Below, piece by piece: positions 1 through 64,000 of a stretch of DNA of 64,000 bases; positions within the stretch are counted from its first letter, which is position 1, and each line of letters begins with the position of its first letter. Origin of the DNA: Chloroflexia bacterium (lineage in GTDB: Bacteria; Chloroflexota; Chloroflexia; DTKN01). The stretch spans positions 19,276 through 83,275 of the forward strand of contig DAOTVY010000015.1 of NCBI GenBank assembly GCA_034436115.1, written 5' to 3'. The notes below the pieces were generated by a model. It searched no databases and was not told where the DNA came from. It was given only the letters and a program-made list of their open reading frames with translations. A program made the position numbers and the translations under genes.

Positions 1-731
1 AACCGTCCGTCCGGCCGGTGCATCGGGCCGGCGATGACCAGGCCGACATCCTCTCCTGGGTGACGCGCGTGCCAGCGGGCAAAGGCAGCGAACAATCCGG
101 GCAGTCCCTTGCGCCGGTCGGTATCTCCCAGGTACAGGATAAAACGCTTGGGCAGATGGTAGCGCGTTCGCACGGCCTCGATTGCTTCGGGCGCTGCCCG
201 ACGCATTTCCGGGCCGGCCGCCTCATAGGTCACACGAACGCGCTCACGCGGTATCTTGAGCCAGCGCACGATGTCCTGCGCGGTATGTTCGGACACCGCG
301 ATGAGCAAAGAGGCGCGGCGGGTCGCCTGGATATCGAGCCAGGTGTAGGCGCGCTTGCGCAGGTTGCCCCGGTAGGCAGGGAGAAGCCAGGGGATGAGGT
401 CGTGCACTGTGACCACCACCGGCACGGGCGAAAAGAGAGGAGGGGCCAGATACGGAACGTGCAGGAGGTCGATTCCCAGCCGTCGCGCAGCTACCGGCAG
501 CGCCACCTGCTCGAACCACAGCTTGGCCGGCCGGCCCGGTGGGAGGGCACGCAAGTTCAGCTCAACTGTCGGCAACGGGGGTCTTCGGCTGCCAAACGCC
601 CCCCTTTCGCCAATGAGCACAAAGTCGTGAGGGAAGGAAAGTTCGGCCAGCTCGGATACCAGATGCCTCAAGTACTGGCCCGACCCAGACGTGTAGAGGG
701 GCCAGAAGTGTGCACTGATGCCGATGCGCAT
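1..731 (-). CDS. Glycosyltransferase family 4 (GT-B), 3' end runs off the window
   Basis: Manual translation from ATG at 731: MRIGISAHFWPLYTSGSGQYLRHLV...DLLHVPY...VVTVHDLIP...LIAVSEHTAQDI...FILYLGDTDRRKGL, typical GT4 motifs. Absent from the ORF track because no stop falls inside the window. Confidence 0.9.
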   Translation of the reverse strand, partial: MRIGISAHFWPLYTSGSGQYLRHLVSELAELSFPHDFVLIGERGAFGSRRPPLPTVELNLRALPPGRPAKLWFEQVALPVAARRLGIDLLHVPYLAPPLFSPVPVVVTVHDLIPWLLPAYRGNLRKRAYTWLDIQATRRASLLIAVSEHTAQDIVRWLKIPRERVRVTYEAAGPEMRRAAPEAIEAVRTRYHLPKRFILYLGDTDRRKGLPGLFAAFARWHARHPGEDVGLVIAGPMHRPDGR

Positions 732-811
732 CCGCGCGTATCCTTCAGCGTGGTGTCCCAGATTCCCCCGCCCCCGCAGGGTGCGAGGGCAAGGGAATCC
801 CTCCCGGAGCG

Positions 812-3040
812 TCAACGGCGCGGTGGCCGGCGCCGTTCCCGCTCTGCGGGCGCGCGTGGGCGCGTCGGTGCCGGCCCGTGCTTGCGGGCGACCGCTTTGC
901 CCGGCGCTTCCCCGGTCAGGACCGCGCGGCGCGAGAGCGAGATCTTGCCATCGGGATCGATGTCGGTCACCATAACGTTGATTTCGTCCCCCACGCGCAC
1001 GACATCTTCGACGCGCTCTACCCGTTGTACGTCCAATTCGGAGACGTGCACCATGCCGTCCCGATTGGGCAGGATATTCACGAAAGCGCCATAAGGCATG
1101 ATCCGGACGACCTTGCCCAGGTATACGTCGCCAACCTTCGGCTCGCGGGTGAGCTGTTCGATCATGCGGATCGCCGTATGGGCACCCTGGGCGTCGGCCG
1201 TGGTGATAAAGACCGAACCATCGTCCTCGACGTCGATTTCTGCGCCCGAAGCCTCGATGATCGACCGGATCATCTTGCCACCCGGGCCGATGACGGCGCC
1301 GATCTTTTCGGGGTCGATATGCAGTTTCACGATGCGCGGCGCGTGGGGAGCCAGGTCGGGGCGCGGCCGGCTCAGCACCGCGTTCATCCTCTCCAACACC
1401 TTCAGGCGGGCCTCCCGAGCCTGAGCAAACGCTTCACCAAGGATCTGCAGTGGAAGCCCCTGGATCTTGAGGTCCATCTGGATGGCGGTTATGCCTTTCT
1501 CTGTGCCAGCGATCTTCAGGTCCATATCGCCCAGCGCGTCCTCCACCCCCTGAATGTCCGTCAAGATCACGTACCCGTCTTCGCCGCTGATCAAGCCCAG
1601 CGCGATCCCTGCTACCGGGGCACGGATTGGCACACCCGCATCCATCAAGGCGAGCGAGCTTCCGCACACGGACGCCATCGAGCTCGACCCGTTGCTCGAA
1701 AGCACTTCGGACACGACGCGGATCGCGTAAGGAAACTCGTCCTCGCTCGGCAACACGCCCATGAGCGCCCGTTCCGCCAGGGCGCCATGTCCGATGTCGC
1801 GCCGCCTGGGAGCCTGCATCGGGCGCACCTCGCCGGTGCAGTAGGGCGGGAAGTTGTAGTGGTGCATGTAGCGTTTCTCGGAGACGATCCCCAAATCGTC
1901 CAGGCTCTGCACATCCCCCGGGGCGCCCAACGTCGTCACCGAGAGCACCTGCGTCTGTCCACGCGTAAAGAGCGCCGAGCCGTGGGCCCGTGGCAACACC
2001 CCCACGAGCGCCGAAATCGGCCGAATGTCCCGGGGACCGCGACCGTCAGGGCGCTCGCCCGTTTCCAGGATGGATCGGCGCAGTTCGTCCTTTAGGAGAC
2101 GATCGAAGATCGCCGCGGCCTCACGCGCGTTACGCAGCGCTTCCGCTTCATCGGTTCCCTGACCGAAGGTGGCGATCGTCTCCTCGCGCAATGCGTTCGT
2201 CGCCGCTTCGCGTTCCTGTTTCACCTCGTGGTGGAGTGCGTCATAGATGCGAGAGCCCAGCCAAGCGCGGATCTCCTCGACGCGCTCCGGACGGATATCC
2301 TCCAGCACTACCGGACGCTTGGGCTTTCCGACGCGGGCCGCGATCTCCTTTTGCATCTGCAGGACCGGCTGCATCGCCTCGTGGGCCAGGCGGATTGCCT
2401 CCAGTACCTGATCCTCGGGCATCTGGTCCGCGTCGCCTTCGACCATCACCACGCTCTCTTCCACGCCCGCAACGACGAGGTCCAGGCTGCTTTCGTTCTC
2501 GACCTGCGGCATCGTGGGGTTGATTACGTAAGAGCCATCGATGTACCCGACACGCACTGCCGCAACGGGTCCGGCGAACGGCACGTCCGAGATCATCAGC
2601 GCGGTCGAAGCGGCGATCGTGCCCAGGGTATCGGGTGCATTCTGCTGATCGGCGGAAAGGACCGTGATCACCACCTGCACGTCGTTGCGGAACCCTTTCG
2701 GGAAAAGGGGGCGGAGGGGTCGGTCAGTCAGACGGGCAGCCAGAATGGCGGCCTCTCCGGGCCGTCCCTCGCGCCGGAAGAAGCTCCCGGGGATCTTGCC
2801 GGCGGCATACATCTTTTCCTCAAAGTCCACGAGCAATGGAAAAAAGTCGATCCCCTCCCGGGGCTGCTCCGAGGCGACAACGGTGGCCAAGACCACGGTG
2901 TCCCCGTAGCGAGCGAGGACCGCGCCGTTGGCCTGTTCGGCCACATGGCCCGTCTCGATGCGCAGGAGCCTTCCCGCCCATTGCAGGTCAAACCGGTGGG
3001 CGATCCGCTCGCCCACTGTGAACGTCTCGTACTCCAGCAT
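812..3040 (-). CDS. pnp: Polyribonucleotide nucleotidyltransferase (PNPase)
   Basis: 742 aa; two RNase PH domains (FFRREGRP, RRDIGHGALAERAL, SNGSSSMASVCG), then KH (IGAVIGPGGKMIR) and S1 domains; downstream of rpsO. Confidence 0.98.
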   Translation of the reverse strand: MLEYETFTVGERIAHRFDLQWAGRLLRIETGHVAEQANGAVLARYGDTVVLATVVASEQPREGIDFFPLLVDFEEKMYAAGKIPGSFFRREGRPGEAAILAARLTDRPLRPLFPKGFRNDVQVVITVLSADQQNAPDTLGTIAASTALMISDVPFAGPVAAVRVGYIDGSYVINPTMPQVENESSLDLVVAGVEESVVMVEGDADQMPEDQVLEAIRLAHEAMQPVLQMQKEIAARVGKPKRPVVLEDIRPERVEEIRAWLGSRIYDALHHEVKQEREAATNALREETIATFGQGTDEAEALRNAREAAAIFDRLLKDELRRSILETGERPDGRGPRDIRPISALVGVLPRAHGSALFTRGQTQVLSVTTLGAPGDVQSLDDLGIVSEKRYMHHYNFPPYCTGEVRPMQAPRRRDIGHGALAERALMGVLPSEDEFPYAIRVVSEVLSSNGSSSMASVCGSSLALMDAGVPIRAPVAGIALGLISGEDGYVILTDIQGVEDALGDMDLKIAGTEKGITAIQMDLKIQGLPLQILGEAFAQAREARLKVLERMNAVLSRPRPDLAPHAPRIVKLHIDPEKIGAVIGPGGKMIRSIIEASGAEIDVEDDGSVFITTADAQGAHTAIRMIEQLTREPKVGDVYLGKVVRIMPYGAFVNILPNRDGMVHVSELDVQRVERVEDVVRVGDEINVMVTDIDPDGKISLSRRAVLTGEAPGKAVARKHGPAPTRPRAPAERERRRPPRR

Positions 3041-3090
3041 GGTTGTTCCCTCCTATGGTTCCCTTCGTGGGCCGAAGCGGAAGTGGCGGG

Positions 3091-3224
3091 CTGGCAGGGG
3101 CTCCTGCCCCTCAAAGCGGTTGGGAGGGCGCGTCCGGGAGGTTAGGCACTGGGGACCGCCCCTCAGGGAATGCCCTGGGAAGCGCTCGCCAATCCCTAAC
3201 ACCCCCGGATCGAACCCCTGCCAG
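3091..3224 (-). promoter_or_regulatory. Long stem-loop in the rpsO-pnp intergenic leader (candidate RNase III / autoregulatory element)
   Basis: Perfect 10-bp inverted repeat CTGGCAGGGG (3091-3100) / CCCCTGCCAG (3215-3224) with a nested GTTAGG/CCTAAC pair. Confidence 0.5.
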
Positions 3225-3250
3225 ATGCTTTACGATGCCTCCGTTCGGCA

Positions 3251-3284
3251 AACAATAACCCCCACTGCACCTGCTGTGGGGGTT
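3251..3284 (-). terminator. Intrinsic terminator after rpsO
   Basis: 9-bp stem AACCCCCAC/GTGGGGGTT followed on the minus strand by ATTGTTT. Confidence 0.65.
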
Positions 3285-3307
3285 GCCCACTGCCTGTCTA
3301 TCCCGGC

Positions 3308-3577
3308 CTACTTGCGCAGGCCCAGCCGTGAGATGACATCCCGGTACCGTTCCAGGTTCCTCCGGCGCAAGTATGCCAAGAGCCGGCGTCGGCGGCCAAC
3401 CAGCTTCAAGAGCCCACGACGTGAATGGTGATCGTGGACATTTGCCTTCAAATGCTCTGTCAACTGGTTGATCCGTTCCGTCAACAGCGCAACCTGCACC
3501 TCAGGGGAACCGGTATCCGCACTATGAGTCTGAAACTGCTGAATGATCTGAGTTTTCTCCTCACGCTGCAAAGACAC
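3308..3577 (-). CDS. rpsO: 30S ribosomal protein S15
   Basis: 89 aa; [39 protein letters not shown]-terminal LGLRK; GTG start with GGAGG RBS. Confidence 0.99.
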
Positions 3578-3622
3578 CGCAAGCCTCCTCCGGCCAGTCC
3601 AGGGAACCCTTCTTTGCTAAAT

Positions 3623-3651
3623 ATTATACCACAGGCTCCAACGGAATGCAA
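3623..3651 (-). promoter_or_regulatory. sigma70-type promoter of rpsO
   Basis: TTGCAT-17 bp-TATAAT with extended -10 TG. Confidence 0.8.
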
Positions 3652-3813
3652 ATACGCGCCCCGGCGGCTCCCTTTGCCGGACCTAGACAGCCACGCCCCG
3701 CAGAGCGGCACACCCGTCCACAAGTGTGCAGAGGCCGTGACGACTCGGGGCTCGACCGACCAACCTGCAGGAACCGGTGGAATCGCACCCTATGGCCCCA
3801 GCGCGGGCGATCC

Positions 3814-5178
3814 TTACGGAACGCCCTCCTCCCGTCCCTGAGCCCGGGATCCGGTTTCGCGCGAAAGGATCCGCTCCGCGATGATTTCGGCGAGGCCGGG
3901 CCGGGTGAGTTCCTCCAGTTCGTAGCGCACCCGCACCGTTGGCTTGTCGACTTGGAGCAACCGGCCCAGGTTGATCGGCGTGGCAACGACCACCACGTCA
4001 CAGGGCACCGCGCGGATGGTCCGCTCGAGATCCCGGATCTGCCGCTCGCCGTACCCCATGGCGGGCAACAATGGCCCAATATGCGGGTACTTCAGGAAGG
4101 CCTCGGCGATGGAACCGGTGCCGTAAGGGCGCGGGTCGACGATTTCCGCGGCACCGAAGCGCCGCGCCGCCACGATCCCGGCACCGAAGCTCATCTCTCC
4201 GTGGGTCAGCGTGGGACCGTCCTCGACCACGAGCACCCGTCGTCCGCGGATACGCTCGGGATCGTCGACGATCACCGGCGAGTTCGCCTCGATGATCAGG
4301 GCTCGTGGGTTCACGCGGGCAATGTTGGCCCGCACCGTTTCCACGTCCTTCCGATCGGCCGTGTCCACCTTGTTGATGACAACGACATCGGCCAGGCGAA
4401 GGTTGGCCTCCCCAGGATGGTAGGTGAGTTCGTGACCGGCCCGGTGCGGGTCAGCCACGACGATGTGCAGATCGGGCCGAAAGAACGGCAGATCGTTGTT
4501 TCCCCCGTCCCACACGAGCACCTCGGCTTCTTCCTGTGCGCGCTCCAGGATTTCCTGATAGTCCACGCCGGCGTAGACGACCACACCACGGTCCAGATGG
4601 GGTTCGTATTCCTCGCGTTCCTCGATCGTGCAGCCGTAACGTGCCAGATCGTCGTAGCTGGCGAAACGCTGCCAGACCTGCTCCTCCAGCCGGCCGTAGG
4701 GCATCGGGTGGCGAACCACTACCGTGCGCTTCCCCGCCTGTCGGAGGATCTCGGTGACCCGGCGCGTCGTCTGACTCTTTCCACACCCAGTGCGCACCGC
4801 GCACACGGCGATGACGGGGCGAGCGGCCTGGAGCATGGTGTGCCGGCCCCCGAGTAAGCGAAAGTCTGCACCCGCAGCCAGAGCGAGCGAAGCGCGATGC
4901 ATGACGTATTCGTGAGAGACATCGCTGTAGGCAAAGACGACCTCGTCCGCCCGCGACTCCTGGATCAGACGCGGGAGCTCCTCTTCTGGAAAGATCGGGA
5001 TGCCCTGGGGGTAGAGCGGCCCGGCAAGCACCGGCGGATAGGTACGGCCCTCGATGTCCGGAATCTGGGCGGCGGTGAACGCGACCACCTCGTACTCCGG
5101 CCGGTTGCGGTAATAGGTGTTAAAGTTGTGAAAGTCACGCCCAGCGGCACCCAGGATGATCACACGCGTCCTTGCCAT
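3814..5178 (-). CDS. P-loop ligase of the cyclic 2,3-diphosphoglycerate synthetase / arginine synthetase (ArcE-like) family
   Basis: N-terminus MARTRVIILGAAGRDFHNFN, P-loop VRTGCGKSQTTR, VWDGGNNDLPF, EDGPTLTHGEM; ATG at 5178 behind GAGGAGGTG. Confidence 0.75.
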   Translation of the reverse strand: MARTRVIILGAAGRDFHNFNTYYRNRPEYEVVAFTAAQIPDIEGRTYPPVLAGPLYPQGIPIFPEEELPRLIQESRADEVVFAYSDVSHEYVMHRASLALAAGADFRLLGGRHTMLQAARPVIAVCAVRTGCGKSQTTRRVTEILRQAGKRTVVVRHPMPYGRLEEQVWQRFASYDDLARYGCTIEEREEYEPHLDRGVVVYAGVDYQEILERAQEEAEVLVWDGGNNDLPFFRPDLHIVVADPHRAGHELTYHPGEANLRLADVVVINKVDTADRKDVETVRANIARVNPRALIIEANSPVIVDDPERIRGRRVLVVEDGPTLTHGEMSFGAGIVAARRFGAAEIVDPRPYGTGSIAEAFLKYPHIGPLLPAMGYGERQIRDLERTIRAVPCDVVVVATPINLGRLLQVDKPTVRVRYELEELTRPGLAEIIAERILSRETGSRAQGREEGVP

Positions 5179-5246
5179 ACAGAACACCTCCTCGTGCCGG
5201 TTTCCCGGTTCGCCTGTCGTCCGAAGGAGCTTGGCGAAGCGCGCGT

Positions 5247-5275
5247 ATTATAGCACACCCCCCTACCTTCGGCAA
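5247..5275 (-). promoter_or_regulatory. sigma70-type promoter of the ArcE-like gene
   Basis: TTGCCG-17-TATAAT with extended TG. Confidence 0.7.
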
Positions 5276-5379
5276 AGCGGCCAGAGGCCAGCGACTGGAG
5301 GTACGGGGTAGTGCCGTGAGGCGGGCAAACGCTCCGATGGAGGACTGGCGGCGGCCCCCTATAGAGCAAGCACCGGGGT

Positions 5380-5408
5380 TTGCGCGGGCTAGCCTTTTGT
5401 GCTATGAT
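5380..5408 (+). promoter_or_regulatory. sigma70-type promoter of the AIM24-DUF4910 operon
   Basis: TTGCGC-17-TATGAT with extended TG; divergent from the previous promoter. Confidence 0.6.
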
Positions 5409-5532
5409 GCCTTCGGCCGCCAAGGCGAAAGATTCCCTTCTAGGTACCTCGACGTAACACGAGGCAGGCGGGAATGGTCCGGGAGCGTCTCGGGCCCTGT
5501 CGGGAGAGGGATTCGGGTGGCGGAGGATAGCG

Positions 5533-6405
5533 ATGCGGTGTCCAGTCTGCGGAACGGAAAACCAGGAAGAGGCGCGGTTCTGTGTCGGTTGCGGCAGGCC
5601 GCTTACGAGCTCTGGGCCGGCCGAAAGCAAAGCGGTGGTGGCTGAAGCCCCCGCTCCGCCCGAAACCGTGGAGGGGAGCAGCGCCGCTGGATTGCGATAC
5701 CGGATTTTGGGCACTACGCTCCAAGCCCTGATCCTGGAGCTACAGCCGGGGCAGATCGTCTACAGCGAGGCCGGCGCGCTATCCTGGATGAGCGGCAACG
5801 TACAGATGGAGGCTACCTCGGGCGGTGGCCTGGGCAAGATGCTCGGCCGGCTGGTGACCGGGGAGTCGCTCTTTGTCGTCGAGTACCGGGCGATGAATGG
5901 CCCGGGACTGCTGGCCTTCTCCAACGAATTCCCCGGGAAGATCCTGCCCATCGAACTGGCCCCGCAGCAATCGCTCATTCTGCAAAAGGATGCGTTCCTT
6001 TGCGCCGAACAATCGGTCCAGATGTCGGTGCACTGGCAGAAGCGGCTCGGCGCGGGCTTGTTCGGCGGGGAGGGGTTCCTCCTCCAACGCCTCACCGGCC
6101 CGGGGCTCTTTTTCGCCGAGCTGGACGGCGAAACGGTCGAGTACATGCTGCAACCTCAGCAGGTGCTCCTTGTCGACCCTGGACACGTGGCCATGTTCGA
6201 ACCCACCGTGGGCTTTGACATCCAGATGGTACGCGGCATCAAGACCATGCTCTTCGGCGGCGAGGGGCTTTTCTTGGCCCATCTGACTGGCCCGGGACGC
6301 GTGTGGCTCCAGACGATGCCGATGACCAACCTCGTGCAAGCAGTAGCCCGTTACCTGCCCCGAGAGGGCGGCAGTCGAGGTGTACAGATTCGCCTTGGAG
6401 GCTAG
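5533..6405 (+). CDS. Zinc-ribbon plus AIM24/TIGR00266-family protein
   Basis: N-terminal CPVC...CVGC ribbon; AIM24 repeats GESLFVVEY, LFGGEGFLLQRLTGPG, GPGRVWLQTMP; GGAGG RBS. Confidence 0.85.
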   Translation: MRCPVCGTENQEEARFCVGCGRPLTSSGPAESKAVVAEAPAPPETVEGSSAAGLRYRILGTTLQALILELQPGQIVYSEAGALSWMSGNVQMEATSGGGLGKMLGRLVTGESLFVVEYRAMNGPGLLAFSNEFPGKILPIELAPQQSLILQKDAFLCAEQSVQMSVHWQKRLGAGLFGGEGFLLQRLTGPGLFFAELDGETVEYMLQPQQVLLVDPGHVAMFEPTVGFDIQMVRGIKTMLFGGEGLFLAHLTGPGRVWLQTMPMTNLVQAVARYLPREGGSRGVQIRLGG

Positions 6406-6407
6406 GA

Positions 6408-8435
6408 ATGCTCGGGCCAACCATCCGACTTTTCCGCGAGGCAGTCTCGGGGAAGGCGGCCCTCCAGGATCTGGCGCAGATTGTCTCTTTCCACCGCATC
6501 CAGTCCAGCCCGGGGTTTCGGGAAGCCGCCCGTTTCTGCGCGAACCGCTTGCGCGACGCGGGCATCCCAGCGGAAATCGTCCCCTTCCCAGCCGATGGCG
6601 TGAGCGAGTTCTGGGGCTATCCGATCCCTCAGGAATGGAGCGCGCAATCGGCCGTCCTGCGCCTGGTATCCCCCAAGCAGGAGGCACGGGTGCTCGCCGA
6701 CTACCGGGAGGAGAAGATCGCCCTGATCCAACGGAGCTTGGGTACCCCCGCAGACGGGGTGGAAGCGGAGCTCGCCGTGCTGGAAGATGGTGAGGAAGAA
6801 GCCGAGTACGCAGGCCTGGACGTCCGAGGGAAGATCGTCCTCACGCGTGGAGATCTCGAGCGGGTGCGGGAGCTTGCCGTAGAGGCCTACGGCGCGGTCG
6901 GCATCGTCTACGATGGGATGCGGGAAGCCCCACCGGTGCGCCCGTGGATGAGCCTGGACGCGCGCCAGTATACCTCTTTCTGGTGGACTGAGGGGCAAAC
7001 CCGCTGCTTTGGCTTTGTCCTTTCCCCCCATCAGGGAGCCTGGTTGAGACGCCTGGCGAAAGCGGAAGCACAAGAAGGGCGGACCGTGCGGCTGCACGCG
7101 ACCGTGGACGCCTGCTTCTACGCGGGGCAGGCGGAAGTCGTGGAGGGGTTTCTTCCAGGCACGACGGACGAAGAAGTCTGGCTCGTCGCCCACCTGTGTC
7201 ATCCCCAGCCTTCGGCAAACGACAATGCTTCCGGGGTGGCAACGCTCCTGGAAGTCGCCCGCGCCCTCGCGTCACGGGTCGCCTCTGGAAAGCTCCCGCA
7301 GCCGCGGCGGGGACTGCGCTTTCTCCTGGTGCCGGAGATGACCGGGACGTACGCCTACCTGGCCAGCCACGAGGAGCTCATCCCGCGCGTGGTGGCCGCG
7401 CTGAACCTGGACATGGTCGGCGAGGACCAGGCCCAGTGCGGCAGCACGCTGAACCTGACGCAAGCGCCCCTCTCTGCCCCGAGCATCAGTGACGACTTGT
7501 TGGCGTTGATCTTGCAGGAAGTCGCGGTCGAAGGGGAAGGATTCATGGGCAGCACATCCTTCGCCCTTTTCCGCTGGACCGAGGCTGCGTTCTCCGCAGG
7601 GAGCGACCACTACATTCTCACCGACCCCACGGTGGGCATCCCCTGCCCGATGCTCCTCCAGTGGCCGGATCGCTTCTACCACACGAGCGCCGACACCATC
7701 GACAAGGTCGACCCGCAGATGTTGGCGCGCGTGGGCGTCGCGGCAGCGTGCTACCTGTGGTGGTTCGCGAGCGCAGGGCCGCGGGAAGCCACCTGGCTCG
7801 GGCATGCCATGCTGCGGCGGGCCGAGGCGCGGCTGGGGCAGATCGCCCAGAGATGGCTCGACCGGTTGCTCTCTGCCGACCCCCCGCCTTCGCAAGAGAC
7901 GCTCGCTGCGGAATGGATGCGGTTGCGCCGCAAGCTGGATCTGCTACTCGAGCACCGAATCGCTTCCTTCTCCCTCTTGGAGCGACTGGCGGACGGGCCG
8001 TTGCCTGGGCGTGCGGGTTGGGAACAGGACCTGACCGAGGCACGGCGCCGAGAAGAGGCCCGCGCCGAGGCGGCGTTGCGGGACCTTTTTCCGCACCTGC
8101 CTCTGGCGTCGTCCGAGCAGCCCCGCGACGAATGGGAAGGAAGAGCGGCCCGGATAGTGCCGCGCCGGCTACACCGGGGGCCGTTCTCGATCCGCAACCG
8201 CCTGCATCGACTCAGTCCCGAAGAACGCGAAAGCCTGCGCCCGCTGATGAAGGACCTCCGGAACTCCGTGGCGCCGACGCTTGCCCTGTACTGGGCGGAC
8301 GGGAAGCGCACGTTGTTGGAGATCGCGGACCGTGTGGAAGCCGAATGTGGGCAGCGGGACGTGCGGCGGTTGGTGGAGTACTTTGAACTCCTCTCACGGC
8401 TGGGTGGAGTCGCTTTGGAGGAGGTCCAGGAATAG
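6408..8435 (+). CDS. DUF4910 / M28-family peptidase-like protein with PA insert and C-terminal HTH-like tail
   Basis: AHLCHPQPSANDNASGVA, FLLVPEMTGT, LNLDMVG, GSDH, YHTSADT; C-terminal LYWADGKRTLLEIA; ATG 6408 two bases after the upstream stop. Confidence 0.8.
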   Translation: MLGPTIRLFREAVSGKAALQDLAQIVSFHRIQSSPGFREAARFCANRLRDAGIPAEIVPFPADGVSEFWGYPIPQEWSAQSAVLRLVSPKQEARVLADYREEKIALIQRSLGTPADGVEAELAVLEDGEEEAEYAGLDVRGKIVLTRGDLERVRELAVEAYGAVGIVYDGMREAPPVRPWMSLDARQYTSFWWTEGQTRCFGFVLSPHQGAWLRRLAKAEAQEGRTVRLHATVDACFYAGQAEVVEGFLPGTTDEEVWLVAHLCHPQPSANDNASGVATLLEVARALASRVASGKLPQPRRGLRFLLVPEMTGTYAYLASHEELIPRVVAALNLDMVGEDQAQCGSTLNLTQAPLSAPSISDDLLALILQEVAVEGEGFMGSTSFALFRWTEAAFSAGSDHYILTDPTVGIPCPMLLQWPDRFYHTSADTIDKVDPQMLARVGVAAACYLWWFASAGPREATWLGHAMLRRAEARLGQIAQRWLDRLLSADPPPSQETLAAEWMRLRRKLDLLLEHRIASFSLLERLADGPLPGRAGWEQDLTEARRREEARAEAALRDLFPHLPLASSEQPRDEWEGRAARIVPRRLHRGPFSIRNRLHRLSPEERESLRPLMKDLRNSVAPTLALYWADGKRTLLEIADRVEAECGQRDVRRLVEYFELLSRLGGVALEEVQE

Positions 8436-8478
8436 CGGACCCTCGGTTGCAGGCTTTGGACGAGTAGGCACGGGATGC

Positions 8479-10191
8479 CTACCGGCGGCCGAACTCGCGC
8501 AGGAGCTGCTGCTGGCTCAGGAGGATCATGGTCGGCCGGCCGTGGGGGCATGTACGTGGCGCGCGAGCCTTCTCCAGGAGGCGCACCAGCTCCCGCATCT
8601 CGTCCATGCTCAGTAACTGTCCGGCCCGCACCGCGCAGTGGCAGGCGATCGCGATCAACAGCTCCTCTTCCCAGGGGACACCGCGTCGCACCCCGTTGCT
8701 CCAGGTCTCGAGCAGGGGACCCAGGGTGTTCTGGAGATCCTTCCCGGCCAGGAGCGCGGGAACACCCCGCACGCGGTAGGCCCGCTCTCCGAACGGCTCC
8801 AGCAGAAATCCCCAGCGCTCCAGTTCCTCCGCCTGCTCCTCCAGGAAGGCTGCCTGAAGCGGCGTGACCTCGACGATGAGCGGATTCAGCAGTGCCTGTG
8901 TGCGTACGGCCCGTTGAGCGTGCTCTTGCAGGAGCTGTTCGTAGAGCACCCGCTCGTGTGCCGCGTGCTGGTCGATCACGTAGAGCCCGTCCGGCCCCTC
9001 CGCCAGGATATAGCTCGCGGCGAGCTGCCCCAGCACCCGCAGCGGCGGCAGTCCGGCTTCGGCAGTGCCTGTAGGAGGCACCGCTTCCTCAGGAAAGAGC
9101 TCAACGCCGCGTGCCGGGATCGGGGCCGGCGTGCGGCCAGCCCTGCGGACAGGCGCCTCGGCCGAGGCTACGCCAGCCACCCTGGGAATTGCCGTGTGCT
9201 CCTGGAGGGCCTTGCGGACAGCGCGTTGCACGGCGGCGAACACGCGATCCGGTTCGGCGAACTTGACCTCGCTCTTGGTCGGGTGAACGTTCACGTCTAC
9301 TTGGCCGGGATCGATCTCCACCCCAATCACCGCCAGCGGATGGCGGCCAGCCATCAAGAGGGTATGATAGGCTTCCTCCAGGGCAAAGGTGAGGCGAGTA
9401 TCCCGGATGCGCCTTCCGTTGACAAAGAAGGTAATCGCGCGCCGGCTCGCCCGGCTGAGCGAGGGCTGACCCACGTAGCCCGACACACGGACGGCGCCCA
9501 CCCCCTCGCCGAGTTCGTCCTCCACCGGGATCATCTGCCGCGCGCTCTCGAGGCCATAGACTTCGACCAGGGCGTCGAACAGCCGCCCGGTGCCGTTCGT
9601 CCGCAGGAGCGTCCGTCCATCGCTCAGCAGCTGGAAGGCGATCTCCGGGTGGGCCAACGCGTAATCGGCCACGAGGGCGTGGATATAGGCAGCCTCCGTC
9701 TGGGGCGTTTTCAGGAATTTCAGGCGTGCCGGGGTGTTGAAGAAGAGGTCGCGCACGACCACCACCGTCCCAACCGTGCAGGCACGCGGCGTGGGCCGCG
9801 AGATCTCCTCCCCATCGGCTCGAACCTCCATCCCCACGGCCTGCCCTGCCGGACGGGAAACCAACGTCAGATGAGAAACCGCGGCAATGCTCGCCAGGGC
9901 CTCACCCCGGAAGCCCAGGGTGCGGACGCGCGTGAGGTCCTCAGCAGAACGGATCTTGCTGGTCGCATGACGGCGGCAGGCCCGCTCGATCTCGTCGGCC
10001 GGGATCCCACATCCGTCGTCCACCACGCGGATCTCCTGGCGGCCGCCGCCGCGGATCTCCACGCGGATGTGGCGTGCCTGGGCGTCAATAGCGTTCTCGA
10101 CGAGCTCTTTGACCACCGAGGCCGGCCGCTCCACGACCTCGCCCGCAGCGATCTTGGCGACCACTTCCGGGGGAAGGATCTCGATCGGCAT
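8479..10191 (-). CDS. mutL: DNA mismatch repair endonuclease MutL
   Basis: IAAGEVVERPASVVKELVENAIDA, TLGFRGEALASI, DVNVHPTKSEVKF, DQHAAHER, CPHGRP. Start placed at ATG 10191 (MPIEILP). Confidence 0.97.
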   Translation of the reverse strand: MPIEILPPEVVAKIAAGEVVERPASVVKELVENAIDAQARHIRVEIRGGGRQEIRVVDDGCGIPADEIERACRRHATSKIRSAEDLTRVRTLGFRGEALASIAAVSHLTLVSRPAGQAVGMEVRADGEEISRPTPRACTVGTVVVVRDLFFNTPARLKFLKTPQTEAAYIHALVADYALAHPEIAFQLLSDGRTLLRTNGTGRLFDALVEVYGLESARQMIPVEDELGEGVGAVRVSGYVGQPSLSRASRRAITFFVNGRRIRDTRLTFALEEAYHTLLMAGRHPLAVIGVEIDPGQVDVNVHPTKSEVKFAEPDRVFAAVQRAVRKALQEHTAIPRVAGVASAEAPVRRAGRTPAPIPARGVELFPEEAVPPTGTAEAGLPPLRVLGQLAASYILAEGPDGLYVIDQHAAHERVLYEQLLQEHAQRAVRTQALLNPLIVEVTPLQAAFLEEQAEELERWGFLLEPFGERAYRVRGVPALLAGKDLQNTLGPLLETWSNGVRRGVPWEEELLIAIACHCAVRAGQLLSMDEMRELVRLLEKARAPRTCPHGRPTMILLSQQQLLREFGRR

Positions 10192-10207
10192 CCCACCCGC
10201 TCCAAAG

Positions 10208-10234
10208 AAAAAAGGGGGCAATTCCAATGCCCCT
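10208..10234 (-). terminator. Intrinsic terminator after tRNA-Arg
   Basis: GGGGCA/TGCCCC stem followed by a T6 tract on the minus strand. Confidence 0.7.
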
Positions 10235-10237
10235 GAG

Positions 10238-10310
10238 TGCCCCTGGACGGACTCGAACCGCCGACGCAGGGTTTAGGAAACCCTCGCTCTATCCACTGAG
10301 CTACAGGGGC
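10238..10310 (-). tRNA. tRNA-Arg (anticodon CCT)
   Basis: Acceptor GCCCCTG/CAGGGGC, D arm GCTCAGTGGATAGAGC, anticodon arm AGGGT-TTCCTAA-ACCCT, T loop TTCGAGT; CCA not encoded. Confidence 0.97.
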
Positions 10311-10320
10311 GATCAATTGT

Positions 10321-10349
10321 ATTATACCACGCGCCAGTGTATGGGACAA
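10321..10349 (-). promoter_or_regulatory. sigma70-type promoter of tRNA-Arg
   Basis: TTGTCC-17-TATAAT with extended TG, about 10 bp before the tRNA. Confidence 0.75.
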
Positions 10350-10350
10350 C

Positions 10351-10378
10351 TTGGCAGGGCGACAAAAGCAGGTATAAT
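10351..10378 (+). promoter_or_regulatory. Divergent promoter of the GT87-like gene
   Basis: TTGGCA-16-TATAAT. Confidence 0.55.
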
Positions 10379-10418
10379 TGTGCACAGGATGCCTCGGGAA
10401 TGCTCTTGGGAGGCTACA

Positions 10419-11714
10419 GTGTACAGGCGCCTCTTCCGTGTCCGAGCGGTTGCCTGTGTCGACCTGCTGCTTCTGGCTTTTGCGATCGCCTATGGAACGG
10501 CGCTCGGATACGAGCTATGGCAACAGGCACTTACGTGGAGAACTCGACACCAGGGCCTGGATTTCCCCTCGTATTACCTGGCCGCCCGACAGGTGGTAAG
10601 AGGCGCGGACCCTTACTCTGGGCTTCGGACCGAGGCCCGTCTTCTGCTGGGCATGGAGGACTATTTCATCGATAGCGCGGTCGGGCCGCCAGCGTTTGTC
10701 TTCGCTCTAACTCCGCTGGCGCTGCTCCCGTATCCAGCCGCTTGGGCTGTATGGCAGATCCTCTCCCTAGCCGCGCTCGTGGGTTCACTCCTCTGGATCC
10801 TCCACGCGCTGCGTCCGGGCCTGTCGACCTGGGAACGGATCCTCCTGGGGAGCGGTGTCGTCCTGTTTCCTCCGCTGACCTTTCACCTCGTGTATGCCCA
10901 CACGGAGTTGTTCTTGCTACTCACGCTGGTGGCCGCGTGGCTTTGCCTGCGGCGGGGAAAGCAGGCACCGGCCGGTATGCTTCTGGGGTTGGCGGTCTCA
11001 ACGCGCCTGTATCCGGCGCTCCTCCTCCTTTTCCTGGCCCAGCGCAAATTCTGGAAAGCGCTGGCAACGACGATCGGGACCGCCGCCGGCGTGTGTGTCC
11101 TCGCGGGGGCGATCATGGGTCCGACTTCGTACCTTCGGTACTGGGCGGTTCTGCGGGAGGTCATCCCAACGCTATATGCACGTCAGGGGAACTTTTCGCT
11201 TTGGGGAAGTGTGCATAAAGTCGCCGCCCTCTGGCCGCCCCTGTCGCAGCGGCCCTGGCTCCGAGATGGCCTGGCCTACCTGCTGTCCGTGGGGGTCGTT
11301 GCACTGACCTTTCTCCTCGGGGCACGCCACCACGAGCCGCCACCCCAGGGACCGTGCGTCGACCTGTTCTCGCTGGACTGGGGCTATGCGCTCTACATCG
11401 TTGCCTGTCTGCTCGCTTCGCCGCTTTCCTGGGCGAACTACCAGGTGCTACTTTACGGTCCGCTGATCCTCCTTTGGACAACCCTCAAGCGGCGTCCCAG
11501 CCGGCCTAGCCTTTGGGCGGCGGGAGCGGGTCTTGCCGCTTCTCTGGCACCCCTGTTGGACCTCTGGCCACACCACCCTCGGGGGATCACGTGGTTCCAA
11601 ACCTTTGGTCCTACGCTGACATTGGTAGGGATCTTCCTGGCGCTGGCGGTATTGCCGCGCGAGCGCGCGATGCTCCAGGATACGGCTCGGGCCCTGCCGC
11701 AAGGAACGGCCTAG
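10419..11714 (+). CDS. Glycosyltransferase family 87 / DUF2029-like polytopic membrane protein (GT-C)
   Basis: About 10 TM segments; GLDFPSYYLAARQVVRGADPY, PPAFVFALTPLALLPY, SPLSWANY. GTG 10419 behind GGGAGG; ATG 10389 is an alternative start. Confidence 0.75.
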   Translation: MYRRLFRVRAVACVDLLLLAFAIAYGTALGYELWQQALTWRTRHQGLDFPSYYLAARQVVRGADPYSGLRTEARLLLGMEDYFIDSAVGPPAFVFALTPLALLPYPAAWAVWQILSLAALVGSLLWILHALRPGLSTWERILLGSGVVLFPPLTFHLVYAHTELFLLLTLVAAWLCLRRGKQAPAGMLLGLAVSTRLYPALLLLFLAQRKFWKALATTIGTAAGVCVLAGAIMGPTSYLRYWAVLREVIPTLYARQGNFSLWGSVHKVAALWPPLSQRPWLRDGLAYLLSVGVVALTFLLGARHHEPPPQGPCVDLFSLDWGYALYIVACLLASPLSWANYQVLLYGPLILLWTTLKRRPSRPSLWAAGAGLAASLAPLLDLWPHHPRGITWFQTFGPTLTLVGIFLALAVLPRERAMLQDTARALPQGTA

Positions 11715-12475
11715 CCTTTTTCCAGGACCAGCATCCCGGCAGCGAGCAGCGCTTCGGTCAGTGCTGGTGCCGGGATCAGGCGCAACCGGTAGGTCTGCCA
11801 CAGGAAGCGCTCGAGGTGGACAAAGACCTCGCTTCGGGTCAAGTTGACCTTCCAGGCACGGCCCACATCGGCAAAGGCCAGGCTCCGCCGCCAGGCTGGA
11901 TGGCCGACGTAGCGTTCGCTCAAGGGGGCCACGGCTGGCAAGGGGAGCGGGCAGAGGGTCAAGACAAAAGCGTCAACCAGGGGGCCGAAGAGCACCGGAA
12001 ACGGCCGTACAAGCACGTAATGTTGCCGCTCGCCCGCACAGAAAGTTGCCCCGCCCCAGGTGGTTTCACCCACTGCGGCCCCTCCGGGACCCAGGCAAGA
12101 GATCTCCTGGAGGTAAATGCTAAACGCGGAAAGCAAGTCCGCGGCGGAAACCGTCCTGCCGGGGAGCGGCAACGGCCCCTCCAGGAGCGAGCGGCCGACC
12201 TGGTGGGCCAATTCGGCGCGGCGCTCCTGAGGCACGGCCCAGCGACCGACGCCGCAGCTCTCTAGAAGGCCTTCGTCGGCGAAGGTGGCCACCAGCTCGG
12301 CAAACGATGCCCCAGGATAGCACCAGTGGAAGAAGGGCTCGATCGCTTCCGAAGGCACCTCGCTCCATCCCAGGAGAAGATGGGCATCCAGCCAGGGAGC
12401 CAACAAGTGCAGCGGATCAGGAGCGAGCTGCCCCAGATCCCCATCCTGCTCTGGTCCTTGCTCAGAGCGGCTCAA
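11711..12475 (-). CDS. Hypothetical protein overlapping the end of the chlD-like ORF
   Basis: 254-aa ORF, TTG start behind AAGGAGG, overlapping the end of the upstream VWA ORF by 14 bp; no recognised motif. Confidence 0.65.
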   Translation of the reverse strand: MSRSEQGPEQDGDLGQLAPDPLHLLAPWLDAHLLLGWSEVPSEAIEPFFHWCYPGASFAELVATFADEGLLESCGVGRWAVPQERRAELAHQVGRSLLEGPLPLPGRTVSAADLLSAFSIYLQEISCLGPGGAAVGETTWGGATFCAGERQHYVLVRPFPVLFGPLVDAFVLTLCPLPLPAVAPLSERYVGHPAWRRSLAFADVGRAWKVNLTRSEVFVHLERFLWQTYRLRLIPAPALTEALLAAGMLVLEKG

Positions 12476-13400
12476 CCGGACCTCCTTTCGGGGGATTGCC
12501 CGGCCCAGTGCTACGGGCCTTTTCCAAATCCTTGAGGGCCTGCTGGAGGGCACGCCGTGTCAGGCGGGAAAGCGGAAGGTACCGGCCACGGCTCAAAGCG
12601 GCCATCTGGCGACAGTTGCTCCGGCCGGCCTCTTGTCCGGCGGGCTCGGTGTCGACGACCAGCGTGGCGATCCGTTCCCAGGCGAGCCTTCGGCACAAAC
12701 GCGCCACTTCGTCGTAGGGATCATCCCCCTGCCGGATGGCCACGTTCGGCAGACCATCGGTGACCACCACGAGCACTGGGATCGCGTTGCGATGCTTCAG
12801 CCGTTCCTGTGACAGCAGCCGATGCGCTTTCCAAATCGCATCCGGCAGCGGGGTCGAGCCACTTACCGGGATACGACGGAGCCGCGCCGCCGCGCGCGCC
12901 AGACTGCTCGTGGGAGGGAGAAAGACCGTTGCATCAGGCTTCCGACTGTGGCGGAAGGCCACCAGAGCCACCCGGTCATGGTGATGGTACGCGTCGCGCA
13001 ACAGGTCCAGCACGACCGCCTTCACGCGCTCCAGCGTCTTCTCCACGTGGATGGACCAGCTGTTGTCGACGATGAACGCGATCGCGTAGGGCGAGCGGTG
13101 CCGGCGCAGCCTTTCCCGAAGGTCCTCGGGCTGCACCTCCAGCTTGCCCCCTCCTTGTCCGACCGCACGTGCTGCTGCCGCGCGTAGCGTGGCATCCAGG
13201 GCAACATCCTCGATCCCGTTGTGAGGAAACCGCGGGCGCGTGTATTTTCCACGCCGCCGATGGACGATCGCCGTGTCCCGCAACCCGCTTGCTGCCCGCA
13301 ACTCTGGCGGCCGCCGCCGGGGGAAGCGAAAAACCTCCTGCGTCTCCGTTGTTTCTTCTCCGATGTCAGGCTCCGAAAGCGCCAAGCCCGCTAGCTCCAC
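12462..13400 (-). CDS. chlD: ChlD/CobT-like von Willebrand A domain (3' half of a frameshifted chlD-like gene)
   Basis: [51 protein letters not shown]; frame stays open upstream to the A9 run at 13428-13436. Confidence 0.85.
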
Positions 13401-14491
13401 GGGCTCTCCGCGCTCAGAGGGGTGGTCTTTTTTTTTACCTCCAAGGGGACACCCAGGATATCCTCAAGCCGACGCCGGATGGTCAGCGGGTCGAGTTGTG
13501 CCCCGACGGCGAAGGGATCGCGGGGCAGGCGATGCCCCAGCGCGAGCAGCGTCGCCTCGTACACGTCGCCGGGCTGTACCTCCAAACGCCCGTCCAGTGC
13601 GGCAAGGGTCTTGGCGCATTGGAGGATCGTGATATCCGCGCGGTGGCTACGTACCTCGGAGCGTACGGTGAGCTCGGCGATGGCACGGTATAAGCCATCG
13701 GGGACGTGGACGCGGGGAAGCCGCTCCACGGCTTCCTGGATGCGCTGCCGCAGTCGCTCCTGCGCATCCTGGTACCGTTGCAGGAAAGCGACCGGATTTG
13801 CGGCGAACGCCTCCCGCCGCCTCATGACCTCAACCCGTTCCTCCTCATCTAGGAGGGCATCGATCTCCACCTGCAGCCCGATCCGGTCGGCGATCTGCGG
13901 GCGAAGTTCCCCTTCCTCCGGGTTCATCGTCCCGACCAGGAGGAAACGAGCCGGATGGCTCACGGAGACCCCCTCGCGTTCCACGATGTTCACCCCGAGG
14001 GCGGCGGCATCCAGGAGAAGATCCACGATATGGTCGTCCAGGAGATTGATCTCGTCGATATACAGGATGCCACGATGGGCCTCGGCTAGCAGGCCAGGCT
14101 CCAACGCACGGACGCCTTCCCGCAAGGCCCGGGTAATGTCCAGAGTGCCGGCCACGCGGTCTTCGGTCGCATTGAGCGGCAGGTTGACCAGGCGGCGCGG
14201 CCGTACCAAGACAGGAAGCCTTTCCCCGCGAGCACTGCGTTCCTGGCAAGAAGCACACTGCGCCTGGGGATCGCGGGGGTCGCACTGGAAGGGACAGTCC
14301 GCGACCACCTCGATGGGTGGCAGGAGCGCGGCCAGACCGCGTACGGCGGTCGATTTGGCGGTGCCACTGGGACCACGGATCAGGACGCCCCCGATCTCGG
14401 GGTTCACCGCGTTCAGCACCAGCGCGGTCTTGAGCCTCTCCTGCCCGACAATCGCGGTGAAGGGATAGAGGATGGGGTAAATGTCCTGCAA
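13391..14491 (-). CDS. chlI: Magnesium/cobalt chelatase ChlI-like AAA+ ATPase (5' half of the chlD-like gene)
   Basis: [16 protein letters not shown], Walker [45 protein letters not shown]; TTG start behind GAGGTGA. Confidence 0.92.
13427..13442 (-). other. Programmed -1 frameshift / transcriptional slippage site
   Basis: Minus strand GGAGGT-AAAAAAAAA-G: nine A's containing the in-frame heptamer A-AAA-AAG; a -1 shift joins the ChlI ORF to the VWA ORF with no stop. Confidence 0.8.
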
Positions 14492-14504
14492 GTCTCACCT
14501 CGGT

Positions 14505-14545
14505 CCCGGGGACGAGCGCCGGGCGTCCCAGCGCTCGTCCCCGGG
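14505..14545. repeat. Perfect 15-bp inverted repeat between the ThDP enzyme and chlI
   Basis: CCCGGGGACGAGCGC (14505-14519) / GCGCTCGTCCCCGGG (14531-14545); no U tract. Confidence 0.9.
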
Positions 14546-14561
14546 TTGCAGCGGATCACAC

Positions 14562-16343
14562 CTATGTACGGACGCGCCGCTTGCCAAAGGTCGGTTCGGC
14601 GGGCGGGATGGGGGGCATCTGCCAGGTTCCGGTGATCGGCACGGGTGTGTCGCGGTTGATGATCACGTCGATCAGGGTCGGGCGTCCCGACTTCAGGGCG
14701 TGTTCGAATGCCGGAGCAAAATCGCCGGGACGCTCGATGCGGATCCCCTCGGCGCCCATCGCCTCGGCCATCTTGGCAAAGTCCGGGTTCCACAGCTCGC
14801 CGGTCTTGACCTTCATGAAGCTCGTACCGATCTCCCGGCCATCCAGGTAGAAGCGCTGGAGGTCGCGAATGCAACCAATGGAGTAGTTGTTAAAGACTAC
14901 CCAGACGACCGGGAGGTCGTACTCCACGGCGGTAGCCACCGCGTGGGGCGTCATCATGAAGCCACCGTCGCTGCAGACGTTCACGCACGGGGATTCGGGC
15001 CGGGCTAGCTTGGCGCCCAGGACGCCGCAGACCCCGAAGCCCATCGCGGCAAACCCGCCGGGGCTGATATGGGTCAGCGGTCGCGGCGTGTCCCAATACT
15101 GCTCGACCCATGCCTGGTTATTGCCCACATCGGCCACCAGGATGGTATCCGGCGGGGCAATGCGCCGCATATCCATCAGGATGCGCCGCGGGTCGATCGG
15201 CACTTCTTCGTTCGTCGCGTAAGGCCGGATAAAGTTCTCCCAGGCGGTCTTGTATTCGTAGATCTCCTCCAACCACGCCTTGCTGTCGCGCTGGATCCCT
15301 TTTGCCTTGGCCATTTCCAACATCTGCGCCAGGAAAGCCTTGGCATCGGCCACGATCCCCAGTTCGACGGGGTAGTTGCGGCCGATCTCGCTCGGGTCGA
15401 TATCGACGTGGATGAGTTTGGTCGGGGGGATGTTGTAGATATAGCCCGGCAGCCAGGAGGCGCAATGGAGGTCGGAGAAACGGGCTCCGATGGCCAGGAT
15501 GACGTCCGCGTTGCGGGCTGCCTCCGCCGCGGGGTAGTGGCCCCAGCACCCAGCGACGCCCAGGTAGAGCGGATCGCCCTCGGCCATGGCCCCTTTGCCC
15601 ATGAGCGTCGTGTAGACCGGGATTTCGAGATAGGTCGCGAGCGCTTTCAGCTCCTCAGTCGCCCCAGAGACCATGACGCCTCCGCCTGCCAGGATCAGCG
15701 GGCGTGCGGCCTTGGCCAGGAGGTCCAGCGCCTTTTCCACCGCCTCGGGCGAAGCGGGCGTGCGCCAGTGCATGGGGCGGGACCACTGTTCCGGATCTGG
15801 GATCTCGACGTCGGCCTTATGGATGTAGAGGTCGTAGGGGATGTCGAAATGACAGGGGCCTGGCCGGCCGGTGCGCATCAGCTTGAAGGCCTTGGGGAGG
15901 TAGCGCACCAGGTCCTCGACCTTGCGGATTTGCCAGGAGTGCTTGACGATCGGCTTGAGCACCGAGGGGAAGTCGCCGGGGAAGTACCGGTACTCCTCCT
16001 GCAGGGCCCCGGTATCGAACTGATCCGTGGTGACCTGTCCGGTTACCACCAGGAATGCCGAAGAATCGTAGAAAGCGTTGGCCACAGCGATGGTCAGGTT
16101 CATCGGGCCGGGCCCGGTGGAGGCATACACGAGCAGCGGGACGCCGGTCAGGCGGAAGTAGACGTCGGCAATGAACCCCGCCGCCTGCTCCACGCGCGGC
16201 CAGATGACACGGATCTTGTCCTGGCGGTCGTAAATGCCGTCCAGCAGGCCGATGGCCCCATGACCGGCATAGCCGATGACGTAGGGCACCTTCTCTTTGA
16301 TCAGGTACTCAGCGATGATCTCGCAGCCCCGATACTCCGCCAT
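14562..16343 (-). CDS. Thiamine diphosphate-dependent enzyme, acetolactate synthase-like superfamily
   Basis: IGYAGHG, RVEQAAGF (catalytic Glu), STGPGPMN, ADVGNNQ, GGFAAMGFG, SDGGFMM...FNN; ATG 16343 behind GGAGGT. Confidence 0.9.
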   Translation of the reverse strand: MAEYRGCEIIAEYLIKEKVPYVIGYAGHGAIGLLDGIYDRQDKIRVIWPRVEQAAGFIADVYFRLTGVPLLVYASTGPGPMNLTIAVANAFYDSSAFLVVTGQVTTDQFDTGALQEEYRYFPGDFPSVLKPIVKHSWQIRKVEDLVRYLPKAFKLMRTGRPGPCHFDIPYDLYIHKADVEIPDPEQWSRPMHWRTPASPEAVEKALDLLAKAARPLILAGGGVMVSGATEELKALATYLEIPVYTTLMGKGAMAEGDPLYLGVAGCWGHYPAAEAARNADVILAIGARFSDLHCASWLPGYIYNIPPTKLIHVDIDPSEIGRNYPVELGIVADAKAFLAQMLEMAKAKGIQRDSKAWLEEIYEYKTAWENFIRPYATNEEVPIDPRRILMDMRRIAPPDTILVADVGNNQAWVEQYWDTPRPLTHISPGGFAAMGFGVCGVLGAKLARPESPCVNVCSDGGFMMTPHAVATAVEYDLPVVWVVFNNYSIGCIRDLQRFYLDGREIGTSFMKVKTGELWNPDFAKMAEAMGAEGIRIERPGDFAPAFEHALKSGRPTLIDVIINRDTPVPITGTWQMPPIPPAEPTFGKRRVRT

Positions 16344-16560
16344 GGCAGCGACCTCCTTACAGTGAAAAAATTCCTTCCGGCGTTCGTCGCCAGATCTGCA
16401 CGGGCAACCTTCGTCCTGTGGCTCGACCACCTCCTTTCATGGACTGCGGACCGCCCTGTGTCCGCGACATCCTGCCCGGAAACAGGCGGAGATCCCTTGC
16501 GTGATCCTCTCGCCCCACGGCCTTGGGAAGCTGAACACCCCACCACGCATTCCCCATCTT

Positions 16561-16589
16561 ATTGTAACCGATTTCAGCCGGAAAATCAA
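16561..16589 (-). promoter_or_regulatory. Promoter of the ThDP enzyme operon
   Basis: TTGATT-17-TACAAT, implying a 5' UTR of about 210 nt. Confidence 0.6.
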
Positions 16590-16605
16590 GATCCCACGGC
16601 CCTGT

Positions 16606-16634
16606 TTGACAGACAAGCCACTCTTGGATAGGAT
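16606..16634 (+). promoter_or_regulatory. Promoter of the deoxynucleoside kinase
   Basis: TTGACA-17-TAGGAT. Confidence 0.7.
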
Positions 16635-16679
16635 GGATACAGCCCGATCGGGATGGGTAGGCCAGGCCAGGAGGAAGCC

Positions 16680-17321
16680 ATGCGTCAGCAGGAGCATCGC
16701 CGGATTTATGTCACCGTGGCCGGGAACATCGGCGTTGGGAAAAGCACCCTGGTCGAGCTCCTCTCCCGCGAATTCGGCTGGCAACCGTACTACGAGCTGG
16801 TCGCGGACCACCCTTACCTGGACGACTACTATCGGGACATGCATCGCTGGGGCTTCCATGCCCAGATCTACTTCCTCAGCCAGCGCTATGAGCAGCATCA
16901 GGAGATCTCGGACAACCCGCTTTCGGTGTGCCAGGATCGGAGCATGTACGAGGACTATGAGATCTTTGTCAAGGGGCTTCTGGAGCAAGGGATCCTCACC
17001 CCGCGCGACTTTCAGACCTACCGGCGTCTCTTCCTGGCACTCTCCCGGAGCGTCGATCGCCCGGACCTCCTGATCTACCTGAAGGCTTCCGTCTCGACCC
17101 TGCTTTCCCGCATCAACGGCCGGTCCCGCCCTTACGAGCGGGAGATCCCCGCGGAGTATCTGGCCACGCTGAACCGCCGCTATGACCTGTGGATCGACCG
17201 GTGGGAGCTCTGCCCCGTGATCACCTTCGACTGCGACCGGCTCGACTTTGTGCACCGCGAGGAAGATCGGCGGGAGGTGATCCACCGCCTGCGGGAGTAC
17301 CTGAACCTCCCCGAGGGGTGA
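16680..17321 (+). CDS. Deoxynucleoside kinase (Dgk/Dck family)
   Basis: P-loop VAGNIGVGKST, YELVADHPYLDDYY, QIYFLSQR, QDRSMYED, PDLLIYL; ATG 16680 behind GGAGG. Confidence 0.93.
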   Translation: MRQQEHRRIYVTVAGNIGVGKSTLVELLSREFGWQPYYELVADHPYLDDYYRDMHRWGFHAQIYFLSQRYEQHQEISDNPLSVCQDRSMYEDYEIFVKGLLEQGILTPRDFQTYRRLFLALSRSVDRPDLLIYLKASVSTLLSRINGRSRPYEREIPAEYLATLNRRYDLWIDRWELCPVITFDCDRLDFVHREEDRREVIHRLREYLNLPEG

Positions 17322-17469
17322 ATTCCCGGTACCGCTACATACCTCCGTGGGGAAGGCGTATGCCGGCCGTTGGCCGCGCGCGCCGCAGCCGACCATCCCT
17401 GGATCTCTGCATACGATAGAATCGGCCCGGAACAGTGGATGGAGGCAAACGCGGAGCGAGGGGTACGCC

Positions 17470-17649
17470 ATGGAAGCACCTCTGATCGCGATCTCTCTCC
17501 TGTTGCTCGTGGCCCTGGCCGTCAGCACCCCGGAACGGGACGACCAGGAAGAGCCGGACGAAGCCGGGGACGTGCGGAGCAGAGCCCGGGATCGCGCGCG
17601 GCTGGCCCTCGGTGTGCTCCGCCGTCAGCTGGACGAGCAGTCGCGGTAA
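17470..17649 (+). CDS. Small protein with N-terminal hydrophobic anchor (59 aa)
   Basis: ATG 17470 behind GAGGGG; MEAPLIAISLLLLVALAVST followed by an acidic and a basic stretch; a GC hairpin (17648-17670) follows the stop. Confidence 0.5.
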   Translation: MEAPLIAISLLLLVALAVSTPERDDQEEPDEAGDVRSRARDRARLALGVLRRQLDEQSR

Positions 17650-17696
17650 GGCGCCCCGTACGGGGGCCTTCCCGGCTGCGGCGACCGACGGGCCAT

Positions 17697-17725
17697 TTGC
17701 AGCGCTTCTCTCGATATGCTATACT
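17697..17725 (+). promoter_or_regulatory. Promoter of the glmS operon
   Basis: TTGCAG-17-TATACT with extended TG, about 45 nt before the ATG. Confidence 0.7.
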
Positions 17726-17774
17726 GGTGTTTGGTGCAGCTTAGCCTGCGCCACGCCCTTTTCGGGAGTTCAGC

Positions 17775-19619
17775 ATGTGCGGAATCGTCGGCTACGTGGG
17801 GCACCGACGGGCACTGCCCATCTTGCTCAGGAACTTGAACCTCCTGACCTACCGCGGGTACGACTCCGCCGGGATTTCGATTGCTTACGATAACCGGCTC
17901 TACATCGCCAAGACAGCCGGAAAGGTCAGCGATCTGGAAGCGCTCATCGGAGATACACCGGTCGAAGGTTCGATCGGGATCGGGCATACCCGCTGGGCTA
18001 CCCACGGTGCCCCGAGCCAGCGAAACGCCCACCCCCATACCGACTGCCGGGGAGAGATCTCCCTGGTGCACAATGGCATCATCGAGAACTACTACGCGTT
18101 GCGTGAGGAGCTCTCCGCGCGAGGACACACGTTCGTATCGGAAACGGACACGGAAGTTCTGGCCCACCTGATCGAGGAGTATTACGACGGTGACCTCACG
18201 GCCGCGGTGCGCCAGGCCATGCAGCGGGTTCGGGGCGCGCTGGCGATCGCGGTCATCAGCCGCCTTGAGGAAGACAAGATCGTCGCGGCCAAGCTAGATA
18301 CACCTCCCCTGATCATCGGCCTGGGGCGCGGCGAGAACTTTGTGGCCTCGGATATCCCTTGCCTGCTAGCGGACACGAACAAAGTGTACATCCTGGAGGA
18401 TGGCGAGATCGCCGAGGTGACCGCGGAAAACGTGCGCATCACCTCGTTCCTGGAGCGGCCCAAGCCCCGGGTATACGAGCGCCAGGTCACGGTGATCGAG
18501 TGGACCGCCGACATGGCGGAAAAGGGCGGCTATCCGCACTTCATGCTCAAAGAGATCCACGAACAACCGGCCACCATCCGCGATACCCTTCGCGGCCGGC
18601 TGGATCGCGAAAAACGCCGTGTACTGTTAGAAGGCTTTCCCCTTTCCCCGCGTCAGATCCAGCAGGCCCAACGGCTCACCATGGTGGCCTGTGGCACCGC
18701 ATACCACGCGGCCCTGGTGGGAAAGTACCTCTTTGAGGAACACCTGCGCATCCCCACCGAGGTGGACATCGGATCGGAATACCGTTACCGCCACCCGATC
18801 GTGCATCCAGGCGATATCGTGATCGCGATCAGCCAGTCGGGAGAGACCGCCGATACGATCGCCAGCGCGCGGGAGGCGCAGGCACAGGGCGCGACGGTCG
18901 TTGCTATCACCAACGTGGTGGGCAGTACCATCTCGCGGCTGGCGGACGCGACGCTCTATACGAGGGCCGGCCCCGAGATCGCCGTGGCTTCTACCAAGGC
19001 CTTCGTCGGCCAGCTGATCGCCCTCTACCTGCTTCTGCTCTACTTTGCCCAGTTCCGGTTGCCCCGCTGGACCCACGCGTTGGAAGAGATCTTCGAGGGC
19101 CTGCCGGATCTCGCGGCCAAGGCGCAGTGGCTCCTGGACGATGTCTCGGCCATCCAGGAGCTGGCGCGCGACATCAGCCGGGCGAGCGCCTGCTTCTTCC
19201 TGGGGCGGCATCTGGACGAGCCGATCGCCCGCGAGGGCTCTCTGAAGCTGAAGGAAATCTCCTACATCCACTCCCAGGGCTACGCAGCGGGCGAGCTGAA
19301 ACATGGTACCCTGGCATTGATGGAGCCGAACACTCCCGTGATCGCGTTGGCCACCCAATCCGCCCTCCGAGAAAAGATGCTCAACAACATCCAGGAAGTC
19401 CTGGCCCGTGGGGCACCGGTGATCCCGGTGGTACCCGAAGGCACCGACGAAGTCCGAGCACTCAGCGGGATGCGCATCGAGATCCCGCGCACCTGCGACG
19501 CCCTGGCGCCGGTGCTGGCCGTCATCCCGCTACAGCTGCTGGCCTACTACTGTGGGGTCGAAAGGGGATGCGATATCGATCAGCCCCGCAACCTGGCCAA
19601 GAGCGTAACCGTGGAGTAG
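17775..19619 (+). CDS. glmS: Glutamine--fructose-6-phosphate aminotransferase
   Basis: MCGIVG start, YRGYDSAG, IGHTRWATHG, HNGIIENY, ISQSGETADT, GELKHG, C-terminal PRNLAKSVTVE. Confidence 0.99.
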   Translation: MCGIVGYVGHRRALPILLRNLNLLTYRGYDSAGISIAYDNRLYIAKTAGKVSDLEALIGDTPVEGSIGIGHTRWATHGAPSQRNAHPHTDCRGEISLVHNGIIENYYALREELSARGHTFVSETDTEVLAHLIEEYYDGDLTAAVRQAMQRVRGALAIAVISRLEEDKIVAAKLDTPPLIIGLGRGENFVASDIPCLLADTNKVYILEDGEIAEVTAENVRITSFLERPKPRVYERQVTVIEWTADMAEKGGYPHFMLKEIHEQPATIRDTLRGRLDREKRRVLLEGFPLSPRQIQQAQRLTMVACGTAYHAALVGKYLFEEHLRIPTEVDIGSEYRYRHPIVHPGDIVIAISQSGETADTIASAREAQAQGATVVAITNVVGSTISRLADATLYTRAGPEIAVASTKAFVGQLIALYLLLLYFAQFRLPRWTHALEEIFEGLPDLAAKAQWLLDDVSAIQELARDISRASACFFLGRHLDEPIAREGSLKLKEISYIHSQGYAAGELKHGTLALMEPNTPVIALATQSALREKMLNNIQEVLARGAPVIPVVPEGTDEVRALSGMRIEIPRTCDALAPVLAVIPLQLLAYYCGVERGCDIDQPRNLAKSVTVE

Positions 19620-19623
19620 CACG

Positions 19624-20877
19624 ATGGGCTTCTGGAGATGGTTCGTCCCGGGTATGCACGTCAAGCGGTGGCTGGCGTGCCTCTTCCTGGGCATCCTGTG
19701 CCTCGCTTTGGGCGTGGCGTATATGCTGGTCCACTTGTACCGCACCGAGGCGTTCCCCGCGTGGACATACTATCTCACCCTCCAGTTTATCCCGCGGCTG
19801 TGGAGGGGCGCCCTGTTTCTGGCCGTCGGGTGTGTGCTGATCCTGATCGCGCTGCGCCAGCTCGCCCGCACACTGCTGCAGGCGCTGGCACCGGAGCCCC
19901 AAGAGAGCCTGGCCGAGCTCGTCTACCGCTACCAGCGAAGCGAACGGGGCAAGCGCGTCCTCGTCATCGGGGGCAGCACGGGCACGGTGTTGCTCCTCCG
20001 CGCCCTCCGGCGCCAGGGCCGCGATCTGAATGTCCAGGTGGTGACGACGGGCCTCGAGAGCAGCCGGGTCTTTTCCCGAATCGAGGAGGAGCTGCGCCTG
20101 TCCGGAGGGCGCGTGCTCTTCCCCACGCGGGAAGACGTCGCCGTTTATGCCGAACTGGAGGATGGCACGCTGGTCAGCGGCGTGGACGCGGTGGGCGCCC
20201 CCGGGAAGCCGGCCGCCATCCGCAGGGTATTTCTCGGGCGCAAGATCAAGGAGAGCGGGGTCCTCGGGGACGGCTTTCGGAACCTCGTGCTTCAGTCTCA
20301 AAGTGGGCTGGAGCCCTCTGCAGAAGTCCTGGACGCCATCGCTCGGGCCGAGTTGATCATCTTCGGGCCGGCCAGCCTCTATACCGGTATCCTTCCTTGC
20401 CTGACGCCACCGGTGGCCGAAGCAATCCGTCGTAGCCGGGCGGCCAAACTCTTCCTCTGCAACTTGATGACGGAGCCGGGCCAGACGGAGGGCTATTCGC
20501 TCTCCCGCCATCTCCGCGCCCTGTACGAGCACGGACAGATCGTGCCCGACTTTGTCCTGGTCAATAACGGGCCAATCACGGAGCGGGTGCTCGCCCGCTA
20601 CCGGGAAGATCGAGCCGAACCGGTGATGTACGATCCGACCGTTGACCACCCTTCCTCCAGCCTGTCCTTTAACGGGAACGCCGAAACGCTCCTGGTGGAA
20701 GGCGCCATCCTGCTCCAACGGGACCTGGTTGCCGAGATCCGCGACGACATCCCGGTCGAGGTGGACGGACGGGTCGAGTACCGCAGCATGGTGGTCATCC
20801 GGCACGACGACGAGAAGCTCGCTCGGGCCATTTCGGAACTGTTTGTCCGCCAGCTGGCGTGGGGGTATTCGGCCTGA
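19624..20877 (+). CDS. YvcK/GlmR (CofD-like) family protein with N-terminal TM helices, internally shortened
   Basis: WFVPGMHVKRWL and two TM helices; VLVIGGSTG, AELEDGT, LIIFGPASLYTGILP, CNLMTEPGQT, RHDDEKLA; the usual DDGGSSG...GHSFGN segment is missing. Confidence 0.8.
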   Translation: MGFWRWFVPGMHVKRWLACLFLGILCLALGVAYMLVHLYRTEAFPAWTYYLTLQFIPRLWRGALFLAVGCVLILIALRQLARTLLQALAPEPQESLAELVYRYQRSERGKRVLVIGGSTGTVLLLRALRRQGRDLNVQVVTTGLESSRVFSRIEEELRLSGGRVLFPTREDVAVYAELEDGTLVSGVDAVGAPGKPAAIRRVFLGRKIKESGVLGDGFRNLVLQSQSGLEPSAEVLDAIARAELIIFGPASLYTGILPCLTPPVAEAIRRSRAAKLFLCNLMTEPGQTEGYSLSRHLRALYEHGQIVPDFVLVNNGPITERVLARYREDRAEPVMYDPTVDHPSSSLSFNGNAETLLVEGAILLQRDLVAEIRDDIPVEVDGRVEYRSMVVIRHDDEKLARAISELFVRQLAWGYSA

Positions 20878-20888
20878 GGAGACCAGCG

Positions 20889-21452
20889 ATGGAAAAGATC
20901 GCCCTGTTCCGGCGCCTGGTGAAGTTGAACGATGGACAGAACGTCCTCCTGCGGCCGCTCGTTGCCGAGGATCGGGAGAACCTGGTCGCGCTGTTCCGCA
21001 CCGCCTCCGACGAGGACCGGCGCTTTCTGAGGCACGACGTCCACGACGCCGAGCTGGTCCGCTCCTGGGTCGACGGCCTGGACTACAACCGCGTGTTGCC
21101 CCTCGTTGCCGAGGCCGGGGGTAGGCTGGTCGGCGAGGCCACGCTCCACTTTGGCCGCCGCTCGACCCGGCACATCGGAGAGGTGCGGATCTACCTCGAG
21201 CCGGCCTACCGGGGGAAAGGGCTGGGCTCTCAAATGCTGAAGGAGCTGATCGGGTTAGCACGGCAGAGCGGTTTGCTCTACCTGCTGGCCCAGGTCGTCC
21301 TGGATCAGACCGACGTTATCCGGGCTTTCCAGAACCTGGGGTTCCGGATGGAAGCGTCGATCCGCGACTACTTTATGACCGAAGACGGTCGTACACACAA
21401 TGTCGTACTGCTGATGCTCCCCCTTCAGCAGGAAGCGCGCTACGAGTTCTAG
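20889..21452 (+). CDS. GNAT family N-acetyltransferase
   Basis: VLLRPL, GRLVGEA, YLEPAYRGKGLGSQML, FQNLGFRME; ATG 20889 behind GAGGAG. Confidence 0.88.
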   Translation: MEKIALFRRLVKLNDGQNVLLRPLVAEDRENLVALFRTASDEDRRFLRHDVHDAELVRSWVDGLDYNRVLPLVAEAGGRLVGEATLHFGRRSTRHIGEVRIYLEPAYRGKGLGSQMLKELIGLARQSGLLYLLAQVVLDQTDVIRAFQNLGFRMEASIRDYFMTEDGRTHNVVLLMLPLQQEARYEF

Positions 21453-22087
21453 CCCAAGGCGGCTTGCCCTGGCGCTCGATTCGCCGTCTCCAATCGCCGC
21501 AGGGCCTTCTTCCAGGCTTCCCGGACCTGCCTGCGTACGTCGTTCAGGGTCCCGGCGTTTTCGATCACCATATCGGCTCTCCGAGCCTTTTCCCATTGCG
21601 GCGGTTGCGCCCGGATCCGCCGCCAGGCCTGCTCCACCGTCAGGCCCCGGTATTCCACCAGGCGCCGGAGCTGCTCCTCTTCGGGGCAGGTCACGACCCA
21701 CACCTCATCGCACCAGTCGGCAATCCCTGCCTCGAAGAGCTTGATGGCGTCGATCACGGCCACACGTGCGGTCACCCCCTGGAGCCAGGCGCGCAGCCGC
21801 TCCAGCACGGCTGGATGGACGATCGCCTCCAGGCGCGCCAGGGCCACCGGATCGGCAAAGACGATTTCCCCCAGCACCCTCCGGTCGATCGCGCCGTCCG
21901 GCGTGAGCACCTGCGGGCCAAACGCCTCCACCACCGCGGCGTGAACCGGGGTTCCGGGGCACATGGCCTCGTGGGCAACCGCATCCGCATCCAGCACCGC
22001 CGCCCCCAGCCGACGCAGCTCACGCAAGACGGTGCTCTTGCCACAGGCGATGTTCCCCGTAAGGCCGATCAGATAGGGTCGCCGCAC
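21449..22087 (-). CDS. coaE: Dephospho-CoA kinase
   Basis: IGLTGNIACGKSTV, DADAVAH, IDRRVLGEIVF, LEAIVHP, DAIKLFE, RIRAQ; GTG start at 22087. Confidence 0.95.
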   Translation of the reverse strand: MRRPYLIGLTGNIACGKSTVLRELRRLGAAVLDADAVAHEAMCPGTPVHAAVVEAFGPQVLTPDGAIDRRVLGEIVFADPVALARLEAIVHPAVLERLRAWLQGVTARVAVIDAIKLFEAGIADWCDEVWVVTCPEEEQLRRLVEYRGLTVEQAWRRIRAQPPQWEKARRADMVIENAGTLNDVRRQVREAWKKALRRLETANRAPGQAALG

Positions 22088-22104
22088 CCTCTCCTCCACG
22101 CCGA

Positions 22105-23703
22105 TCAGGGGGAACCCCGGTCTGGCACATCGTGCACCCACGGGAGCAGGTGACCATCCCAGACCGAAAGAAGGCTCTGCAGAACCTCCGGATGGGTCAG
22201 CCAGGGGTTCACCACAACCTCCATCCCTCCGTTCCTTCGTCCCGCAAGGGCACAATAAGGGCCGTCGCTCCAGAACGTCGCCACATGGCCGCCGTAGGAG
22301 TGGCCCACCGCGACCGACTCTTCGGGCACCGGCCAGGTCAACGGGAGCGAAAGCAGTTCATCCAGGCGAGGATCGGGCTCCTTCAGGCTCAGGTAGAGCG
22401 TATAGGATCCCTCGAGCTGCGCGTTCGGGAGGACCCAAAACGGCCTGCCCGTGTCGTCGATCCGCTCTTCGGGCTGGGAAAAGATCCGCTCGAGTTCCGG
22501 AACGTCATACTCGTACAAAGCCCGTGCCAACCCTGCGACCACATCGGCCACAGTCACCTCGCGCACCCGCTGCACCGCCAGCGTCCCCGGGTCGCAGCGC
22601 ACCCAGAAGACCCCAGGGCGGATGCGGATCGTGTGCTGCCGCCCACCCTCGGAGACCTCCCAGGACTCCACCAGCACGGGAACGGCTGGACCTCCCTGGG
22701 GCGCGCGCATCCAAAGTCCCAGGAACAGTACCTGCTGGAGGGCGGGCAAATGCCCCAATCCAGCTGGATCGAACCCTAACCCCGCATTCGTCTCCGCCGC
22801 GATCACCCAGACGGGGATCGCCGCAGGCCAGGCCGTCCGCCGTTCCTCTTGGGCCGGCTGCAAGTCGGCCGGGAGCAGCGGGTTCCGGAGGAGCTCCGGG
22901 CCTCGCTGAGGATGCCAATCGCTCAGGCAATAAGGGCCGTTTCCCCAGATCGTGCCGGGCTCGGTCCACTGCTCGCCCTCCCGCTCCACCAGTTCGCGCG
23001 GCAGCGGCCAGGCCACCGGGTCGGCCAGCCGAGCGGGCAGGTCGGGCAACGGCGCCCGGAGCGTGAAGCGCACGGTGAAGGCATTCACCGCCTCGACGCC
23101 GAAGGGCACCGTAGCCTCCCCGCGGCGCCGCTCCGGCGCACCGACGATCGGATCCAGAAGGGAAGCGTTCGGGGCCGCGATCTCGGGGCGAAGCGCCCGT
23201 TCGATGGCAAAGACGACGTCATCCGCTGTCACCAGACGTACAGGCTGCACCGCGCCCGTGCCGGGATCGCACCGCACCCAGAAAACATCGCCCCGCAGGT
23301 AGAAGGTGTAGACGCGCCCTCCATCGGACACTTCCCACGAGTCGGCCAAAACGGGGACCGCTCCACTGGCCTCATCCGGGGCGCTGTGCGTCAGTCCCAA
23401 GAAGAGCGCCTGGAGCAACGTGGGGTCCCCGGCATGGCAGGCAGGATCGAGCGAGGCCTCCGCCGCGGGCGATTGCGGGAGGTACCAGCGAAGGGAGCTG
23501 CTCCCAACCTGTGTCGGAGGGATCGTCACGCCGAAGGAAGGGACCGCACGCGTCCCCTGAGGGCGGCGCACCCTTTCCGCCCGTCCCCTCCCCGTGATCC
23601 AGGCCGCGTATAGCGCCACGACGACCACCACCAAAGTGCCGACAAAAGCCAAGGTCTGCCCAATCCGCTCTCGGCGTTCCCGGTCCGTCTGGGGCTCCCT
23701 CAA
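22105..23703 (-). CDS. Membrane-anchored protein with two tandem copies of the N-terminal half of a family-5 (OppA/DppA) solute-binding domain
   Basis: N-terminal TM; copy 1 LFLGL...VPVLADSWEVSDGGRVYTFYLRGDVFWVRCDPGT...NGPY; copy 2 LFLGL...VPVLVESWEVSEGGRQHTIRIRPGVFWVRCDPGT...DGPY. TTG 23703 overlaps the upstream TGA. Confidence 0.75.
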   Translation of the reverse strand: MREPQTDRERRERIGQTLAFVGTLVVVVVALYAAWITGRGRAERVRRPQGTRAVPSFGVTIPPTQVGSSSLRWYLPQSPAAEASLDPACHAGDPTLLQALFLGLTHSAPDEASGAVPVLADSWEVSDGGRVYTFYLRGDVFWVRCDPGTGAVQPVRLVTADDVVFAIERALRPEIAAPNASLLDPIVGAPERRRGEATVPFGVEAVNAFTVRFTLRAPLPDLPARLADPVAWPLPRELVEREGEQWTEPGTIWGNGPYCLSDWHPQRGPELLRNPLLPADLQPAQEERRTAWPAAIPVWVIAAETNAGLGFDPAGLGHLPALQQVLFLGLWMRAPQGGPAVPVLVESWEVSEGGRQHTIRIRPGVFWVRCDPGTLAVQRVREVTVADVVAGLARALYEYDVPELERIFSQPEERIDDTGRPFWVLPNAQLEGSYTLYLSLKEPDPRLDELLSLPLTWPVPEESVAVGHSYGGHVATFWSDGPYCALAGRRNGGMEVVVNPWLTHPEVLQSLLSVWDGHLLPWVHDVPDRGSP

Positions 23704-24794
23704 TTTCCTTCCTCCAATCGGACCATCACCTCTTCTCCGAAGCCCAGCTGGCGAAGCAATTCGTTCCACGCCGCCGCAGGGATCGAGCCGCCGGAAGCCT
23801 GGTCGTGGCCGTAGCCGAAGTATCCCTCCGCGAGATCCAGGTCGATCGTGCGGAAGAAATCAAGCAAGTTGAACCGCTCGGAGGAACGGGCGCTGAAGGT
23901 CACCCAGCCGGGGATATACCCCTCGTTGGCCACGATCACGATGTACCGGGGCAACCGGGTACGCCAGACTTGCGCTACGAGGGGATGGATCAGGCATGCG
24001 CTCTTGACCCGCACCAGGGCAACATCCCCGCTGAAGACGGGAGCTGCTCGTTTCCCCTCCTCAAACGCCGCGTTCACTTCGCGGCGATAGGCCCAAAGGC
24101 GCGCCCCCTCTTCCCGATCGGCGTCGGCCACCTCCCGCGGATGGGAAGCCTTCAAGAGGGCCTGAAGCGCGGTCGCCGTGTCGTGGGCCGCAGCGCGGCG
24201 GGCGGCGTTCACCAGGGTGGTTGCTTCCCGCAGCCACTTCGCGGTATAGCGTTGCTTCACCTGAGGAAGGAGGGCGAATGGGGCACTGTCCCCCAGGTCG
24301 CTCAGCGTGCCCATGGCGGCCATCCAGTCGAGGTCCTCGACCGGTGCCACGGTCGAGGCGACCCACCAGACAAGCAAGGAGGAGTTCGGAGTCGGCTGCC
24401 AGCCGTAACTGCTGATCAGGATGCCATCCTCTGGGATCCCAAGGGGACGGTGGTGGTCGATGAAGAGCGTCGGGACGCCCGGCAGCACCGGCTCGGCCTT
24501 GCATCCCAGGTCTACGACCAAGAGCGCGCGCGGCTGGCGTGCTTCGAGCTCCTGGCGTGTTCCCCGGGTGTAGGCGTGCTCCCCCTTGCCCGTGATCAAC
24601 AGATCCACGGGCAGACCCGCCCGTTGCAGCGCCAGGTAGAGGATCGCCCCCGCGCAGATGCCGTCGGCGTCACTGTGAGAGAGAATCAGCGTGCCCGGCT
24701 CGCGCGGTAGGGTGCCCACGAACGCTCGCACTGTATGCCGCGCGGCCTCCAAAGCCGGGAAATGGCGCTCCTCGTAGAGCGATTCCTCTGGCAC
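23700..24794 (-). CDS. DHH/DHHA1 family phosphoesterase (RecJ-like catalytic core)
   Basis: HSDADGICA, LVVDLG, FIDHH, GTLSD, TFSARS, GYGHDQASGG. Confidence 0.88.
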   Translation of the reverse strand: MPEESLYEERHFPALEAARHTVRAFVGTLPREPGTLILSHSDADGICAGAILYLALQRAGLPVDLLITGKGEHAYTRGTRQELEARQPRALLVVDLGCKAEPVLPGVPTLFIDHHRPLGIPEDGILISSYGWQPTPNSSLLVWWVASTVAPVEDLDWMAAMGTLSDLGDSAPFALLPQVKQRYTAKWLREATTLVNAARRAAAHDTATALQALLKASHPREVADADREEGARLWAYRREVNAAFEEGKRAAPVFSGDVALVRVKSACLIHPLVAQVWRTRLPRYIVIVANEGYIPGWVTFSARSSERFNLLDFFRTIDLDLAEGYFGYGHDQASGGSIPAAAWNELLRQLGFGEEVMVRLEEGN

Positions 24795-24851
24795 GGTTTG
24801 CCTCCTCCGTTCGATGGGCGTGCCGAAGATGTCCGTAGGGGGGCCACAGCG

Positions 24852-26237
24852 CTACGGTGAACCTCCTTCTTCCGGAGGTTCCGCCATGCCCTGGGCCTCT
24901 TCTTCGAGCCGGCGCCGGATCTCCTCCATCCGCTGGCGGATGATCCGCTCGTAGCCCTGATCCCCCGGCTGGAACCAGCCTCCCTCTACCCCCTCGGGCA
25001 GGTACCGCTGGGCGACCCAGTGGTCGGGGAAGGCGTGTGGATAGCGGTAATCGCGCCCGTGGCCCAGGGCAGCCCCATCCCGGCTGGCATCCCGCAGGTA
25101 CAAGGGGACAGGACGCGCGCCGTGCTGTTCGATTTCCGCCAGCGCTTTCCAGTAGGCCCCAACGCTGTTCGCCTTGGGAGCGGTTGCCAGGTAGAGCGTG
25201 GCCTCGGCCAGGTGGTACTGGGCTTCCGGGAGGCCGCACCATTCCAGCGCCCGGGCGCAGGCCGCGGTGACCACGATCGCCTGCGGATCGGCCAGGCCGA
25301 TGTCCTCGGCGGCCAAGATGAGCAGGCGCCGCATGATGAACTTTGGATCTTCGCCCGCATAGAGCATCTTGGCCAGCCAGTAGAGGGCAGCATCGGGGTC
25401 GGACCCACGAACACTCTTGATGAACGCCGAGATCGTATCGTAATGCTCGTCCCCGGCGCGGTCGTAGCGCAGTGCCCGGCGCTGGATCGAATCCTGGGCG
25501 ATCTCCAGGTCGATACGGATGATGCCCTGTTCGTCTGGTGCTGTAGACTCTACAGCCAGCTCCAGAGCATTCAGGGCGGTGCGGGCATCTCCCCCAGCGA
25601 CGCGGGCCAGATGCCACAGGGCCTCCTCGGTCACCTCGATCGGCCGGCCGCCGTACCCCCGTTCCGGGTCGGCAAGCGCCCGCCGAAGCAGGCCCACGAT
25701 CTCCTCGTCCGTCAGCGGTCGGAGTTGGAAAATCCGCGAACGGGAGACGAGGGGGCCAATCACCTCGAAGTAGGGGTTTTCGGTGGTGGAACCGATCAGG
25801 ATGATGGTGCCGTCCTCGACGTGCGGAAGCAGGGCGTCTTGCTGGGCCTTGTTCCAGCGGTGAATCTCGTCGATCAGGACGATCGTACGCTGGCCGTAGA
25901 GGAGCCGTCGCTCGCGAGCAGCGGCGACCAGGTTGCGCAGGTCGGCTACTCCCGCCAGCACGGCGCTGATGGTCTCGAAGTGGGAGCGCGTGCGGTTGGC
26001 GATGATGTAAGCAAGGGTGGTCTTCCCGGTACCCGGAGGGCCCCAGAGGATGATCGAAGAAAAGAGGCGATCGGTCTCAATAGCACGTCGGAGCAGCTTG
26101 CCTGGCCCGATGATGTGCTCTTGTCCAACGAACTCCTCCAGGTCACGCGGCCGCATTCGCGCGGCCAGCGGGGCCTCGCGTCCCAGTTGCTCTTTCCGGC
26201 CGGCGGCGAAGAGGTCCACAACCTGCCTCCGCGGCAT
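24852..26237 (-). CDS. rarA: Replication-associated recombination protein A (RarA/MgsA)
   Basis: APLAARMRPRDLEEFVGQEH, Walker A WGPPGTGKTT, IDEIHRWNKAQQD, STTENPYF, HYDTISAFIKSVRGSDPDAALYWL, EDIGLAD. Confidence 0.97.
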   Translation of the reverse strand: MPRRQVVDLFAAGRKEQLGREAPLAARMRPRDLEEFVGQEHIIGPGKLLRRAIETDRLFSSIILWGPPGTGKTTLAYIIANRTRSHFETISAVLAGVADLRNLVAAARERRLLYGQRTIVLIDEIHRWNKAQQDALLPHVEDGTIILIGSTTENPYFEVIGPLVSRSRIFQLRPLTDEEIVGLLRRALADPERGYGGRPIEVTEEALWHLARVAGGDARTALNALELAVESTAPDEQGIIRIDLEIAQDSIQRRALRYDRAGDEHYDTISAFIKSVRGSDPDAALYWLAKMLYAGEDPKFIMRRLLILAAEDIGLADPQAIVVTAACARALEWCGLPEAQYHLAEATLYLATAPKANSVGAYWKALAEIEQHGARPVPLYLRDASRDGAALGHGRDYRYPHAFPDHWVAQRYLPEGVEGGWFQPGDQGYERIIRQRMEEIRRRLEEEAQGMAEPPEEGGSP

Positions 26238-26442
26238 CGCCCGATCGGATCGCGGGTCGCGCTGGGCTAAGAGGGTCCTCAGGCCTTGCTCCTTTCATCC
26301 TTACAACGGTTATCCTGGAGCAAGACCTCACCCCGTTGCTTCAGAAAGTGTTGGGCTTTCCGCGGGCGATGTTTCGTCCAAAATCGTTACCCGATGATCG
26401 CCCAATCCACGCCAGCGTCTCGAAGGAGATCCTGCCCTTGCC

Positions 26443-26591
26443 AAAAAAACCGCTTCCGAAAGCACGGGCATCCCATGTCACCCGACCAAAGGGCCAACAC
26501 GATGCGCCACCCGAGAGACGAGCGCAGAAGCTAAAGATCGACGGGCGGACGCAGCAGCGCATAGTTGCTCATACCTGTAACGGTCACCCAC
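26443..26591 (-). ncRNA. Candidate structured small RNA or leader upstream of rarA (identity unresolved)
   Basis: Begins just after a strong promoter; nested stems (ATGCGCTGCT/GGTGGCGCAT, CAAC/GTTG, GACC/GGTC); ends in GCTT-TCGG-AAGC plus a T7 tract. Confidence 0.35.
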
Positions 26592-26596
26592 TATCC

Positions 26597-26625
26597 ATTT
26601 TATCACGCGCGAAACAGCGGGTCAA
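26597..26625 (-). promoter_or_regulatory. Strong sigma70-type promoter about 360 bp upstream of rarA
   Basis: TTGACC-17-TAAAAT with extended TG. Confidence 0.75.
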
Positions 26626-27002
26626 CCGACGGGTCATCGCCCGCGCCGTCGCTGCGACGGCAGGGCATCGACTTGAAAGGCGATGCTCCTCCTTTGGGAT
26701 CGCTCGGGCACTTCATCGGGTGGGTGTACTGGGCCGAATCGGAGCGGGGTGGTCCCAGCCAATCCCCGGGAGACCGCACGTGTTTCACCGCGTTCCTCCT
26801 CCCGCCAGGAGAGGGGAACGACCCTTGGCCCCCTGCCGCCCGCAGAGGCCCGCAGCCGGACCACGCACCCGATTGCCCAGCGTGCGCACGCCGATTCCGC
26901 CACGCTACCCGGACGGGCAACGTCTGTGGAACGGCAGCCAAGGCCTTTTTGGGGCGAAGGCCGCTCACAGGCAACCTATACCCTCACCTCCCCCTCGCCC
27001 GG

Positions 27003-27464
27003 TCAACCGAGCAGGCCGGCGTGGCGGAGGGCTTTCCAGAGGCTCTCTTCCCAGCGATTACCATGGACCAAGTCCCGCAGCTCCCGTGCCTCGTACAGCC
27101 GGCCCAGGTGCGTGAGGATGAAAGCAAAGCGTCGCCATCTGCCACAGGCGATCGGGGGCTCCAGGCGCTCGAGCGGGCCCAAACCGAGGCGGTAATATGG
27201 CGCCTCTGCCCGCGGATGCGCAGCTTCTTCAGGCAGCAGCTCGCGGCGAAGGGCGATCCCCCAGGAAACGATCGGTGCAAAGTAGCGCACCACCCCTCCC
27301 TCGCCACCGAAAGACCGCGGTTGATAGAATGCGATGTAGCGCGCCTGTCTCGCGCGACTGGGCAAACGCTCCACCGGGATACGGTACCAGCCGGCCTGCG
27401 CAAAGGCCAGGTCTCGAGGTCCTTTCAGCACGCCCACGAGCACGGTTTCGTAGCGGTTCTGCAT
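27003..27464 (-). CDS. Conserved hypothetical protein with WYRIP...YIAFYQ motif (domain I recall N-terminal to DUF559 nucleases)
   Basis: VLVGVLKGPRDL..AGWYRIP, YIAFYQP, VRYFAP, RRELLPEE..HPRA..PYYRL.LGPL, RWRRFAFI; ATG 27464 behind GGAGGAAGG. No nuclease domain follows. Confidence 0.7.
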   Translation of the reverse strand: MQNRYETVLVGVLKGPRDLAFAQAGWYRIPVERLPSRARQARYIAFYQPRSFGGEGGVVRYFAPIVSWGIALRRELLPEEAAHPRAEAPYYRLGLGPLERLEPPIACGRWRRFAFILTHLGRLYEARELRDLVHGNRWEESLWKALRHAGLLG

Positions 27465-27552
27465 CCCTTCCTCCTTCCCCCACGTCGGCAACACCCGATA
27501 GCTCCCGTCTCTCCCCGACTGTACCACATTTTCGCACAGATGTACGCCTTTG

Positions 27553-28500
27553 TCAAGCGTGAGGCTGGCAATCCCCTACGTGGTCCTCTTCCAGTTCCTG
27601 GAGCCAACCGTTTTCCAGCCCCGCTGCCTCAAACGCGGCGATGGCTGCGTCGTACTCTTCCCACGTGAGCTTCCGGCCCAGCAGCGGATGTCCCAAAGCG
27701 CGGTGCGCCGGGAAGTATTGCGCCATCAGGCTCACGTGGATGGTGGGTGAGAGCGCGTGCGCGATCCAGTAGAGCACTTCGGCCGTCCCCGCTAACCCGC
27801 CCGGCAACACGAGATGGCGGACGATCATGCCCCGCACCGCGATCCCCTCCCCGTCCAGCTGGAGCTCGCCCACTTGGCGGTACATCTCGCGCAGGGCCGC
27901 ACGGTTCGTTTCCACGTATCTGGTGAACCCTGACACTTCCCGGGCAGCCTCGTCGCTGGCATACTTCGCATCCGGGAGATAGATGTCGATCACCCCATCC
28001 AGCAGCCGAAGTGTATCGACCTCCTCGTATCCGTGCGTATTATACACCAGGGGAATCGTCAGTCCTTTCCGGGCAGCAATGACCAGCGCCAATAGCACCT
28101 GGGGGACAAAGTGGGATGCGGTGACCAGGTTGATGTTGTGTACCCCGCGCTGCTGGAGATCCAACATCATCTCGGCCAGCTCTTCCACCTCTACCTCACG
28201 GCCAACGCCCAACTGGCTGATGGGATAGTTCTGGCAGAAGCGGCAGCGGCCGCTACAACCGCTGAAAAAGATGGTCCCAGACCCCCGGGTACCGCTGATC
28301 GGAGGCTCTTCCCAGGGATGCACATTCCAGGCGGCCACCTTGGGACGCAAGCCCGCCTGGCAGTACCCCCGCTCGTTTTCCAAGCGGTTCACCCCGCAGG
28401 CGCGGGGACAGATCCGACAGGAGGCCAACCGCAACAGGGCCGCTTCGGCGCGCTGCTCCAGCTCGCCGCTGCGAAAGAGGCGGAGGTACCCCGGCTCCAT
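27553..28500 (-). CDS. Radical SAM protein, PflX-like
   Basis: N-terminal CRICPRACGVNR, HPWEEPPISGTRGSGTIFFSG, CxxxCxxC (CSGRCRFC), NINLVT, IYLPDAKY, RHLVLPG; ATG overlaps the upstream TAA. Confidence 0.9.
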   Translation of the reverse strand: MEPGYLRLFRSGELEQRAEAALLRLASCRICPRACGVNRLENERGYCQAGLRPKVAAWNVHPWEEPPISGTRGSGTIFFSGCSGRCRFCQNYPISQLGVGREVEVEELAEMMLDLQQRGVHNINLVTASHFVPQVLLALVIAARKGLTIPLVYNTHGYEEVDTLRLLDGVIDIYLPDAKYASDEAAREVSGFTRYVETNRAALREMYRQVGELQLDGEGIAVRGMIVRHLVLPGGLAGTAEVLYWIAHALSPTIHVSLMAQYFPAHRALGHPLLGRKLTWEEYDAAIAAFEAAGLENGWLQELEEDHVGDCQPHA

Positions 28501-29756
28501 TACTCCCTCCCGGGGATATTGGCAAGCCAAACCGCGGGCCGTCCCTCAAACGGCTCCCCCTGCACGTAGATGCGCAGGGTGATCGCATCCGGGCTCACAG
28601 CCCGGGGCACCGTGCAAGTCCCTTCCACCCGTTCGCCGGACTGGGCGACCAGCACCCGGGGTTCCGAGAGGGCATCGTCGATCGGGTAGGTGTTCAGCAC
28701 ATTGTCTTCGATCGAGATGTTGTCGGCCGTCAGGGGAAAGCTCACACGCCGCACACCGTGGTTGAAGAGCGCCCAGTGCAGGATCATCCGATCCGGTAGG
28801 AACTCGACCGACCGGAGCACGACCTCCACCCGGCCCCCGGCATAGGCGCTCTCGCGCTCGACTGCCTGCTCGATCACCTCGATACGCACGGCGGGCGTTT
28901 GAATGCGGGGGTCCGGCACTGTGGGAAGGACTACCGGTGGCGAAGGCTCCTGGGTCGGAATGCCTCGGAGCTGCCGCCATAGCGCCGGCACGGCGCCCGA
29001 CCCAAACCCCACCACAAGCAGCACCAGAGCGATCACCAAAGCCACCCCTAGCCTTGCTGACCATGCCGGTACCGGCCCCGCGCGCGGTAGCGTCGGAGAA
29101 ACCGTGGGCTCGACGACTCGCCCCGGGGCCCGCCCATCGGGCACCCACGCTTCTCCGACCAGGAGGTTTACGTCGTGCCAAGGCTCACACCGAAGCACAC
29201 GGGGGATCGCGAGGAGCTCTTCTTCTGTCAGGTCGATTTCCGAGCTGGTTACCGTGACCAGGTAGGTCGGCAGTTCGTCCAGGCCCTTCAGGTCGACCTT
29301 CCAGTCGAGCACGACCTCCGACTCCGGGTGGATGAAAGGCGAGATGACCACCAGCCGCTTGCATGTGCGGAAATCGACCGCCTGGGCCCGATGTTCGGAT
29401 AAGAAATCGCGGCGATGCTGGTTCAGGTAGTTGCTGAGGCGGTAAAAGTACGAGATCACCTGGTTGTAGGGGTTCCGGCGATCCGGGTTCAGGATGTGGA
29501 CCTCGCCATTGGCGTCGATCACCTGCCACTTCCCGTTGACCCCGCCGATGACCTTCCCGTCGCAATGCTTGAGCTCGATCACAAAGCCCGCATTGCGCTT
29601 GAAAATGGCCAAGTCGATCGCCTGGCCCCCGACGGTGAAATTGGCCAAGATGAGGTAAAGGTCATCCAGGCGGGCCAACCCCCGGGCCAAGGCCACGATC
29701 GCTTCCCGCTCTTGCGCGTGCTCTGGAACCTCGCCTACCCATACTTGGACAGCCAC
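28500..29756 (-). CDS. NERD-type nuclease domain + TM helix + C-terminal extracytoplasmic beta-rich domain
   Basis: IDLAIF...VIELKH (PD-(D/E)xK-like), GGVNGKW, NPYNQ; Pro-rich linker; TM LGVALVIALVLLVVGFG; C-terminal beta-strand pattern. Confidence 0.75.
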   Translation of the reverse strand: MAVQVWVGEVPEHAQEREAIVALARGLARLDDLYLILANFTVGGQAIDLAIFKRNAGFVIELKHCDGKVIGGVNGKWQVIDANGEVHILNPDRRNPYNQVISYFYRLSNYLNQHRRDFLSEHRAQAVDFRTCKRLVVISPFIHPESEVVLDWKVDLKGLDELPTYLVTVTSSEIDLTEEELLAIPRVLRCEPWHDVNLLVGEAWVPDGRAPGRVVEPTVSPTLPRAGPVPAWSARLGVALVIALVLLVVGFGSGAVPALWRQLRGIPTQEPSPPVVLPTVPDPRIQTPAVRIEVIEQAVERESAYAGGRVEVVLRSVEFLPDRMILHWALFNHGVRRVSFPLTADNISIEDNVLNTYPIDDALSEPRVLVAQSGERVEGTCTVPRAVSPDAITLRIYVQGEPFEGRPAVWLANIPGRE

Positions 29757-29779
29757 GGTGCTGCTCCGCCCCTCCCGGG

Positions 29780-31867
29780 CTAGGCGGTGCCTTGCTTCCG
29801 CCGCCTGCGACCTCCGCTCGACGCCGAGACACCGTGCACGGGCGTTTCCAACGAGGAGCTATACAGTCCTTTGCGCTTCAGATGGGCCTCCACGGGGTCT
29901 TCTTCCAACAACGCACGTAGCTCAAAGATCTGATCCCGCAGGAGGGCCGCCTTCTCGAACTCCAGGCGGCGTGCCGCTTCGCGCATCTGCCGCTCCAGAT
30001 CCTGCAGCAGCCGCCGCGCCTCCGCCGCAGGTATCGCCGGAACGCCATACGGAACGGCTTCCTCAGCCACCCGCCGTACGCGGTCCGTAAGGTCCCGAAC
30101 CTCTTTGACAATGCTGGCCGGCGTGATGCCGTGCGCTTCGTTGTAGGCCATTTGAATCTGCCGACGACGGTTGGTCTCCTGGATCGCGCCCTCCATCGCA
30201 GGAGTGATCTGGTCGGCATACAGCAGCACAGTACCCTCCACGTGGCGGGCGGCGCGACCGATGGTCTGGATCAGCGAGGTCGTGGAGCGCAGGAAGCCCT
30301 CCTTGTCCGCATCGAGGATGGCCACCAACGAAACTTCGGGAAGGTCCAACCCTTCGCGCAACAGGTTGATGCCAACGACGACGTCATAGACGCCCAGCCG
30401 CAGATCCCGAAGGATCTCCACCCGCTCGATGGTTTCAATCTCGGAGTGCAGGTAGTGCGTGCGGATACCCATCTCCCGCAGGTAATCGGCGAGGTCTTCC
30501 GCCATTCGTTTCGTCAGCGTGGTGACGAGCGCACGCTGTCCCTTCTCGACGCGCTGACGGATCTCCCGGAGCAGGTCGTCCACCTGCCCCTTGGTCGGAC
30601 GCACCTCGACCCGTGGATCCACCAGGCCGGTAGGGCGGATGATCTGCTCCACGACCTGCTGTGAGTGCGCCAGCTCATAGGGGCCCGGCGTCGCGGAGGT
30701 AAAGATCACCTGGTGGATGCGCTCCTCAAACTCCTCGAAGGTCAGAGGACGGTTGTCGAGCGCGGAAGGCAACCGGAAGCCATACTCCACAAGGGTCTCC
30801 TTGCGCGAACGGTCCCCGTGGTACATCCCCCGGACTTGGGGCACGGCGATGTGCGATTCGTCAACGAACAGGAGAAAGTCATCGGGGAAATAGTCCAGGA
30901 GTGTCCAGGGCGCCTGCCCCGGCTTCCGGAACGAGAGATGGCGAGAGTAGTTCTCGATGCCGCTGCAGTAACCCGTTTCCCGCATCATCTCGATATCATA
31001 GCGGGTGCGTTGCTCCAACCGTTGCGCTTCGAGGAGCTTCCCTTGTTCCCGCAGTTCCTTCAGCCGCTCCTCCAGTTCTTCTTCGATCCGCACGAGCGCG
31101 GCTTCCAACTGCTCGCGGGGCGTAACAAAGTGGCGGGCTGGAAAGATCCGCACCTCTTCTGGCTCGGCGAGGACCTCACCCGTCAGGGGATCGATCTCCG
31201 CCAACCGATCGATTTCGTCTCCCCAAAACTCGATCCGAATGGCCGTGTCTCGATAGGCAGGGTAGATATCCACGGTGTCACCCCGGACGCGGAAGGTCCC
31301 GCGGCCGAAGGCATAGTCATTTCGCTCGTAGTAGATCCCGGCCAAGTGGCGCAAGATGCTGTCCCGTTTTCGCATCTCGCCCCGGCGCAGGGTCAGCACC
31401 TCCCGTCCGTATTCCTCCGGCGAGCCGATGGCGTAGATGCAGGAAACGCTGGCGACGATGATCACGTCGCGGCGCGTCAACACAGCCTCAGTCGCCGCCA
31501 GGCGCAGCTTCTCGATCTCCTCGTTGATGTCGGCATCTTTCTCGATATAGGTGTCCGTGCGCGGGATGTACGCTTCGGGCTGGTAGTAGTCGTAGTAGCT
31601 CACAAAGTACTCTACCGCATTATGGGGGAAAAAGTCGCGGAACTCGCTGTAGAGCTGTGCCGCCAGCGTCTTGTTCGGGGCCAGGACGAGCGTGGGACGC
31701 TGCACCTGCTCGATGACGGAAGCCATCACGAAGGTCTTGCCGGTCCCGGTTGCCCCGAGGAGGGTCTGCATCTTGTAGCCGCGCTTCAGCCCCTCAACGA
31801 GACGAGCGATCGCCTGGGGCTGATCTCCAGTGGGTCGGAAATCGGACACCAGATGGAACTGCGCCAT
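29780..31867 (-). CDS. uvrB: Excinuclease ABC subunit B
   Basis: [73 protein letters not shown]-terminal UVR domain; ATG 31867. Confidence 0.99.
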
Positions 31868-31993
31868 GGAAACACCCCGCCCCGGACGAGATGTATCCGG
31901 TTGATAGTTTATTATACCCGATTTCGCGCAAACGTGCGAATGCGGACGCAAGCCAGGGGGAAGAACTTGCTCAGCGGAGTGGGGGGCAATTGG

Positions 31994-32911
31994 TCAGATA
32001 CGCTTGTAGGCCTCGAGGAATCCTCTGCGGTTCATCTCGGCGATCTGGCGCCAGATCGCGGCTGGCTCCACGCCATCGGGGGGAAGATTGGCCCGAAACA
32101 CCGCCTCTGCGGCAAGCTCAGGACCTATGGAACGCGCCAAGCTGTCCCATTCCCGCAACGTCGCCTCCAGCCGTTCGAGCACGCTTTCGGGCTCCCACGA
32201 AACGCCGTAATGCGTGAAGCAGATGCCGCGTGGCCGGCGAGCCCGCAGGAATTCCAGGGACCAGAGCATCGCCGCTGGATCGAAGGCCGGAGGGACGGTG
32301 ACCGGACGCAGGAGGGAGCGATCCGGCAGGCGTACCCCGGCCGCATCTCCGGAGAACAGGAGGCCGGCGTGGGGAGCCTCATAGGCGACATGGTCTCGGG
32401 AATGGCCGGGCGTCGGGATCGCTTTCAGCCGTACGCCGCCTCCCAGGTCGAGCTCGATCTCCTCCGCTGCGAGCATCCGCTCGGGCGAGAGCGGCTCAAC
32501 GGTGCCGTACAGGGGAAAGAGTGTTCCCACCGCTTCGGAAACGCCCGCAAGCAACCGGGAAGGGTCCACCAGGTGACGATGGGAGCGGGAGTGGATCACC
32601 ACCTTGGCCCCGGGGAGGATCCGGGCCAGATGGCCGGCTGCGCCGGCGTGGTCCAGATGGACGTGCGTGCAGACGATGTAGCGCACGGCTTCGCGCGGGA
32701 TCCCCAGGCGGTCGAGGCCTTCCAGGATCCGGGGCACTGCGTGCGAGGTCCCCACCTCCACCAGCGCTACCGCATCCGCACCCTGCACGATATAGCAGGC
32801 GCCGTAACGCGGCAGACCCAAGAGGTGCAAATCCAATCCCTGAACGCCATCGGCAACCGGAAAGATCGATGCGGATTCATCCGGCTGCGAAGTCGCGCGA
32901 TCCGGTATCAT
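31994..32911 (-). CDS. MBL-fold metallo-hydrolase
   Basis: [33 protein letters not shown]; start overlaps the pcm stop. Confidence 0.9.
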
Positions 32912-33576
32912 TGGTGCACAACCCCTTCAGAGGAATCGGCGCGCCTGGCACGGGTGAGCGGAACAAAGAGGACCCCACCGTAATTGGTGCGAAACACCTT
33001 GCCTCCACGCTTTTCCAGCAACCACAAATCCTGGTAGCCCAGCGCGCTGCCCAGGGGCACCACCAGCCGACCTCCTTCCGCCAGCTGCTCGATCAGCGGC
33101 GGCGGTACCTCGGGCGCCGCGGCGGTCACGATGATCCCATCGTACGGCGCATGTTCCGGCCACCCATCGTAGCCATCCCCCTGACGGGTAAAGACGTTGC
33201 GATACCCCAGTTCGGCCAAGCGACGCGCTGCCTGCTCCGCCAGTTCGGGGATGATCTCGATCGTGTACACTTCGCGGACGATCTCGGCAAGCACTGCCGC
33301 CTGGTACCCGCAGCCCGTGCCAATCTCCAGCACGCGGTCTGTGGGCTCGGGATCGAGCAGCTCGGTCATCAGCGCCACGATGTAGGGCTGCGAAATCGTC
33401 TGACCATAACCGATGGGCAGCGGGTAATCCGCGTACGCTTGAGAGCGGTACTCCGGGGGAACGAATCGATGCCGGGGGACACGTTCCATCGCCCGCAGGA
33501 CGGCCGGATGGGAAATGCCCCGGCGGGCAATCTGTGTCTCCACCATGTGCTTGGCTTCCACCGGGTCGCTCCTCAT
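32908..33576 (-). CDS. pcm: Protein-L-isoaspartate O-methyltransferase
   Basis: [62 protein letters not shown]. Confidence 0.97.
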
Positions 33577-33619
33577 CCGGGCCGGGAAGCCCCGATGGTT
33601 GTCCTGCGCGACCGATCGC

Positions 33620-34471
33620 TCAGGGCTCCACCGGGTAGACGACGATGCCGATCGTGCCCGGGCCGGTGTGGGTGCCGATCACCGGGCTGAGCTCGGAAAC
33701 GATCAGCTGCCGACAATTCAGCTGTGCCCGCACCGCGGCCGCAACCTCTTCAGCTTCTTGTGGAGCCGCCGCATGGATCACCGCCGCATTGACCGGCCGG
33801 CCGGCCGCCTCCGCGACGAGAAGATCGATCGCGCGTTGAAGCGCGCGGCGCTTCAGGCGCACCCGTTCGACGGCGTCCACCCGCCCGTCCTTCAGGGTCA
33901 GAAGCGGCTTCAGGCTCAAGAGCGAACCGAGAAAGGCCTGCGCTCCCCCGATACGGCCACCGCGGTGCAGGAATTCGAGCGTGTCCACAACGAAGAGGAT
34001 CCGCAGGCGATCCCGCACCTGCTCCACGCGGCGAATCGCTTCTTCCACCGTCCGGCCGGCTTCTAATGCCCACGCGGCCTCGAGCACCTGGTATCCCAGG
34101 CCCATGGAGGTCGAGAGCGAGTCGATCACGTGGATGGGCACATCCGGAACCTGGTCCTGAGCCAGCAGCGCCGAGGCCACGGTGCCGCTCAACTTGCTGG
34201 AGATATGGGTGGAGAGGATTGCCGAAGCCCCCGCTTCGACACAGCGGCGATACGCCTCTACAAAGTCGCCCGCGGAAGGCTGTGACGTTGCTGGAAAGAC
34301 CGGGCTGCTCGGCAGTCGGGCGTAGAACTGCTCCGGGGTGATCTCGACCCCATCGCGGAAGACCTGGTCCCCAAAGCGCACATAGAGCGGAACGACTGTG
34401 ATCCGATAGCGCTCGATCAGGTCCGGTGGAAGGTACGCTGTGCTGTCGGTAACCAGGGCAACGGAACCCAT
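33620..34471 (-). CDS. DegV family fatty-acid-binding protein
   Basis: [55 protein letters not shown]; ATG 34471 behind AAGGAGG. Confidence 0.95.
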
Positions 34472-34641
34472 TGGGAATACCTCCTTTGTGCGCTCACACT
34501 CGCCTCGCACCTCGCGCGCGTTGCCCTGCCACGCCATTCACGGGCCGCCTTGGCCCAGGACAAGCTGCTTCTTCCCTGCCTAGCGCTCCCATCCCGCCTA
34601 CCACGCCGTCGTGGAAGAGGCGTTGGCGGCCGGGCATGCCC

Positions 34642-34671
34642 ATTATAGCCGGGGCCCGGTACCATTGTCAA
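34642..34671 (-). promoter_or_regulatory. Promoter of the degV-pcm-MBL genes
   Basis: TTGACA-18-TATAAT. Confidence 0.7.
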
Positions 34672-34849
34672 CCCGATGTGCGGAAAGCAGTACCGACCAT
34701 ACGAGTGCGATCGATCCGAAGCTCGTAGAGCAAATTCCTCCGCACCAGCAGGCTCCCACTTTGCCCTCTGTCCGAAGCCCTACCGGTGGAAGGAACAACG
34801 CATGCGTGCTATAATGACATCGGCCGTTCCCTGTGCGAGGCGTGTAGCG

Positions 34850-35467
34850 ATGGCAAACGTCATTACCATCAGCCGAATCGTCCCGCTTTTCGCGACCGTG
34901 CTGCTGCTCTACGTTGGTCCCCCTGCTGCCCAGGCGGGCGCCGTGCCGGTCATCCTTCTCCTGCTGGCGATGGACTTTTTCGACGGGCTTGTGGCGCGCC
35001 GCACTGGACGCGTGACAAAGCTTGGAAGCACCCTCGACATCGCGATGGACCGCCTGGTCGAATTCGTGCTGTGGGTATGTTTCTCGGACTTGCGGCTGAT
35101 CCCGATTTGGGTGCCGCTGGTCGTGATCACGCGTGGCATGATCGTCGACGCCGTGCGCGGTTATGCCCTGGCTTTCGGCCAAACGGCCTTCGGCATGATG
35201 CACTCGCGTCTGGGTCGTTTCCTGGTTTCTTCGCGCTTCATGCGGGACCTCTACGGCGTCACTAAGGTATGCGCGTTCCTGGCTCTGGCCCTGGTGCACG
35301 CCCTGCGCAGAGGTGCAGTTGCGCCGTTGCTGCCCGTCGGTCCGCAGATCTACGCCGCCGGCTACGCGCTCACGGTGTTTGCGGTGCTCCTGTGCCTCGC
35401 GCGAGGTGTGCCTGTATTGTTCGACGCTCGCGCCCTGTTCCGCCGAAGGCTGCCGGAGGAGCAGTGA
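34850..35467 (+). CDS. CDP-alcohol phosphatidyltransferase (PgsA-like)
   Basis: ANVITISRI and signature DFFDGLVARRTGRVTKLGSTLDIAMD; TG-TATAAT at 34810-34815 upstream. Confidence 0.92.
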   Translation: MANVITISRIVPLFATVLLLYVGPPAAQAGAVPVILLLLAMDFFDGLVARRTGRVTKLGSTLDIAMDRLVEFVLWVCFSDLRLIPIWVPLVVITRGMIVDAVRGYALAFGQTAFGMMHSRLGRFLVSSRFMRDLYGVTKVCAFLALALVHALRRGAVAPLLPVGPQIYAAGYALTVFAVLLCLARGVPVLFDARALFRRRLPEEQ

Positions 35468-35468
35468 C

Positions 35469-36182
35469 GTGGGGCAACCGGGCGCCTTCTTCGACATCGA
35501 CCGCACCCTGCTTGTCGGAACTTCCCTGGAGAGTTGCTTTCTCCGCGTGGCACTGCGCCGGCATCGCCTGGGTCCCCGCGCCTTGTTGCGGAACCTGGTC
35601 ACGGGTCTGCGGGCGCTTGGGTCGCGCGATCCAGCACAGGGCCTGGTGTTGCCCAGGGACCTTCCACCAACCGCCCGCCTTCGTTATGCGTTCTTCAGTG
35701 GAAATAAGGCTTACCTGCAAGGGCTTTCCCTCCAGGAGTGCCGAGCGCTCGCCCAGGCCTCCTTTGAAAGCGAGGTGCTGCCCCGCCTTAGCCCGCGGGG
35801 TGTCGCGTGCTTCTGCGAACACCGGAATGCAGGACGACGGGTGATCCTCTTGAGCGGTACGCTTGACTTCCTGGCGGAGCCACTCCAGGCCTACCTGCAG
35901 GCAGAACGCCTGCTGGCAGCGCGACCGGAGATCGACGGCGACCGTCTCACTGGCCGACTGGCCGAGCCCCACCCTTACGGGAGGCAAAAGCGCGAGCTGC
36001 TCCAACAGCTTGCTCTGGAAGAGGACATCGACCTCTCTTGCTCTTACGCCTACGCGGATCATTATACGGACCTGCCCTTCCTGGAAGCCGTTGGGCATCC
36101 GGTAGCGGTCAATCCAGACCGACGGCTGTACCGTGTGGCCCGGGCACGCGGCTGGGTGATCGAGCGGTTCGGAAAGGAGTAA
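35469..36182 (+). CDS. HAD-IB family phosphatase
   Basis: AFFDIDRT (motif I), LLSGT (II), GRQK (III), YAYADHYTDLPFLEAVGHPVAVNPD (IV); GTG 35469. Confidence 0.9.
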   Translation: MGQPGAFFDIDRTLLVGTSLESCFLRVALRRHRLGPRALLRNLVTGLRALGSRDPAQGLVLPRDLPPTARLRYAFFSGNKAYLQGLSLQECRALAQASFESEVLPRLSPRGVACFCEHRNAGRRVILLSGTLDFLAEPLQAYLQAERLLAARPEIDGDRLTGRLAEPHPYGRQKRELLQQLALEEDIDLSCSYAYADHYTDLPFLEAVGHPVAVNPDRRLYRVARARGWVIERFGKE

Positions 36183-36185
36183 GGT

Positions 36186-36308
36186 CTAGCGGCGGCGCCG
36201 GCTGTACAGGAAGGCGACCAGGAAGAGGAGTGCCCCGGCCAATACGAGCCCATAAAAGAGGGTGCTCCCTATCCCTGCCAGGTGGTTTTGCGGATCAAAA
36301 AGTCCCAC
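36186..36308 (-). CDS. 40-aa single-TM small protein ending in RRRR (not in the ORF track)
   Basis: GTG 36308 behind GGGAGG: MGLFDPQNHLAGIGSTLFYGLVLAGALLFLVAFLYSRRRR*; same frame as the upstream 740-aa ORF. Confidence 0.6.
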   Translation of the reverse strand: MGLFDPQNHLAGIGSTLFYGLVLAGALLFLVAFLYSRRRR

Positions 36309-36320
36309 CCTGTCCTCCCG

Positions 36321-38543
36321 TCAGCGCGGAATCCCCAAACTCGCGTGCCCGCCCTCGCGACCATGGAGGTACATGGCGCGCTCCACGACGATGGGTTCGT
36401 TGGCTTCCACGACCGTAGCGAGCGCAGCAGTCGATGGCAGGAGCTCGTTCAAAGGAATGGTCAGGCGGGAGCGCGCGGGCATACGGAAGCGATCGCTGGA
36501 GCGTTCTCCCTGGGTGCCCAGGAGCGTCACTGTCAGCTCCGCCGGTTCCCGGTTCGGATTCACCACCTGGAGCAGTGCCTCGAACGGCTCTGCCGTAGAG
36601 CCTTCCGCGAGATACCAGCGGCGTGCCGGGCGCGGTGCACCGAGGGTGGCATGGGCTGCCCGAAGCTCGTTGAAAAAGGTCACCCGTGCGACAGCGATCG
36701 GGTACGTGGCGGACACCTGCGCGGCAAGGGAAAGCCGGGGAAGGATGGTGTTCAGGTTCAGGCGCTGTTCGCCTGGCTGGATCGTGAGGAGCCGGCGAAG
36801 CGAGGTGCCATCGGTGGTCATCAGGGTCAAGGTAATGCCCACCGGATCCTCGCGGGGGTTCAGGAAGGCGAGGATGGTCCAGAAGGGCGCCTCTGTTTCC
36901 ACGCCCGGTATCGTCCAGGAACGGGAGAGAATAGGGGTGCCCGGCATCCCGTAGCCGCCCGTGCCGAACCGGACCTCCTGCTCCGCGACGATGGGGGCCC
37001 CCGCGCGCACGCGGCACCCTACGACCGTGCGCTCGGTATAGACACGGTGCAGGGGCAGCTCCAGACGCTCACCGGCAGGTGCCTGAAAAGCCTTCTCGAG
37101 AGCAACTCCGTTCGGCGCGAACACGGTCACGGTGATGGGAAGGTCCACAGGTTGTGGGTTCAGCAGCCAGAGGGTGGTGGTGAACCCGGCTTCCTGTGAA
37201 CCACCCGGCAGATACCATTCCTGCGAGAGCACATCCAGTCCCGCGCTGGCGTCGCTATCGGGGCCGTAATACAGGGCACGCTCGACGATCAGCGAGCTGG
37301 CCGGCGAAACCTTCGCCCAGAACCTGCCCTCCGGAAGCAGGCGGTTCACAAACAGGCTGGCCCGGGACCGAGCCGCCACCGACACGACCCCGCGCCGCGG
37401 AGCCCCCTGATCCGGGAAGAGCTCCCAGGTGGCTGCCGTGCGCCTCGGCCCGACGTTGGACAAAAGGAGCCACTCGTGTTCCTGGGACGCCGTTGCTCCT
37501 CGCACGAACCACCAGCGGTTCTGCCGCAGGGCGTGGGCCTCCAGCCGCGCAACGATCCGCTCTCCCAAAGCGGGGTCTCCTGGTGTCTCTAGATGCCAAG
37601 GCCCGGCCTCCGGAGGCCTGTCCTCCTGCCAGGCCTCGAGCAGCGCGACCAGGGCGTCCTCAGCGCTGGGCGGAAACGGTTCGCTCGGCGTCCCACCCAC
37701 CACACCGATGTGCAGCACATCCCCGCCGAGGATGTCACCCCCCTGATAGACGATCCCCTGCGCATCGACCAAGTACCCGTAGGCCAGTTGCGCAAAGCCA
37801 AGGGCTTCCCGCTGGAACCGCTGGATCGTCCGCAGGGCGGGTGCGGTTGGGGCAGCACCCGTAGCGAGCGCCGCTGGCCGTATTTCCACCCGTGTCACGG
37901 CCGACGTGCCAACGACGCCTTGAGGGGAGCTCACCTCCCCGCCCCAATCGGTCACAGGCACCGGGCGAGGTTGCCCGTCGGGCTCTTCCCATGGAGGGCG
38001 GCCCTGCGGCAACGGCCCCTCGTCGAAGGCCAGATAGACCAACACCACTTCCTCCACGGCTGGCCCGCCGCCTTCCCCAGCGAGGAACGTGATCCGATAC
38101 TGTAAGACATCGCTCTCTGCAGGAAAGAGGGCCAACGGTTCGCCCGCCGTCCGTCCTTCCGGGTCCATCCATGGGCCGGGAGCGATCGCTATCCACTCGC
38201 TCCATTCCCCAGAAACGCCGCGAGCCCGCACGGCGAAGGAAACGGAGGCCCCCTCAGGCACGCGCGCGCGGAATAGCACTCCCGCCGCCCGCGAGGGAAA
38301 AGGGAGCACGTGTTCTGCGGAGGTATAGCGCCCTTCTTTCTGCCCGTCGATGAGGCGCAGTTCGCCGTCCCCCACGGTCGCTACCACCGTGGCGTCCAGG
38401 ACGCCGGAAAGGAAATCCGCCACCGTAGTCTGTACCCACCTTCCCACGGGGGACGTCGGAGCCGCGCTCGTCACCGGCACCGCGGCAAGTCCGAGGCAAA
38501 CCAGGAACAGTACTGCCACAAACCGCGCAGGGAGGTTTCGCAT
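36321..38543 (-). CDS. Secreted protein with amidase_2/PGRP-like central region and four W(Y/W)-x-x-x-G repeats (DUF5719-like)
   Basis: Signal peptide; LAYGYLVDAQGIVYQG; repeats starting WWFVRGAT, WYLPGGSQ, WTIPGVET, WYLAEGST, each with an LxNP-type strand. Confidence 0.65.
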   Translation of the reverse strand: MRNLPARFVAVLFLVCLGLAAVPVTSAAPTSPVGRWVQTTVADFLSGVLDATVVATVGDGELRLIDGQKEGRYTSAEHVLPFPSRAAGVLFRARVPEGASVSFAVRARGVSGEWSEWIAIAPGPWMDPEGRTAGEPLALFPAESDVLQYRITFLAGEGGGPAVEEVVLVYLAFDEGPLPQGRPPWEEPDGQPRPVPVTDWGGEVSSPQGVVGTSAVTRVEIRPAALATGAAPTAPALRTIQRFQREALGFAQLAYGYLVDAQGIVYQGGDILGGDVLHIGVVGGTPSEPFPPSAEDALVALLEAWQEDRPPEAGPWHLETPGDPALGERIVARLEAHALRQNRWWFVRGATASQEHEWLLLSNVGPRRTAATWELFPDQGAPRRGVVSVAARSRASLFVNRLLPEGRFWAKVSPASSLIVERALYYGPDSDASAGLDVLSQEWYLPGGSQEAGFTTTLWLLNPQPVDLPITVTVFAPNGVALEKAFQAPAGERLELPLHRVYTERTVVGCRVRAGAPIVAEQEVRFGTGGYGMPGTPILSRSWTIPGVETEAPFWTILAFLNPREDPVGITLTLMTTDGTSLRRLLTIQPGEQRLNLNTILPRLSLAAQVSATYPIAVARVTFFNELRAAHATLGAPRPARRWYLAEGSTAEPFEALLQVVNPNREPAELTVTLLGTQGERSSDRFRMPARSRLTIPLNELLPSTAALATVVEANEPIVVERAMYLHGREGGHASLGIPR

Positions 38544-38552
38544 CTCGCCCTC

Positions 38553-40508
38553 CTAGTCCTGAGGGCTGTAGTCGACCCCGGGAGTGTAGACGTTGCCCGC
38601 GTTCCAAAGACACCACCCCCAGCCGCCTCCGTCCCAGACCGCGCGGATCTGCGCCGCAACCTCTTCCGGGCCGTAGGGTGGCGACCCGAGGTCAAAGTCC
38701 TGCAGCCAGGGCCGCACCAACGCACGCTGTGTCTCCGTCATCTGCGCATGGGCACGGATCACCGTTTCCCGTACGATCTCGTACGGGCAGGCATTCGGGT
38801 TGGCACACCCCAGCTCTCCAGGCGAGTAATGGGAAGGATAGGACATCGGGCAGAGATAATCCAAATAGTAGGTCATCCTGGAGATGTCCTGGCCCTGTTC
38901 CCACATCTTGCGCCAGGCGGCATAGCCGAACACATCGGCGGAGATGAAGGCGCCCGTAGGCGCGAGTTGCTCATAGGCGTACTGCACGAAAGAGGAAATC
39001 GCGTCGTACTGTCTCTCGATGCTCGTTTCCTCGGAGTAAGCGATGATGCTGGTGTCTCCGTCCGTGGGGAAACGGATGTAGTCGAACTGCACTTCGTCAA
39101 ATCCCAGCTCCGCCACCTCGCGCGCGATCGCGACGTTGTACTCCCAAACCTCGCGCCGGTAGGGATCGGTCCAGCGGAGGCCCGCGTGGTTTCGCCAGAG
39201 CCCTCCCCATTGGTTGTGGATCGCCCATTCGGGGCGGGCGTCGGCCAGGCGGCTGTCCTCGAACACGACGATATACGCGATGGTGTAGATCCCCCGCTCC
39301 TTGCATTGCCGTAGCACGTCACGAATATCGAAGCGGGGGTCGGCCAGACCAAGCTCCTGGGCCAACGGAACCTGCGTGTCGTAGGTCACCGCCCCGTAGG
39401 CATCCTTGACCTCGATCACGACGGCGTTCAGTTCGGTCTGATCCACCCAATCGAGCAGCCGGCCAAACCAATCCGGCGTGCCGGCCACAAACCCGGTGAT
39501 GTAGATCCCTTGCACCGCGAATGGGGAAAGGGTCACCGTCACGCTCGTCTGGTCGGTCACGGTGATCACAGCCCGGGAAAAGCCAGGCGCCAGCACCTTC
39601 AGTACCTCTGGTTCACCGATGTCTTCCAGATGGAAGCGTCCGGACTCGCCCGTGTGGACATACCCGCCGCTCCAGACGACGCGCGCCTGAGCAATCGGCC
39701 GGCCATCGCGGCCATCCCGCACCACCCCATCCAGGAAGGCGGGGCGCAGGCGGATGTCCAGGCGCGTTGTCGGGCCGGGCACGGTCTCCAGACTGCGGTA
39801 CCCTCGGGCGCGCACCAGGAGACGGAAATCCTCGGGCAATCCGGTCAGCCGGTAATGACCTGCGGCGTCGGTGGTCGCGGTCAGCGGGGTCGTGGCCAGC
39901 GCGGTAACGGTCGCCCCGCTGATGGGCCGATCGCTGTACTGGTCCTGCACCGTGCCCTCGAGCGTGTTCGGACGCAGGACGATGCCCACGGTGGTGGTGG
40001 CAAAAGAGCCGCGATAGGGCGCGTAACCCAGCGCCTGAACGGTCAGGGTGAACGGGAAGGAAGGGTTGAGGACCACGAACTCTCCCCTGGTACCGCTGGT
40101 CGCGCTCTGCCCACCCAGGCGCACCTCGGCGCCGGAGACCGGCTGGCCGGTATAGCGATCGGTGATGCTGCCCTGCACCCGATCCGGGTAGAGCTCCACC
40201 TCGGCACGGGCCTCGGGCGGTTCGCCGGCGGGAACCAGCCCCTCCAGGACACGCTCCACCGTCTGGTAGCCGCTCGCGCTCACACGCAGCACATCGCCAG
40301 GGGTCCAGCGCACCAGGCGGCAGAGCCCAGCTTCGTCGGTGCGTGCCTGATCCTTGGCCAGCGCACAGCGCGCTCCACGAATCGGGCGGCCGTTCAATCC
40401 ATCCCGCACCATGACCACCAGGACGGGATCATCGGGACGGCAGGCAACGAGGCTAGGCAGGAGAAAGAGAAAAAGGGCCAGGACCGTCAAGCACCTCATC
40501 CGGCACAT
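38553..40508 (-). CDS. Lipoprotein with several carboxypeptidase-regulatory-like Ig domains and a C-terminal putative glycoside hydrolase (DUF4015-like)
   Basis: Lipobox LVAC; repeated D..tG.PI.GA.V domains; LNAVVIEVKDAYG, GFDEVQFDYIRFPTDG, ISADVFG, PMSYPSHY, RPWLQDF, WNAGNVY. Confidence 0.85.
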   Translation of the reverse strand: MCRMRCLTVLALFLFLLPSLVACRPDDPVLVVMVRDGLNGRPIRGARCALAKDQARTDEAGLCRLVRWTPGDVLRVSASGYQTVERVLEGLVPAGEPPEARAEVELYPDRVQGSITDRYTGQPVSGAEVRLGGQSATSGTRGEFVVLNPSFPFTLTVQALGYAPYRGSFATTTVGIVLRPNTLEGTVQDQYSDRPISGATVTALATTPLTATTDAAGHYRLTGLPEDFRLLVRARGYRSLETVPGPTTRLDIRLRPAFLDGVVRDGRDGRPIAQARVVWSGGYVHTGESGRFHLEDIGEPEVLKVLAPGFSRAVITVTDQTSVTVTLSPFAVQGIYITGFVAGTPDWFGRLLDWVDQTELNAVVIEVKDAYGAVTYDTQVPLAQELGLADPRFDIRDVLRQCKERGIYTIAYIVVFEDSRLADARPEWAIHNQWGGLWRNHAGLRWTDPYRREVWEYNVAIAREVAELGFDEVQFDYIRFPTDGDTSIIAYSEETSIERQYDAISSFVQYAYEQLAPTGAFISADVFGYAAWRKMWEQGQDISRMTYYLDYLCPMSYPSHYSPGELGCANPNACPYEIVRETVIRAHAQMTETQRALVRPWLQDFDLGSPPYGPEEVAAQIRAVWDGGGWGWCLWNAGNVYTPGVDYSPQD

Positions 40509-40562
40509 GCGGCATCCATTCCTTTCCGATAGAGGGAGTCACCCAGCCTTCAACTCGGCCGG

Positions 40563-40591
40563 ATTATAACAAAAAAAGGCGCCGCTGTCCA
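40563..40591 (-). promoter_or_regulatory. Promoter of the DUF4015 gene, embedded in the upstream terminator
   Basis: TGGACA-17-TATAAT with extended TG. Confidence 0.6.
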
Positions 40592-40602
40592 CAAGCGGCG
40601 CC
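40571..40602 (-). terminator. Intrinsic terminator after the cbiM/nikM gene
   Basis: 9-bp stem GGCGCCGCT/AGCGGCGCC followed by T7 on the minus strand. Confidence 0.85.
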
Positions 40603-40645
40603 CTTTGCCGCGCAACGGGCGACGGGGACCGATGAAAGAGGCCCA

Positions 40646-41671
40646 TCAGCCCGCGGTCTCTTCCTGGCCCGTCCCTCGCCGTGGGGCCTCAAAAAGGCGT
40701 CCCAGCAGCCACAGCACCAAAACGGTGGCGCCCACCCCCAGAAGCGCCGACACGACATACCCCACCTTCTCCCCCAGGAAAGGCACGGCATAGTCGGGGA
40801 TCGGCGCCTGCCACAGTTCGCTCAGCCGTTCCATGCCGGCCGGGATGAAGCTCAGCCCCGGGATCTCGTCGAGCCCCCACTCGCCCCAGGCTGTACCGGT
40901 AGCGAGCAGCCCAAGGGGCGAAAGAAGGATCAGGAGACCGAGAATGCCCCAGAGGATGTAGACCGGCTTGCGGGCCTGCCCCTCGAGAACCGGCTGCGCC
41001 GCGGGGTCGAGCAATTCCCGGTGGGCCCGCTGCAAGTAGGCAACGACCAGCCCGGTGAGCACCGCCTCCACCGGGCCAGCGATCAGGAGATGCCCGCCCA
41101 TCATCGCAGGGATAGCCACCTCAAGGCCGTAGGGCGCATAGAGCGGGGTACCATCGGCCGCGTGGAACAGCAGGGGCTGGATGCCGAATTCGAGCGCGGT
41201 GAGGAACGCGGCCACGTTCAGCCCCACGTAGCCGGCGACGGCCGCCGCGACGATCCGCCTGGGCGCTTCGAGGGGCGAACGGCCGGCGATCGCCCGGTAG
41301 ACGGCATAGCCGACAAAGGGCATCACTACGGCCATATTGAAACAGTTCGCGCCGATCGCCAGGATACCCCCGTCTCCAAAGAAGAGGGCCTGGATGATCA
41401 GAGCTGCGGAAATCGCCAGCACCGCGTCCCAGGGTCCTAACACAATCGCCGCAATCACCGCGCCAACCGCATGGCCGGTGGTGCCGCCAGGCAACGGGAC
41501 GTTGAACATCATCACCACGAACGAGGCCGCCGCAAAGAGGGCGACGAGCGGCAGCCGCCGTCCGCGCACCCACCCCCGAACGCGCTGCAGCGCCCGAACC
41601 CAGAAAGGCGCCACAGCCGCGTACATCACAATGGAAGTGGATGGGCTCAAGTAGCCGTCCGGAATGTGCAT
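40646..41671 (-). CDS. cbiM: ECF-type Ni/Co transporter substrate component, CbiM/NikM fused to a PDGLE (NikN-like) domain
   Basis: N-terminal MHIPDGYLSP, FNVPLPGGTTGHAVG, QALFFGDGGILAIGAN; C-terminal WGEW...WQAPIPDY; ATG 41671. Confidence 0.9.
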   Translation of the reverse strand: MHIPDGYLSPSTSIVMYAAVAPFWVRALQRVRGWVRGRRLPLVALFAAASFVVMMFNVPLPGGTTGHAVGAVIAAIVLGPWDAVLAISAALIIQALFFGDGGILAIGANCFNMAVVMPFVGYAVYRAIAGRSPLEAPRRIVAAAVAGYVGLNVAAFLTALEFGIQPLLFHAADGTPLYAPYGLEVAIPAMMGGHLLIAGPVEAVLTGLVVAYLQRAHRELLDPAAQPVLEGQARKPVYILWGILGLLILLSPLGLLATGTAWGEWGLDEIPGLSFIPAGMERLSELWQAPIPDYAVPFLGEKVGYVVSALLGVGATVLVLWLLGRLFEAPRRGTGQEETAG

Positions 41672-41682
41672 AGGACACCTCC

Positions 41683-42117
41683 TTACGCCTCGCCTTTCGC
41701 CTGGCAATCTGCACAGACGCCCGTGACCGATAGGTGCTGGAGATCGGGTTCGAAACCGTAACGCGCGCGGCAGCGCTCGCCCAACGGCTCCAGCAAGTTT
41801 TCCTCCGCTTCGATCACCCGGCCACAGTGGCGACAGACGAGGTGGAGATGGGGGCCGTGGCGCGCTGTCGCGTAAACGATCCTCCCGCTCCCCAGGTCAT
41901 TCCGACTGGCCAGACCTTCGCTGACGAGAAAGTCCAGCGTCCGGTAGACGGTCGCCAGGTTGATGGAGCGCGTGCGGGCCTGCACCTGCGCGTAGACTTC
42001 TTCGGCCGTCACGTGCCGGCCGCTGTGGGCGATCGCCTCGATGACCATCTCCCGCTGGGGAGTGATTCGGTAGCCTTTTTGGCGCAGCGCGGCAATCAGT
42101 GTATGGCAATGGGGCAT
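41683..42117 (-). CDS. Fur family metalloregulator
   Basis: GYRITPQREMV, HVTAEEVY, INLATVYRTL, HLHLVCRHCG, GVCADC; ATG 42117 behind AAGGAG. Confidence 0.95.
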   Translation of the reverse strand: MPHCHTLIAALRQKGYRITPQREMVIEAIAHSGRHVTAEEVYAQVQARTRSINLATVYRTLDFLVSEGLASRNDLGSGRIVYATARHGPHLHLVCRHCGRVIEAEENLLEPLGERCRARYGFEPDLQHLSVTGVCADCQAKGEA

Positions 42118-42133
42118 TGCAACTCCTTGCTCT

Positions 42134-42179
42134 TGCAATTATTCGCACATATTCTACCATAGGGCTGTCCAAATGTCAA
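42134..42179 (-). promoter_or_regulatory. Promoter of fur-cbiM with a downstream near-palindromic candidate operator
   Basis: TTGACA-17-TAGAAT (42179-42151) with extended TG; TGCAATTATTCGCA (42134-42147) lies at the start-site/leader. Confidence 0.7.
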
Positions 42180-42274
42180 CTCCGCAGGGAACTACGCGCG
42201 CGCCACGTTCTTGGACAGCGACAAAGGATGGAGTATAATGGGTCCAGGAGTAGGAGCTCGTACAAGGAGGAACG

Positions 42275-43321
42275 ATGGGCCGCCGAATCGATCTGCGCAG
42301 CGATACCGTCACCCTGCCTACGCCCGCGATGCGCCGAGCGATGTACGAAGCCGAGGTGGGCGACGACGTCTGGGGCGAAGACCCGACCGTGATCCGGCTC
42401 CAGGAAATGGCCGCCGAGCGGATGGGAAAGGAAGCCGCGCTCTTTGTCGCAAGCGGCACGATGGGCAACCTGGTCTCTTTGCTCGCCCACTGCCGGCGCG
42501 GGGATGAGGTCATCCTGGGAAACGAATGCCATATCGTCCACTACGAAGTGGGAGCAGCAGCAGTGTTCGGCGGGCTGGTGTACCACACCGTTCCTACCAC
42601 GCGCTTTGGCGAACTCCCGTTGGAAGCAATCGAAGCGGCCATCCGGGGGCCGAATGTCCACTTTCCCCCAACCGGTTTGATCTGCCTGGAGAACACCCAT
42701 AACCGCTGCGGGGGAACTGTCATTGGCCCCGAGTACATGCGCCGGGTGCGCGAACTGGCCGACCGCTATCGGCTGCCCGTCCACCTCGACGGCGCACGCA
42801 TCTTTAACGCAGCCATCGCCCTCGGGGTCGACCCCCGGGAACTGGCCCGCCACGCGGACTCGGTGATGTTCTGCCTGTCCAAGGGGCTCTCTGCGCCGGT
42901 GGGTTCGCTCGTGTGTGGCACGAAAGAGTTCGTCGAGCGTGTCCACCGGATGCGCAAGATGGTCGGGGGAGGCATGCGCCAGGTCGGGGTCATCGCGGCC
43001 GCAGGGATCGTTGCCTTGCAGGAGATGGTGGACCGCCTGGCCGAGGACCACGAGAACGCCCGCCGGCTGGCCGAAGGCCTGGCGAACATCCCTGGATTGG
43101 CGGTCGACCTGGAAACGGTTCAGACCAACATGGTGATGTTCTACCCGACCGATCCGCGCTGGAGTACGGAGACCTTGAGCCAGGCACTCTGCTCGGAGGG
43201 AGTGCTCGTGTCCTACCTGGGGCGTACCAAGATCCGCGCCGTCACCCATTACGGCATCGAGCGGACGGACATCGAGGAGGCGCTGGAACGGATCTCCCAA
43301 GTGGTGCGGCGGGGGCCGTAA
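42275..43321 (+). CDS. ltaE: Low-specificity L-threonine aldolase
   Basis: DLRSDTVTLPT, VGDDVWGEDPT, SGTMGN, CLENTHNRCGG, HLDGARIFNA, CLSKGLSAPVGS, GGGMRQ; TATAAT at 42234-42239 upstream. Confidence 0.95.
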   Translation: MGRRIDLRSDTVTLPTPAMRRAMYEAEVGDDVWGEDPTVIRLQEMAAERMGKEAALFVASGTMGNLVSLLAHCRRGDEVILGNECHIVHYEVGAAAVFGGLVYHTVPTTRFGELPLEAIEAAIRGPNVHFPPTGLICLENTHNRCGGTVIGPEYMRRVRELADRYRLPVHLDGARIFNAAIALGVDPRELARHADSVMFCLSKGLSAPVGSLVCGTKEFVERVHRMRKMVGGGMRQVGVIAAAGIVALQEMVDRLAEDHENARRLAEGLANIPGLAVDLETVQTNMVMFYPTDPRWSTETLSQALCSEGVLVSYLGRTKIRAVTHYGIERTDIEEALERISQVVRRGP

Positions 43322-43423
43322 GTTACACGTCATACGGATGACAGGGAACGGCTACCGGCCAGGCGGTATGGAGGTCGTTTGCGCTAGAGCCCGTGCGCGC
43401 GGTGCACCGGCAGGGAGGTTGGG

Positions 43424-46303
43424 GTGAAAGCAGCCGGGGTGGTCGTACTCCTCGTCCTGCTGGGGGCGCTCGCGTTAGCCTGGGCAGCCGGTGATCTCGC
43501 GCCTCGTGCTCCAGCGGACACCCCTTGCGCCCCCCTGGAGCTTCCTACACCCCTTCCCAGCGACGAAGCCGCACTCCGGGCGGCGATGGAAGGGGCCCTC
43601 CGTGCTTGGGCAGCAGCCCATCCCCACAGCAAGCCCCTCCGCCTCGGCCTCGTCTGGGCAGAGGCGGACTGGGCCGCCGGGGAAGTGCACGTCGCTTTTC
43701 CCGACACGTATAGCAGCGAAGGGGCGCTGCTGTTGGCCGAAAGGGCGGCCGAAGGCTGGGAGGTACATTTCCCCGGGGAGCCGTCGTACCTAGCACTCCT
43801 GGAGCGTGGCCCTGCGCGCCACCTACCGCGCCCAGCGTTGGAGGCCCTGCGCGCACAGAGCGGGCCAGCCGTGGGGGACACGAGCGGCCTCTACTACCTC
43901 CCCTACTCCGCCGGTACCTCGGTGCTGGTCACCTGTGTCGATTGCTACCCCGGCCACTTTCCCAGCGTCGACCTGTATAGCTTGGGGGATCGCATCCTGC
44001 GCGCTGCCCGGGACGGGACGGTGGCTGCCTGGCGGGATGTGGGGGATTTCTGCTGCTGCCAGTCGGGCTGCGGCGTTTGCAACAGTTACCTCGTGTTGGA
44101 CCACGGGGATGGCGAATATTCCGCCTACCTCCACTTGGTTTCAGGGAGCATCCCCGAACCGCTCCGCCAGATCGGTGCCTTCGTACCACGCGCGACGGCC
44201 ATCGGCATCGAGGGCGATGTCGGCTATAGCTGCGGCAGCAACCGGCCGGAGGTGGGATGCGGCAGCTTTCTACCGACCCCGGGGCAGGGCTGCGGGCGCC
44301 ACGTGCACTTTGAGGTCCGCGATGCCCCGTACCCCTACGGCCAGCGCCTTCGACCGCGCTTTCAGGACGTTTACGAGCAGACAGAGCCACCCACCTACTA
44401 CCTGGAGGAAGGGCGGATTTATGTCTCGGGAAACCTTCCCCCCAGCCCAACCCCTCTCCCTACCCCAACACCGACCCCTGCGCCCACGCCGACCCCAGGG
44501 GCATGCAACCCGCCTGCCGGCAGCGAGGGGGTCTATCTCTTCAGCGAAGCGCGGTTCTGCGGGTATTTCCACCCGTACCTGGTTTCCGCCCCTGCGATCA
44601 CCACCCCATCTCCCCTGAATGAAGGCGTGTGGTCGATCTCCCTCTTCGGGCCCTATACCGCCACCCTCTTTACCGCGCCGGACTACCAGGGCATTCGGGA
44701 AACGTTCCTCGACGGCGACGAGGACCTTTCGGATAACCCCATCTCGACCGAGACCGCTTCCTTACGCGTGCAGCTGGCGGAATGCCCCGTGATCAGCCCA
44801 GGCCTCGTGCTCTATACCTCTTCCGGGTACAGCGGCGCCTGCCGGCGCTTCGGGGAAAGCGACCCGGACCTGGAAGACGATGGCTTGGCGGGGAGCGTGC
44901 GTTCGCTTCGGCTGGTCGGGCCTTATACCGTTACGCTCTACGCGGGCGCGGGGTATACCGGGCCGGCCGAGACGTTTGCCAGCGACGTCCCAGATCTCCT
45001 GGAGCATCCTCTCGGGCGCAACATCCGCTCCTTTCGCCTGGGCTCCCGCCTATGCAATCCTCAGGCCGAAGGGGTGACCGTATTCGCCTTGCCCAGCTAT
45101 GCCGGGGCCTGCCGGACGTTGGTTACCGCCACTGCGGACCTGTCCTCTACCTTGGGGATGATCCCTCGCTCGATCTGGCTGCAAGGCCCCTTTCACGCAG
45201 TCCAGTACGCGGCGCCCGGCTTTACCGGCACGCAGGAACTCCTGCTGGTGAGCGACCCAGACCTGACCGACAACCCGGCCTTTCCGGCGCGCTCGCTGCA
45301 GGTGGTGGGCGGTTCGTGCCTGCCGTGGCGTGAAGGGGTCACGCTCTTTGCGGGATCGGGGTTTAGCGGCGGCTGTCTCACCTTGCGCACAAGCGATCCA
45401 GACCTCTCCGCGAGCGGGTTGGCGGGACATGTGGGATCGATCCGGATCCGTGGACCATACCGGCTGACGCTTTACGCCCTTCCCGGGTTCGCGGGACCCG
45501 CGGAGCAGATCGACCGCTCGGACCCCGACCTTTCGGACAATCCGGTGGGCGTGCAGGCGGCATCCGTGCAACTGGAGCGGATCCCCTGCAACGCTGGTCA
45601 CGGCGGGGTCACTCTCTGGGCACAGCCCGGTTACGACGGCGTTTGCACCACGCTTCGCAGCGACGACGCCGATCTCGGGAACGATGGAATCGGCCGGGAG
45701 AACGCCTTCTCCTTGCGCATCATCGGTCCCTATAGCGTAACCCTGTATTCCGGCGTGGGCTTTACGGGAACACCGGCGGTTGCGCTGGGTGACCTCCCGG
45801 ACCTGGGCAACACCCCGTTCGCCGGTTCCGTCGCCTCCGCGCGCGTACGGCCACTCGGCGTGACACCGCGCCTATGGAACGACCTGCGCCCGTTTGCGCT
45901 CCCGCTTCAGGTTTCCACCCATCCGGCTTGGTATCTCCAGGAAACTGGATATACCTCCAGCAGCCCCGACGACCCCGTGTTGAGCTGCACGGGCAGCAGC
46001 GGGACCCGCACCCTTTGGTATCGGGTATCGGGGAACCAGAGCGCGGTGTTGCACGCGCAAGGCATGGGCCTTGCCGGTCTGGCCCTAGCCCTGTGGACGG
46101 AAGGGCCGGCCGGCCTGCGGGAACTCGCTTGTGGGTCGGGCGAAACGCCCACCCTGCAAGCCGTGATGCTCGCGGGAAGGCCCGTATGGCTCGAGGCCAG
46201 TATTGCTGGGCCTGGAAGCGGCACCCTCGCGCTCCAGGTGTGGCAGAGCCGCCCGTTCGCGATCTACCTGCCCCTGGTCGTACGCGGCCCATCGAGCCCC
46301 TGA
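43424..46303 (+). CDS. Secreted M23 peptidase with five beta/gamma-crystallin-like domains and a C-terminal YLPLV motif
   Basis: Signal peptide; GHFPSVD, LDHGDG..SAYLHL, HVHFEVR; PT-rich linker; ten repeats of G/Y-V-T-L-Y/F...Y/F-x-G...D-P-D-L...S-x-R; ends IYLPLVVRGPSSP. Confidence 0.85.
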   Translation: MKAAGVVVLLVLLGALALAWAAGDLAPRAPADTPCAPLELPTPLPSDEAALRAAMEGALRAWAAAHPHSKPLRLGLVWAEADWAAGEVHVAFPDTYSSEGALLLAERAAEGWEVHFPGEPSYLALLERGPARHLPRPALEALRAQSGPAVGDTSGLYYLPYSAGTSVLVTCVDCYPGHFPSVDLYSLGDRILRAARDGTVAAWRDVGDFCCCQSGCGVCNSYLVLDHGDGEYSAYLHLVSGSIPEPLRQIGAFVPRATAIGIEGDVGYSCGSNRPEVGCGSFLPTPGQGCGRHVHFEVRDAPYPYGQRLRPRFQDVYEQTEPPTYYLEEGRIYVSGNLPPSPTPLPTPTPTPAPTPTPGACNPPAGSEGVYLFSEARFCGYFHPYLVSAPAITTPSPLNEGVWSISLFGPYTATLFTAPDYQGIRETFLDGDEDLSDNPISTETASLRVQLAECPVISPGLVLYTSSGYSGACRRFGESDPDLEDDGLAGSVRSLRLVGPYTVTLYAGAGYTGPAETFASDVPDLLEHPLGRNIRSFRLGSRLCNPQAEGVTVFALPSYAGACRTLVTATADLSSTLGMIPRSIWLQGPFHAVQYAAPGFTGTQELLLVSDPDLTDNPAFPARSLQVVGGSCLPWREGVTLFAGSGFSGGCLTLRTSDPDLSASGLAGHVGSIRIRGPYRLTLYALPGFAGPAEQIDRSDPDLSDNPVGVQAASVQLERIPCNAGHGGVTLWAQPGYDGVCTTLRSDDADLGNDGIGRENAFSLRIIGPYSVTLYSGVGFTGTPAVALGDLPDLGNTPFAGSVASARVRPLGVTPRLWNDLRPFALPLQVSTHPAWYLQETGYTSSSPDDPVLSCTGSSGTRTLWYRVSGNQSAVLHAQGMGLAGLALALWTEGPAGLRELACGSGETPTLQAVMLAGRPVWLEASIAGPGSGTLALQVWQSRPFAIYLPLVVRGPSSP

Positions 46304-46511
46304 TCCGGCGGCACCGAGGAGAGAGGTGTCTGCGCCCAGGCAGCTGCTGGGAGAGCTTTTGACAGAGGGTGCCCGTTCTAACGGCAAGCGGATCTTTTTG
46401 CGGGCTCAGCCTGCCGTGAGCTTCCGCCCGCCTGGGAACACCGGGTGACGGAGGACAGGCACGGGTCAACGAGGAGCATCGGGTTAGACAGCACCTGCAT
46501 CGCGCACGCGT

Positions 46512-46540
46512 TTGACAGCGGGCAAAGCCTGTGATATCAT
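46512..46540 (+). promoter_or_regulatory. Promoter of tRNA-Asp
   Basis: TTGACA-17-TATCAT with extended TG. Confidence 0.85.
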
Positions 46541-46550
46541 ACGCGGTGCT

Positions 46551-46624
46551 GGGGCCGTGGTGTAGAGGCCTAACATGCAGCCCTGTCAAGGCTGAGATCG
46601 GGGGTTCGAATCCCCTCGGCCCCG
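46551..46624 (+). tRNA. tRNA-Asp (anticodon GTC)
   Basis: Acceptor GGGGCCG/CGGCCCC, anticodon arm CAGCC-CTGTCAA-GGCTG, T arm GGGGG-TTCGAAT-CCCCT; CCA not encoded. Confidence 0.97.
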
Positions 46625-46625
46625 C

Positions 46626-46657
46626 AAGGGCGGGCCTTTATGGCTCAGCCCTTTTTT
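46626..46657 (+). terminator. Terminator after tRNA-Asp, overlapping the citE stop
   Basis: AAGGGCGGGCC/GGCTCAGCCCTT hairpin followed by a T tract. Confidence 0.6.
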
Positions 46658-47522
46658 CTTCCTCCAGTTGCTCGGCCAGCGCCAGGAGCCGCCGCGCGCG
46701 CTCGACGATCGGCCGATCGATCATCTTGCCGTCGAGCGCGATTGCCCCGCGTCCCTCGCGCTCGGCCTCCTCAAACGCCGCCAACACGCGACGCGCCTCC
46801 GCGACCTCCGCTTCGCTTGGGGAAAGCAGGCGGTTCACCACCGGGACCTGTCGAGGATGGATCACCTGCTTGGCCCGATACCCCAGCTGCCGCCCGACGG
46901 TCGTGTTGTGCACCAGGCCTGCCTCGTCGTCGATCCGCGGATAGACCATGTCGATCGGCTGCACCCCAGCGGCGCGGGCCGCAAGGACCACCAGTTGCCG
47001 TGCCACCAGCAACTCCGTGGCTTCCTCGGTACGCATCATCCCGGCATCGAGCGAGAGATCCTCCCCGCCGAAGATCAGCCCGACCACCCGCGGATCCGCT
47101 GAGGCGATGGCGTAAGCATTCAGTACGCCCAGCGCGGTCTCGATCGTCGCCAGGATCCCCAGCGGCTCGGCGATCCCGCGTTCCTTCTCTGCCTCGGCCA
47201 GCCACGCGATCACCGTCCGCAACCCCTCGGCATCCTGCACCTTGGGAAGGCAAAGCCCGGCCAAGCCCGGCTGCACGACGGCCGCGATGTCCTCCTGGGC
47301 AAGTCCGCTGCCGTGGGCGTTCACGCGGACAAAAACGGTCCGCGCACCCTCGAGGATCTGTGGCAGCATCTCGCGCACCAGGCTGCGCGCGGCCGCCTTT
47401 TCGGGAAGGGGGACCGAGTCCTCCAGGTCAAGGATTAGCGCATCCGCACCGAGGCTGGGTGCCTTGGCGAGCATGTTAGGCCGGTTTCCCGGGACATACA
47501 GGAGCGTTCGCAGCAGGCGCAT
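46638..47522 (-). CDS. citE: CitE-family (citryl-/malyl-/citramalyl-CoA) lyase
   Basis: RTLLYVPGNR, DALILDLEDSV, FVRVN, LPKV, TIETALG, FGGED, IHPRQV, GKMIDRP; ATG 47522. Confidence 0.92.
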   Translation of the reverse strand: MRLLRTLLYVPGNRPNMLAKAPSLGADALILDLEDSVPLPEKAAARSLVREMLPQILEGARTVFVRVNAHGSGLAQEDIAAVVQPGLAGLCLPKVQDAEGLRTVIAWLAEAEKERGIAEPLGILATIETALGVLNAYAIASADPRVVGLIFGGEDLSLDAGMMRTEEATELLVARQLVVLAARAAGVQPIDMVYPRIDDEAGLVHNTTVGRQLGYRAKQVIHPRQVPVVNRLLSPSEAEVAEARRVLAAFEEAEREGRGAIALDGKMIDRPIVERARRLLALAEQLEEEKRAEP

Positions 47523-47526
47523 GGGG

Positions 47527-47745
47527 CTACTCCTCGTAGAGCTTGTGCAGGCGCAGCGCGCCCGATGGGCACTGCTCCAGGCACAAACCACACAGCGTGC
47601 ACTCGTCCTCGTTCGCCGGATCGGTCAGGAGTTCGTTTCCCTCCAGACGGAAAACGTCCACCGGGCAAACGCGCACGCAAGTTCCACAAGCGTCTGGCCG
47701 GGGGCAGCGCGCGTGGTCCACTTCCAGGCGGATGAACAGGCCCAC
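47527..47745 (-). CDS. 2x[4Fe-4S] ferredoxin
   Basis: GTG 47745: CPRPDACGTCVRVCP and CTLCGLCLEQCP; 72 aa. Confidence 0.9.
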   Translation of the reverse strand: MGLFIRLEVDHARCPRPDACGTCVRVCPVDVFRLEGNELLTDPANEDECTLCGLCLEQCPSGALRLHKLYEE

Positions 47746-47746
47746 T

Positions 47747-48661
47747 TCAGACCTCCTTGGCTGCCCGATCGAGGGCCTCGCGTACGAGCGCGGGCACCTC
47801 CGAGAGGCGCTGAGCCACGAGCACCCCGGCCGCGCGCAGAGCACGCTCCTTGCTCTCCACCCGGCCACGGTCCCCTTCCACGAGCACCGCGGCGTGCCCG
47901 AAGCGTTGTCCGGGCATCCGGTCCACAAATCGGCCAGCCAGGAAGGCCACGACCGGCAACCGAGGACGGTGGGTAGCCACATACTCGGCCAGCGCTTCTT
48001 CCTGCACACCGCCCGGTTCTCCGAACACAACCACGGCTCTTGTGTCGGGGTCGCCCTCCAAGAGGGGCATCAGGTCGACGAAGGTGGTCCCGACGAGTGG
48101 GTCTCCTCCGATGCTCACGCAGATGCTCTGGCCAAGGCCCGACTGCGTGAGGAGGCTCGCCAGTTCGGTGGTCATCCCGCCGCTTCGGGAAAGCACTGCC
48201 ACGGGGCCCGGGGTATAAGCGCGTCGTACATCTTGCGCCGGGCCCCCGACCATGCCGATCTTGACCTTGCCCGGAAGGAGGATTCCCAAGCTGTTGGGGC
48301 CGATGATCCGGGCACCTCGGTGCCGCGCCCAGGCGATGACCTCGGCAACATCTCGCCGGGGAATGCGCTCCGTGACGATGACCAGCAGCCTCAGCCCGTG
48401 TTCCAGCGCCTCCAGCGCCGCTTCCCGAACGGCCGCCGGCGGGACGCTGATTACGGATGCCTCAGCCGGGTGCTCCCGAAGCGCCTGCGCCAGGCTATCG
48501 TACACCGGTACGCCGTAGACCGTGGTACCGCCCTTACCCGGGGTTACCCCGGCAACCACCTGGGACCCATAGTCCAGCATGTGCCGGGTAAAGGTCACGG
48601 CTTCGCGCCCGGTGATCCCTTGGACGACGATACGGGTGGATGGATCGGCCAGAACGGTCAT
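47747..48661 (-). CDS. ADP-forming acid--CoA ligase alpha subunit (SucD/CcsB family)
   Basis: IVVQGITGRE, VAGVTPGKGG, IIGPNSLG, LSRSGGMTTE, SIGGDP, phospho-His FGHAA; ATG 48661 overlaps the beta-subunit stop. Confidence 0.9.
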   Translation of the reverse strand: MTVLADPSTRIVVQGITGREAVTFTRHMLDYGSQVVAGVTPGKGGTTVYGVPVYDSLAQALREHPAEASVISVPPAAVREAALEALEHGLRLLVIVTERIPRRDVAEVIAWARHRGARIIGPNSLGILLPGKVKIGMVGGPAQDVRRAYTPGPVAVLSRSGGMTTELASLLTQSGLGQSICVSIGGDPLVGTTFVDLMPLLEGDPDTRAVVVFGEPGGVQEEALAEYVATHRPRLPVVAFLAGRFVDRMPGQRFGHAAVLVEGDRGRVESKERALRAAGVLVAQRLSEVPALVREALDRAAKEV

Positions 48662-49860
48662 GCCGAACGACTCCTTTCCACCGCCAGGCGTGCCGCCTCG
48701 TCGATGGAAACGCTGCGGTCGCAGAAAGCGATCCCATAGCGGCGCAGGATCTTGGTGCCCTCGTCTTCCCACGCGCCCGGGATGCGAAAGACGGCGATCG
48801 TTTCGCTCGGATCGAGGCCCAGATCCACGATTCCGGCGATGACGCCGCGTGCCACCAAGTCAACCCGCGTGTTGCTGACCACGTTCATGATGACGGCCAG
48901 GCGACGCACGCCAGGTTTGGAGAGGATGTGGCGCGTCAGCGCACGGATCTTGCGCACGCTCGGGTTGCCTCCGATCTCGCAGTAGTTCGCCGGCCGGCCC
49001 CCATGGGCCAGGATCGCGTCGAACACTGTCAGGCTCGCACCGCCTCCTCCGATGAGCAAGCCCAGGTTGCCATCGAACTCGACCACCCGCCCGGCCACAC
49101 CCCGGTGGTCCATCGCATCGATCTCCGCCGCCGCCTGCTCGAAGGGGGTCGGAGGGCGGACAGCCGTGGGCCGCGGGACAATGCCATAGACCTTGCTGAG
49201 CTCCGGATGGCGCCCGAGCGCTTCATCCTCCAGCTCGATGTGGGCGTCGAGCGCAAGGAGCTTCCCCTCGCCCATCCGTCGCAGCGGGTTGACTTCTGCT
49301 ACGGTGGCGTCGAAGCGATAGAACAGCTCGTAGAGCCGGCGAACTGCGTCCCCGAAAGCGAGCAGGTCCGGGCCCTGCAGCGACAGGGCGGCTGCGACCT
49401 CCCGGCCCTTGTAGCCGCCGAACGGCCAAGCCATGTCGACCGGGATACGCACCAGGCCCGTGGGTGCCTCCGCGGCTGCCTGCTCGACGTCCACGCCACC
49501 CTCCAGACTGGCCAGGATGACGGGCGACCGGAGGTACGAGTCGTAGGTCACCGCGAGGAACCACTCCGGCCCGTCCGGCACCGCGGCCTCGACCAGCAGC
49601 TCCTCCACGCGATAACCCAGGAGCTCCGCGCCGAGGAGCTCCGCCGCGACCTGCCCCGCCTCCGTAGCCGTGTGGGCGGAGCGCACACCGCCGGCTTTCA
49701 TGCGCCCACCGCGAGGCACCTGGATTTTGAGCACCACCGGCAAACCCAGGCGCTCCGACGCTTCCTGGGCTGCCTCGGGTGTGCGCACACGCACGCCTTC
49801 AGGGACAGGGATCCCTTGCTCCTTCAACAGCACTTTCGCTTCCCATTCACACAACCGCAT
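48658..49860 (-). CDS. ADP-forming acid--CoA ligase beta subunit (SucC/CcsA family, citryl-CoA-synthetase-like)
   Basis: MRLCEWEAKVLL, KIQVPRGGRMKAGGV, EVNPL, ALDA; substrate loop IGGGGASL, ANYCEIGGNP, ILSKPGV, NTRVD; ATG 49860. Confidence 0.88.
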   Translation of the reverse strand: MRLCEWEAKVLLKEQGIPVPEGVRVRTPEAAQEASERLGLPVVLKIQVPRGGRMKAGGVRSAHTATEAGQVAAELLGAELLGYRVEELLVEAAVPDGPEWFLAVTYDSYLRSPVILASLEGGVDVEQAAAEAPTGLVRIPVDMAWPFGGYKGREVAAALSLQGPDLLAFGDAVRRLYELFYRFDATVAEVNPLRRMGEGKLLALDAHIELEDEALGRHPELSKVYGIVPRPTAVRPPTPFEQAAAEIDAMDHRGVAGRVVEFDGNLGLLIGGGGASLTVFDAILAHGGRPANYCEIGGNPSVRKIRALTRHILSKPGVRRLAVIMNVVSNTRVDLVARGVIAGIVDLGLDPSETIAVFRIPGAWEDEGTKILRRYGIAFCDRSVSIDEAARLAVERSRSA

Positions 49861-49862
49861 CT

Positions 49863-50579
49863 TCACGCTCCGAGGCTTCCAGACTTGCCCTGGACAGCCG
49901 GACGATCCCCCAGCAGCTCGCGCCCCCGCGCCACAAGGCGGGTCAGCGGGATCTGCTTGGGGCAGCTGGCCTCCCACCGCTGGGCAGCCTCTGGGGAAAG
50001 GAGGCCTGCCTGCTCCAGGACCCACAGGCGCACCGGACCGAGGAGATCCCTGGGATCCAGAGCAAAGCGGACGCCCTGGGCCAGCGCCGCCGGATTGGGC
50101 GCCGTGCTGCCACCGGCACCGGCCTGGCATGCCCCGCACAGGATGCACAACGCCCCATCCATGGCCGCTTCCACCGTCGTTTGCTCCATCGTTCCGCCAT
50201 AGTCGGGACGGCGCAGAAGCCAGGGGAGAAAAGCGCGCAGCGATTCGAAAAACGGGTCGATGTCCACCACCAGGTCTCGCAGGACAGGAAAGCCCGGAAG
50301 AGGGCCGATGGAAAGGGAGCCCGAAGGATCGAGGACTTCCGGCACCCGGGTCATACAGGCGAGGCGGGGATGGCCGTTGATGGCGACGGCGCAGGAACCG
50401 CAGATGCCGCTGCGACAGGATCGACGAAAGGCCAGGGTGGCGTCGTGCAGGTCCCGGACCTCGAGCAAGAGATCGAGCACGGTCGAGGTCGGGGAGATCG
50501 TCAACCGGAAGCATTGCCAGTACGGCTCGCGGTCCCGGGTGGGGTCAAAGCGTTGTACCAGGAGGTCGAGCGGGGTCAT
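49863..50579 (-). CDS. sdhB: Succinate dehydrogenase/fumarate reductase iron-sulfur subunit, atypical
   Basis: FRRSCRSGICGSCA...LAC ([2Fe-2S]), VLRDLVVD, CILCGAC, SCPKQIP; [3Fe-4S] cysteines absent; ATG 50579. Confidence 0.88.
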   Translation of the reverse strand: MTPLDLLVQRFDPTRDREPYWQCFRLTISPTSTVLDLLLEVRDLHDATLAFRRSCRSGICGSCAVAINGHPRLACMTRVPEVLDPSGSLSIGPLPGFPVLRDLVVDIDPFFESLRAFLPWLLRRPDYGGTMEQTTVEAAMDGALCILCGACQAGAGGSTAPNPAALAQGVRFALDPRDLLGPVRLWVLEQAGLLSPEAAQRWEASCPKQIPLTRLVARGRELLGDRPAVQGKSGSLGA

Positions 50580-50580
50580 C

Positions 50581-52260
50581 TCAGTACTTCCTCCCTGCCG
50601 GCAGGAAACGGGTGATCGACACCGGTCGTTTTTCCAGCACGGGGCCAGCGGGCGAACGACGCGCGATGGTGTGGACCAGCCAGTGCTCGTCGGCGCGCTC
50701 CGGCCAGTCGGTGCGACAGTGGGCCCCGCGGCTCTCGCAACGGTAGAGCGCGCTCGCGGCAATGACTCGGGCAATCTCCAGCAGATGCCCGCACTCGAGG
50801 TACTCTACCACGGCATAGTTGAAACGGGGAGGCCCTGGATCGAGGCGGATTCCCTGGAAGGTTTGCTGGAGGCGTTCGATCTCCTGGCAGGCGGATTCCA
50901 ATCCAGAGGCATCCCGGAAAATCCCCACCTGGTCGGTCATCAGCTGGTTCAGCGCCTTGCGCACGGCGGCGACTGGCTCCCCACGGGCGCCGGAGCAGAT
51001 GCGCCGCAATTCCGACTCCCAGCGGTCGACCGCCCCCTGGATGCTCTCCGCACTCCCCCAAGGCCGTTCGCGGGCAATTTCGGCCGCCCGGCCCCCTGCA
51101 CGCTTGCCAAAGACCCAGGCATCGAGCAGCGAGTTTCCTCCGAGCCGGTTGGCGCCATGGACGCTGACATTGGCGCACTCCCCGGCGGCAAGCAGGCCCG
51201 GGATCTCCGTCTCTCCCCAGGTGTTGCAACGGATCCCGCCCATACTATAGTGCGCGGCCGGCTCGACCGGCAGGGGATGGTGCGCGATGTCAATGCCGGC
51301 GTAAGTGAGCGCCAGCTGCCGTACCTGAGGAAGACGGGCATCGATCTGATCCGCACCCAGATGCGTGAGGTCGAGGGCGACGTAGCCTTCCCCCAACCCA
51401 CGCCCTTCCAGGATCTCGCGGGCGATCGCCCGCGAGACAACATCCCGGGGGGCGAGTTCCATCGCCTCAGGCGCATAGCGCGCCATGAAGCGCTCCCCAT
51501 TGCGGTTCCGAAGGTAGCCTCCCTCTCCCCGGGCCGCCTCGGAGATCAGGATGTTCTTACCGTATAGGCTTGTCGGATGGAACTGCACGAACTCCATGTC
51601 CGCCAGGGGCGCCCCGGCGCGGTAGGCGATGGCCACCCCATCGCCGGTGCAGGCATGGGCGTTGGTCGTCTTGGCATAGACCCGACCATAACCGCCTGTC
51701 GCGAGCACAACTGCTTTGGCGCGGAACCCGTCCAAACGGCCGTTCGCCAGATCCAGGACGACCACACCTTGACAGCCCCGGTCGTCCACCACGAGATCGA
51801 GCAGATGTTGCTCGGGGTAAACGCGTACGCCCCGGCAAAGCAGCTGCTGGTAGAGGCTATGAAGCGCCAGGTGCCCGGTGTAGTCGGCCGCAAAGCAGGT
51901 ACGCGGGAAGCCGGCACCACCGAGGGAGCGCTGGGCGATCCGGCCATCCGGCGTGCGGGAGAAGAGCACGCCCATCTCCTCCAGCTCGGCGATCGCCGCA
52001 GGCCCTTCCTGGCAGAGGATCTCAATCGCTTCCTGATCTCCCAGGTAATCGCTTCCTTTCACCGTGTCCAGGATATGGCGCTCGATGCTGTCGTCCGCCC
52101 CCAACGCGGCGTTGATCCCGCCCTGGGCGGCGCCGCTGTGGGAACGGGTGGGATAGAGCTTGGAGACGACGCCGACGTCCGCGCCGGCACGCAGTGCCTC
52201 CAGTGCTGCCCGCAGGCCGGCCAACCCGGCACCGATGATCAGCACCTCGTGGTGATGCAT
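50581..52260 (-). CDS. sdhA: Succinate dehydrogenase/fumarate reductase flavoprotein subunit
   Basis: [22 protein letters not shown] (covalent-FAD His), [46 protein letters not shown]. Confidence 0.93.
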
Positions 52261-52385
52261 ATGCCCTCCTGACGCGCGTTGGAAGCCGGTGACCCCCTTG
52301 CACGCACGCGCCCGAGGAGCTCAAGCAGTGGAGGGCGGCCAGGACCCCGGCCACCCGGGAGCCTCAAAGCCGCCCTCCACAGCGA

Positions 52386-52424
52386 CCCCGCAACCCTGCC
52401 CCGCGTGGGCGGATGCTTGCGGGG
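52386..52424. repeat. GC-rich inverted repeat after the lactonase gene
   Basis: CCCCGCAA (52386-52393) / TTGCGGGG (52417-52424); no U tract on the minus strand. Confidence 0.75.
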
Positions 52425-52427
52425 ATC

Positions 52428-53213
52428 CTACTCGTAGTACTCCGGCGCGTGCTTCAGCTTCGGCCAGGAATCGGGGTCGTGGCTGGTAATCACCTTCACC
52501 CCGTAGACCCGGCGCAGGTTCCGGATCCGCTTGACCGACTTGACCACATCCGGCGGGCTGTAGACCAACCCCGGCAGGACATCCTCGTTCAGGATCTCCT
52601 CGGTGTAGATCAGGTCGCCGGTCAGGAGCATCGGGCCGCTCTTCTCGAGGTTCACCAGGAGCGACTGGTGGCCCGGAGTATGGCCCGGGGTAAAGAGGAT
52701 CTTGATCTTCCCGTCGCCGAAGACGTCGTACTCGTCCTCCTGGAAGCCCTCGAGCAGGTACCAGTTCAGGTAAGGCTTGTCAAAGTCGGCGCGGATGTAA
52801 GCCCCCCTCTGGTAAAAGTCCGGCACGTAGGCGTACTGCAGCTCGGCCCGCTGCACAAAGTAGATGGCGTTCGGGAACGCACCGCAGCCGCCGGCGTGGT
52901 CCAAATGCAGATGGGAGAAGATGACGTGGGTGATGTCCTCCGGCTTGACCCCGATCTTGGCGAGCTGGTTAACCACATACTCGTCTTCCCGCATCACGGG
53001 GTCGTAGGCCGCGACTACCGCCGCGCCCCAGTGCTTGATCTTGTCGCGGGCAACTTCCAGCGCATTGCCCGTGTCGAAGAGCACCTTGCCCTTTTCGTGC
53101 TCGATGAGATAGAAGGGCACCGGGACGTCGAACGGCACGCCGACTCCGCGGCCCATGGTGAAGAGGTGTTTCTGGCTCTTGAGGATCCCGCACTGGAACA
53201 TGTAGAGCTTCAT
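52428..53213 (-). CDS. Lactonase of the AiiA/AttM(BlcC) metallo-beta-lactamase family
   Basis: VLFDTG, SHLHLDHAGG (HxHxDH), TPGHTPGHQS, LLTGDLIY (AiiA-type Asp and Tyr), VITSHDP; ATG 53213 behind AGGAG. Confidence 0.88.
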   Translation of the reverse strand: MKLYMFQCGILKSQKHLFTMGRGVGVPFDVPVPFYLIEHEKGKVLFDTGNALEVARDKIKHWGAAVVAAYDPVMREDEYVVNQLAKIGVKPEDITHVIFSHLHLDHAGGCGAFPNAIYFVQRAELQYAYVPDFYQRGAYIRADFDKPYLNWYLLEGFQEDEYDVFGDGKIKILFTPGHTPGHQSLLVNLEKSGPMLLTGDLIYTEEILNEDVLPGLVYSPPDVVKSVKRIRNLRRVYGVKVITSHDPDSWPKLKHAPEYYE

Positions 53214-53306
53214 CGCACTCCTCCTTCTCGCATCCGCCGGGTCTTCCCCGGGGCAACCGGGAAACTGCCACCGGGTTGCCACCCCATTGTCAGCCTCCAG
53301 ACCTCC

Positions 53307-53798
53307 TTACGCCTTCTTGGGCGCGAGCCACGCGGGGATCATGACCGACACGTAGCCGAGCAGGATACCGACAAAGAGCCCGATCAGCGTGTAGAGGATG
53401 TTCTGGAAGGAGAAGAAATTGTCGGTCTTGAACTGGCCGAAGGTGAACGCGAAGAAGGCGGCGAAAGCACAGAAGGCAGCACTGGCCAGTTCCAGAGGCT
53501 TCCAGTTCATGAGGAGCACGAGCACCAGGGCGCAGATCCCCACGAGGATCGAGATGCCTACGAAGCCAAGTTCGCCTCCGAGCTTGAGCCCGTAGAGCGC
53601 CACGTGCCCGAGAAGCACACCGAGGAGCATGGGGAAGCCGGCCTTGAGGATCGCCGCGGCGTTGCTGCCCGCGACGAAGAAGAAGGCCCACCCGATAAAG
53701 CCCGCCCACGTGGGGAGCTTCAGTTTGATGGACACGTAAGTCCACAGGGCGGCCAGGATACCGATGCTGATGGACAGCGCCACGTACTTGAGGCGCAT
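53307..53798 (-). CDS. DUF1097-like membrane protein
   Basis: 163 aa, five to six TM helices; ALSISIGILAALW, WAGFIGWAFFF, LIGLFVGILLGYVS. Confidence 0.7.
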   Translation of the reverse strand: MRLKYVALSISIGILAALWTYVSIKLKLPTWAGFIGWAFFFVAGSNAAAILKAGFPMLLGVLLGHVALYGLKLGGELGFVGISILVGICALVLVLLMNWKPLELASAAFCAFAAFFAFTFGQFKTDNFFSFQNILYTLIGLFVGILLGYVSVMIPAWLAPKKA

Positions 53799-53822
53799 CT
53801 CTCCTCCTCCTTGCGCTGAGAA

Positions 53823-55106
53823 CTACCAGAGCACCATCGACTCGCGGAAGATCCGGGCCAGGTCCTCCTTCGTCACCGGGCGCGGGCAGCCAACCAGCAA
53901 ACGCTGCTGTTTCCAGCCGCCTTCTACCAGGCCAGGGATATCGTCCTCCGTATATCCCAACGCCGCAAGGCCGTTCGGGCATCCGATGTCCCGCATCAGC
54001 TGGATCAGCGCCTCGGGTAGCTTCATCGCGGCCTCCATCGGCGAAAGCCCGGAGATGTTGGCTCCAAGCAGCTCGGCGATGCGGGCGTGCTTCTCCGGGT
54101 TCGTCGGAGCCGTGAAGCGGAACGCCGCGGGCGCGGTCAGCACGACGGACAGCCCGTGCGGAACCAGGGCTTCCTCTACGGGGTACTCGCTCGGCTTCCA
54201 CTCACGGATCATGCCCGCGATCGGGTAGCCCAGGGCGTGCGGGATGTGAACCCCTGCGTTCCCGAAGCCGATGCCCGCAAAGGTCGCTGCCATAGCCATG
54301 TAGCTGCGCGCCTCGAGGTCATTGCCATTGTAGCAGGCCCGGCGCAGGTACTTCCCGACCCACTCGATCGCCTTCTCGCTCCAAAGGTCCGCGATCGGGT
54401 TCGACCCCACATAGGCCGGCCGCAAGCTTGGATCCTCTGGTTTCGGCCGCGTGTTGTAGGGTTTGCTCGTGAACGACTCGGCAGCGTGGGTCAGCACATC
54501 CAGCCCGGTAAAGGCCGTGACCTGAGGCGATTGCGTGATCGCGTTCAGCGGGTCGACGATGGCCATTGTCGGGCGGATGTTCACGTGCGAGATGCCCGTT
54601 TTCACCTTCAGCTGGAGGAGGTCCAACACGATCACCGGTGTCGTTTCGCTGCCGGTGCCGGTGGTTGTGGGAAGCGCAAAGTGGGGCTTTAGCGGACCGG
54701 GAACGAGCTTTCCCTGGCCGATCGGTTTGTTGATATAATCGAAAAGATCGGCGGGGTAGGTGTTGAAGAGGTTCATCGCCTTGGCGGTATCGATCGTGCT
54801 CCCGCCGCCCAGGGAGACGAAGGCGTCGTAGACCTCGTCCCCGACCGCCTGGATCGCCGCGCGGAAGGAGACGTCTGTGGGCTCGATGTGCACCTCATCG
54901 TAGATGCGCAGCTGGATCCCCTCGCGCTCGATGATCTGCTTCACGCGGTCGATCAGCCCATACTGCCAGAGGTTCTTATCGGCCACGAGCAGCACTTTCT
55001 TGGCGCCGAGGATCCGCAGTTCGTAGCCCAGTTCCTCGGTAGCCCCGATCCCAAACTTGAGCTTGCCCATGGAGAGAGGGATGACGGTTTCTAGCTCGAC
55101 GGACAT
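53823..55106 (-). CDS. Hydroxyacid-oxoacid transhydrogenase (ADHFE1/HOT-type Fe-alcohol dehydrogenase)
   Basis: KFGIGATEELGY, EPTDVSF, GGGSTIDTAKA, PTTTGTGSETT, GLDVLTHAAES, RPAYVGSNPIAD, GNAGVHIPHALGYPIAG, VPHGLSV, QQRLL. Confidence 0.88.
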   Translation of the reverse strand: MSVELETVIPLSMGKLKFGIGATEELGYELRILGAKKVLLVADKNLWQYGLIDRVKQIIEREGIQLRIYDEVHIEPTDVSFRAAIQAVGDEVYDAFVSLGGGSTIDTAKAMNLFNTYPADLFDYINKPIGQGKLVPGPLKPHFALPTTTGTGSETTPVIVLDLLQLKVKTGISHVNIRPTMAIVDPLNAITQSPQVTAFTGLDVLTHAAESFTSKPYNTRPKPEDPSLRPAYVGSNPIADLWSEKAIEWVGKYLRRACYNGNDLEARSYMAMAATFAGIGFGNAGVHIPHALGYPIAGMIREWKPSEYPVEEALVPHGLSVVLTAPAAFRFTAPTNPEKHARIAELLGANISGLSPMEAAMKLPEALIQLMRDIGCPNGLAALGYTEDDIPGLVEGGWKQQRLLVGCPRPVTKEDLARIFRESMVLW

Positions 55107-55231
55107 CGCTGCACCTCCTGACTGGAGCTTATATCCGCGTGCGATGCCCCAACGGCACCGCCCCGAGCTTGCCGGGCTCCTGAACCATCGGGCACCTGCC
55201 TCCTTCCGGCTCCTCAGCCCTGAAACTCAGG

Positions 55232-55292
55232 GCACCTATCGATCACCGCAGACACTCGTGCCACGCCGATTGCCGCGACGCACCTATCGATC
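55232..55292. repeat. 13-bp direct repeat upstream of the transhydrogenase gene
   Basis: GCACCTATCGATC at 55232-55244 and 55280-55292 (48-bp period). Confidence 0.9.
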
Positions 55293-55365
55293 CATTCTCC
55301 CTTGGGGCTCCCTGGAGGCATCCACCAGGGTCTGCCCGGCGGCCATACCTGCAAAGGGATATAGG

Positions 55366-57111
55366 TTAGGACGATGGCCTCTCCCAGCCACGCCGGTCAT
55401 AGTACTCGCGGACCATTTTCTCCAGTTCCTCGGGGGTCAAGCGCTCGCCGCTGGGCTGGATCGGTTCACGCAAGAGGCGCTCCGGGAGCGTGTCGTCGGC
55501 CGGAACCATGCCCTCACGCAGGTTGTAGGATCGGATCAGGTTGGCGATGCGCGCCGAAAGGGCCTGCAACCCAGCCTTGTCGAGCTCCAACCCCGTCAAG
55601 CCCCGGATGATGCGGGGCAGGTCGTCCCAGCCGATCATATCCCGGTAAAAGCGGCAGAAGATCAGCGTATCAAAGACCGTGTGGCGGTCTTCAAAGTCGA
55701 GCACCAAGTCCGCCTTGCCCTCAGCCGTCGTCCGATCGACCCAACCGGCCAGCTCGGCCTTGTACACGGTAGCCCGCAGATGACAGGCACCGCGATCCGA
55801 GATCGCATAGGCCAGGCCCATGCCTTTGAGCCCACGGGGGTCATACCCAGCCGGCTCGAGCCCCTTGACGTGGATCGCCAGTTCCTCCAGCCCCAGCTGC
55901 CGCGCGGCCGAACGCACGCCTCCGGCAAAGATTTCCCCTATGCCCTCGCGCGCGGCGACCTTCCGCAGCAACTCGGCGATCCCGTCCACATCTCCATAAT
56001 CCAGCCCGAGGTCGAGGACACCCCGACGACAAGCCTCGATTGCCAGGCCCGCGACGTTGCCCCCGGTGATCGTGTCCAGCCCCAGGCGGTCGCACAAGTC
56101 GTTCAGGTAGAGGATTTCGGCGAGGTCGTCCACCCCGCACAGGCCGCCGAACGCGTAGATGGTCTCGTATTCCGGGCCCTCGACCGTCAGCCCGGCGTGC
56201 CGACCGTCCGGAACCGTAACCAGCTTGCCACAGGCAAAGAAGCAGCGGTAGCAGGCCTTGGGACGAGGCTGGAAACGCTCGACCAGTGCATCGCCGCTGA
56301 TCTGCGCCCAGTGGGGAACCGTGCCCGCAGACCAGTAGTAGCTGGGGAAAGCACCGGCGCGGTTCGTGAGCGCCACCACCATCGGTGTCCCGAACTTCCG
56401 GTAGTTGGCCGCGCCGGCGTCCGTCTTGCCCCGTTCCCGCAGTTCGCGGTCGTAGGCGGCGATGTCCTCAGGGTCGAAAAGCTGGCACTCTGCCCGGCCG
56501 TGGAAGACGATGCCCTTGACCTTCTTCGAGCCGAGCACGGCCCCCATACCGACGCGCCCGGCCTGCCGGCCGCGGTCGTTTCCCACCAGGGCAAAGCGCA
56601 CCAGGCGCTCGCCGGCGGGCCCGATGACCATCGCCTTCGCGCCGGGGATCCCCACATCCTTCTCCAGTGCCTCCTCCGCCGCATAGGCGTCCAACCCCCA
56701 GAATGGCCGCGCATCGTGAAAGGTTACCCCAGCGTCCGAGATCTCCAGATAGATGGGGTCGCTCGATGCCCCCCGGATGACGATCGCGTCGTAACCCGTC
56801 GCCTTGATCTGGGGAGCAATGTGGCCGCCAGAAGCCGACTCGCCAAAGATGCCCGTCTGCGGGGATTTGCTGATCAGGATGTAGCGGCTTGCCGGAGCCA
56901 GGACCGTGCCGGTGGCAGGACCGGTGGTGACGATGAGCGGGTTTTCGGGGGAAAGGGGATCCACTCCACGAGGGGCATACTGGGAAAGGAGATACGCACC
57001 GAGGCCCTTCCCACCCAGGTAGTCTCTCAGCACCTCCTCCGCCACGGCCTCCGCCCGAAAGTTCCGTTCCGACACGTCCACGTGCAGGATCCGTCCGTGG
57101 AAGCCCAGCAT
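55366..57111 (-). CDS. Aldehyde:ferredoxin oxidoreductase (tungstopterin AOR family)
   Basis: GGKGLG, KSPQTG, ESASGG, IGPAGE, GMGAVLGSKKVKG, CYRCFFAC, EGPEYET, GLDTI, RGACHL; ATG 57111 behind GGAGG. Confidence 0.93.
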   Translation of the reverse strand: MLGFHGRILHVDVSERNFRAEAVAEEVLRDYLGGKGLGAYLLSQYAPRGVDPLSPENPLIVTTGPATGTVLAPASRYILISKSPQTGIFGESASGGHIAPQIKATGYDAIVIRGASSDPIYLEISDAGVTFHDARPFWGLDAYAAEEALEKDVGIPGAKAMVIGPAGERLVRFALVGNDRGRQAGRVGMGAVLGSKKVKGIVFHGRAECQLFDPEDIAAYDRELRERGKTDAGAANYRKFGTPMVVALTNRAGAFPSYYWSAGTVPHWAQISGDALVERFQPRPKACYRCFFACGKLVTVPDGRHAGLTVEGPEYETIYAFGGLCGVDDLAEILYLNDLCDRLGLDTITGGNVAGLAIEACRRGVLDLGLDYGDVDGIAELLRKVAAREGIGEIFAGGVRSAARQLGLEELAIHVKGLEPAGYDPRGLKGMGLAYAISDRGACHLRATVYKAELAGWVDRTTAEGKADLVLDFEDRHTVFDTLIFCRFYRDMIGWDDLPRIIRGLTGLELDKAGLQALSARIANLIRSYNLREGMVPADDTLPERLLREPIQPSGERLTPEELEKMVREYYDRRGWERPSS

Positions 57112-57166
57112 CGTTGCCTCCTGTTGTTCAGGGCAGCCAGAAACCGGAAGGTGCTTAACGGCTTTA

Positions 57167-57195
57167 AATATAGCACAGGAGGCGGAGAAAAGCAA
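57167..57195 (-). promoter_or_regulatory. Promoter of the AOR cluster
   Basis: TTGCTT-17-TATATT with extended TG. Confidence 0.65.
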
Positions 57196-57381
57196 CCGCC
57201 AGGATGATCGAGCAAGCGCCTGCGTCGGCGTTGCTTTCCGAAAACGTTTGCACTGCGGGATATTTCTCACACTTTTTCGTGCTTTCCGCGGATCTTTCAC
57301 CGGCCCGTGACCCGCTCGTTCCGAAGACAGGATCTCGCCCTGGCCGGCCCGCGCAACCGGTCCGTGCCACAGGCTGTGCCG

Positions 57382-57413
57382 TTGCACGAGCCTTGTCGCA
57401 GTGCTATACTGCG
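57382..57413 (+). promoter_or_regulatory. Promoter of the XPB-like helicase with an inverted repeat over the -10
   Basis: TTGCAC-17-TATACT with extended TG; CGCAGT-N5-ACTGCG at 57397-57413. Confidence 0.7.
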
Positions 57414-57448
57414 TGCGCAATCGGACTCTGCCTGAAGTCCGGGGGGAC

Positions 57449-59164
57449 GTGTTGAGCGCGCCGCTCATCCTACAGCCGGACCGGACCATCCTACTGGATA
57501 TGGGCCACCCGCTCGCACACGAATTGCGGGATCGACTCGCCTCTTTTGCGGATCTGGAGCAGAGCCTTCAGCACCTCTGCCTCTATCGGCTCACCCGGCT
57601 TTCCCTATGGAATGCGGCTGCTGCCGGCCTGCAGCCCGAGCCCCTCGTGGAAATGCTCGCAGCGAACAGTCGCTACGGCATCCCACCGGAGGTCGAGGCC
57701 TGGATCCGCGAGACCATGGCACGCTACGGCCGGCTGTTGCTTTTGCGGGAAGGGGAAATGCTGCTGCTGCAAGCAGACGACGCCGCATTGATCGCCCGAC
57801 TCGCGCGGAGTCGCGCCATCCAGGAGTTCCTGTGCGGGCAACGGGACCCGAAAAGCCTGCTCGTGCATCCTGAGGCCCGGGGCCTCCTCAAGCAACGCCT
57901 GCGGCAGCTGGGGTATCCGCCCGCGGACCACGCGGGTTATATGCCGGGTGCGCCGCTGCCGATCTCGCTACGCGCCTGGACCCGAAGCGGTCGGCGCCTG
58001 GTGCTTCGGCCCTACCAGGAAGCCGCTGCGGCGGCCTTTATGCGGGAAGGGATGCACGGCGGAAGCGGGGTCATCGTGCTTCCGTGCGGCGCCGGGAAGA
58101 CGATCGTCGGCCTGGCCGTGATGGCCCGGTTGCGCACGCATACGCTGATCCTGTGCCCTCACGCGACCGCCGTGCGCCAATGGCGCGAGGAGCTCCTGGA
58201 CAAGACCACCCTCGAAGCGGAGGACATTGCCGAGTACACCGGAGAGGCCAAGAGAATGGCCCCCGTCACCTTGGCCACATACCAGATCCTGACCCATCGT
58301 CCCGCCCCGTGTGGCCAGCGGCAGGCGCCGTTCTTTCCCCACCTAGCCCTCTTCGAGCAGCGGAACTGGGGCCTGATCATCTACGATGAGGTGCACCTGC
58401 TCCCCGCACCCGTGTTCCGGATCACGGCGCACCTGCAGAGCCGGCGACGCCTGGGGTTGACCGCCACGCTGGTACGCGAGGATGGGCGCCAGGGGGACGT
58501 CTTTTCCCTCGTCGGGCCCAAAGTGTACGAAGCGCCGTGGAAACAGCTGGAGGCCCAGGGGTGGCTGGCCCAGGTCGAGTGCTTGGAGGTGCGGGTCACC
58601 GTCCCGGATGCGCTACGCCTCGACTATGCTTGCGCACCCAGGAACCACGTCCGCTCCCGCTTGGCTGCAGAGAACCAGCGCAAAGAGGCCGTGGTCCATC
58701 GACTGGTCCGGCGGCATCAGGGGGAGCAAACGTTGATCATCGGTCGATACCTGACCCAATTGCGGGCCCTCGCAGCTTCCCTGGGCGCGCCCCTGATCAC
58801 CGGGCACACGCCCCTGGAGGAGCGGGAACGGCTTTACGCCGCCTTTCGCCGGGGCGAGCAACCGGTGCTGATCGTCTCTAACGTGGCAAACTACGCACTT
58901 GATCTCCCGGAAGCTAGCGTGGCGATCCAGGTATCGGGCACTTACGGTTCCCGGCAGGAAGAAGCCCAGCGGTTGGGCCGCATCCTGCGTCCCAAGCCCG
59001 ATGGGCGGCCCGCACGCTTCTATACGTTGGTGTCGCAGGGTACCAACGACCAGGAGTACGCCTTGCGCCGTCAGCGCTTCTTGGTCGAGCAGGGCTACCG
59101 CTATACGATCCTGAGCGAGGACGCGCTGGAGGAGGGAGACGCAGATCCCCTGCCAGCGGGCTAA
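57449..59164 (+). CDS. XPB/Ssl2/Rad25-like superfamily 2 helicase
   Basis: N-terminal PLILQPDRTILL...YRLTRLSLWNAAAAG; LRPYQ, VLPCGAGKT, DEVH, LGLTATLVREDG, LDLPEA, SRQEEAQRLGRILRPK. Start placed at GTG 57449 because the longer ORF start overlaps the promoter. Confidence 0.93.
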   Translation: MLSAPLILQPDRTILLDMGHPLAHELRDRLASFADLEQSLQHLCLYRLTRLSLWNAAAAGLQPEPLVEMLAANSRYGIPPEVEAWIRETMARYGRLLLLREGEMLLLQADDAALIARLARSRAIQEFLCGQRDPKSLLVHPEARGLLKQRLRQLGYPPADHAGYMPGAPLPISLRAWTRSGRRLVLRPYQEAAAAAFMREGMHGGSGVIVLPCGAGKTIVGLAVMARLRTHTLILCPHATAVRQWREELLDKTTLEAEDIAEYTGEAKRMAPVTLATYQILTHRPAPCGQRQAPFFPHLALFEQRNWGLIIYDEVHLLPAPVFRITAHLQSRRRLGLTATLVREDGRQGDVFSLVGPKVYEAPWKQLEAQGWLAQVECLEVRVTVPDALRLDYACAPRNHVRSRLAAENQRKEAVVHRLVRRHQGEQTLIIGRYLTQLRALAASLGAPLITGHTPLEERERLYAAFRRGEQPVLIVSNVANYALDLPEASVAIQVSGTYGSRQEEAQRLGRILRPKPDGRPARFYTLVSQGTNDQEYALRRQRFLVEQGYRYTILSEDALEEGDADPLPAG

Positions 59165-60432
59165 GGCCGCTCGTGGTCCTGGGGAGCAAGCTTCGGCAGG
59201 TGCCAGGAAAGGATGTGGGACGCCGCCACGGCCGCGCCAGCGAGGCCAAACAACACTCCATAAGACGTGCTTTGGAGGATGGCCCCGCCTAGCGTCGGCA
59301 GAACGACCAGGAGGCCCCCTGCCGTGTTGAACAGGCCCACATAGGTTGGGCGATCGTGGGCTGGGGACAGGCGAAGGACATAGTTCACGTAACCCAGCAT
59401 GTAAGCGCTCCCCACGGCACCGACCACTAGGAAAACCAGCGCATACACCACCAGGAGTCCGGTCCCTCCACGCACGCGCAGGAGGAAAAGGATCAGCCCG
59501 GTCAGCGGGGCAATCAATCCGATCGCCGTTGCCACTTGGATCACGCGCTGGCTTCCTGCCCTCTCACTGAGCGCCCCGAAAGCGACGCTGGCGAGAATGG
59601 TTCCCGCCGTTTGTACCGCTGCGTAAAGGCCCACCGTGGAAGAAGGCAGCCCAAGTTCTCTGGTCGCAAAGAGGATATAGAAGCCGCTCGCCAGGAGGTC
59701 AAAGCCAGCTAGCAACCTGACGCCAATGACCCGCCGGAACAGGCGATCTTCGACCAGGGTGCGGCGCAGGTGCGCGAGATAGCTTCCCCAGGACGGCCGC
59801 TCCTCCGCGACCGGTTCTTCCGGCTCGACCACAAAGCAAAGGGACGCGAACGAAAACAGCAGGAAGAAGCCCGCCAAGGCAAAGATCACCGCATAGTTCA
59901 GGGGGAAGGGCGGACCCTGGTCCCCGAGCAGCCGCGCAATCACGGCGCCAGCGCCGATTGCCAGAAGGCCGTTCAGTCCCTGGCCAAGGCCGATGAGCCG
60001 CCCGCGCCGTTCTTCCGGCATGGCCTTGGCCAGCACGTCGAACCAGGCGACCGCGGCGAGGGCGTCGCTTCCCAGGAAGACCGCCTCCGCGGCAAACAGC
60101 AGGCCCAACGCCAGGCTCGGGGAACGCCCCAGTCCCAGCGCCAGCGCCAGTGCGTAGAAGAGAATCCATGGCCGGCCGATCGCCGACCCCAGCAGGATGT
60201 ATGGCTTCTTGCGCCGTTTGTTCAACAGGAAATTGGCAAAGAAAATCTGCGGAAGGAGCCAGGCTCCGTCGCTTGCGGTAGTAAAAAGCCCCACGACCAC
60301 TTTGCTAGGCGTCAGGTGGGCGATGTAGGCCGGGAGGGTCGTGGTGATCCCCGCGAAGGTCATCGCCAGCCCGAAGCCGATATAGTCACCCAGCAGAGCG
60401 AGGAAGTTGCGTCGGTAGTGGGCGGTTGCCAC
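59161..60432 (-). CDS. Major facilitator superfamily transporter
   Basis: About 12 TM helices; RRNFLALLGD, WLLPQIF, ERRGRLIG, GALSERAG, DRPTYVGLFNT; GTG 60432. Confidence 0.9.
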   Translation of the reverse strand: MATAHYRRNFLALLGDYIGFGLAMTFAGITTTLPAYIAHLTPSKVVVGLFTTASDGAWLLPQIFFANFLLNKRRKKPYILLGSAIGRPWILFYALALALGLGRSPSLALGLLFAAEAVFLGSDALAAVAWFDVLAKAMPEERRGRLIGLGQGLNGLLAIGAGAVIARLLGDQGPPFPLNYAVIFALAGFFLLFSFASLCFVVEPEEPVAEERPSWGSYLAHLRRTLVEDRLFRRVIGVRLLAGFDLLASGFYILFATRELGLPSSTVGLYAAVQTAGTILASVAFGALSERAGSQRVIQVATAIGLIAPLTGLILFLLRVRGGTGLLVVYALVFLVVGAVGSAYMLGYVNYVLRLSPAHDRPTYVGLFNTAGGLLVVLPTLGGAILQSTSYGVLFGLAGAAVAASHILSWHLPKLAPQDHERP

Positions 60433-60564
60433 GATGCGCCCTTCCTTTCCCCGAGCCTGGATACAGCCACTAAGGCCGCGGCAGCCCGACAAGCGCTTCG
60501 GTCACCGCGGCCCCTGGCGTTCAGGGGAGTGCGCCCAAGTTCGGTCACCTAGACTTGGCCGCCC

Positions 60565-61569
60565 TCAAGGAAGGGTTTGGAAAAAGGTGACCGGTTCGAT
60601 GTCCGCCATCGTGCGCAGTCCTGGGCGCGCGCGCATCACCACCGGGAGGGCGTTCACGGTGATCGCGCAGGTAGCGATATCCCCATTGACCCCGCCCGGG
60701 ATGACCGAATCGATCGTCGGGGTGCCCTCGATGCGGATACGGTCACGCGGCTCTGGCTCTCCGATCGTCGCCCGGAAGCGCAGGGTGATGACCTCGCGGC
60801 CGTTCCGGTAGGCGTGGCCAGTCTGGTTCACCCCCAGGCAGTAGCCGGGTTCGATGACGATCTCTCCGGCTACCACACGTTCCGTAGCCACCACAGGTTC
60901 GATGATGTCCTCGGTGCGGTCCAGATTCCAGCCCATTCGGGAGGCGATCATGTGCATCGACTCTGTTAAGCCGACGTGACGGAGCGTCCCCCCGCGCACC
61001 TTTTCCTGAAACTCCTGGACCGTCAGTCCGGCCCCGATCTTGCGCTGGAACGGAAGGCGGCGGTACTGGGCGTCCTGGAAGCGCTCCACGAGGATCGAGC
61101 GCACGTCCTGGCAGATAGCAGTCAAGACGATCGGCAGGAGATCCATCAGGAAGCCCGGATTCACCCCGGTTCCCAGCACGGCCACCCCCCTTTCCCGCGC
61201 GGCCCGGTCGATCTGCTCAGCGATGGCCGGCTGGGTGTGCCAGGGATACGAGAGCTCCTCGCAGGTCGAAACCACGGGGAGCCCGTGGGAGACGACCCGC
61301 AGGATCTGCTCTTTTGCCTTTTCCAGACTGGAGGTTGTGGTGAGGACCACCACATCTGCACCCTCCCGTAGCACCGTATCGGCATCGGCGCAGACGGTGG
61401 TCCCGAGCGGGGGCAGGCCGGCCAGCTCGCCAACGTCGCGGCCCACTTTCCCCGGATCGATATCGATGGCCCCTACGATGCGAAAGGTTGGCCGCTCACA
61501 AAGGTACCGCGTGACCCGGTTGCCAATCGGCCCGAGCCCATACTGGATCACCCGGATGGGATGTGCCAT
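60565..61569 (-). CDS. NAD(P)-dependent dehydrogenase, DapB-like / 2,4-diaminopentanoate dehydrogenase family
   Basis: IQYGLGPIG, VGAIDID, VVSTCEEL, GTGVNPGF, HVGL.ES, GGVNGDIATCA; ATG 61569 behind GGAGGAGG. Confidence 0.8.
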   Translation of the reverse strand: MAHPIRVIQYGLGPIGNRVTRYLCERPTFRIVGAIDIDPGKVGRDVGELAGLPPLGTTVCADADTVLREGADVVVLTTTSSLEKAKEQILRVVSHGLPVVSTCEELSYPWHTQPAIAEQIDRAARERGVAVLGTGVNPGFLMDLLPIVLTAICQDVRSILVERFQDAQYRRLPFQRKIGAGLTVQEFQEKVRGGTLRHVGLTESMHMIASRMGWNLDRTEDIIEPVVATERVVAGEIVIEPGYCLGVNQTGHAYRNGREVITLRFRATIGEPEPRDRIRIEGTPTIDSVIPGGVNGDIATCAITVNALPVVMRARPGLRTMADIEPVTFFQTLP

Positions 61570-61626
61570 GGCTCCTCCTCCTTGAGGTTGCTGCTCGACT
61601 CGCACCGACCCAATGCACAACGAAAG

Positions 61627-61697
61627 CTGCCGGGCCAGGATTCGAACCTGGGTCAAAGGATCCAAAGTCCCCCGTGCTACCGCTGCACCACCCGGCA
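61627..61697 (-). tRNA. tRNA-Gln (anticodon TTG)
   Basis: U1-A72 acceptor TGCCGGG/CCCGGCA, anticodon arm GGGGA-CTTTGGA-TCCTT, T arm CCAGG-TTCGAAT-CCTGG. Confidence 0.96.
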
Positions 61698-61708
61698 GCG
61701 CATGGATA

Positions 61709-61737
61709 AGTGTACAGGATGTTTCTCAGGCTGTCAA
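61709..61737 (-). promoter_or_regulatory. Promoter of tRNA-Gln
   Basis: TTGACA-17-TACACT. Confidence 0.8.
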
Positions 61738-61754
61738 ACGGCCGGCCGGACCTC

Positions 61755-62399
61755 CTACAGCTGCACTCGCCTGGGATGGACGCGCATCTTTTCCGCGCGG
61801 AGGATGGTCAGGATGGCATCCACCGTTTCGTCTAAGCAGCCCTGGTAGTTCACCACCACATAGTCGAAGAGCGGGAGCGCATCCATCTCCCGGCGCGCAG
61901 CCTCGAGCCTTCGCTGCAGGGCTTGTTCGGATTCGGTACGCCGCTGGCGCAGCCGGGCGGCCAGGTCCTCCATGCTGGGCGGGGCGAGGAAAATGAGCAG
62001 CGCGTCAGGCGCCAGTTTCCGCACCGTGGCTGCCCCCTGCACGTCGATGCGCAGGATCACGTCCTTCCCCTCGGCCAAGGCCTGGCGCACTTGCTCGCGA
62101 GGGATCCCCTTGTAGTCCCCGTAGACCAGTGCCCACTCCAACAGTTCCCCCTGCTCGATCAGCCGCTGGAACTCGGCCACGGAGACGAAGTAATAGTCCT
62201 TACCGTTCACCTCGGTGGGGCGGGGAGGGCGAGTCGTAGCCGTGACGGTGTAGTGCAGCGGAATGCCGCGCTCCTTCATGCGGGCCATCGTGGCGTCTTT
62301 CCCCACGCCCGAGGGTCCCGAAAGCACGATGAGCAGCGGGGGCGGGTTGCCCAGCCAACGGGCGATCTCCTCGTCCAGGGTGCCCGGGCATTCACTCAT
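61755..62399 (-). CDS. gmk: Guanylate kinase
   Basis: VLSGPSGVGKD, TTRPPRPTEVNGKDYYF, LEWALVYGDYKG, IDVQGA, IFLAPPS, FDYVVVN. Confidence 0.97.
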   Translation of the reverse strand: MSECPGTLDEEIARWLGNPPPLLIVLSGPSGVGKDATMARMKERGIPLHYTVTATTRPPRPTEVNGKDYYFVSVAEFQRLIEQGELLEWALVYGDYKGIPREQVRQALAEGKDVILRIDVQGAATVRKLAPDALLIFLAPPSMEDLAARLRQRRTESEQALQRRLEAARREMDALPLFDYVVVNYQGCLDETVDAILTILRAEKMRVHPRRVQL

Positions 62400-62664
62400 C
62401 CTGACGCCTCCCCGGGAACTCGCCCGAGCGCAGGCGACGGGCGATCGTCTGCGGGTGCAGCGCCGAGGTGATCACGTAGCCGTTATCCATCACAATGGCC
62501 GACTTGACCTTGCGCCCACGGCTGGCATCGACCAGGGTCCCCCGCTCCCGCGCTTCCCGAAGCAACCGGCGCACAGGCAGAGAATCGGGTGCCACGATCG
62601 CCAGCACGCGGCCGGCGGCCACCATGTTCCCGAAGCCGATATGGAACAGTTCCGTAGGTGCCAT
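62392..62664 (-). CDS. DUF370 / RemA family protein
   Basis: LFHIGFGNMV..RVLAIV.PDS.P.RRL, LVDASRGRKVKS, VITSALHPQTI; sits directly before gmk, the usual position. Confidence 0.92.
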   Translation of the reverse strand: MAPTELFHIGFGNMVAAGRVLAIVAPDSLPVRRLLREARERGTLVDASRGRKVKSAIVMDNGYVITSALHPQTIARRLRSGEFPGRRQDE

Positions 62665-62739
62665 AGCGTTCCCCTTTCACGTGTTGTCCGTCTATGTTAT
62701 ACTAACTCGCAGAAGCGATCTCTTACCCAGGAGGAAGGC

Positions 62740-64000
62740 TTGCTTTACGATGCTCTGACGGCCCACGCAGTGGCCGCGGAATTGCGACAGACGATCCTGG
62801 GTGGTCGTGTGCAACACGTCTTGCAAAGCGGGCCGCTCACCATCGGCCTCGAGATCTACGCCCATCGGCAGCGTCACTACTTGGTCGCCTCCGCTCACCC
62901 GGAGCATGCGCGTGTCCACCTTGTGCGCGACAAGCCGACCCGAGATCCCCGGATCCAGAGCCCGTTTCTCCTCCACCTGCGCAAGCGACTCGTCGGGGCG
63001 CGCCTGGAAGAAGTGGCCGCTTGGCCCCTGGAGCGGGTGCTCGAGATGCGCTTTCGCCATCCGGCATCGCCTCCGCAGGAACAGGGCAACCGCTTGCTCG
63101 TCGAGGTGATGGGGCGACAGAGCAACATCCTCCTGGTCGATGCCGAGCAACGGATCGTCGATGCGATCAAGCGGGTCACGCCCCGCATGAGCCCAACGCG
63201 TCCTGTTTTGCCCCGGTTGCCCTACCGGCCGCCGCCTCCGCAGTTGAAGCTGGACCCTCGGAACGTCACCCCAGCCGCGCTTCGAGGCGCTTTGGTGGGC
63301 CTGCAAGGAGATCTCCCGCTGTGGCAGGCGCTGGTAAACCTGTTTCGAGGCGTTTCTCCCTTGCTGGCACGCGAGCTTTCCCACCGTGCCGGCATCGATC
63401 TGGAAGCGCCCCTCTCTGCTCTCAGCCACTTGGAAGAGCTCGCCGCAGTCCTGCGGTCGGCCTGGAGCCTGGTCGAAAGTGGCGAATGGGAACCGTGCCT
63501 GGCCGTGGAACCGGCGGATCCCCAGAAGGGCGACCGCCCCAGGTTGCTGGCCTACGCGCCCTATCGCCTCACCCACCGGAAGGACTGGCAGATCGAAGCG
63601 GTGCCTTCCATCTCCGAAGCGCTGGAGCGCTATTACGCGCTCCAGGAACCGCTGGCCGATCACGAGCCTTCCCGCAGGGCGCTTCTGGAGGCGATCGCAC
63701 GCCGGCGCGAGAAAGTGGAAGGTCGACTGGAAGCGCTGCGTAAGGAGCAGGCGCGGGAGAGCGAGGCCGACCGCCTCTTGAGGATGGGCCAGTTGCTCCT
63801 TGCCTACCCGCAATGTGTCATCCCCGGCCAGGAGACGGTGCAGATCGAGGGACAGGAGATTCGGTTGGACCCGCATCTCACGCCGGTGCAGAACGCCCAG
63901 GCCTATTTCCGCGCCTACCGTAAGGCGCGCCAGGCCGGTGAAAAAACCGTTACCCTGGTGCAAAGCGCCGTGCTCGAACTCGACTGGCTGGCCCAAATGG
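62740..64000 (+). CDS. NFACT family protein (Rqc2/RqcH/FbpA-like), 3' end runs off the window
   Basis: Manual translation from TTG 62740 behind GGAGG: MLYDALTAHAVAAEL..ILGGRV, ASAHPEHARVHL, FLLHLRK, ERVLEMRF, LLVEVMGRQSNILLVD, LDPHLTPVQNAQAYFRAYRKA. Confidence 0.93.
   Translation, partial: MLYDALTAHAVAAELRQTILGGRVQHVLQSGPLTIGLEIYAHRQRHYLVASAHPEHARVHLVRDKPTRDPRIQSPFLLHLRKRLVGARLEEVAAWPLERVLEMRFRHPASPPQEQGNRLLVEVMGRQSNILLVDAEQRIVDAIKRVTPRMSPTRPVLPRLPYRPPPPQLKLDPRNVTPAALRGALVGLQGDLPLWQALVNLFRGVSPLLARELSHRAGIDLEAPLSALSHLEELAAVLRSAWSLVESGEWEPCLAVEPADPQKGDRPRLLAYAPYRLTHRKDWQIEAVPSISEALERYYALQEPLADHEPSRRALLEAIARRREKVEGRLEALRKEQARESEADRLLRMGQLLLAYPQCVIPGQETVQIEGQEIRLDPHLTPVQNAQAYFRAYRKARQAGEKTVTLVQSAVLELDWLAQM

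Follow-up and report, generated by a model that had tools for sequence, protein, structure and literature searches.

The analysed window, a 64-kb stretch of DNA, carries genes for a flavoprotein (sdhA) and an iron-sulfur subunit (sdhB) of the complex II family, followed past sdhB by a tightly coupled operon of sucC-like, sucD-like, ferredoxin and citE-like genes. In the following, SdhA, SdhB and SdhAB without further qualification denote these proteins and their close relatives, as opposed to canonical complex II. The genes of the region are:

46638..47522, minus strand: citE/CLYBL-like acyl-CoA lyase, 294 aa (Pfam HpcH_HpaI, 194 bits)
47527..47745, minus strand: ferredoxin, 72 aa (Pfam Fer4 families); GTG start 1 nt past the sucD-like stop
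47747..48661, minus strand: sucD-like, alpha subunit of an acid-CoA ligase, 304 aa; start overlaps the sucC-like stop by 4 nt
48658..49860, minus strand: sucC-like, beta (ATP-grasp) subunit of an ADP-forming acid-CoA ligase, 400 aa (Pfam, NCBIfam)
49863..50579, minus strand: sdhB, iron-sulfur subunit, 238 aa; one [2Fe-2S] and one [4Fe-4S] cluster predicted
50581..52260, minus strand: sdhA, flavoprotein subunit, 559 aa (Pfam FAD_binding_2 and Succ_DH_flav_C)
52428..53213, minus strand: upstream neighbour, AttM-like lactonase of the metallo-beta-lactamase fold, likely 261 aa from an internal ATG
53307..53798, minus strand: small membrane protein DUF1097, 163 aa, one His (Pfam)
53823..55106, minus strand: iron-containing alcohol or hydroxyacid dehydrogenase, 427 aa
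55366..57111, minus strand: aldehyde:ferredoxin oxidoreductase (AOR), 581 aa from MLGFHG...

The sdhB start codon (ATG) lies one nucleotide past the sdhA stop. A promoter and terminator scan of positions 46200-57700 gave counts no better than those of shuffled sequences and was uninformative on the operon limits. The lactonase, which scored 335 bits against the AttM model (cut-off 390), travels with the cluster in locus L007, and a lactonase is also found in L010, the sdhAB cluster of a Desulfobacterota MAG that additionally contains copies of the alcohol or hydroxyacid dehydrogenase (57-58% identical). The AOR is a ferredoxin-reducing enzyme within the same gene string and is present in the clusters L001 and L010 as well.

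SdhB scored 149 bits against the SdhB/FrdB model TIGR00384 and passed its cut-off of 88; Pfam recognised the N-terminal Fer2_3 domain alone (112 bits) and no Fer4 domain. An AlphaFold2 model (pLDDT 90.5) matched E. coli SdhB (1NEK_B) with a TM score of 0.80, and this predicted structure indicates that SdhB keeps the fold of the complex II iron-sulfur subunit. The [2Fe-2S] site is formed by C55, C60, C63 and C75, and the [4Fe-4S] site by C145, C148 and C151 (CILCGAC) together with C206 (CPK). When aligned to the solved SdhB of M. smegmatis Sdh2 (6LUM_B), SdhB has 'QAGA' opposite 'TTSCP' and 'LLSPEAAQRWEASCPK' opposite 'VWRCRTTFNCTEACPR', and all three [3Fe-4S] cysteines are therefore replaced. 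Ligands for a [3Fe-4S] or a second [4Fe-4S] cluster (a fourth cysteine in motif 1, Cx5C in motif 2) are absent, and the CP/W quinone-site stretch is missing. Judged by its ligands, the subunit is predicted to bind only the [2Fe-2S] and one [4Fe-4S] cluster. The alignment to 6LUM_B thereby bears out the first-pass annotation, which had listed the same eight cysteines as kept and the three [3Fe-4S] ligands as lost.

P0001-P0097, the 97 protein clusters (built at 90% identity) nearest to SdhB and 38-78% identical to it, all share the cysteine pattern, and canonical SdhB first appears at P0099 in the ranking. Exactly eight cysteines, those of the [2Fe-2S] and [4Fe-4S] sites, are invariant in an alignment of 47 SdhB sequences. 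Carriers of the loss belong to the Chloroflexia, Desulfotomaculia, Desulfobacterota, Limnochordales and Acidobacteria, and include the cultured strains Desulfofundulus kuznetsovii DSM 6115 and Desulfoscipio geothermicus DSM 3669. A profile scan of a genome collection with the full-length family alignment was dominated by canonical or type-E-like SdhB and contained only L007-L015 and L018 as family members; a metagenome scan with an eight-sequence alignment of the C-terminal part yielded eight loci, of which L098 was informative. Proteins of the Dehalococcoidia, Nitrospira and Methanosarcinales with the motifs CxxCxxCxxxC[T/S] ... CxxCxxCxxxCP keep the full second cluster and thus fall outside the family. 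The consistent loss among homologues that the first-pass annotation had anticipated was found in both the 97 clusters and the 47-sequence alignment, and its alternative, decay in one copy with homologues retaining the [3Fe-4S] cysteines, was not. Because the closest 97 clusters show the same pattern, the loss is not decay; the sequence comparison confirmed that it is not a product of chance either.

Complex II enzymes are three-cluster, quinone-linked machines, and in their geometry the gap from the [4Fe-4S] cluster to the quinone site would exceed the usual electron-tunnelling limit of ~14 Å if the [3Fe-4S] relay were removed. The operon contains no sdhC or sdhD gene, as had been noted at first pass, and the annotated genes around sdhAB in about 20 relatives include no SdhC/D, SdhE or CCG anchor. 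That the cysteine loss reflects decay of a redundant copy, or that the AB dimer uses quinone through an anchor encoded elsewhere, is highly improbable: although only 64 kb of the genome are visible, so that an anchor could lie further off, and the DUF1097 membrane protein is encoded three genes upstream, the identical pattern, carried by intact reading frames, occurs in no fewer than five phyla, SdhA carries co-evolved signature residues, every context examined is free of an anchor, and the tunnelling gap would itself oppose electron transfer to quinone. DUF1097, the sole membrane protein of the cluster, is no relative of SdhC/D and is restricted to Chloroflexia loci; with its single histidine, and with the lactonase gene lying between its gene and sdhA, it was rejected as a cryptic anchor.

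The flavoprotein SdhA belongs to the SdhA/FrdA group according to TIGR01812 (731 bits, cut-off 567); its Pfam domains FAD_binding_2 and Succ_DH_flav_C scored 390 and 119 bits, and solved SdhA structures matched it with 490-504 bits. In the alignment to E. coli SdhA (1NEK_A), the histidine that binds FAD covalently is H41 (E. coli H45), and the dicarboxylate site corresponds to that of E. coli at H228 (H242), S240/E241 (T254/E255), R272 (R286), H337 (H354) and R372 (R399). These residues are invariant across 16 family members, in agreement with the earlier reading that the FAD histidine and the histidines and arginines of the dicarboxylate site are kept. A NadB-like amine oxidase was also considered and rejected, as the covalent-FAD histidine is kept, the score against TIGR00551 (424.6 bits) lies under the cut-off of 452.75, and an iron-sulfur subunit, sdhB, is translationally coupled; MFR models scored far under their cut-off.

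Besides the canonical residues, family SdhA sequences share a signature consisting of L113 (F119), K197, G234, N236 (G250), E333, A335 (T352) and N364 (C391), with E. coli numbering in brackets; N236 and N364 are invariant within the family. The position of F119, a residue that sits 3.9 Å from the bound substrate analogue in E. coli SdhA, is occupied by Leu in 15 of 16 family members and by Phe in all 15 comparators. The exception is the L087 subgroup, which keeps Phe and in which the genes present are PrpD-family and SdhAB only. In the comparison with canonical sequences, SdhA forms a separate clade, and its co-evolution with SdhB as a clade of its own is well supported at the sequence level. 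E. coli evolved on methylsuccinate acquired exactly SdhA F119L, which approximately doubled kcat/Km for methylsuccinate and left the enzyme able to oxidise succinate (bioRxiv 10.1101/2025.11.12.688011; 10.64898/2026.01.16.699985). Since the site is otherwise canonical and the F119L enzyme still oxidises succinate, Leu at this position does not exclude fumarate or succinate as substrates. This 'methylsuccinate dehydrogenase' of E. coli carries Leu at the position of L113, but it is an engineered, membrane-type enzyme with three clusters, whereas SdhAB is natural, has the extra signature residues and lacks a quinone end (bioRxiv 10.1101/2025.11.12.688011; 10.64898/2026.01.16.699985).

With canonical complex II (E. 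coli SdhAB, 1NEK; M. smegmatis Sdh2, 6LUM), SdhAB has in common the covalent-FAD histidine, an identical dicarboxylate site and the [2Fe-2S] and [4Fe-4S] ligands; it differs in the absence of [3Fe-4S] ligands, quinone-site residues and anchor, and in the replacement of Phe119 by Leu. Similarity to the housekeeping SQR of Chloroflexus (9LAY) was low (SdhA only 224 bits, SdhB 23% identity), and this PDB entry was rejected as a soluble relative, being an ordinary menaquinone-reducing SQR. TfrAB, NadB, Campylobacter Mfr and Eggerthella IrdA belong to the same flavoprotein superfamily and resemble SdhAB in being quinone-independent or periplasmic. Mfr reduces mesaconate, keeps its clusters and is Tat-exported, NadB has no iron-sulfur subunit, IrdA is a flavocytochrome-type single chain, and TfrB carries extra C-terminal cysteine-rich (CCG) domains. 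Against the 488-position model of methanogen TfrB (NF004898), the 238 aa of SdhB scored 98 bits (cut-off 385) and covered the N-terminal 204 model positions only. IrdA reduces itaconate to methylsuccinate, as cited in PMC12290011. SdhAB is a conserved natural complex II family that has lost the quinone-side cluster family-wide and, in the contexts covered, the anchor.

The remaining operon genes and their counterparts in relatives bear on the substrate. Both ligase subunits have the SucCD architecture (ATP-grasp_2; CoA_binding and Ligase_CoA), and both missed the curated SucCD cut-offs: the SucC-like protein scored 243 and 239 bits against succinyl-CoA ligase beta models (cut-offs 370 and 376) and 177 bits against malate-CoA ligase beta (604), and the SucD-like protein 293 bits against the succinyl-CoA ligase alpha model TIGR01019 (353) and 288 against a second one (336). 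In the PDB, the SucC-like protein matched the T. aquaticus SCS beta subunit (178 bits) and the large subunit of H. thermophilus citryl-CoA synthetase (161 bits), and in Pfam it gave a weak match to the ATP-citrate-lyase domain 'Citrate_bind'. Its orthologues adjoin sdhAB in L007, L009, L010, L013 and L098. The lyase scored 258 bits against the NCBIfam model citE (cut-off 443) and 167 against RipC/Ccl (375), and its best solved relative was human CLYBL (180 bits), a citramalyl-CoA lyase; the citE-like gene product is proposed to be an (S)-citramalyl-CoA lyase.

Among relatives, the recurring neighbours of sdhAB are an MmgE/PrpD-family protein, a CoA-activating enzyme (SucCD-like, CoA-transferase of the CoA_transf_3 type or AMP-ligase, depending on the lineage), a CitE/CLYBL-type lyase and a class I fumarase/mesaconase. 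The lyase step is filled by non-orthologous genes, CitE-like or HMGL-like, in different lineages, and class I fumarase genes are adjacent to sdhAB in four contexts. An MmgE/PrpD-family gene adjoins sdhAB in about 11 of the 20 contexts; the 64-kb window has neither a PrpD-family nor a hydratase gene. These neighbours are nearest to B. subtilis 'IRG1' and IDS epimerase and are not true PrpD (41-59 bits, cut-off 950). The known substrates of the MmgE/PrpD family all have a succinate backbone, and an (S)-(R)-methylsuccinate isomerase is one of its members (PMC12290011). In an Acidobacteria MAG and on a second contig, sdhAB terminates a full itaconate/methylsuccinate-type cluster. Its other genes encode an acyl-CoA dehydrogenase, a family III CoA-transferase, an Ich-like MaoC hydratase, a Ccl-like lyase and the alpha and beta subunits of class I fumarase; by annotation, this content corresponds to the itaconate/methylsuccinate genes with a mesaconase-type hydratase added. 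The Pelotomaculum-type clusters have the order enoate reductase, PrpD-family, SdhAB, ferredoxin. The itaconate-methylsuccinate cluster of Pseudomonas and Cupriavidus (Ict, Ich, Ccl, Mcd, Msi) shares a CitE-type citramalyl-CoA lyase, CoA activation and an MmgE/PrpD-family protein, but there an acyl-CoA dehydrogenase dehydrogenates the CoA ester, whereas the free acid is proposed for SdhAB; in the window, moreover, an ADP-forming ligase replaces the CoA-transferase, and Ich is missing (PMC12290011).

Some of these matches would also fit a C6 tricarboxylate route, in which tricarballylate and aconitate are the substrate pair of SdhAB, the PrpD-family protein is a hydratase or dehydratase of aconitate or citrate, the SucCD-like ligase acts as citryl-CoA synthetase, and the CitE-like protein as citryl-CoA lyase yields acetyl-CoA and oxaloacetate. 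The weak citrate-binding match, the nearly equal scores of the SucC-like protein with citryl-CoA and succinyl-CoA synthetases, and citE as best NCBIfam model for the lyase point in this direction, as do the use of tricarboxylates by true PrpD enzymes and the TctC/TctB tricarboxylate transporter genes on the P0023 contig. We nevertheless consider this route improbable, since the ligase and lyase scores all fall short of the family cut-offs, the PrpD-family neighbours lie far from true PrpD, the exchange of Phe for Leu frees space for a methyl and not for a carboxymethyl group, the Acidobacteria-type cluster is a C5 set, and a literature search found nothing relevant that ties tricarballylate to such genes.

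A gene for a ferredoxin or another soluble redox partner is part of the cluster in about 7-9 of the 20 contexts, and its type varies. The window and L007 share the 2x[4Fe-4S] ferredoxin (76% identity), whose eight cysteines (CX6CX2CX3CP and CX2CX2CX3CP) predict the two clusters; Pelotomaculum has a 62-aa ferredoxin directly after sdhB, Desulfofundulus (L098) a protein combining FrhB with 2x[4Fe-4S] directly before sdhA, L013 a Fer4 protein, and the P0023 contig a Flavin_Reduct protein directly after sdhB. The ferredoxin reported at first pass lies in the operon, and the linkage drawn from it is supported in part, by a soluble partner that recurs but is not of constant type. SdhAB probably passes electrons to the small ferredoxin; in the window, the latter could equally serve the upstream AOR instead.

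NADH-dependent fumarate reduction occurs in soluble extracts of P. thermopropionicum and has been ascribed to SDH2, which has no anchor and is paired with FrhB (PMC10308238). This SDH2 (PTH_1490-1492), a possible member, resembles the family in its anchorless SdhAB, the adjacent protein with FrhB and 4Fe-4S domains and the order found in L098, but differs from the window, where the partner is a small ferredoxin; the passages on SDH2 available from that paper make no mention of iron-sulfur cluster loss, a PrpD/CitE/SucCD context or the Phe119 position (PMC10308238). Literature searches with the locus tags Desku_1352-1354 and PTH_1490/1491 returned nothing. The strongest competing interpretation is an ordinary soluble fumarate reductase of the kind proposed for SDH2: reduced ferredoxin, or NADH/F420H2 via other partners, would reduce fumarate in the cytoplasm, the SucCD-like protein would be the succinyl-CoA synthetase of the reductive branch, and the PrpD-family and CitE-like genes would serve separate adjacent reactions. 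It accords with the retention of all canonical fumarate/succinate residues, with the order sdhA-sdhB-sucC-sucD, which suits a sequence fumarate to succinate to succinyl-CoA, with the adjacent class I fumarase in four contexts, and with the NADH:fumarate oxidoreductase activity in the soluble fraction of P. thermopropionicum, whose anchorless SDH2 has an FrhB/4Fe-4S neighbour (PMC10308238), the order FrhB-SdhA-SdhB recurring in the Desulfofundulus family member. However, it accounts neither for Leu in place of Phe119 and the further signature residues near the active site, nor for the PrpD-family and CitE/HMGL lyase genes that recur next to sdhAB, nor for the position of sdhAB at the end of an Ict/Ich/Ccl/Mcd-type cluster. 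Both ligase subunits score under the curated succinyl-CoA ligase cut-offs, and the Pelotomaculum activity comes from crude extract and was linked to SDH2 by inference (PMC10308238). We therefore regard a plain fumarate reductase as rather unlikely.

The preferred interpretation, to which we give an even chance, is that sdhA and sdhB encode a soluble (methyl)succinate/(methyl)fumarate oxidoreductase that works without quinone, is coupled to ferredoxin and belongs to a C5-dicarboxylate pathway. The enzyme probably acts on methylsuccinate/mesaconate rather than only on succinate/fumarate. Of the earlier designation 'fumarate reductase (or analogue)', the 'or analogue' is the better half, as gene context and the Phe119-to-Leu exchange point to methylsuccinate/mesaconate, and plain 'fumarate reductase' needs revision. 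SdhA and SdhB would form a cytoplasmic two-subunit member of the complex II family with a wire from FAD via [2Fe-2S] to [4Fe-4S], ending at the surface that holds the [3Fe-4S] cluster and the anchor in canonical enzymes. A soluble iron-sulfur or flavin partner, in the window operon the 72-aa ferredoxin, would dock at this end surface of SdhB. Gene context and the one active-site signature suggest methylsuccinate/mesaconate as the preferred pair, with fumarate/succinate probably still accepted. Mesaconate and (S)-citramalate would be interconverted by a class I fumarase/mesaconase placed elsewhere in the genome, citramalate would be activated with ATP and CoA to citramalyl-CoA by the SucCD-like ligase, and the CitE/CLYBL-like lyase would cleave this to acetyl-CoA and pyruvate; in relatives, the adjacent MmgE/PrpD-family protein may supply the correct methylsuccinate stereoisomer or isomer. 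The authors of the F119L work follow the same downstream logic from methylsuccinate via mesaconate and citramalate to an acetyl unit and pyruvate (bioRxiv 10.1101/2025.11.12.688011; 10.64898/2026.01.16.699985).

If the partner is ferredoxin or of the F420 or NAD(P)H type, reduction is the thermodynamically favoured direction, i.e., the two-electron conversion of mesaconate/fumarate to methylsuccinate/succinate, and SdhAB could then be the sink for ferredoxin reduced, for example, by the upstream AOR. For SdhAB to work oxidatively in catabolism, its partner would have to have an unusually high potential. Electrons from the oxidation of a succinate-type C-C bond are not sufficiently reducing for an ordinary low-potential ferredoxin, a point that counts against the preferred interpretation.

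More tentatively, and with less than even confidence, we suggest that SdhAB may be a natural free-acid methylsuccinate:ferredoxin (or F420/NAD(P)H) oxidoreductase and supply the redox step so far lacking in an anaerobic C5-dicarboxylate metabolism that has yet to be described. This metabolism might take two forms. In a fermentation of itaconate or mesaconate, one part would be reduced to methylsuccinate as an electron sink and another cleaved via citramalyl-CoA to pyruvate and acetyl-CoA. In the Pelotomaculum-type clusters, an enoate reductase would make methylsuccinate, an epimerase would invert it, and SdhAB would re-oxidise it to mesaconate in a redox-neutral loop, ferredoxin shuttling the electrons between enoate reductase and SdhAB.

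If SdhAB indeed ends its wire at the [4Fe-4S] cluster and works with exchangeable soluble partners, a complex II module has been re-used outside respiration. The family is a concrete candidate enzyme because it occurs in C5-dicarboxylate gene clusters of anaerobes, and the idea is directly testable because cultured strains carry it. Synthetic methylsuccinate modules, which employ a twofold-improved E. coli mutant, could swap in the presumably specialised natural SdhAB. In the match between the natural Leu and the laboratory-selected F119L, directed evolution seems, as rarely happens, to have arrived again at a solution already present in nature.

The genes sdhA* and sdhB* (the asterisk denotes the variant family) and the four genes that follow them on the minus strand are separated by gaps of only +4 to -4 nt and thus form one translationally coupled operon, which is bounded downstream by a convergent tRNA gene and the gene of a large secreted protein:

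50581-52260, minus strand: sdhA*, 559 aa
49863-50579, minus strand: sdhB*, 238 aa
48658-49860, minus strand: sucC-like gene
47747-48661, minus strand: sucD-like gene
47527-47745, minus strand: ferredoxin gene, 72 aa, eight cysteines
46638-47522, minus strand: citE-like gene
46551-46625, plus strand: tRNA-Asp(GTC) gene, convergent with the operon, 13 nt past the citE-like stop codon
43424-46303, plus strand: secreted protein, 959 aa, with many ~90-aa repeats and a cysteine-rich N-terminal region, convergent to the operon

A sigma-70-like promoter match (11/12) was found by the tRNA-Asp gene at 46512-46540. Upstream of sdhA*, the same strand encodes an AttM-like lactonase, a DUF1097 membrane protein, an iron-type alcohol/hydroxyacid dehydrogenase (Fe-ADH) and an aldehyde:ferredoxin oxidoreductase (AOR). 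No sdhC/D-like gene is present at the operon or its flanks.

The sole Pfam match of SdhB* is its N-terminal Fer2_3 domain. When SdhB* was aligned to the solved subunit 6LUM_B, CILCGAC-QAGA stood opposite CILCACC-TTSCP and, at the second motif, LLSPEAAQRWEASCPK opposite VWRCRTTFNCTEACPR. With the assignment of cysteines to clusters, which we take from established complex II structures, SdhB* keeps the four [2Fe-2S] and the four [4Fe-4S] cysteines and lacks exactly the three [3Fe-4S] ligands; the first-pass annotation had described this loss, and the alignment bears it out. An AlphaFold2 model computed from the family alignment is confident also across the remodelled C-terminal helices (pLDDT 90.5) and superimposes on E. 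coli SdhB with a TM-score of 0.80.

A search of 5.8 billion proteins gave 689 hits, among which all clusters ranked 1-97 (38-78% identity) have CxxCxxC without the next Cys-Pro, lack Cx5C and keep the final CP(K); the first canonical SdhB appears at rank 99. The consistent cysteine loss for which an alignment of homologues had been proposed is thus shared by 97 of the 97 closest clusters, and the only cysteines invariant in a 47-sequence alignment are the eight of the [2Fe-2S] and [4Fe-4S] sites. Judged from these sequences, loss of the [3Fe-4S] ligands is a family trait and not decay; that sdhAB* is decaying, or relies on a distant anchor, is contradicted by this family-wide conservation and is very improbable. 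Among 1.84 billion representatives clustered at 50% identity, a profile search retrieved 7,481 SdhB-like proteins, only ~8 of which belong to the family (243-325 bits, followed by a drop in score), which is thus compact and rare. The closest relative of the window's member is found in a Chloroflexia MAG (GCA_041082245.1; 78% identity, identical order of ten genes), and further carriers are Pelotomaculum and other Bacillota, Desulfoscipio geothermicus DSM 3669, Desulfofundulus kuznetsovii (DSM 6115, Desku_1352-1354) and related isolates, Syntrophobacteraceae, Desulfobaccales, Limnochordales and Acidobacteria.

At residue ~162 of SdhB* the window reads STAPNPAAL and the cluster P0001, listed as 100% identical and derived from a 61.6-kb JGI contig, STAPKPAAL; this single-residue difference indicates that the two are not an identical assembly. 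The profile search further showed the fourth motif-1 cysteine to be absent from a few other SdhB lineages. Outside the core family, this cysteine of the first ferredoxin motif is missing in the protein clusters P0135, P0144, P0146, P0158, P0166, P0167, P0197 and P0237, some of which also lack the Cx5C cysteines, suggesting that the quinone-side cluster may have been lost more than once in SdhB-like proteins. Many Dehalococcoidia, Nitrospira, Magnetococcales and Methanosarcinales (loci L016, L019, L021-L086) encode a long SdhB (~320-550 aa) with C-terminal extensions and CxxCxxCxxxC[T/S] ... CxxCxxCxxxCP, in which a second [4Fe-4S] cluster replaces [3Fe-4S]; these proteins are type-E or Tfr-like and lie outside the family.

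SdhA* scores 731 bits against the curated SdhA/FrdA model TIGR01812 (cut-off 567). Its alignment to E. coli SdhA (E. coli numbering in parentheses) showed that the covalent-FAD histidine, H41 (H45), and H228 (H242), S240/E241 (T254/E255), R272 (R286), H337 (H354) and R372 (R399) are kept, in agreement with the earlier statement on the FAD His and the dicarboxylate-site His/Arg residues. In a comparison of 16 SdhA* with 15 SdhA encoded beside a canonical or type-E SdhB, position 113, which corresponds to E. coli F119, was Leu in 15/16 SdhA* and Phe in 15/15 comparators. K197, G234, N236 and N364 are invariant among the 16 SdhA*, whereas the comparators have Gly at position 236 (14/15) and Cys at 364 (15/15); E333 and A335 adjoin the substrate histidine in the family. 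These sequence patterns argue that SdhA* has co-evolved with SdhB* as a conserved clade. According to two preprints (bioRxiv 10.1101/2025.11.12.688011, 10.64898/2026.01.16.699985), E. coli Sdh oxidizes methylsuccinate to mesaconate, F119 lies 3.9 A from a bound substrate analogue, and sdhA F119L, which is selected under methylsuccinate use, improves kcat/Km for methylsuccinate ~twofold. The leucine of the laboratory-evolved enzyme is the natural residue of the SdhA* family. D. geothermicus encodes a further SdhA-like flavoprotein (L009 13329-14933), only distantly related (34% identity), which follows a sigma-54 activator gene shortly past the downstream end of the sdhAB* cluster; no SdhB was seen next to it.

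Roughly 20 genomic contexts were examined at lineage level, of which L008-L018 and L092-L099 were annotated partially by BLAST against a reference set and selected Pfam scans. None of these annotated neighbourhoods contains a membrane anchor, extending to relatives what had been noted for the window. The commonest neighbour (~11 of ~20 contexts) is an MmgE/PrpD-family gene; a true PrpD was ruled out (41-59 bits, cut-off 950), and among solved structures its product is nearest to B. subtilis 'IRG1' and iminodisuccinate epimerase. Gonner et al. 2025 (PMC12290011) showed that a protein of this family interconverts (S)- and (R)-methylsuccinate as free acids and that a succinate backbone is common to every substrate known for the family. 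A CitE-SucC-SucD block adjoins sdhAB* in the Chloroflexia (window, L007), Desulfoscipio (L009), the Desulfobacterota MAGs L010 and L013, and Desulfofundulus (L098); in L015, L088, L089 and L094 the CoA-activation and lyase steps are filled by a non-orthologous family III CoA-transferase or AMP-ligase plus an HMGL-like lyase. Class I fumarase-type hydratase subunits adjoin sdhAB* in four contexts (L089, L090, L091 and the P0091 contig). In the Acidobacteria MAG L090 and the P0091 contig, sdhAB* are the last genes of an itaconate/methylsuccinate-type cluster (acyl-CoA dehydrogenase, CoA-transferase, Ich-like MaoC hydratase, Ccl-like lyase, fumarase alpha/beta, sdhAB*), in which the hydratase matches the RipB/Ich model with 206 bits and RipC/Ccl is the best model for the lyase. 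This cluster equals the Pseudomonas/Cupriavidus itaconate/methylsuccinate gene set (PMC12290011), extended by a mesaconase-type hydratase and sdhAB*.

From gene context and Leu113 we infer methylsuccinate/mesaconate as the preferred couple of SdhAB*. The operon's ligase and its lyase, whose closest solved relative is CLYBL, would convert citramalate via citramalyl-CoA to acetyl-CoA and pyruvate, with the hydratase step presumably encoded elsewhere in the genome. A route through tricarballylate or aconitate and citryl-CoA, to which sub-threshold citrate-related matches point, is rather improbable. A plain soluble fumarate reductase is a serious, if unlikely, alternative that accounts for the canonical dicarboxylate site, the sdhAB-sucCD order and the fumarase neighbours, but not for the signature residues of SdhA* or the PrpD, lyase and itaconate-cluster contexts. 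It would also account for extract data from Pelotomaculum thermopropionicum: this syntroph reportedly (PMC10308238) has an anchorless 'SDH2' (PTH_1490-1492) with an FrhB and 4Fe-4S neighbour, proposed to be a cytoplasmic fumarate reductase, and its soluble extracts show NADH:fumarate oxidoreductase activity. SDH2 has the gene order of the Desulfofundulus locus L098 and by this analogy is probably a member of the sdhAB* family; term searches of the article brought up neither FeS-cluster loss nor a PrpD/CitE/SucCD context. An 'anchorless SDH' thus is already on record in one syntroph, and sdhAB* is best filed within the complex II family; no description of the two-cluster wiring, the pathway context or a natural F119L-type pocket was found in the papers searched. 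The feature singled out by the first-pass annotation is real and non-trivial, and its inference of a soluble fumarate (or analogue) reductase largely sound: Leu113 and the C5 contexts favour the 'analogue', with plain fumarate reductase in second place.

In the methylsuccinate/mesaconate reading, a soluble partner docked on SdhAB* would exchange electrons with FAD via [2Fe-2S] and [4Fe-4S]; the wire would end at [4Fe-4S], the partner standing in for the [3Fe-4S] cluster and quinone. Candidate partners are the 8-Cys ferredoxin in the cluster of the window and L007, a 62-aa single-cluster ferredoxin immediately 3' of sdhB* in Pelotomaculum, a 405-aa fusion of a 2x[4Fe-4S] domain with FrhB N and C domains, encoded immediately 5' of sdhA* in Desulfofundulus, a Fer4-domain protein in L013, a Flavin_Reduct protein immediately 3' of sdhB* on the P0023 contig and a Cys-rich DUF1847 protein in Desulfoscipio. 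A ferredoxin gene accompanies sdhAB* in the window, L007 and Pelotomaculum, but the partner type varies and several of the ~20 contexts show no partner gene, making the ferredoxin linkage proposed earlier a recurring theme and no rule. Succinate-type couples have potentials of about 0 to +30 mV, so that reduction is the favourable direction if the partner is ferredoxin, F420 or of NAD(P)H type, and in the window AOR could supply the reduced ferredoxin. For the Acidobacteria-type catabolic cluster, oxidation would be the more natural reading and would require a high-potential partner. Overall, reduction seems slightly the more probable direction. The functional assignments as a whole are comparative, and cultured strains of Desulfofundulus and Desulfoscipio would allow direct tests.

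The AOR, Fe-ADH, DUF1097 and lactonase genes (52428-57111, minus strand) immediately upstream of sdhA* make up a module leading from a lactone over a hydroxyacid and an aldehyde to an acid. AOR, Fe-ADH and lactonase are again encoded in L010 (12471-18261), there behind sdhAB*-PrpD and accompanied by two dehydrogenases, one of the Iso_dh family and one for D-2-hydroxyacids; through the module, a (methyl)butyrolactone-type compound may enter the sdhAB* pathway. Sigma-54 activators flank the sdhAB* cluster in several anaerobes (L005, L010, L013, L015). In Bacillota, an OYE/BaiCD-type Fe-S flavoenzyme of the enoate-reductase family recurs with the PrpD-family gene and sdhAB* (L005 4415-6349, L100 3218-4158), which suggests a second C=C reductase working on the same substrate pool.

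Follow-up and report, generated by a model that had tools for sequence, protein, structure and literature searches.

A four-gene cluster on the minus strand

The window analysed here is a stretch of 64,000 nucleotides from a Chloroflexia bacterium, and four genes on its minus strand span positions 52428-57111. In the direction of transcription they encode an aldehyde:ferredoxin oxidoreductase (AOR), an iron-containing alcohol dehydrogenase (Fe-ADH), a DUF1097 membrane protein and a metallo-beta-lactamase-fold lactonase, separated by gaps of 259, 24 and 93 bp. An earlier note on this DNA had described four co-oriented genes with exactly these limits, and the open reading frames of the window agree with it; metagenome gene callers predict the same four frames on five independent contigs. 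The four family assignments made in that note are likewise upheld by profile matches, motifs and alignments.

The AOR (581 aa; 55366-57111, minus strand) belongs to the tungsten/molybdopterin AOR family, scoring 241 bits against Pfam AFOR_N and 381 bits against AFOR_C, and can be aligned over its whole length with P. furiosus AOR (1aor, E 2e-111) and with 9mqx. The 4Fe-4S ligands of the P. furiosus enzyme are conserved (CxxCxxxC, here CYRCFFAC, and a fourth Cys in FCRF), and the catalytic Glu (EGPEYET) and His (RGACH, motif RGxCH) align with its residues. The protein is an ordinary Anaerolineae AOR of the same ortholog group as AORs that stand alone elsewhere in Anaerolineae. Its closest homologues (74-79% identity; L081-L084) stand alone or lie in unrelated contexts, and in a neighbour-joining tree cluster-linked and stand-alone AORs interleave, with no distinct clade of cluster-linked enzymes specialised for a pathway. 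Full-length homology and the conserved cluster and active-site residues tie it to the P. furiosus AOR and FOR, from which it differs in being a bacterial, Anaerolineae-type protein that sits in a conserved catabolic cluster. Such a setting suggests a specific physiological aldehyde. Archaeal AOR and FOR enzymes are regarded as broad-range. For action on carboxy-aldehydes the AOR family has a precedent in P. furiosus FOR, whose crystal structure was obtained with glutarate and whose substrate has been proposed to be glutaric semialdehyde (PMC12096430).

The Fe-ADH (427 aa; 53823-55106, minus strand; Pfam Fe-ADH and ADH_Fe_C) falls into the hydroxyacid-oxoacid transhydrogenase (HOT, ADHFE1-like) subfamily. 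Relative to BlcB of Agrobacterium, to which it is 31% identical, it carries two inserts, one of 17 aa (residues 216-232) and one of 13 aa (299-311). Their positions and spacing match the HOT-specific loops of about 19 aa between helices 5 and 6 and 13 aa between helices 8 and 9 (PMC5125639). Both signature inserts, together with relatives at 70-93% identity that PGAP and IMG name HOT (these names being automatic annotations), confirm the assignment to HOT. The window enzyme thus shares its subfamily with mammalian HOT (ADHFE1, cd08190), its inserts being separated by 67 residues where human ADHFE1 has 68, and has the GGGS nucleotide motif and the Asp and His metal ligands; it differs in being bacterial and in being clustered with a lactonase. 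Transhydrogenase chemistry, with 2-oxoglutarate as acceptor and a tightly bound NAD, would be an extrapolation from the mammalian enzymes, to our knowledge the only members of the subfamily for which it is known. Literature on ADHFE1 in bacteria apparently holds no characterised bacterial member, and the subfamily has no solved structure, the best PDB matches being methanol and 1,3-propanediol dehydrogenases. Mammalian HOT oxidises gamma-hydroxybutyrate to succinic semialdehyde (PMC5125639). No enzyme that would recycle 2-hydroxyglutarate was seen near the cluster. About 22 further HOT orthologues (70-73% identity) have unrelated neighbours, and the bacterial HOT neighbourhoods inspected showed neither a consistent partner nor a 2-hydroxyglutarate dehydrogenase. 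One bacterial HOT orthologue lies beside an Amidohydro_2 protein, of a family that includes some lactonases, and another near a further metallo-beta-lactamase-fold protein.

The third gene (163 aa; 53307-53798, minus strand) encodes an integral membrane protein of the DUF1097 (YcdZ) family, with about six predicted helices and a Pfam score of 89.2 bits against a gathering threshold of 24.6 (PF06496). An AlphaFold2 model built on a 16-sequence alignment also has six helices, at a low-confidence pLDDT of 58.8 that is too poor for a fold search. DUF1097 proteins have been predicted to be transporters (PMC3454398), and one adjoins the pyrimidine-catabolism genes preTA in Anaerostipes hadrus (PMC11036815); the window protein is a putative permease. 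It shares with E. coli YcdZ ('NupT') and other DUF1097 proteins the Pfam family and the character of a small multi-helix inner-membrane protein, but belongs to a distinct subfamily. The search for close relatives yielded just 16, each apparently on a contig with HOT and lactonase genes, and the subfamily appears to be restricted to HOT-lactonase clusters, which suggests a different cargo, for example a lactone or a hydroxy acid.

The lactonase (261 aa; 52428-53213, minus strand) has the dinuclear-zinc motif HxHxDH in the form HLHLDH and scores 91 bits against Pfam Lactamase_B. Its best NCBIfam model is AttM (NF045700), at 334.7 bits and under the equivalog cutoff of 390, followed by AiiA at 157.6 bits. 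It is 48% identical to A. tumefaciens AttM over the full length, and its alignment with the solved N-acyl-homoserine lactone (AHL) lactonase 9khq (E 3e-81) also spans the entire protein. On these scores the protein can be classed as a close relative of AttM and not as a certified equivalog. Orthologues of the lactonase that lack a neighbouring HOT gene lie beside SDR, Zn-ADH, ALDH or GFO/IDH/MocA oxidoreductase genes, a suggestive but inconsistent set of neighbours.

Transcription signals and neighbouring genes

The earlier note had placed all four genes behind one promoter. A sigma-70-like site (57167-57195, minus strand) precedes the AOR start by about 55 nt, with a -35 element TTGCTT, a 17-nt spacer and an extended -10 element TGcTATATT. 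It is kept in L006 and L007, the two closest relatives, as TTGACC or TTGACT plus TGnTATAAT. A generic sigma-70 scan reported no promoter at the cluster, because the -35 element of the window matches the consensus at three of six positions. No consensus promoter or terminator was found in the 259-bp gap between AOR and Fe-ADH (55107-55365, minus strand), and the three terminator-like sites returned by a generic terminator scan all lie within genes and do not exceed shuffled counts. A single promoter may plausibly serve all four genes. Visual inspection of the gap and of the region upstream of AOR turned up motifs of the sigma-54 -24/-12 type, which were ruled out by wrong spacing.

The 259-bp gap is poorly conserved among relatives, and in most of them its position is held by an acyl-CoA dehydrogenase-like (ACAD) gene. 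Permissive tblastn and blastn searches of the gap found nothing over noise that would represent an ACAD remnant. A direct repeat, GATCGATAGGTGC, occurs at 55280-55292 and 55232-55244 and is specific to the window. An Rfam scan of positions 52000-57700 (E <= 1) gave a meaningless lncRNA as its sole match, and thus no riboswitch within the gap. A 19-codon reading frame with a ribosome-binding site in the gap was dropped, as it is not conserved in L006 or L007.

Past the lactonase stop codon, a GC-rich hairpin occupies positions 52326-52383 (minus strand). The 170-nt gap at this end folds at -102.8 kcal/mol (z = -3.5), and the stem is maintained in L006 and L007, where both arms carry changes. 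The hairpin has no T-run, so that a role in termination is putative; it is possibly a terminator, an attenuator or an mRNA-stability element. Beyond it, six co-oriented and possibly co-transcribed genes (46638-52260, minus strand) encode an Sdh/Frd flavoprotein (50581-52260), an Fe-S subunit (49863-50579), a SucC-like protein with a citrate-binding domain (48658-49860), a SucD-like protein (47747-48661), a ferredoxin (47527-47745) and a CitE-like lyase (46638-47522). Besides the window, only L006 and L007 have this block next to the cluster in the same arrangement; SucCD-like and lyase genes adjoin the core in L043, and in L085 a SucC-like gene is found about 4 kb away from it. Upstream of AOR the window holds an XPB-like helicase and an MFS transporter, and no regulator gene adjoins the cluster.

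Occurrence in relatives and likeness to blcABC

The synteny survey proposed in the earlier note comes out in its favour within one Chloroflexota clade, where the gene set co-occurs elsewhere. The order AOR-(ACAD)-HOT-(DUF1097)-lactonase is found in at least eight Chloroflexota lineages with differing flanking genes: with all five genes in L034, L085/86, L087/88 and L090, without ACAD in the window, L006 and L007, and as AOR-HOT-lactonase in L008. The ACAD gene, placed between the AOR and HOT positions, is present in L034, L041, L010, L085-L088 and L090 and missing from the window, L006, L007 and L008. Some junctions across the lineages measure only 25-58 bp. Core pairs without a visible AOR occur in L010 and L050, and in L043 and L044 the AOR is reduced to a decayed C-terminal remnant next to intact HOT, DUF1097 and lactonase genes. 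An AttM-type lactonase has been paired with an Fe-ADH at least three independent times: in the Chloroflexota HOT clade, in Desulfopila and, as BlcB-type pairs, in Proteobacteria. Such BlcB-type pairs were seen in Agrobacterium, Thioclava and L056. Desulfopila IMCC35008 carries HOT (62% identity) and the lactonase (61% identity) behind a sigma-54 activator, and no aldehyde-oxidising gene was found beside the pair.

The Agrobacterium pAt plasmid carries, beside blcR, the genes for succinic-semialdehyde dehydrogenase, Fe-ADH and attM in this order. The documented logic of blcABC (attKLM) leads from lactone to hydroxy acid, semialdehyde and acid: AttM/BlcC hydrolyses gamma-butyrolactone, and the operon carries the product on to gamma-hydroxybutyrate and succinic semialdehyde (PMC5924552). 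The window cluster has an aldehyde-oxidising enzyme, an Fe-ADH and an AttM-family lactonase in the same functional order. It differs in the first enzyme, an AOR unrelated to the ALDH-family, NAD-dependent BlcA, and in the second, a HOT-type Fe-ADH with two inserts beyond BlcB. DUF1097 is added here, as is the ACAD-like gene in most relatives; the IclR-type repressor BlcR that adjoins the Agrobacterium genes has no counterpart; and the cluster is chromosomal, in a Chloroflexota host. A tblastn search of the window with BlcA found no homologue, and with BlcB the HOT gene alone. With no BlcA homologue and an Fe-ADH of another subfamily, the cluster is an analogue of blcABC and not a member. The earlier note had proposed an anaerobic analogue; collinear order, the 48% identical lactonase and recurrence of the cluster speak for it, while the ACAD gene stays unexplained and the AOR is not specialised. 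Its remark that no described pathway has this gene set agrees with the literature on DUF1097, on AOR with lactonase and 4-hydroxybutyrate, and on bacterial ADHFE1, where we found no publication describing the AOR-HOT-DUF1097-lactonase set.

Candidate pathway and rival readings

We lean, with moderate confidence, towards a lactone catabolic cluster of anaerobic-type Chloroflexota that follows the blcABC logic with AOR in place of BlcA. Gene content, family membership, collinearity with blcABC and the conservation of the cluster are what the sequences show; the catalytic steps, flux direction, substrate and role of DUF1097 we infer as follows. The DUF1097 protein would probably import the substrate; the AttM/BlcC-like zinc lactonase would hydrolyse a small lactone, giving an omega- or gamma-hydroxy acid; the HOT-type enzyme would oxidise the terminal hydroxyl to an aldehyde (semialdehyde); and the AOR, as a non-homologous replacement of the NAD-dependent succinic-semialdehyde dehydrogenase BlcA, would oxidise the aldehyde to a dicarboxylate and pass the electrons to ferredoxin. 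Since AttM/BlcC acts on gamma-butyrolactone and mammalian HOT on gamma-hydroxybutyrate, both families converge on one substrate series, of which the simplest form would be gamma-butyrolactone, 4-hydroxybutyrate, succinic semialdehyde and succinate; gamma-butyrolactone is the simplest guess at the substrate. A stricter version, which we think unlikely, has the whole oxidation of the lactone or omega-hydroxy acid proceed without free pyridine nucleotide, with HOT a true transhydrogenase, AOR yielding reduced ferredoxin, DUF1097 a hitherto unrecognised lactone or hydroxy-acid permease, and the ACAD, SucCD-like and CitE-like genes feeding the dicarboxylate to central metabolism.

One rival reading concerns the place of the AOR. 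The functional module might comprise only HOT, the lactonase and in some cases DUF1097, with the AOR a general-purpose enzyme on its own transcript, adjacent by descent, and the semialdehyde handled by an enzyme encoded elsewhere. The stand-alone orthologues interleaved in the tree, the AOR remnant beside an intact core in L043/L044, the cores of Desulfopila, L010 and L050 without a visible AOR, and the wide gap that follows AOR (259 bp in the window, 270-285 bp in L034 and L085) all point this way. Yet an intact AOR lies directly upstream in nine of the ten lineages with a readable upstream region, despite differing flanks; its gap to ACAD is only 25 bp in L087/L088; and promoter-like sequence is conserved upstream of AOR and not in the AOR/HOT gap. 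We consider this separation of the AOR possible, if rather doubtful. The ACAD gene raises a different difficulty. Its presence in most relatives implies a CoA-thioester step that is needless between gamma-butyrolactone and succinate and that the simple scheme does not explain. Another lactone, delta-valerolactone or a substituted or branched C5-C6 compound, might instead be the substrate, with the route continuing at the level of CoA esters: the SucCD-like ligase would activate the dicarboxylate and ACAD would desaturate it, in a glutaryl-CoA-dehydrogenase-like logic. The best, though weak, NCBIfam match of ACAD is to non-decarboxylating glutaryl-CoA dehydrogenase, three arrangements place SucCD-like and CitE-like genes close to the core, and FOR binds glutarate (PMC12096430). 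Against this, ACAD scores far under all curated cutoffs (111 bits against 470), the window, L006, L007 and L008 do without the gene, the window's gap has no detectable remnant, and the C4 series is the first choice for both named enzyme families; a different lactone is an unlikely substrate in our judgement.

Two further readings assign the cluster a different purpose. If it served signal interference, the lactonase would quench AHLs or actinomycete-type gamma-butyrolactone hormones, and the dehydrogenases would metabolise the opened product. The nearest solved structures and NCBIfam models are those of AHL lactonases, and BlcC cleaves many AHLs as well as gamma-butyrolactone, but in Agrobacterium the cleavage of AHLs is considered a side reaction of the gamma-butyrolactone pathway (PMC5924552). 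The lactonase gene is closely linked, and stays linked across relatives, to genes for a hydroxy-acid dehydrogenase, an aldehyde oxidoreductase and a membrane protein, a pattern that argues for carbon catabolism. No LuxR- or LuxI-type gene lies nearby, and we rate this use as quite improbable. Pairs of AOR and alcohol dehydrogenase run reductively in acid-reducing anaerobes, and the cluster could in principle work in that direction, with reduced ferredoxin driving carboxylate to aldehyde to alcohol as in acetogens and Pyrococcus, here succinate to 4-hydroxybutyrate. The fumarate-reductase-like SdhAB pair directly downstream would fit, but a reductive route would have no place at its end for a hydrolytic lactonase with a conserved pairing to the dehydrogenase, since at neutral pH lactones are preferentially hydrolysed, and there is very little to recommend this direction.

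The oxidative, lactone-catabolic reading is thus the one we carry forward: the cluster is plausibly a blc-like variant of uncultured Chloroflexota in which an AOR stands in for the NAD-dependent aldehyde dehydrogenase. If true, two of the three steps in the established gamma-butyrolactone pathway would have undergone non-orthologous displacement, and anaerobes would have a ferredoxin-yielding, energy-conserving use of lactones or 4-hydroxy acids. It offers functional hypotheses for three little-understood protein groups, namely for bacterial HOT-type Fe-ADHs, for a DUF1097 subfamily and for the abundant AORs of uncultured Anaerolineae; were the version free of pyridine nucleotides to hold, it would give bacterial HOT-subfamily enzymes, the DUF1097 subfamily and an Anaerolineae AOR their first physiological role. 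The cluster also hints at thermostable, oxygen-independent enzymes with which lactones, hydroxy acids and diacids could be interconverted. As AttM-like lactonases can degrade quorum-sensing signals, clusters of this kind could shape signalling in anaerobic communities.

Gene order and its conservation

Four minus-strand open reading frames occupy 52428-57111, exactly the limits at which the earlier note had placed four co-oriented genes. They encode an aldehyde:ferredoxin oxidoreductase (AOR; 55366-57111, 581 aa; Pfam AFOR_N 241 bits, AFOR_C 381 bits), an iron-containing alcohol dehydrogenase of the hydroxyacid-oxoacid transhydrogenase (HOT) type (53823-55106, 427 aa; Pfam Fe-ADH and ADH_Fe_C), a DUF1097 protein (53307-53798, 163 aa; 89 bits against a Pfam cutoff of 24.6) and an MBL lactonase (52428-53213, 261 aa; NCBIfam AttM at 334.7 bits, below the cutoff of 390). 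The same four products were called by gene callers on five independent metagenome contigs. From AOR to lactonase the intergenic spacers measure 259, 24 and 93 bp, and the G+C content of the cluster (62-66%) is near that of the remaining window. The source is an uncultured Chloroflexota bacterium, and its relatives carry the labels Chloroflexia, Anaerolineae or Chloroflexota MAGs.

The Fe-ADH served as query against GTDB species genomes and the lactonase against metagenomes; the window proteins were mapped on the recovered loci by tblastn, and relatives of DUF1097 and AOR were traced to their contigs. The gene set co-occurs in other lineages, as a synteny survey had been proposed to establish, and is contiguous there despite varying flanking genes. 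The order AOR-HOT-DUF1097-lactonase is found in the window and in loci L006 and L007. Most relatives carry an additional acyl-CoA dehydrogenase-like gene (ACAD, 445-454 aa) between AOR and HOT, which is absent from the window. The five-gene order AOR-ACAD-HOT-DUF1097-lactonase is seen in L034 (ACAD at 8582-9946), L085/86, L087/88 and L090; L041 (ACAD-HOT-DUF1097-lactonase) and L010 (ACAD-HOT-lactonase) have contigs ending upstream. Some junctions in the five-gene form are very short, at 25 bp for AOR-ACAD (L087) and 40-58 bp for ACAD-HOT (L085, L090, L034). L008 displays AOR-HOT-lactonase, and partial copies lie on short contigs (L037, L042, L050, L053, L089). In L043 and L044, a decayed AOR C-terminus (residues ~458-578; L043 3464-3882, L044 16-410) directly precedes an intact HOT-DUF1097-lactonase core; it is matched by two overlapping tblastn pieces and is covered by no single open reading frame. 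These loci represent a natural loss of AOR with retention of the core.

Upstream of AOR, a promoter-like element (57167-57195; TTGCTT, 17 nt, TGcTATATT) is kept in L006 and L007 in near-consensus form (TTGACC/TTGACT and TGnTATAAT). The gap 3' of the lactonase contains a GC-rich hairpin (52326-52383; z = -3.5 for the fold of that gap), whose stem is conserved in the same two loci with both arms changed. As the hairpin lies merely ~25 nt ahead of the next gene's start in L006 and L007, read-through into downstream genes is possible. The 259-bp AOR/HOT gap, which occupies the position of ACAD, holds no ACAD remnant and lacks a consensus promoter, a terminator and any known RNA element; it is poorly conserved, and its fold is unexceptional (z = -1.9). 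The gap also contains two identical 13-bp copies of GATCGATAGGTGC in direct orientation (minus strand, 55232-55244 and 55280-55292; 48 bp apart). The repeat shows no conservation in L006 and L007, and it might serve as a binding site for a regulator or be the scar of a deletion.

Properties of the encoded proteins

The AOR aligns end to end with that of P. furiosus (1aor, E 2e-111) and with 9mqx, and retains CxxCxxxC (CYRCFFAC) and the fourth cysteine of the cluster, as well as the glutamate of EGPEYE and the histidine of RGxCH. It appears to be a functional aldehyde oxidoreductase of the tungsten/molybdopterin type. Its nearest homologues (74-79% identity) are stand-alone or occur in other gene contexts, and cluster-linked and unlinked AORs are intermixed in the tree; this is thus the usual AOR of Anaerolineae and no specialised paralogue. 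In L087, the region upstream of the five-gene cluster (1-3536) encodes another AOR, of 628 aa, together with an AFOR_N fragment; a 641-aa Oxidored_FMN/Pyr_redox_2 protein, similar to enoate or 2,4-dienoyl-CoA reductases, is encoded there as well.

Many relatives of the Fe-ADH, at 70-93% identity, are named hydroxyacid-oxoacid transhydrogenase by PGAP and IMG, and identity to Agrobacterium BlcB is only 31%. Relative to BlcB, the protein carries inserts of 17 aa (residues 216-232) and 13 aa (299-311). Exactly two inserts, of 19 and 13 aa (human residues 256-274 and 342-354), are the hallmark of the HOT subfamily (PMC5125639); they are spaced by 67 residues in the window protein against 68 in the human one. 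We found no solved structure from this subfamily. About 22 HOT orthologues (70-73% identity) lie among unrelated genes that vary from one locus to the next, and the subfamily overall is therefore not dedicated to lactones. A second HOT paralogue (75% identity) is present in L089. The Amidohydro_2 family takes in lactonases such as LigI, and in a complete Anaerolineae genome (CP070818; L079, 4760-7272) a HOT orthologue lies 72 bp 3' of an Amidohydro_2 protein, which may be another hydrolase/HOT pairing.

The lactonase carries the HLHLDH zinc motif, and AttM ranks far ahead of the second NCBIfam family, AiiA (157.6 bits). It shares 48% identity over its full length with AttM/BlcC of A. tumefaciens and matches the solved AHL lactonase 9khq (E 3e-81). 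Adjoining uvrB, the window encodes a second, unrelated MBL-fold protein (31994-32911, minus strand; 305 aa; Lactamase_B and ODP matches) with only 24% identity to the cluster lactonase across 113 residues. DUF1097 is the YcdZ family, for which comparative genomics predicts a transporter role (PMC3454398); in Anaerostipes hadrus a member adjoins the pyrimidine-catabolism genes preTA (PMC11036815). The AlphaFold2 model has six helices and is too uncertain for use (pLDDT 58.8). With 16 relatives (59-72% identity) the subfamily is a small one, and all those traced sit between HOT and lactonase.

Genes surrounding the cluster

A co-oriented block (46638-52260, minus strand) directly follows the cluster. 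It begins with an Sdh/Frd flavoprotein and Fe-S subunit lacking membrane-anchor genes. Next comes a divergent SucC-like protein, which bears the citrate-binding domain of ATP-citrate lyase and scores 222 bits where the SucC cutoff is 370. A SucD-like protein, a ferredoxin of the 2x[4Fe-4S] type and a CitE-like lyase, whose 258 bits fall short of the citE cutoff (443), complete the block. The block could be a reverse-TCA-like module of citryl-CoA synthetase and CitE-type citryl-CoA lyase with fumarate reductase; alternatively, its genes could specify a CoA ligase and a lyase for malate or itaconate. SucCD-like and CitE-like genes also adjoin the core in L043 (122-3346), upstream rather than downstream, and L085 has a SucC-like gene (1-245) ~4 kb away from the cluster; a functional link, or shared ancestry alone, may account for this recurrence. 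At its end, the long co-oriented run converges with a plus-strand gene (43424-46303) whose 959-aa product has no more than faint matches to beta/gamma-crystallin and Inhibitor_I36. In one lineage (L089 2596-6421, L090 6253-8073), DUF1847 and an MmgE/PrpD-family protein follow the cluster.

A proposed route for lactones

The blcABC operon of Agrobacterium breaks down gamma-butyrolactone (GBL) via 4-hydroxybutyrate (GHB) and succinic semialdehyde (SSA), with AHLs as a further substrate of BlcC (PMC5924552). In the At plasmid of A. tumefaciens, blcR is followed by an NAD-dependent succinate-semialdehyde dehydrogenase, an iron-containing ADH and attM. The claimed analogy to this operon holds for gene order, which is functionally the same in the window. 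An unrelated AOR takes the place of the ALDH-type dehydrogenase, and BlcB is replaced by an Fe-ADH from another subfamily. Owing to these replacements the cluster is an analogue of blcABC and no member of it; the window contains no BlcA homologue, and no IclR regulator adjoins the cluster.

Lactonase-linked HOTs form one Chloroflexota clade in a neighbour-joining tree. Outside it, Desulfopila sp. IMCC35008 carries a HOT (62% identity) and a lactonase (61% identity) behind a sigma-54 activator, and Agrobacterium, Thioclava and locus L056 pair a BlcB-type Fe-ADH with AttM. Linkage of an AttM-type lactonase to an Fe-ADH thus arose at least three times, and nothing else argues as strongly for consecutive action of the two enzymes.

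In the proposed route, all catalytic steps of which we infer, the substrate would be imported by DUF1097 as candidate permease, the lactonase would open the ring, the HOT-type enzyme would oxidise the terminal hydroxyl with a 2-oxoacid or NAD(P) as acceptor, and AOR would oxidise the aldehyde and thereby reduce ferredoxin. The gene for a 72-aa ferredoxin (47527-47745) lies six genes 3' of the cluster. The premise that no free NAD would be consumed derives solely from the mammalian HOT enzyme, and no 2-hydroxyglutarate dehydrogenase was found among the annotated window genes. For the AOR family, use of a carboxy-aldehyde has a precedent in P. furiosus FOR, crystallised with glutarate and proposed to act on glutaric semialdehyde (PMC12096430).

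The C4 series of GBL, GHB, SSA and succinate is the simplest reading, since characterised members of the lactonase and dehydrogenase families point there. C5-C6 or branched lactones are a possible alternative in view of the ACAD in relatives: it implies a CoA-ester step, which the conversion of GBL to succinate does not need. ACAD scores above cutoff in no curated family, the best being glutaryl-CoA dehydrogenase (111 bits against 470). The degradation pathways of cyclopentanol and cyclohexanol follow the same pattern of lactone, hydroxy acid, semialdehyde and diacid.

This logic is already known from blcABC. The earlier note was aware of no described pathway with this gene set, and our literature searches agree, having given no description of the cluster. 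What appears to be new is the predicted use of a tungsten AOR and a HOT-type ADH as enzymes, the extra membrane protein, the occurrence in this phylum and the reduced ferredoxin that the route would yield. A role of the cluster as a lactone route is a well-supported genomic hypothesis and, in principle, would be no surprise.
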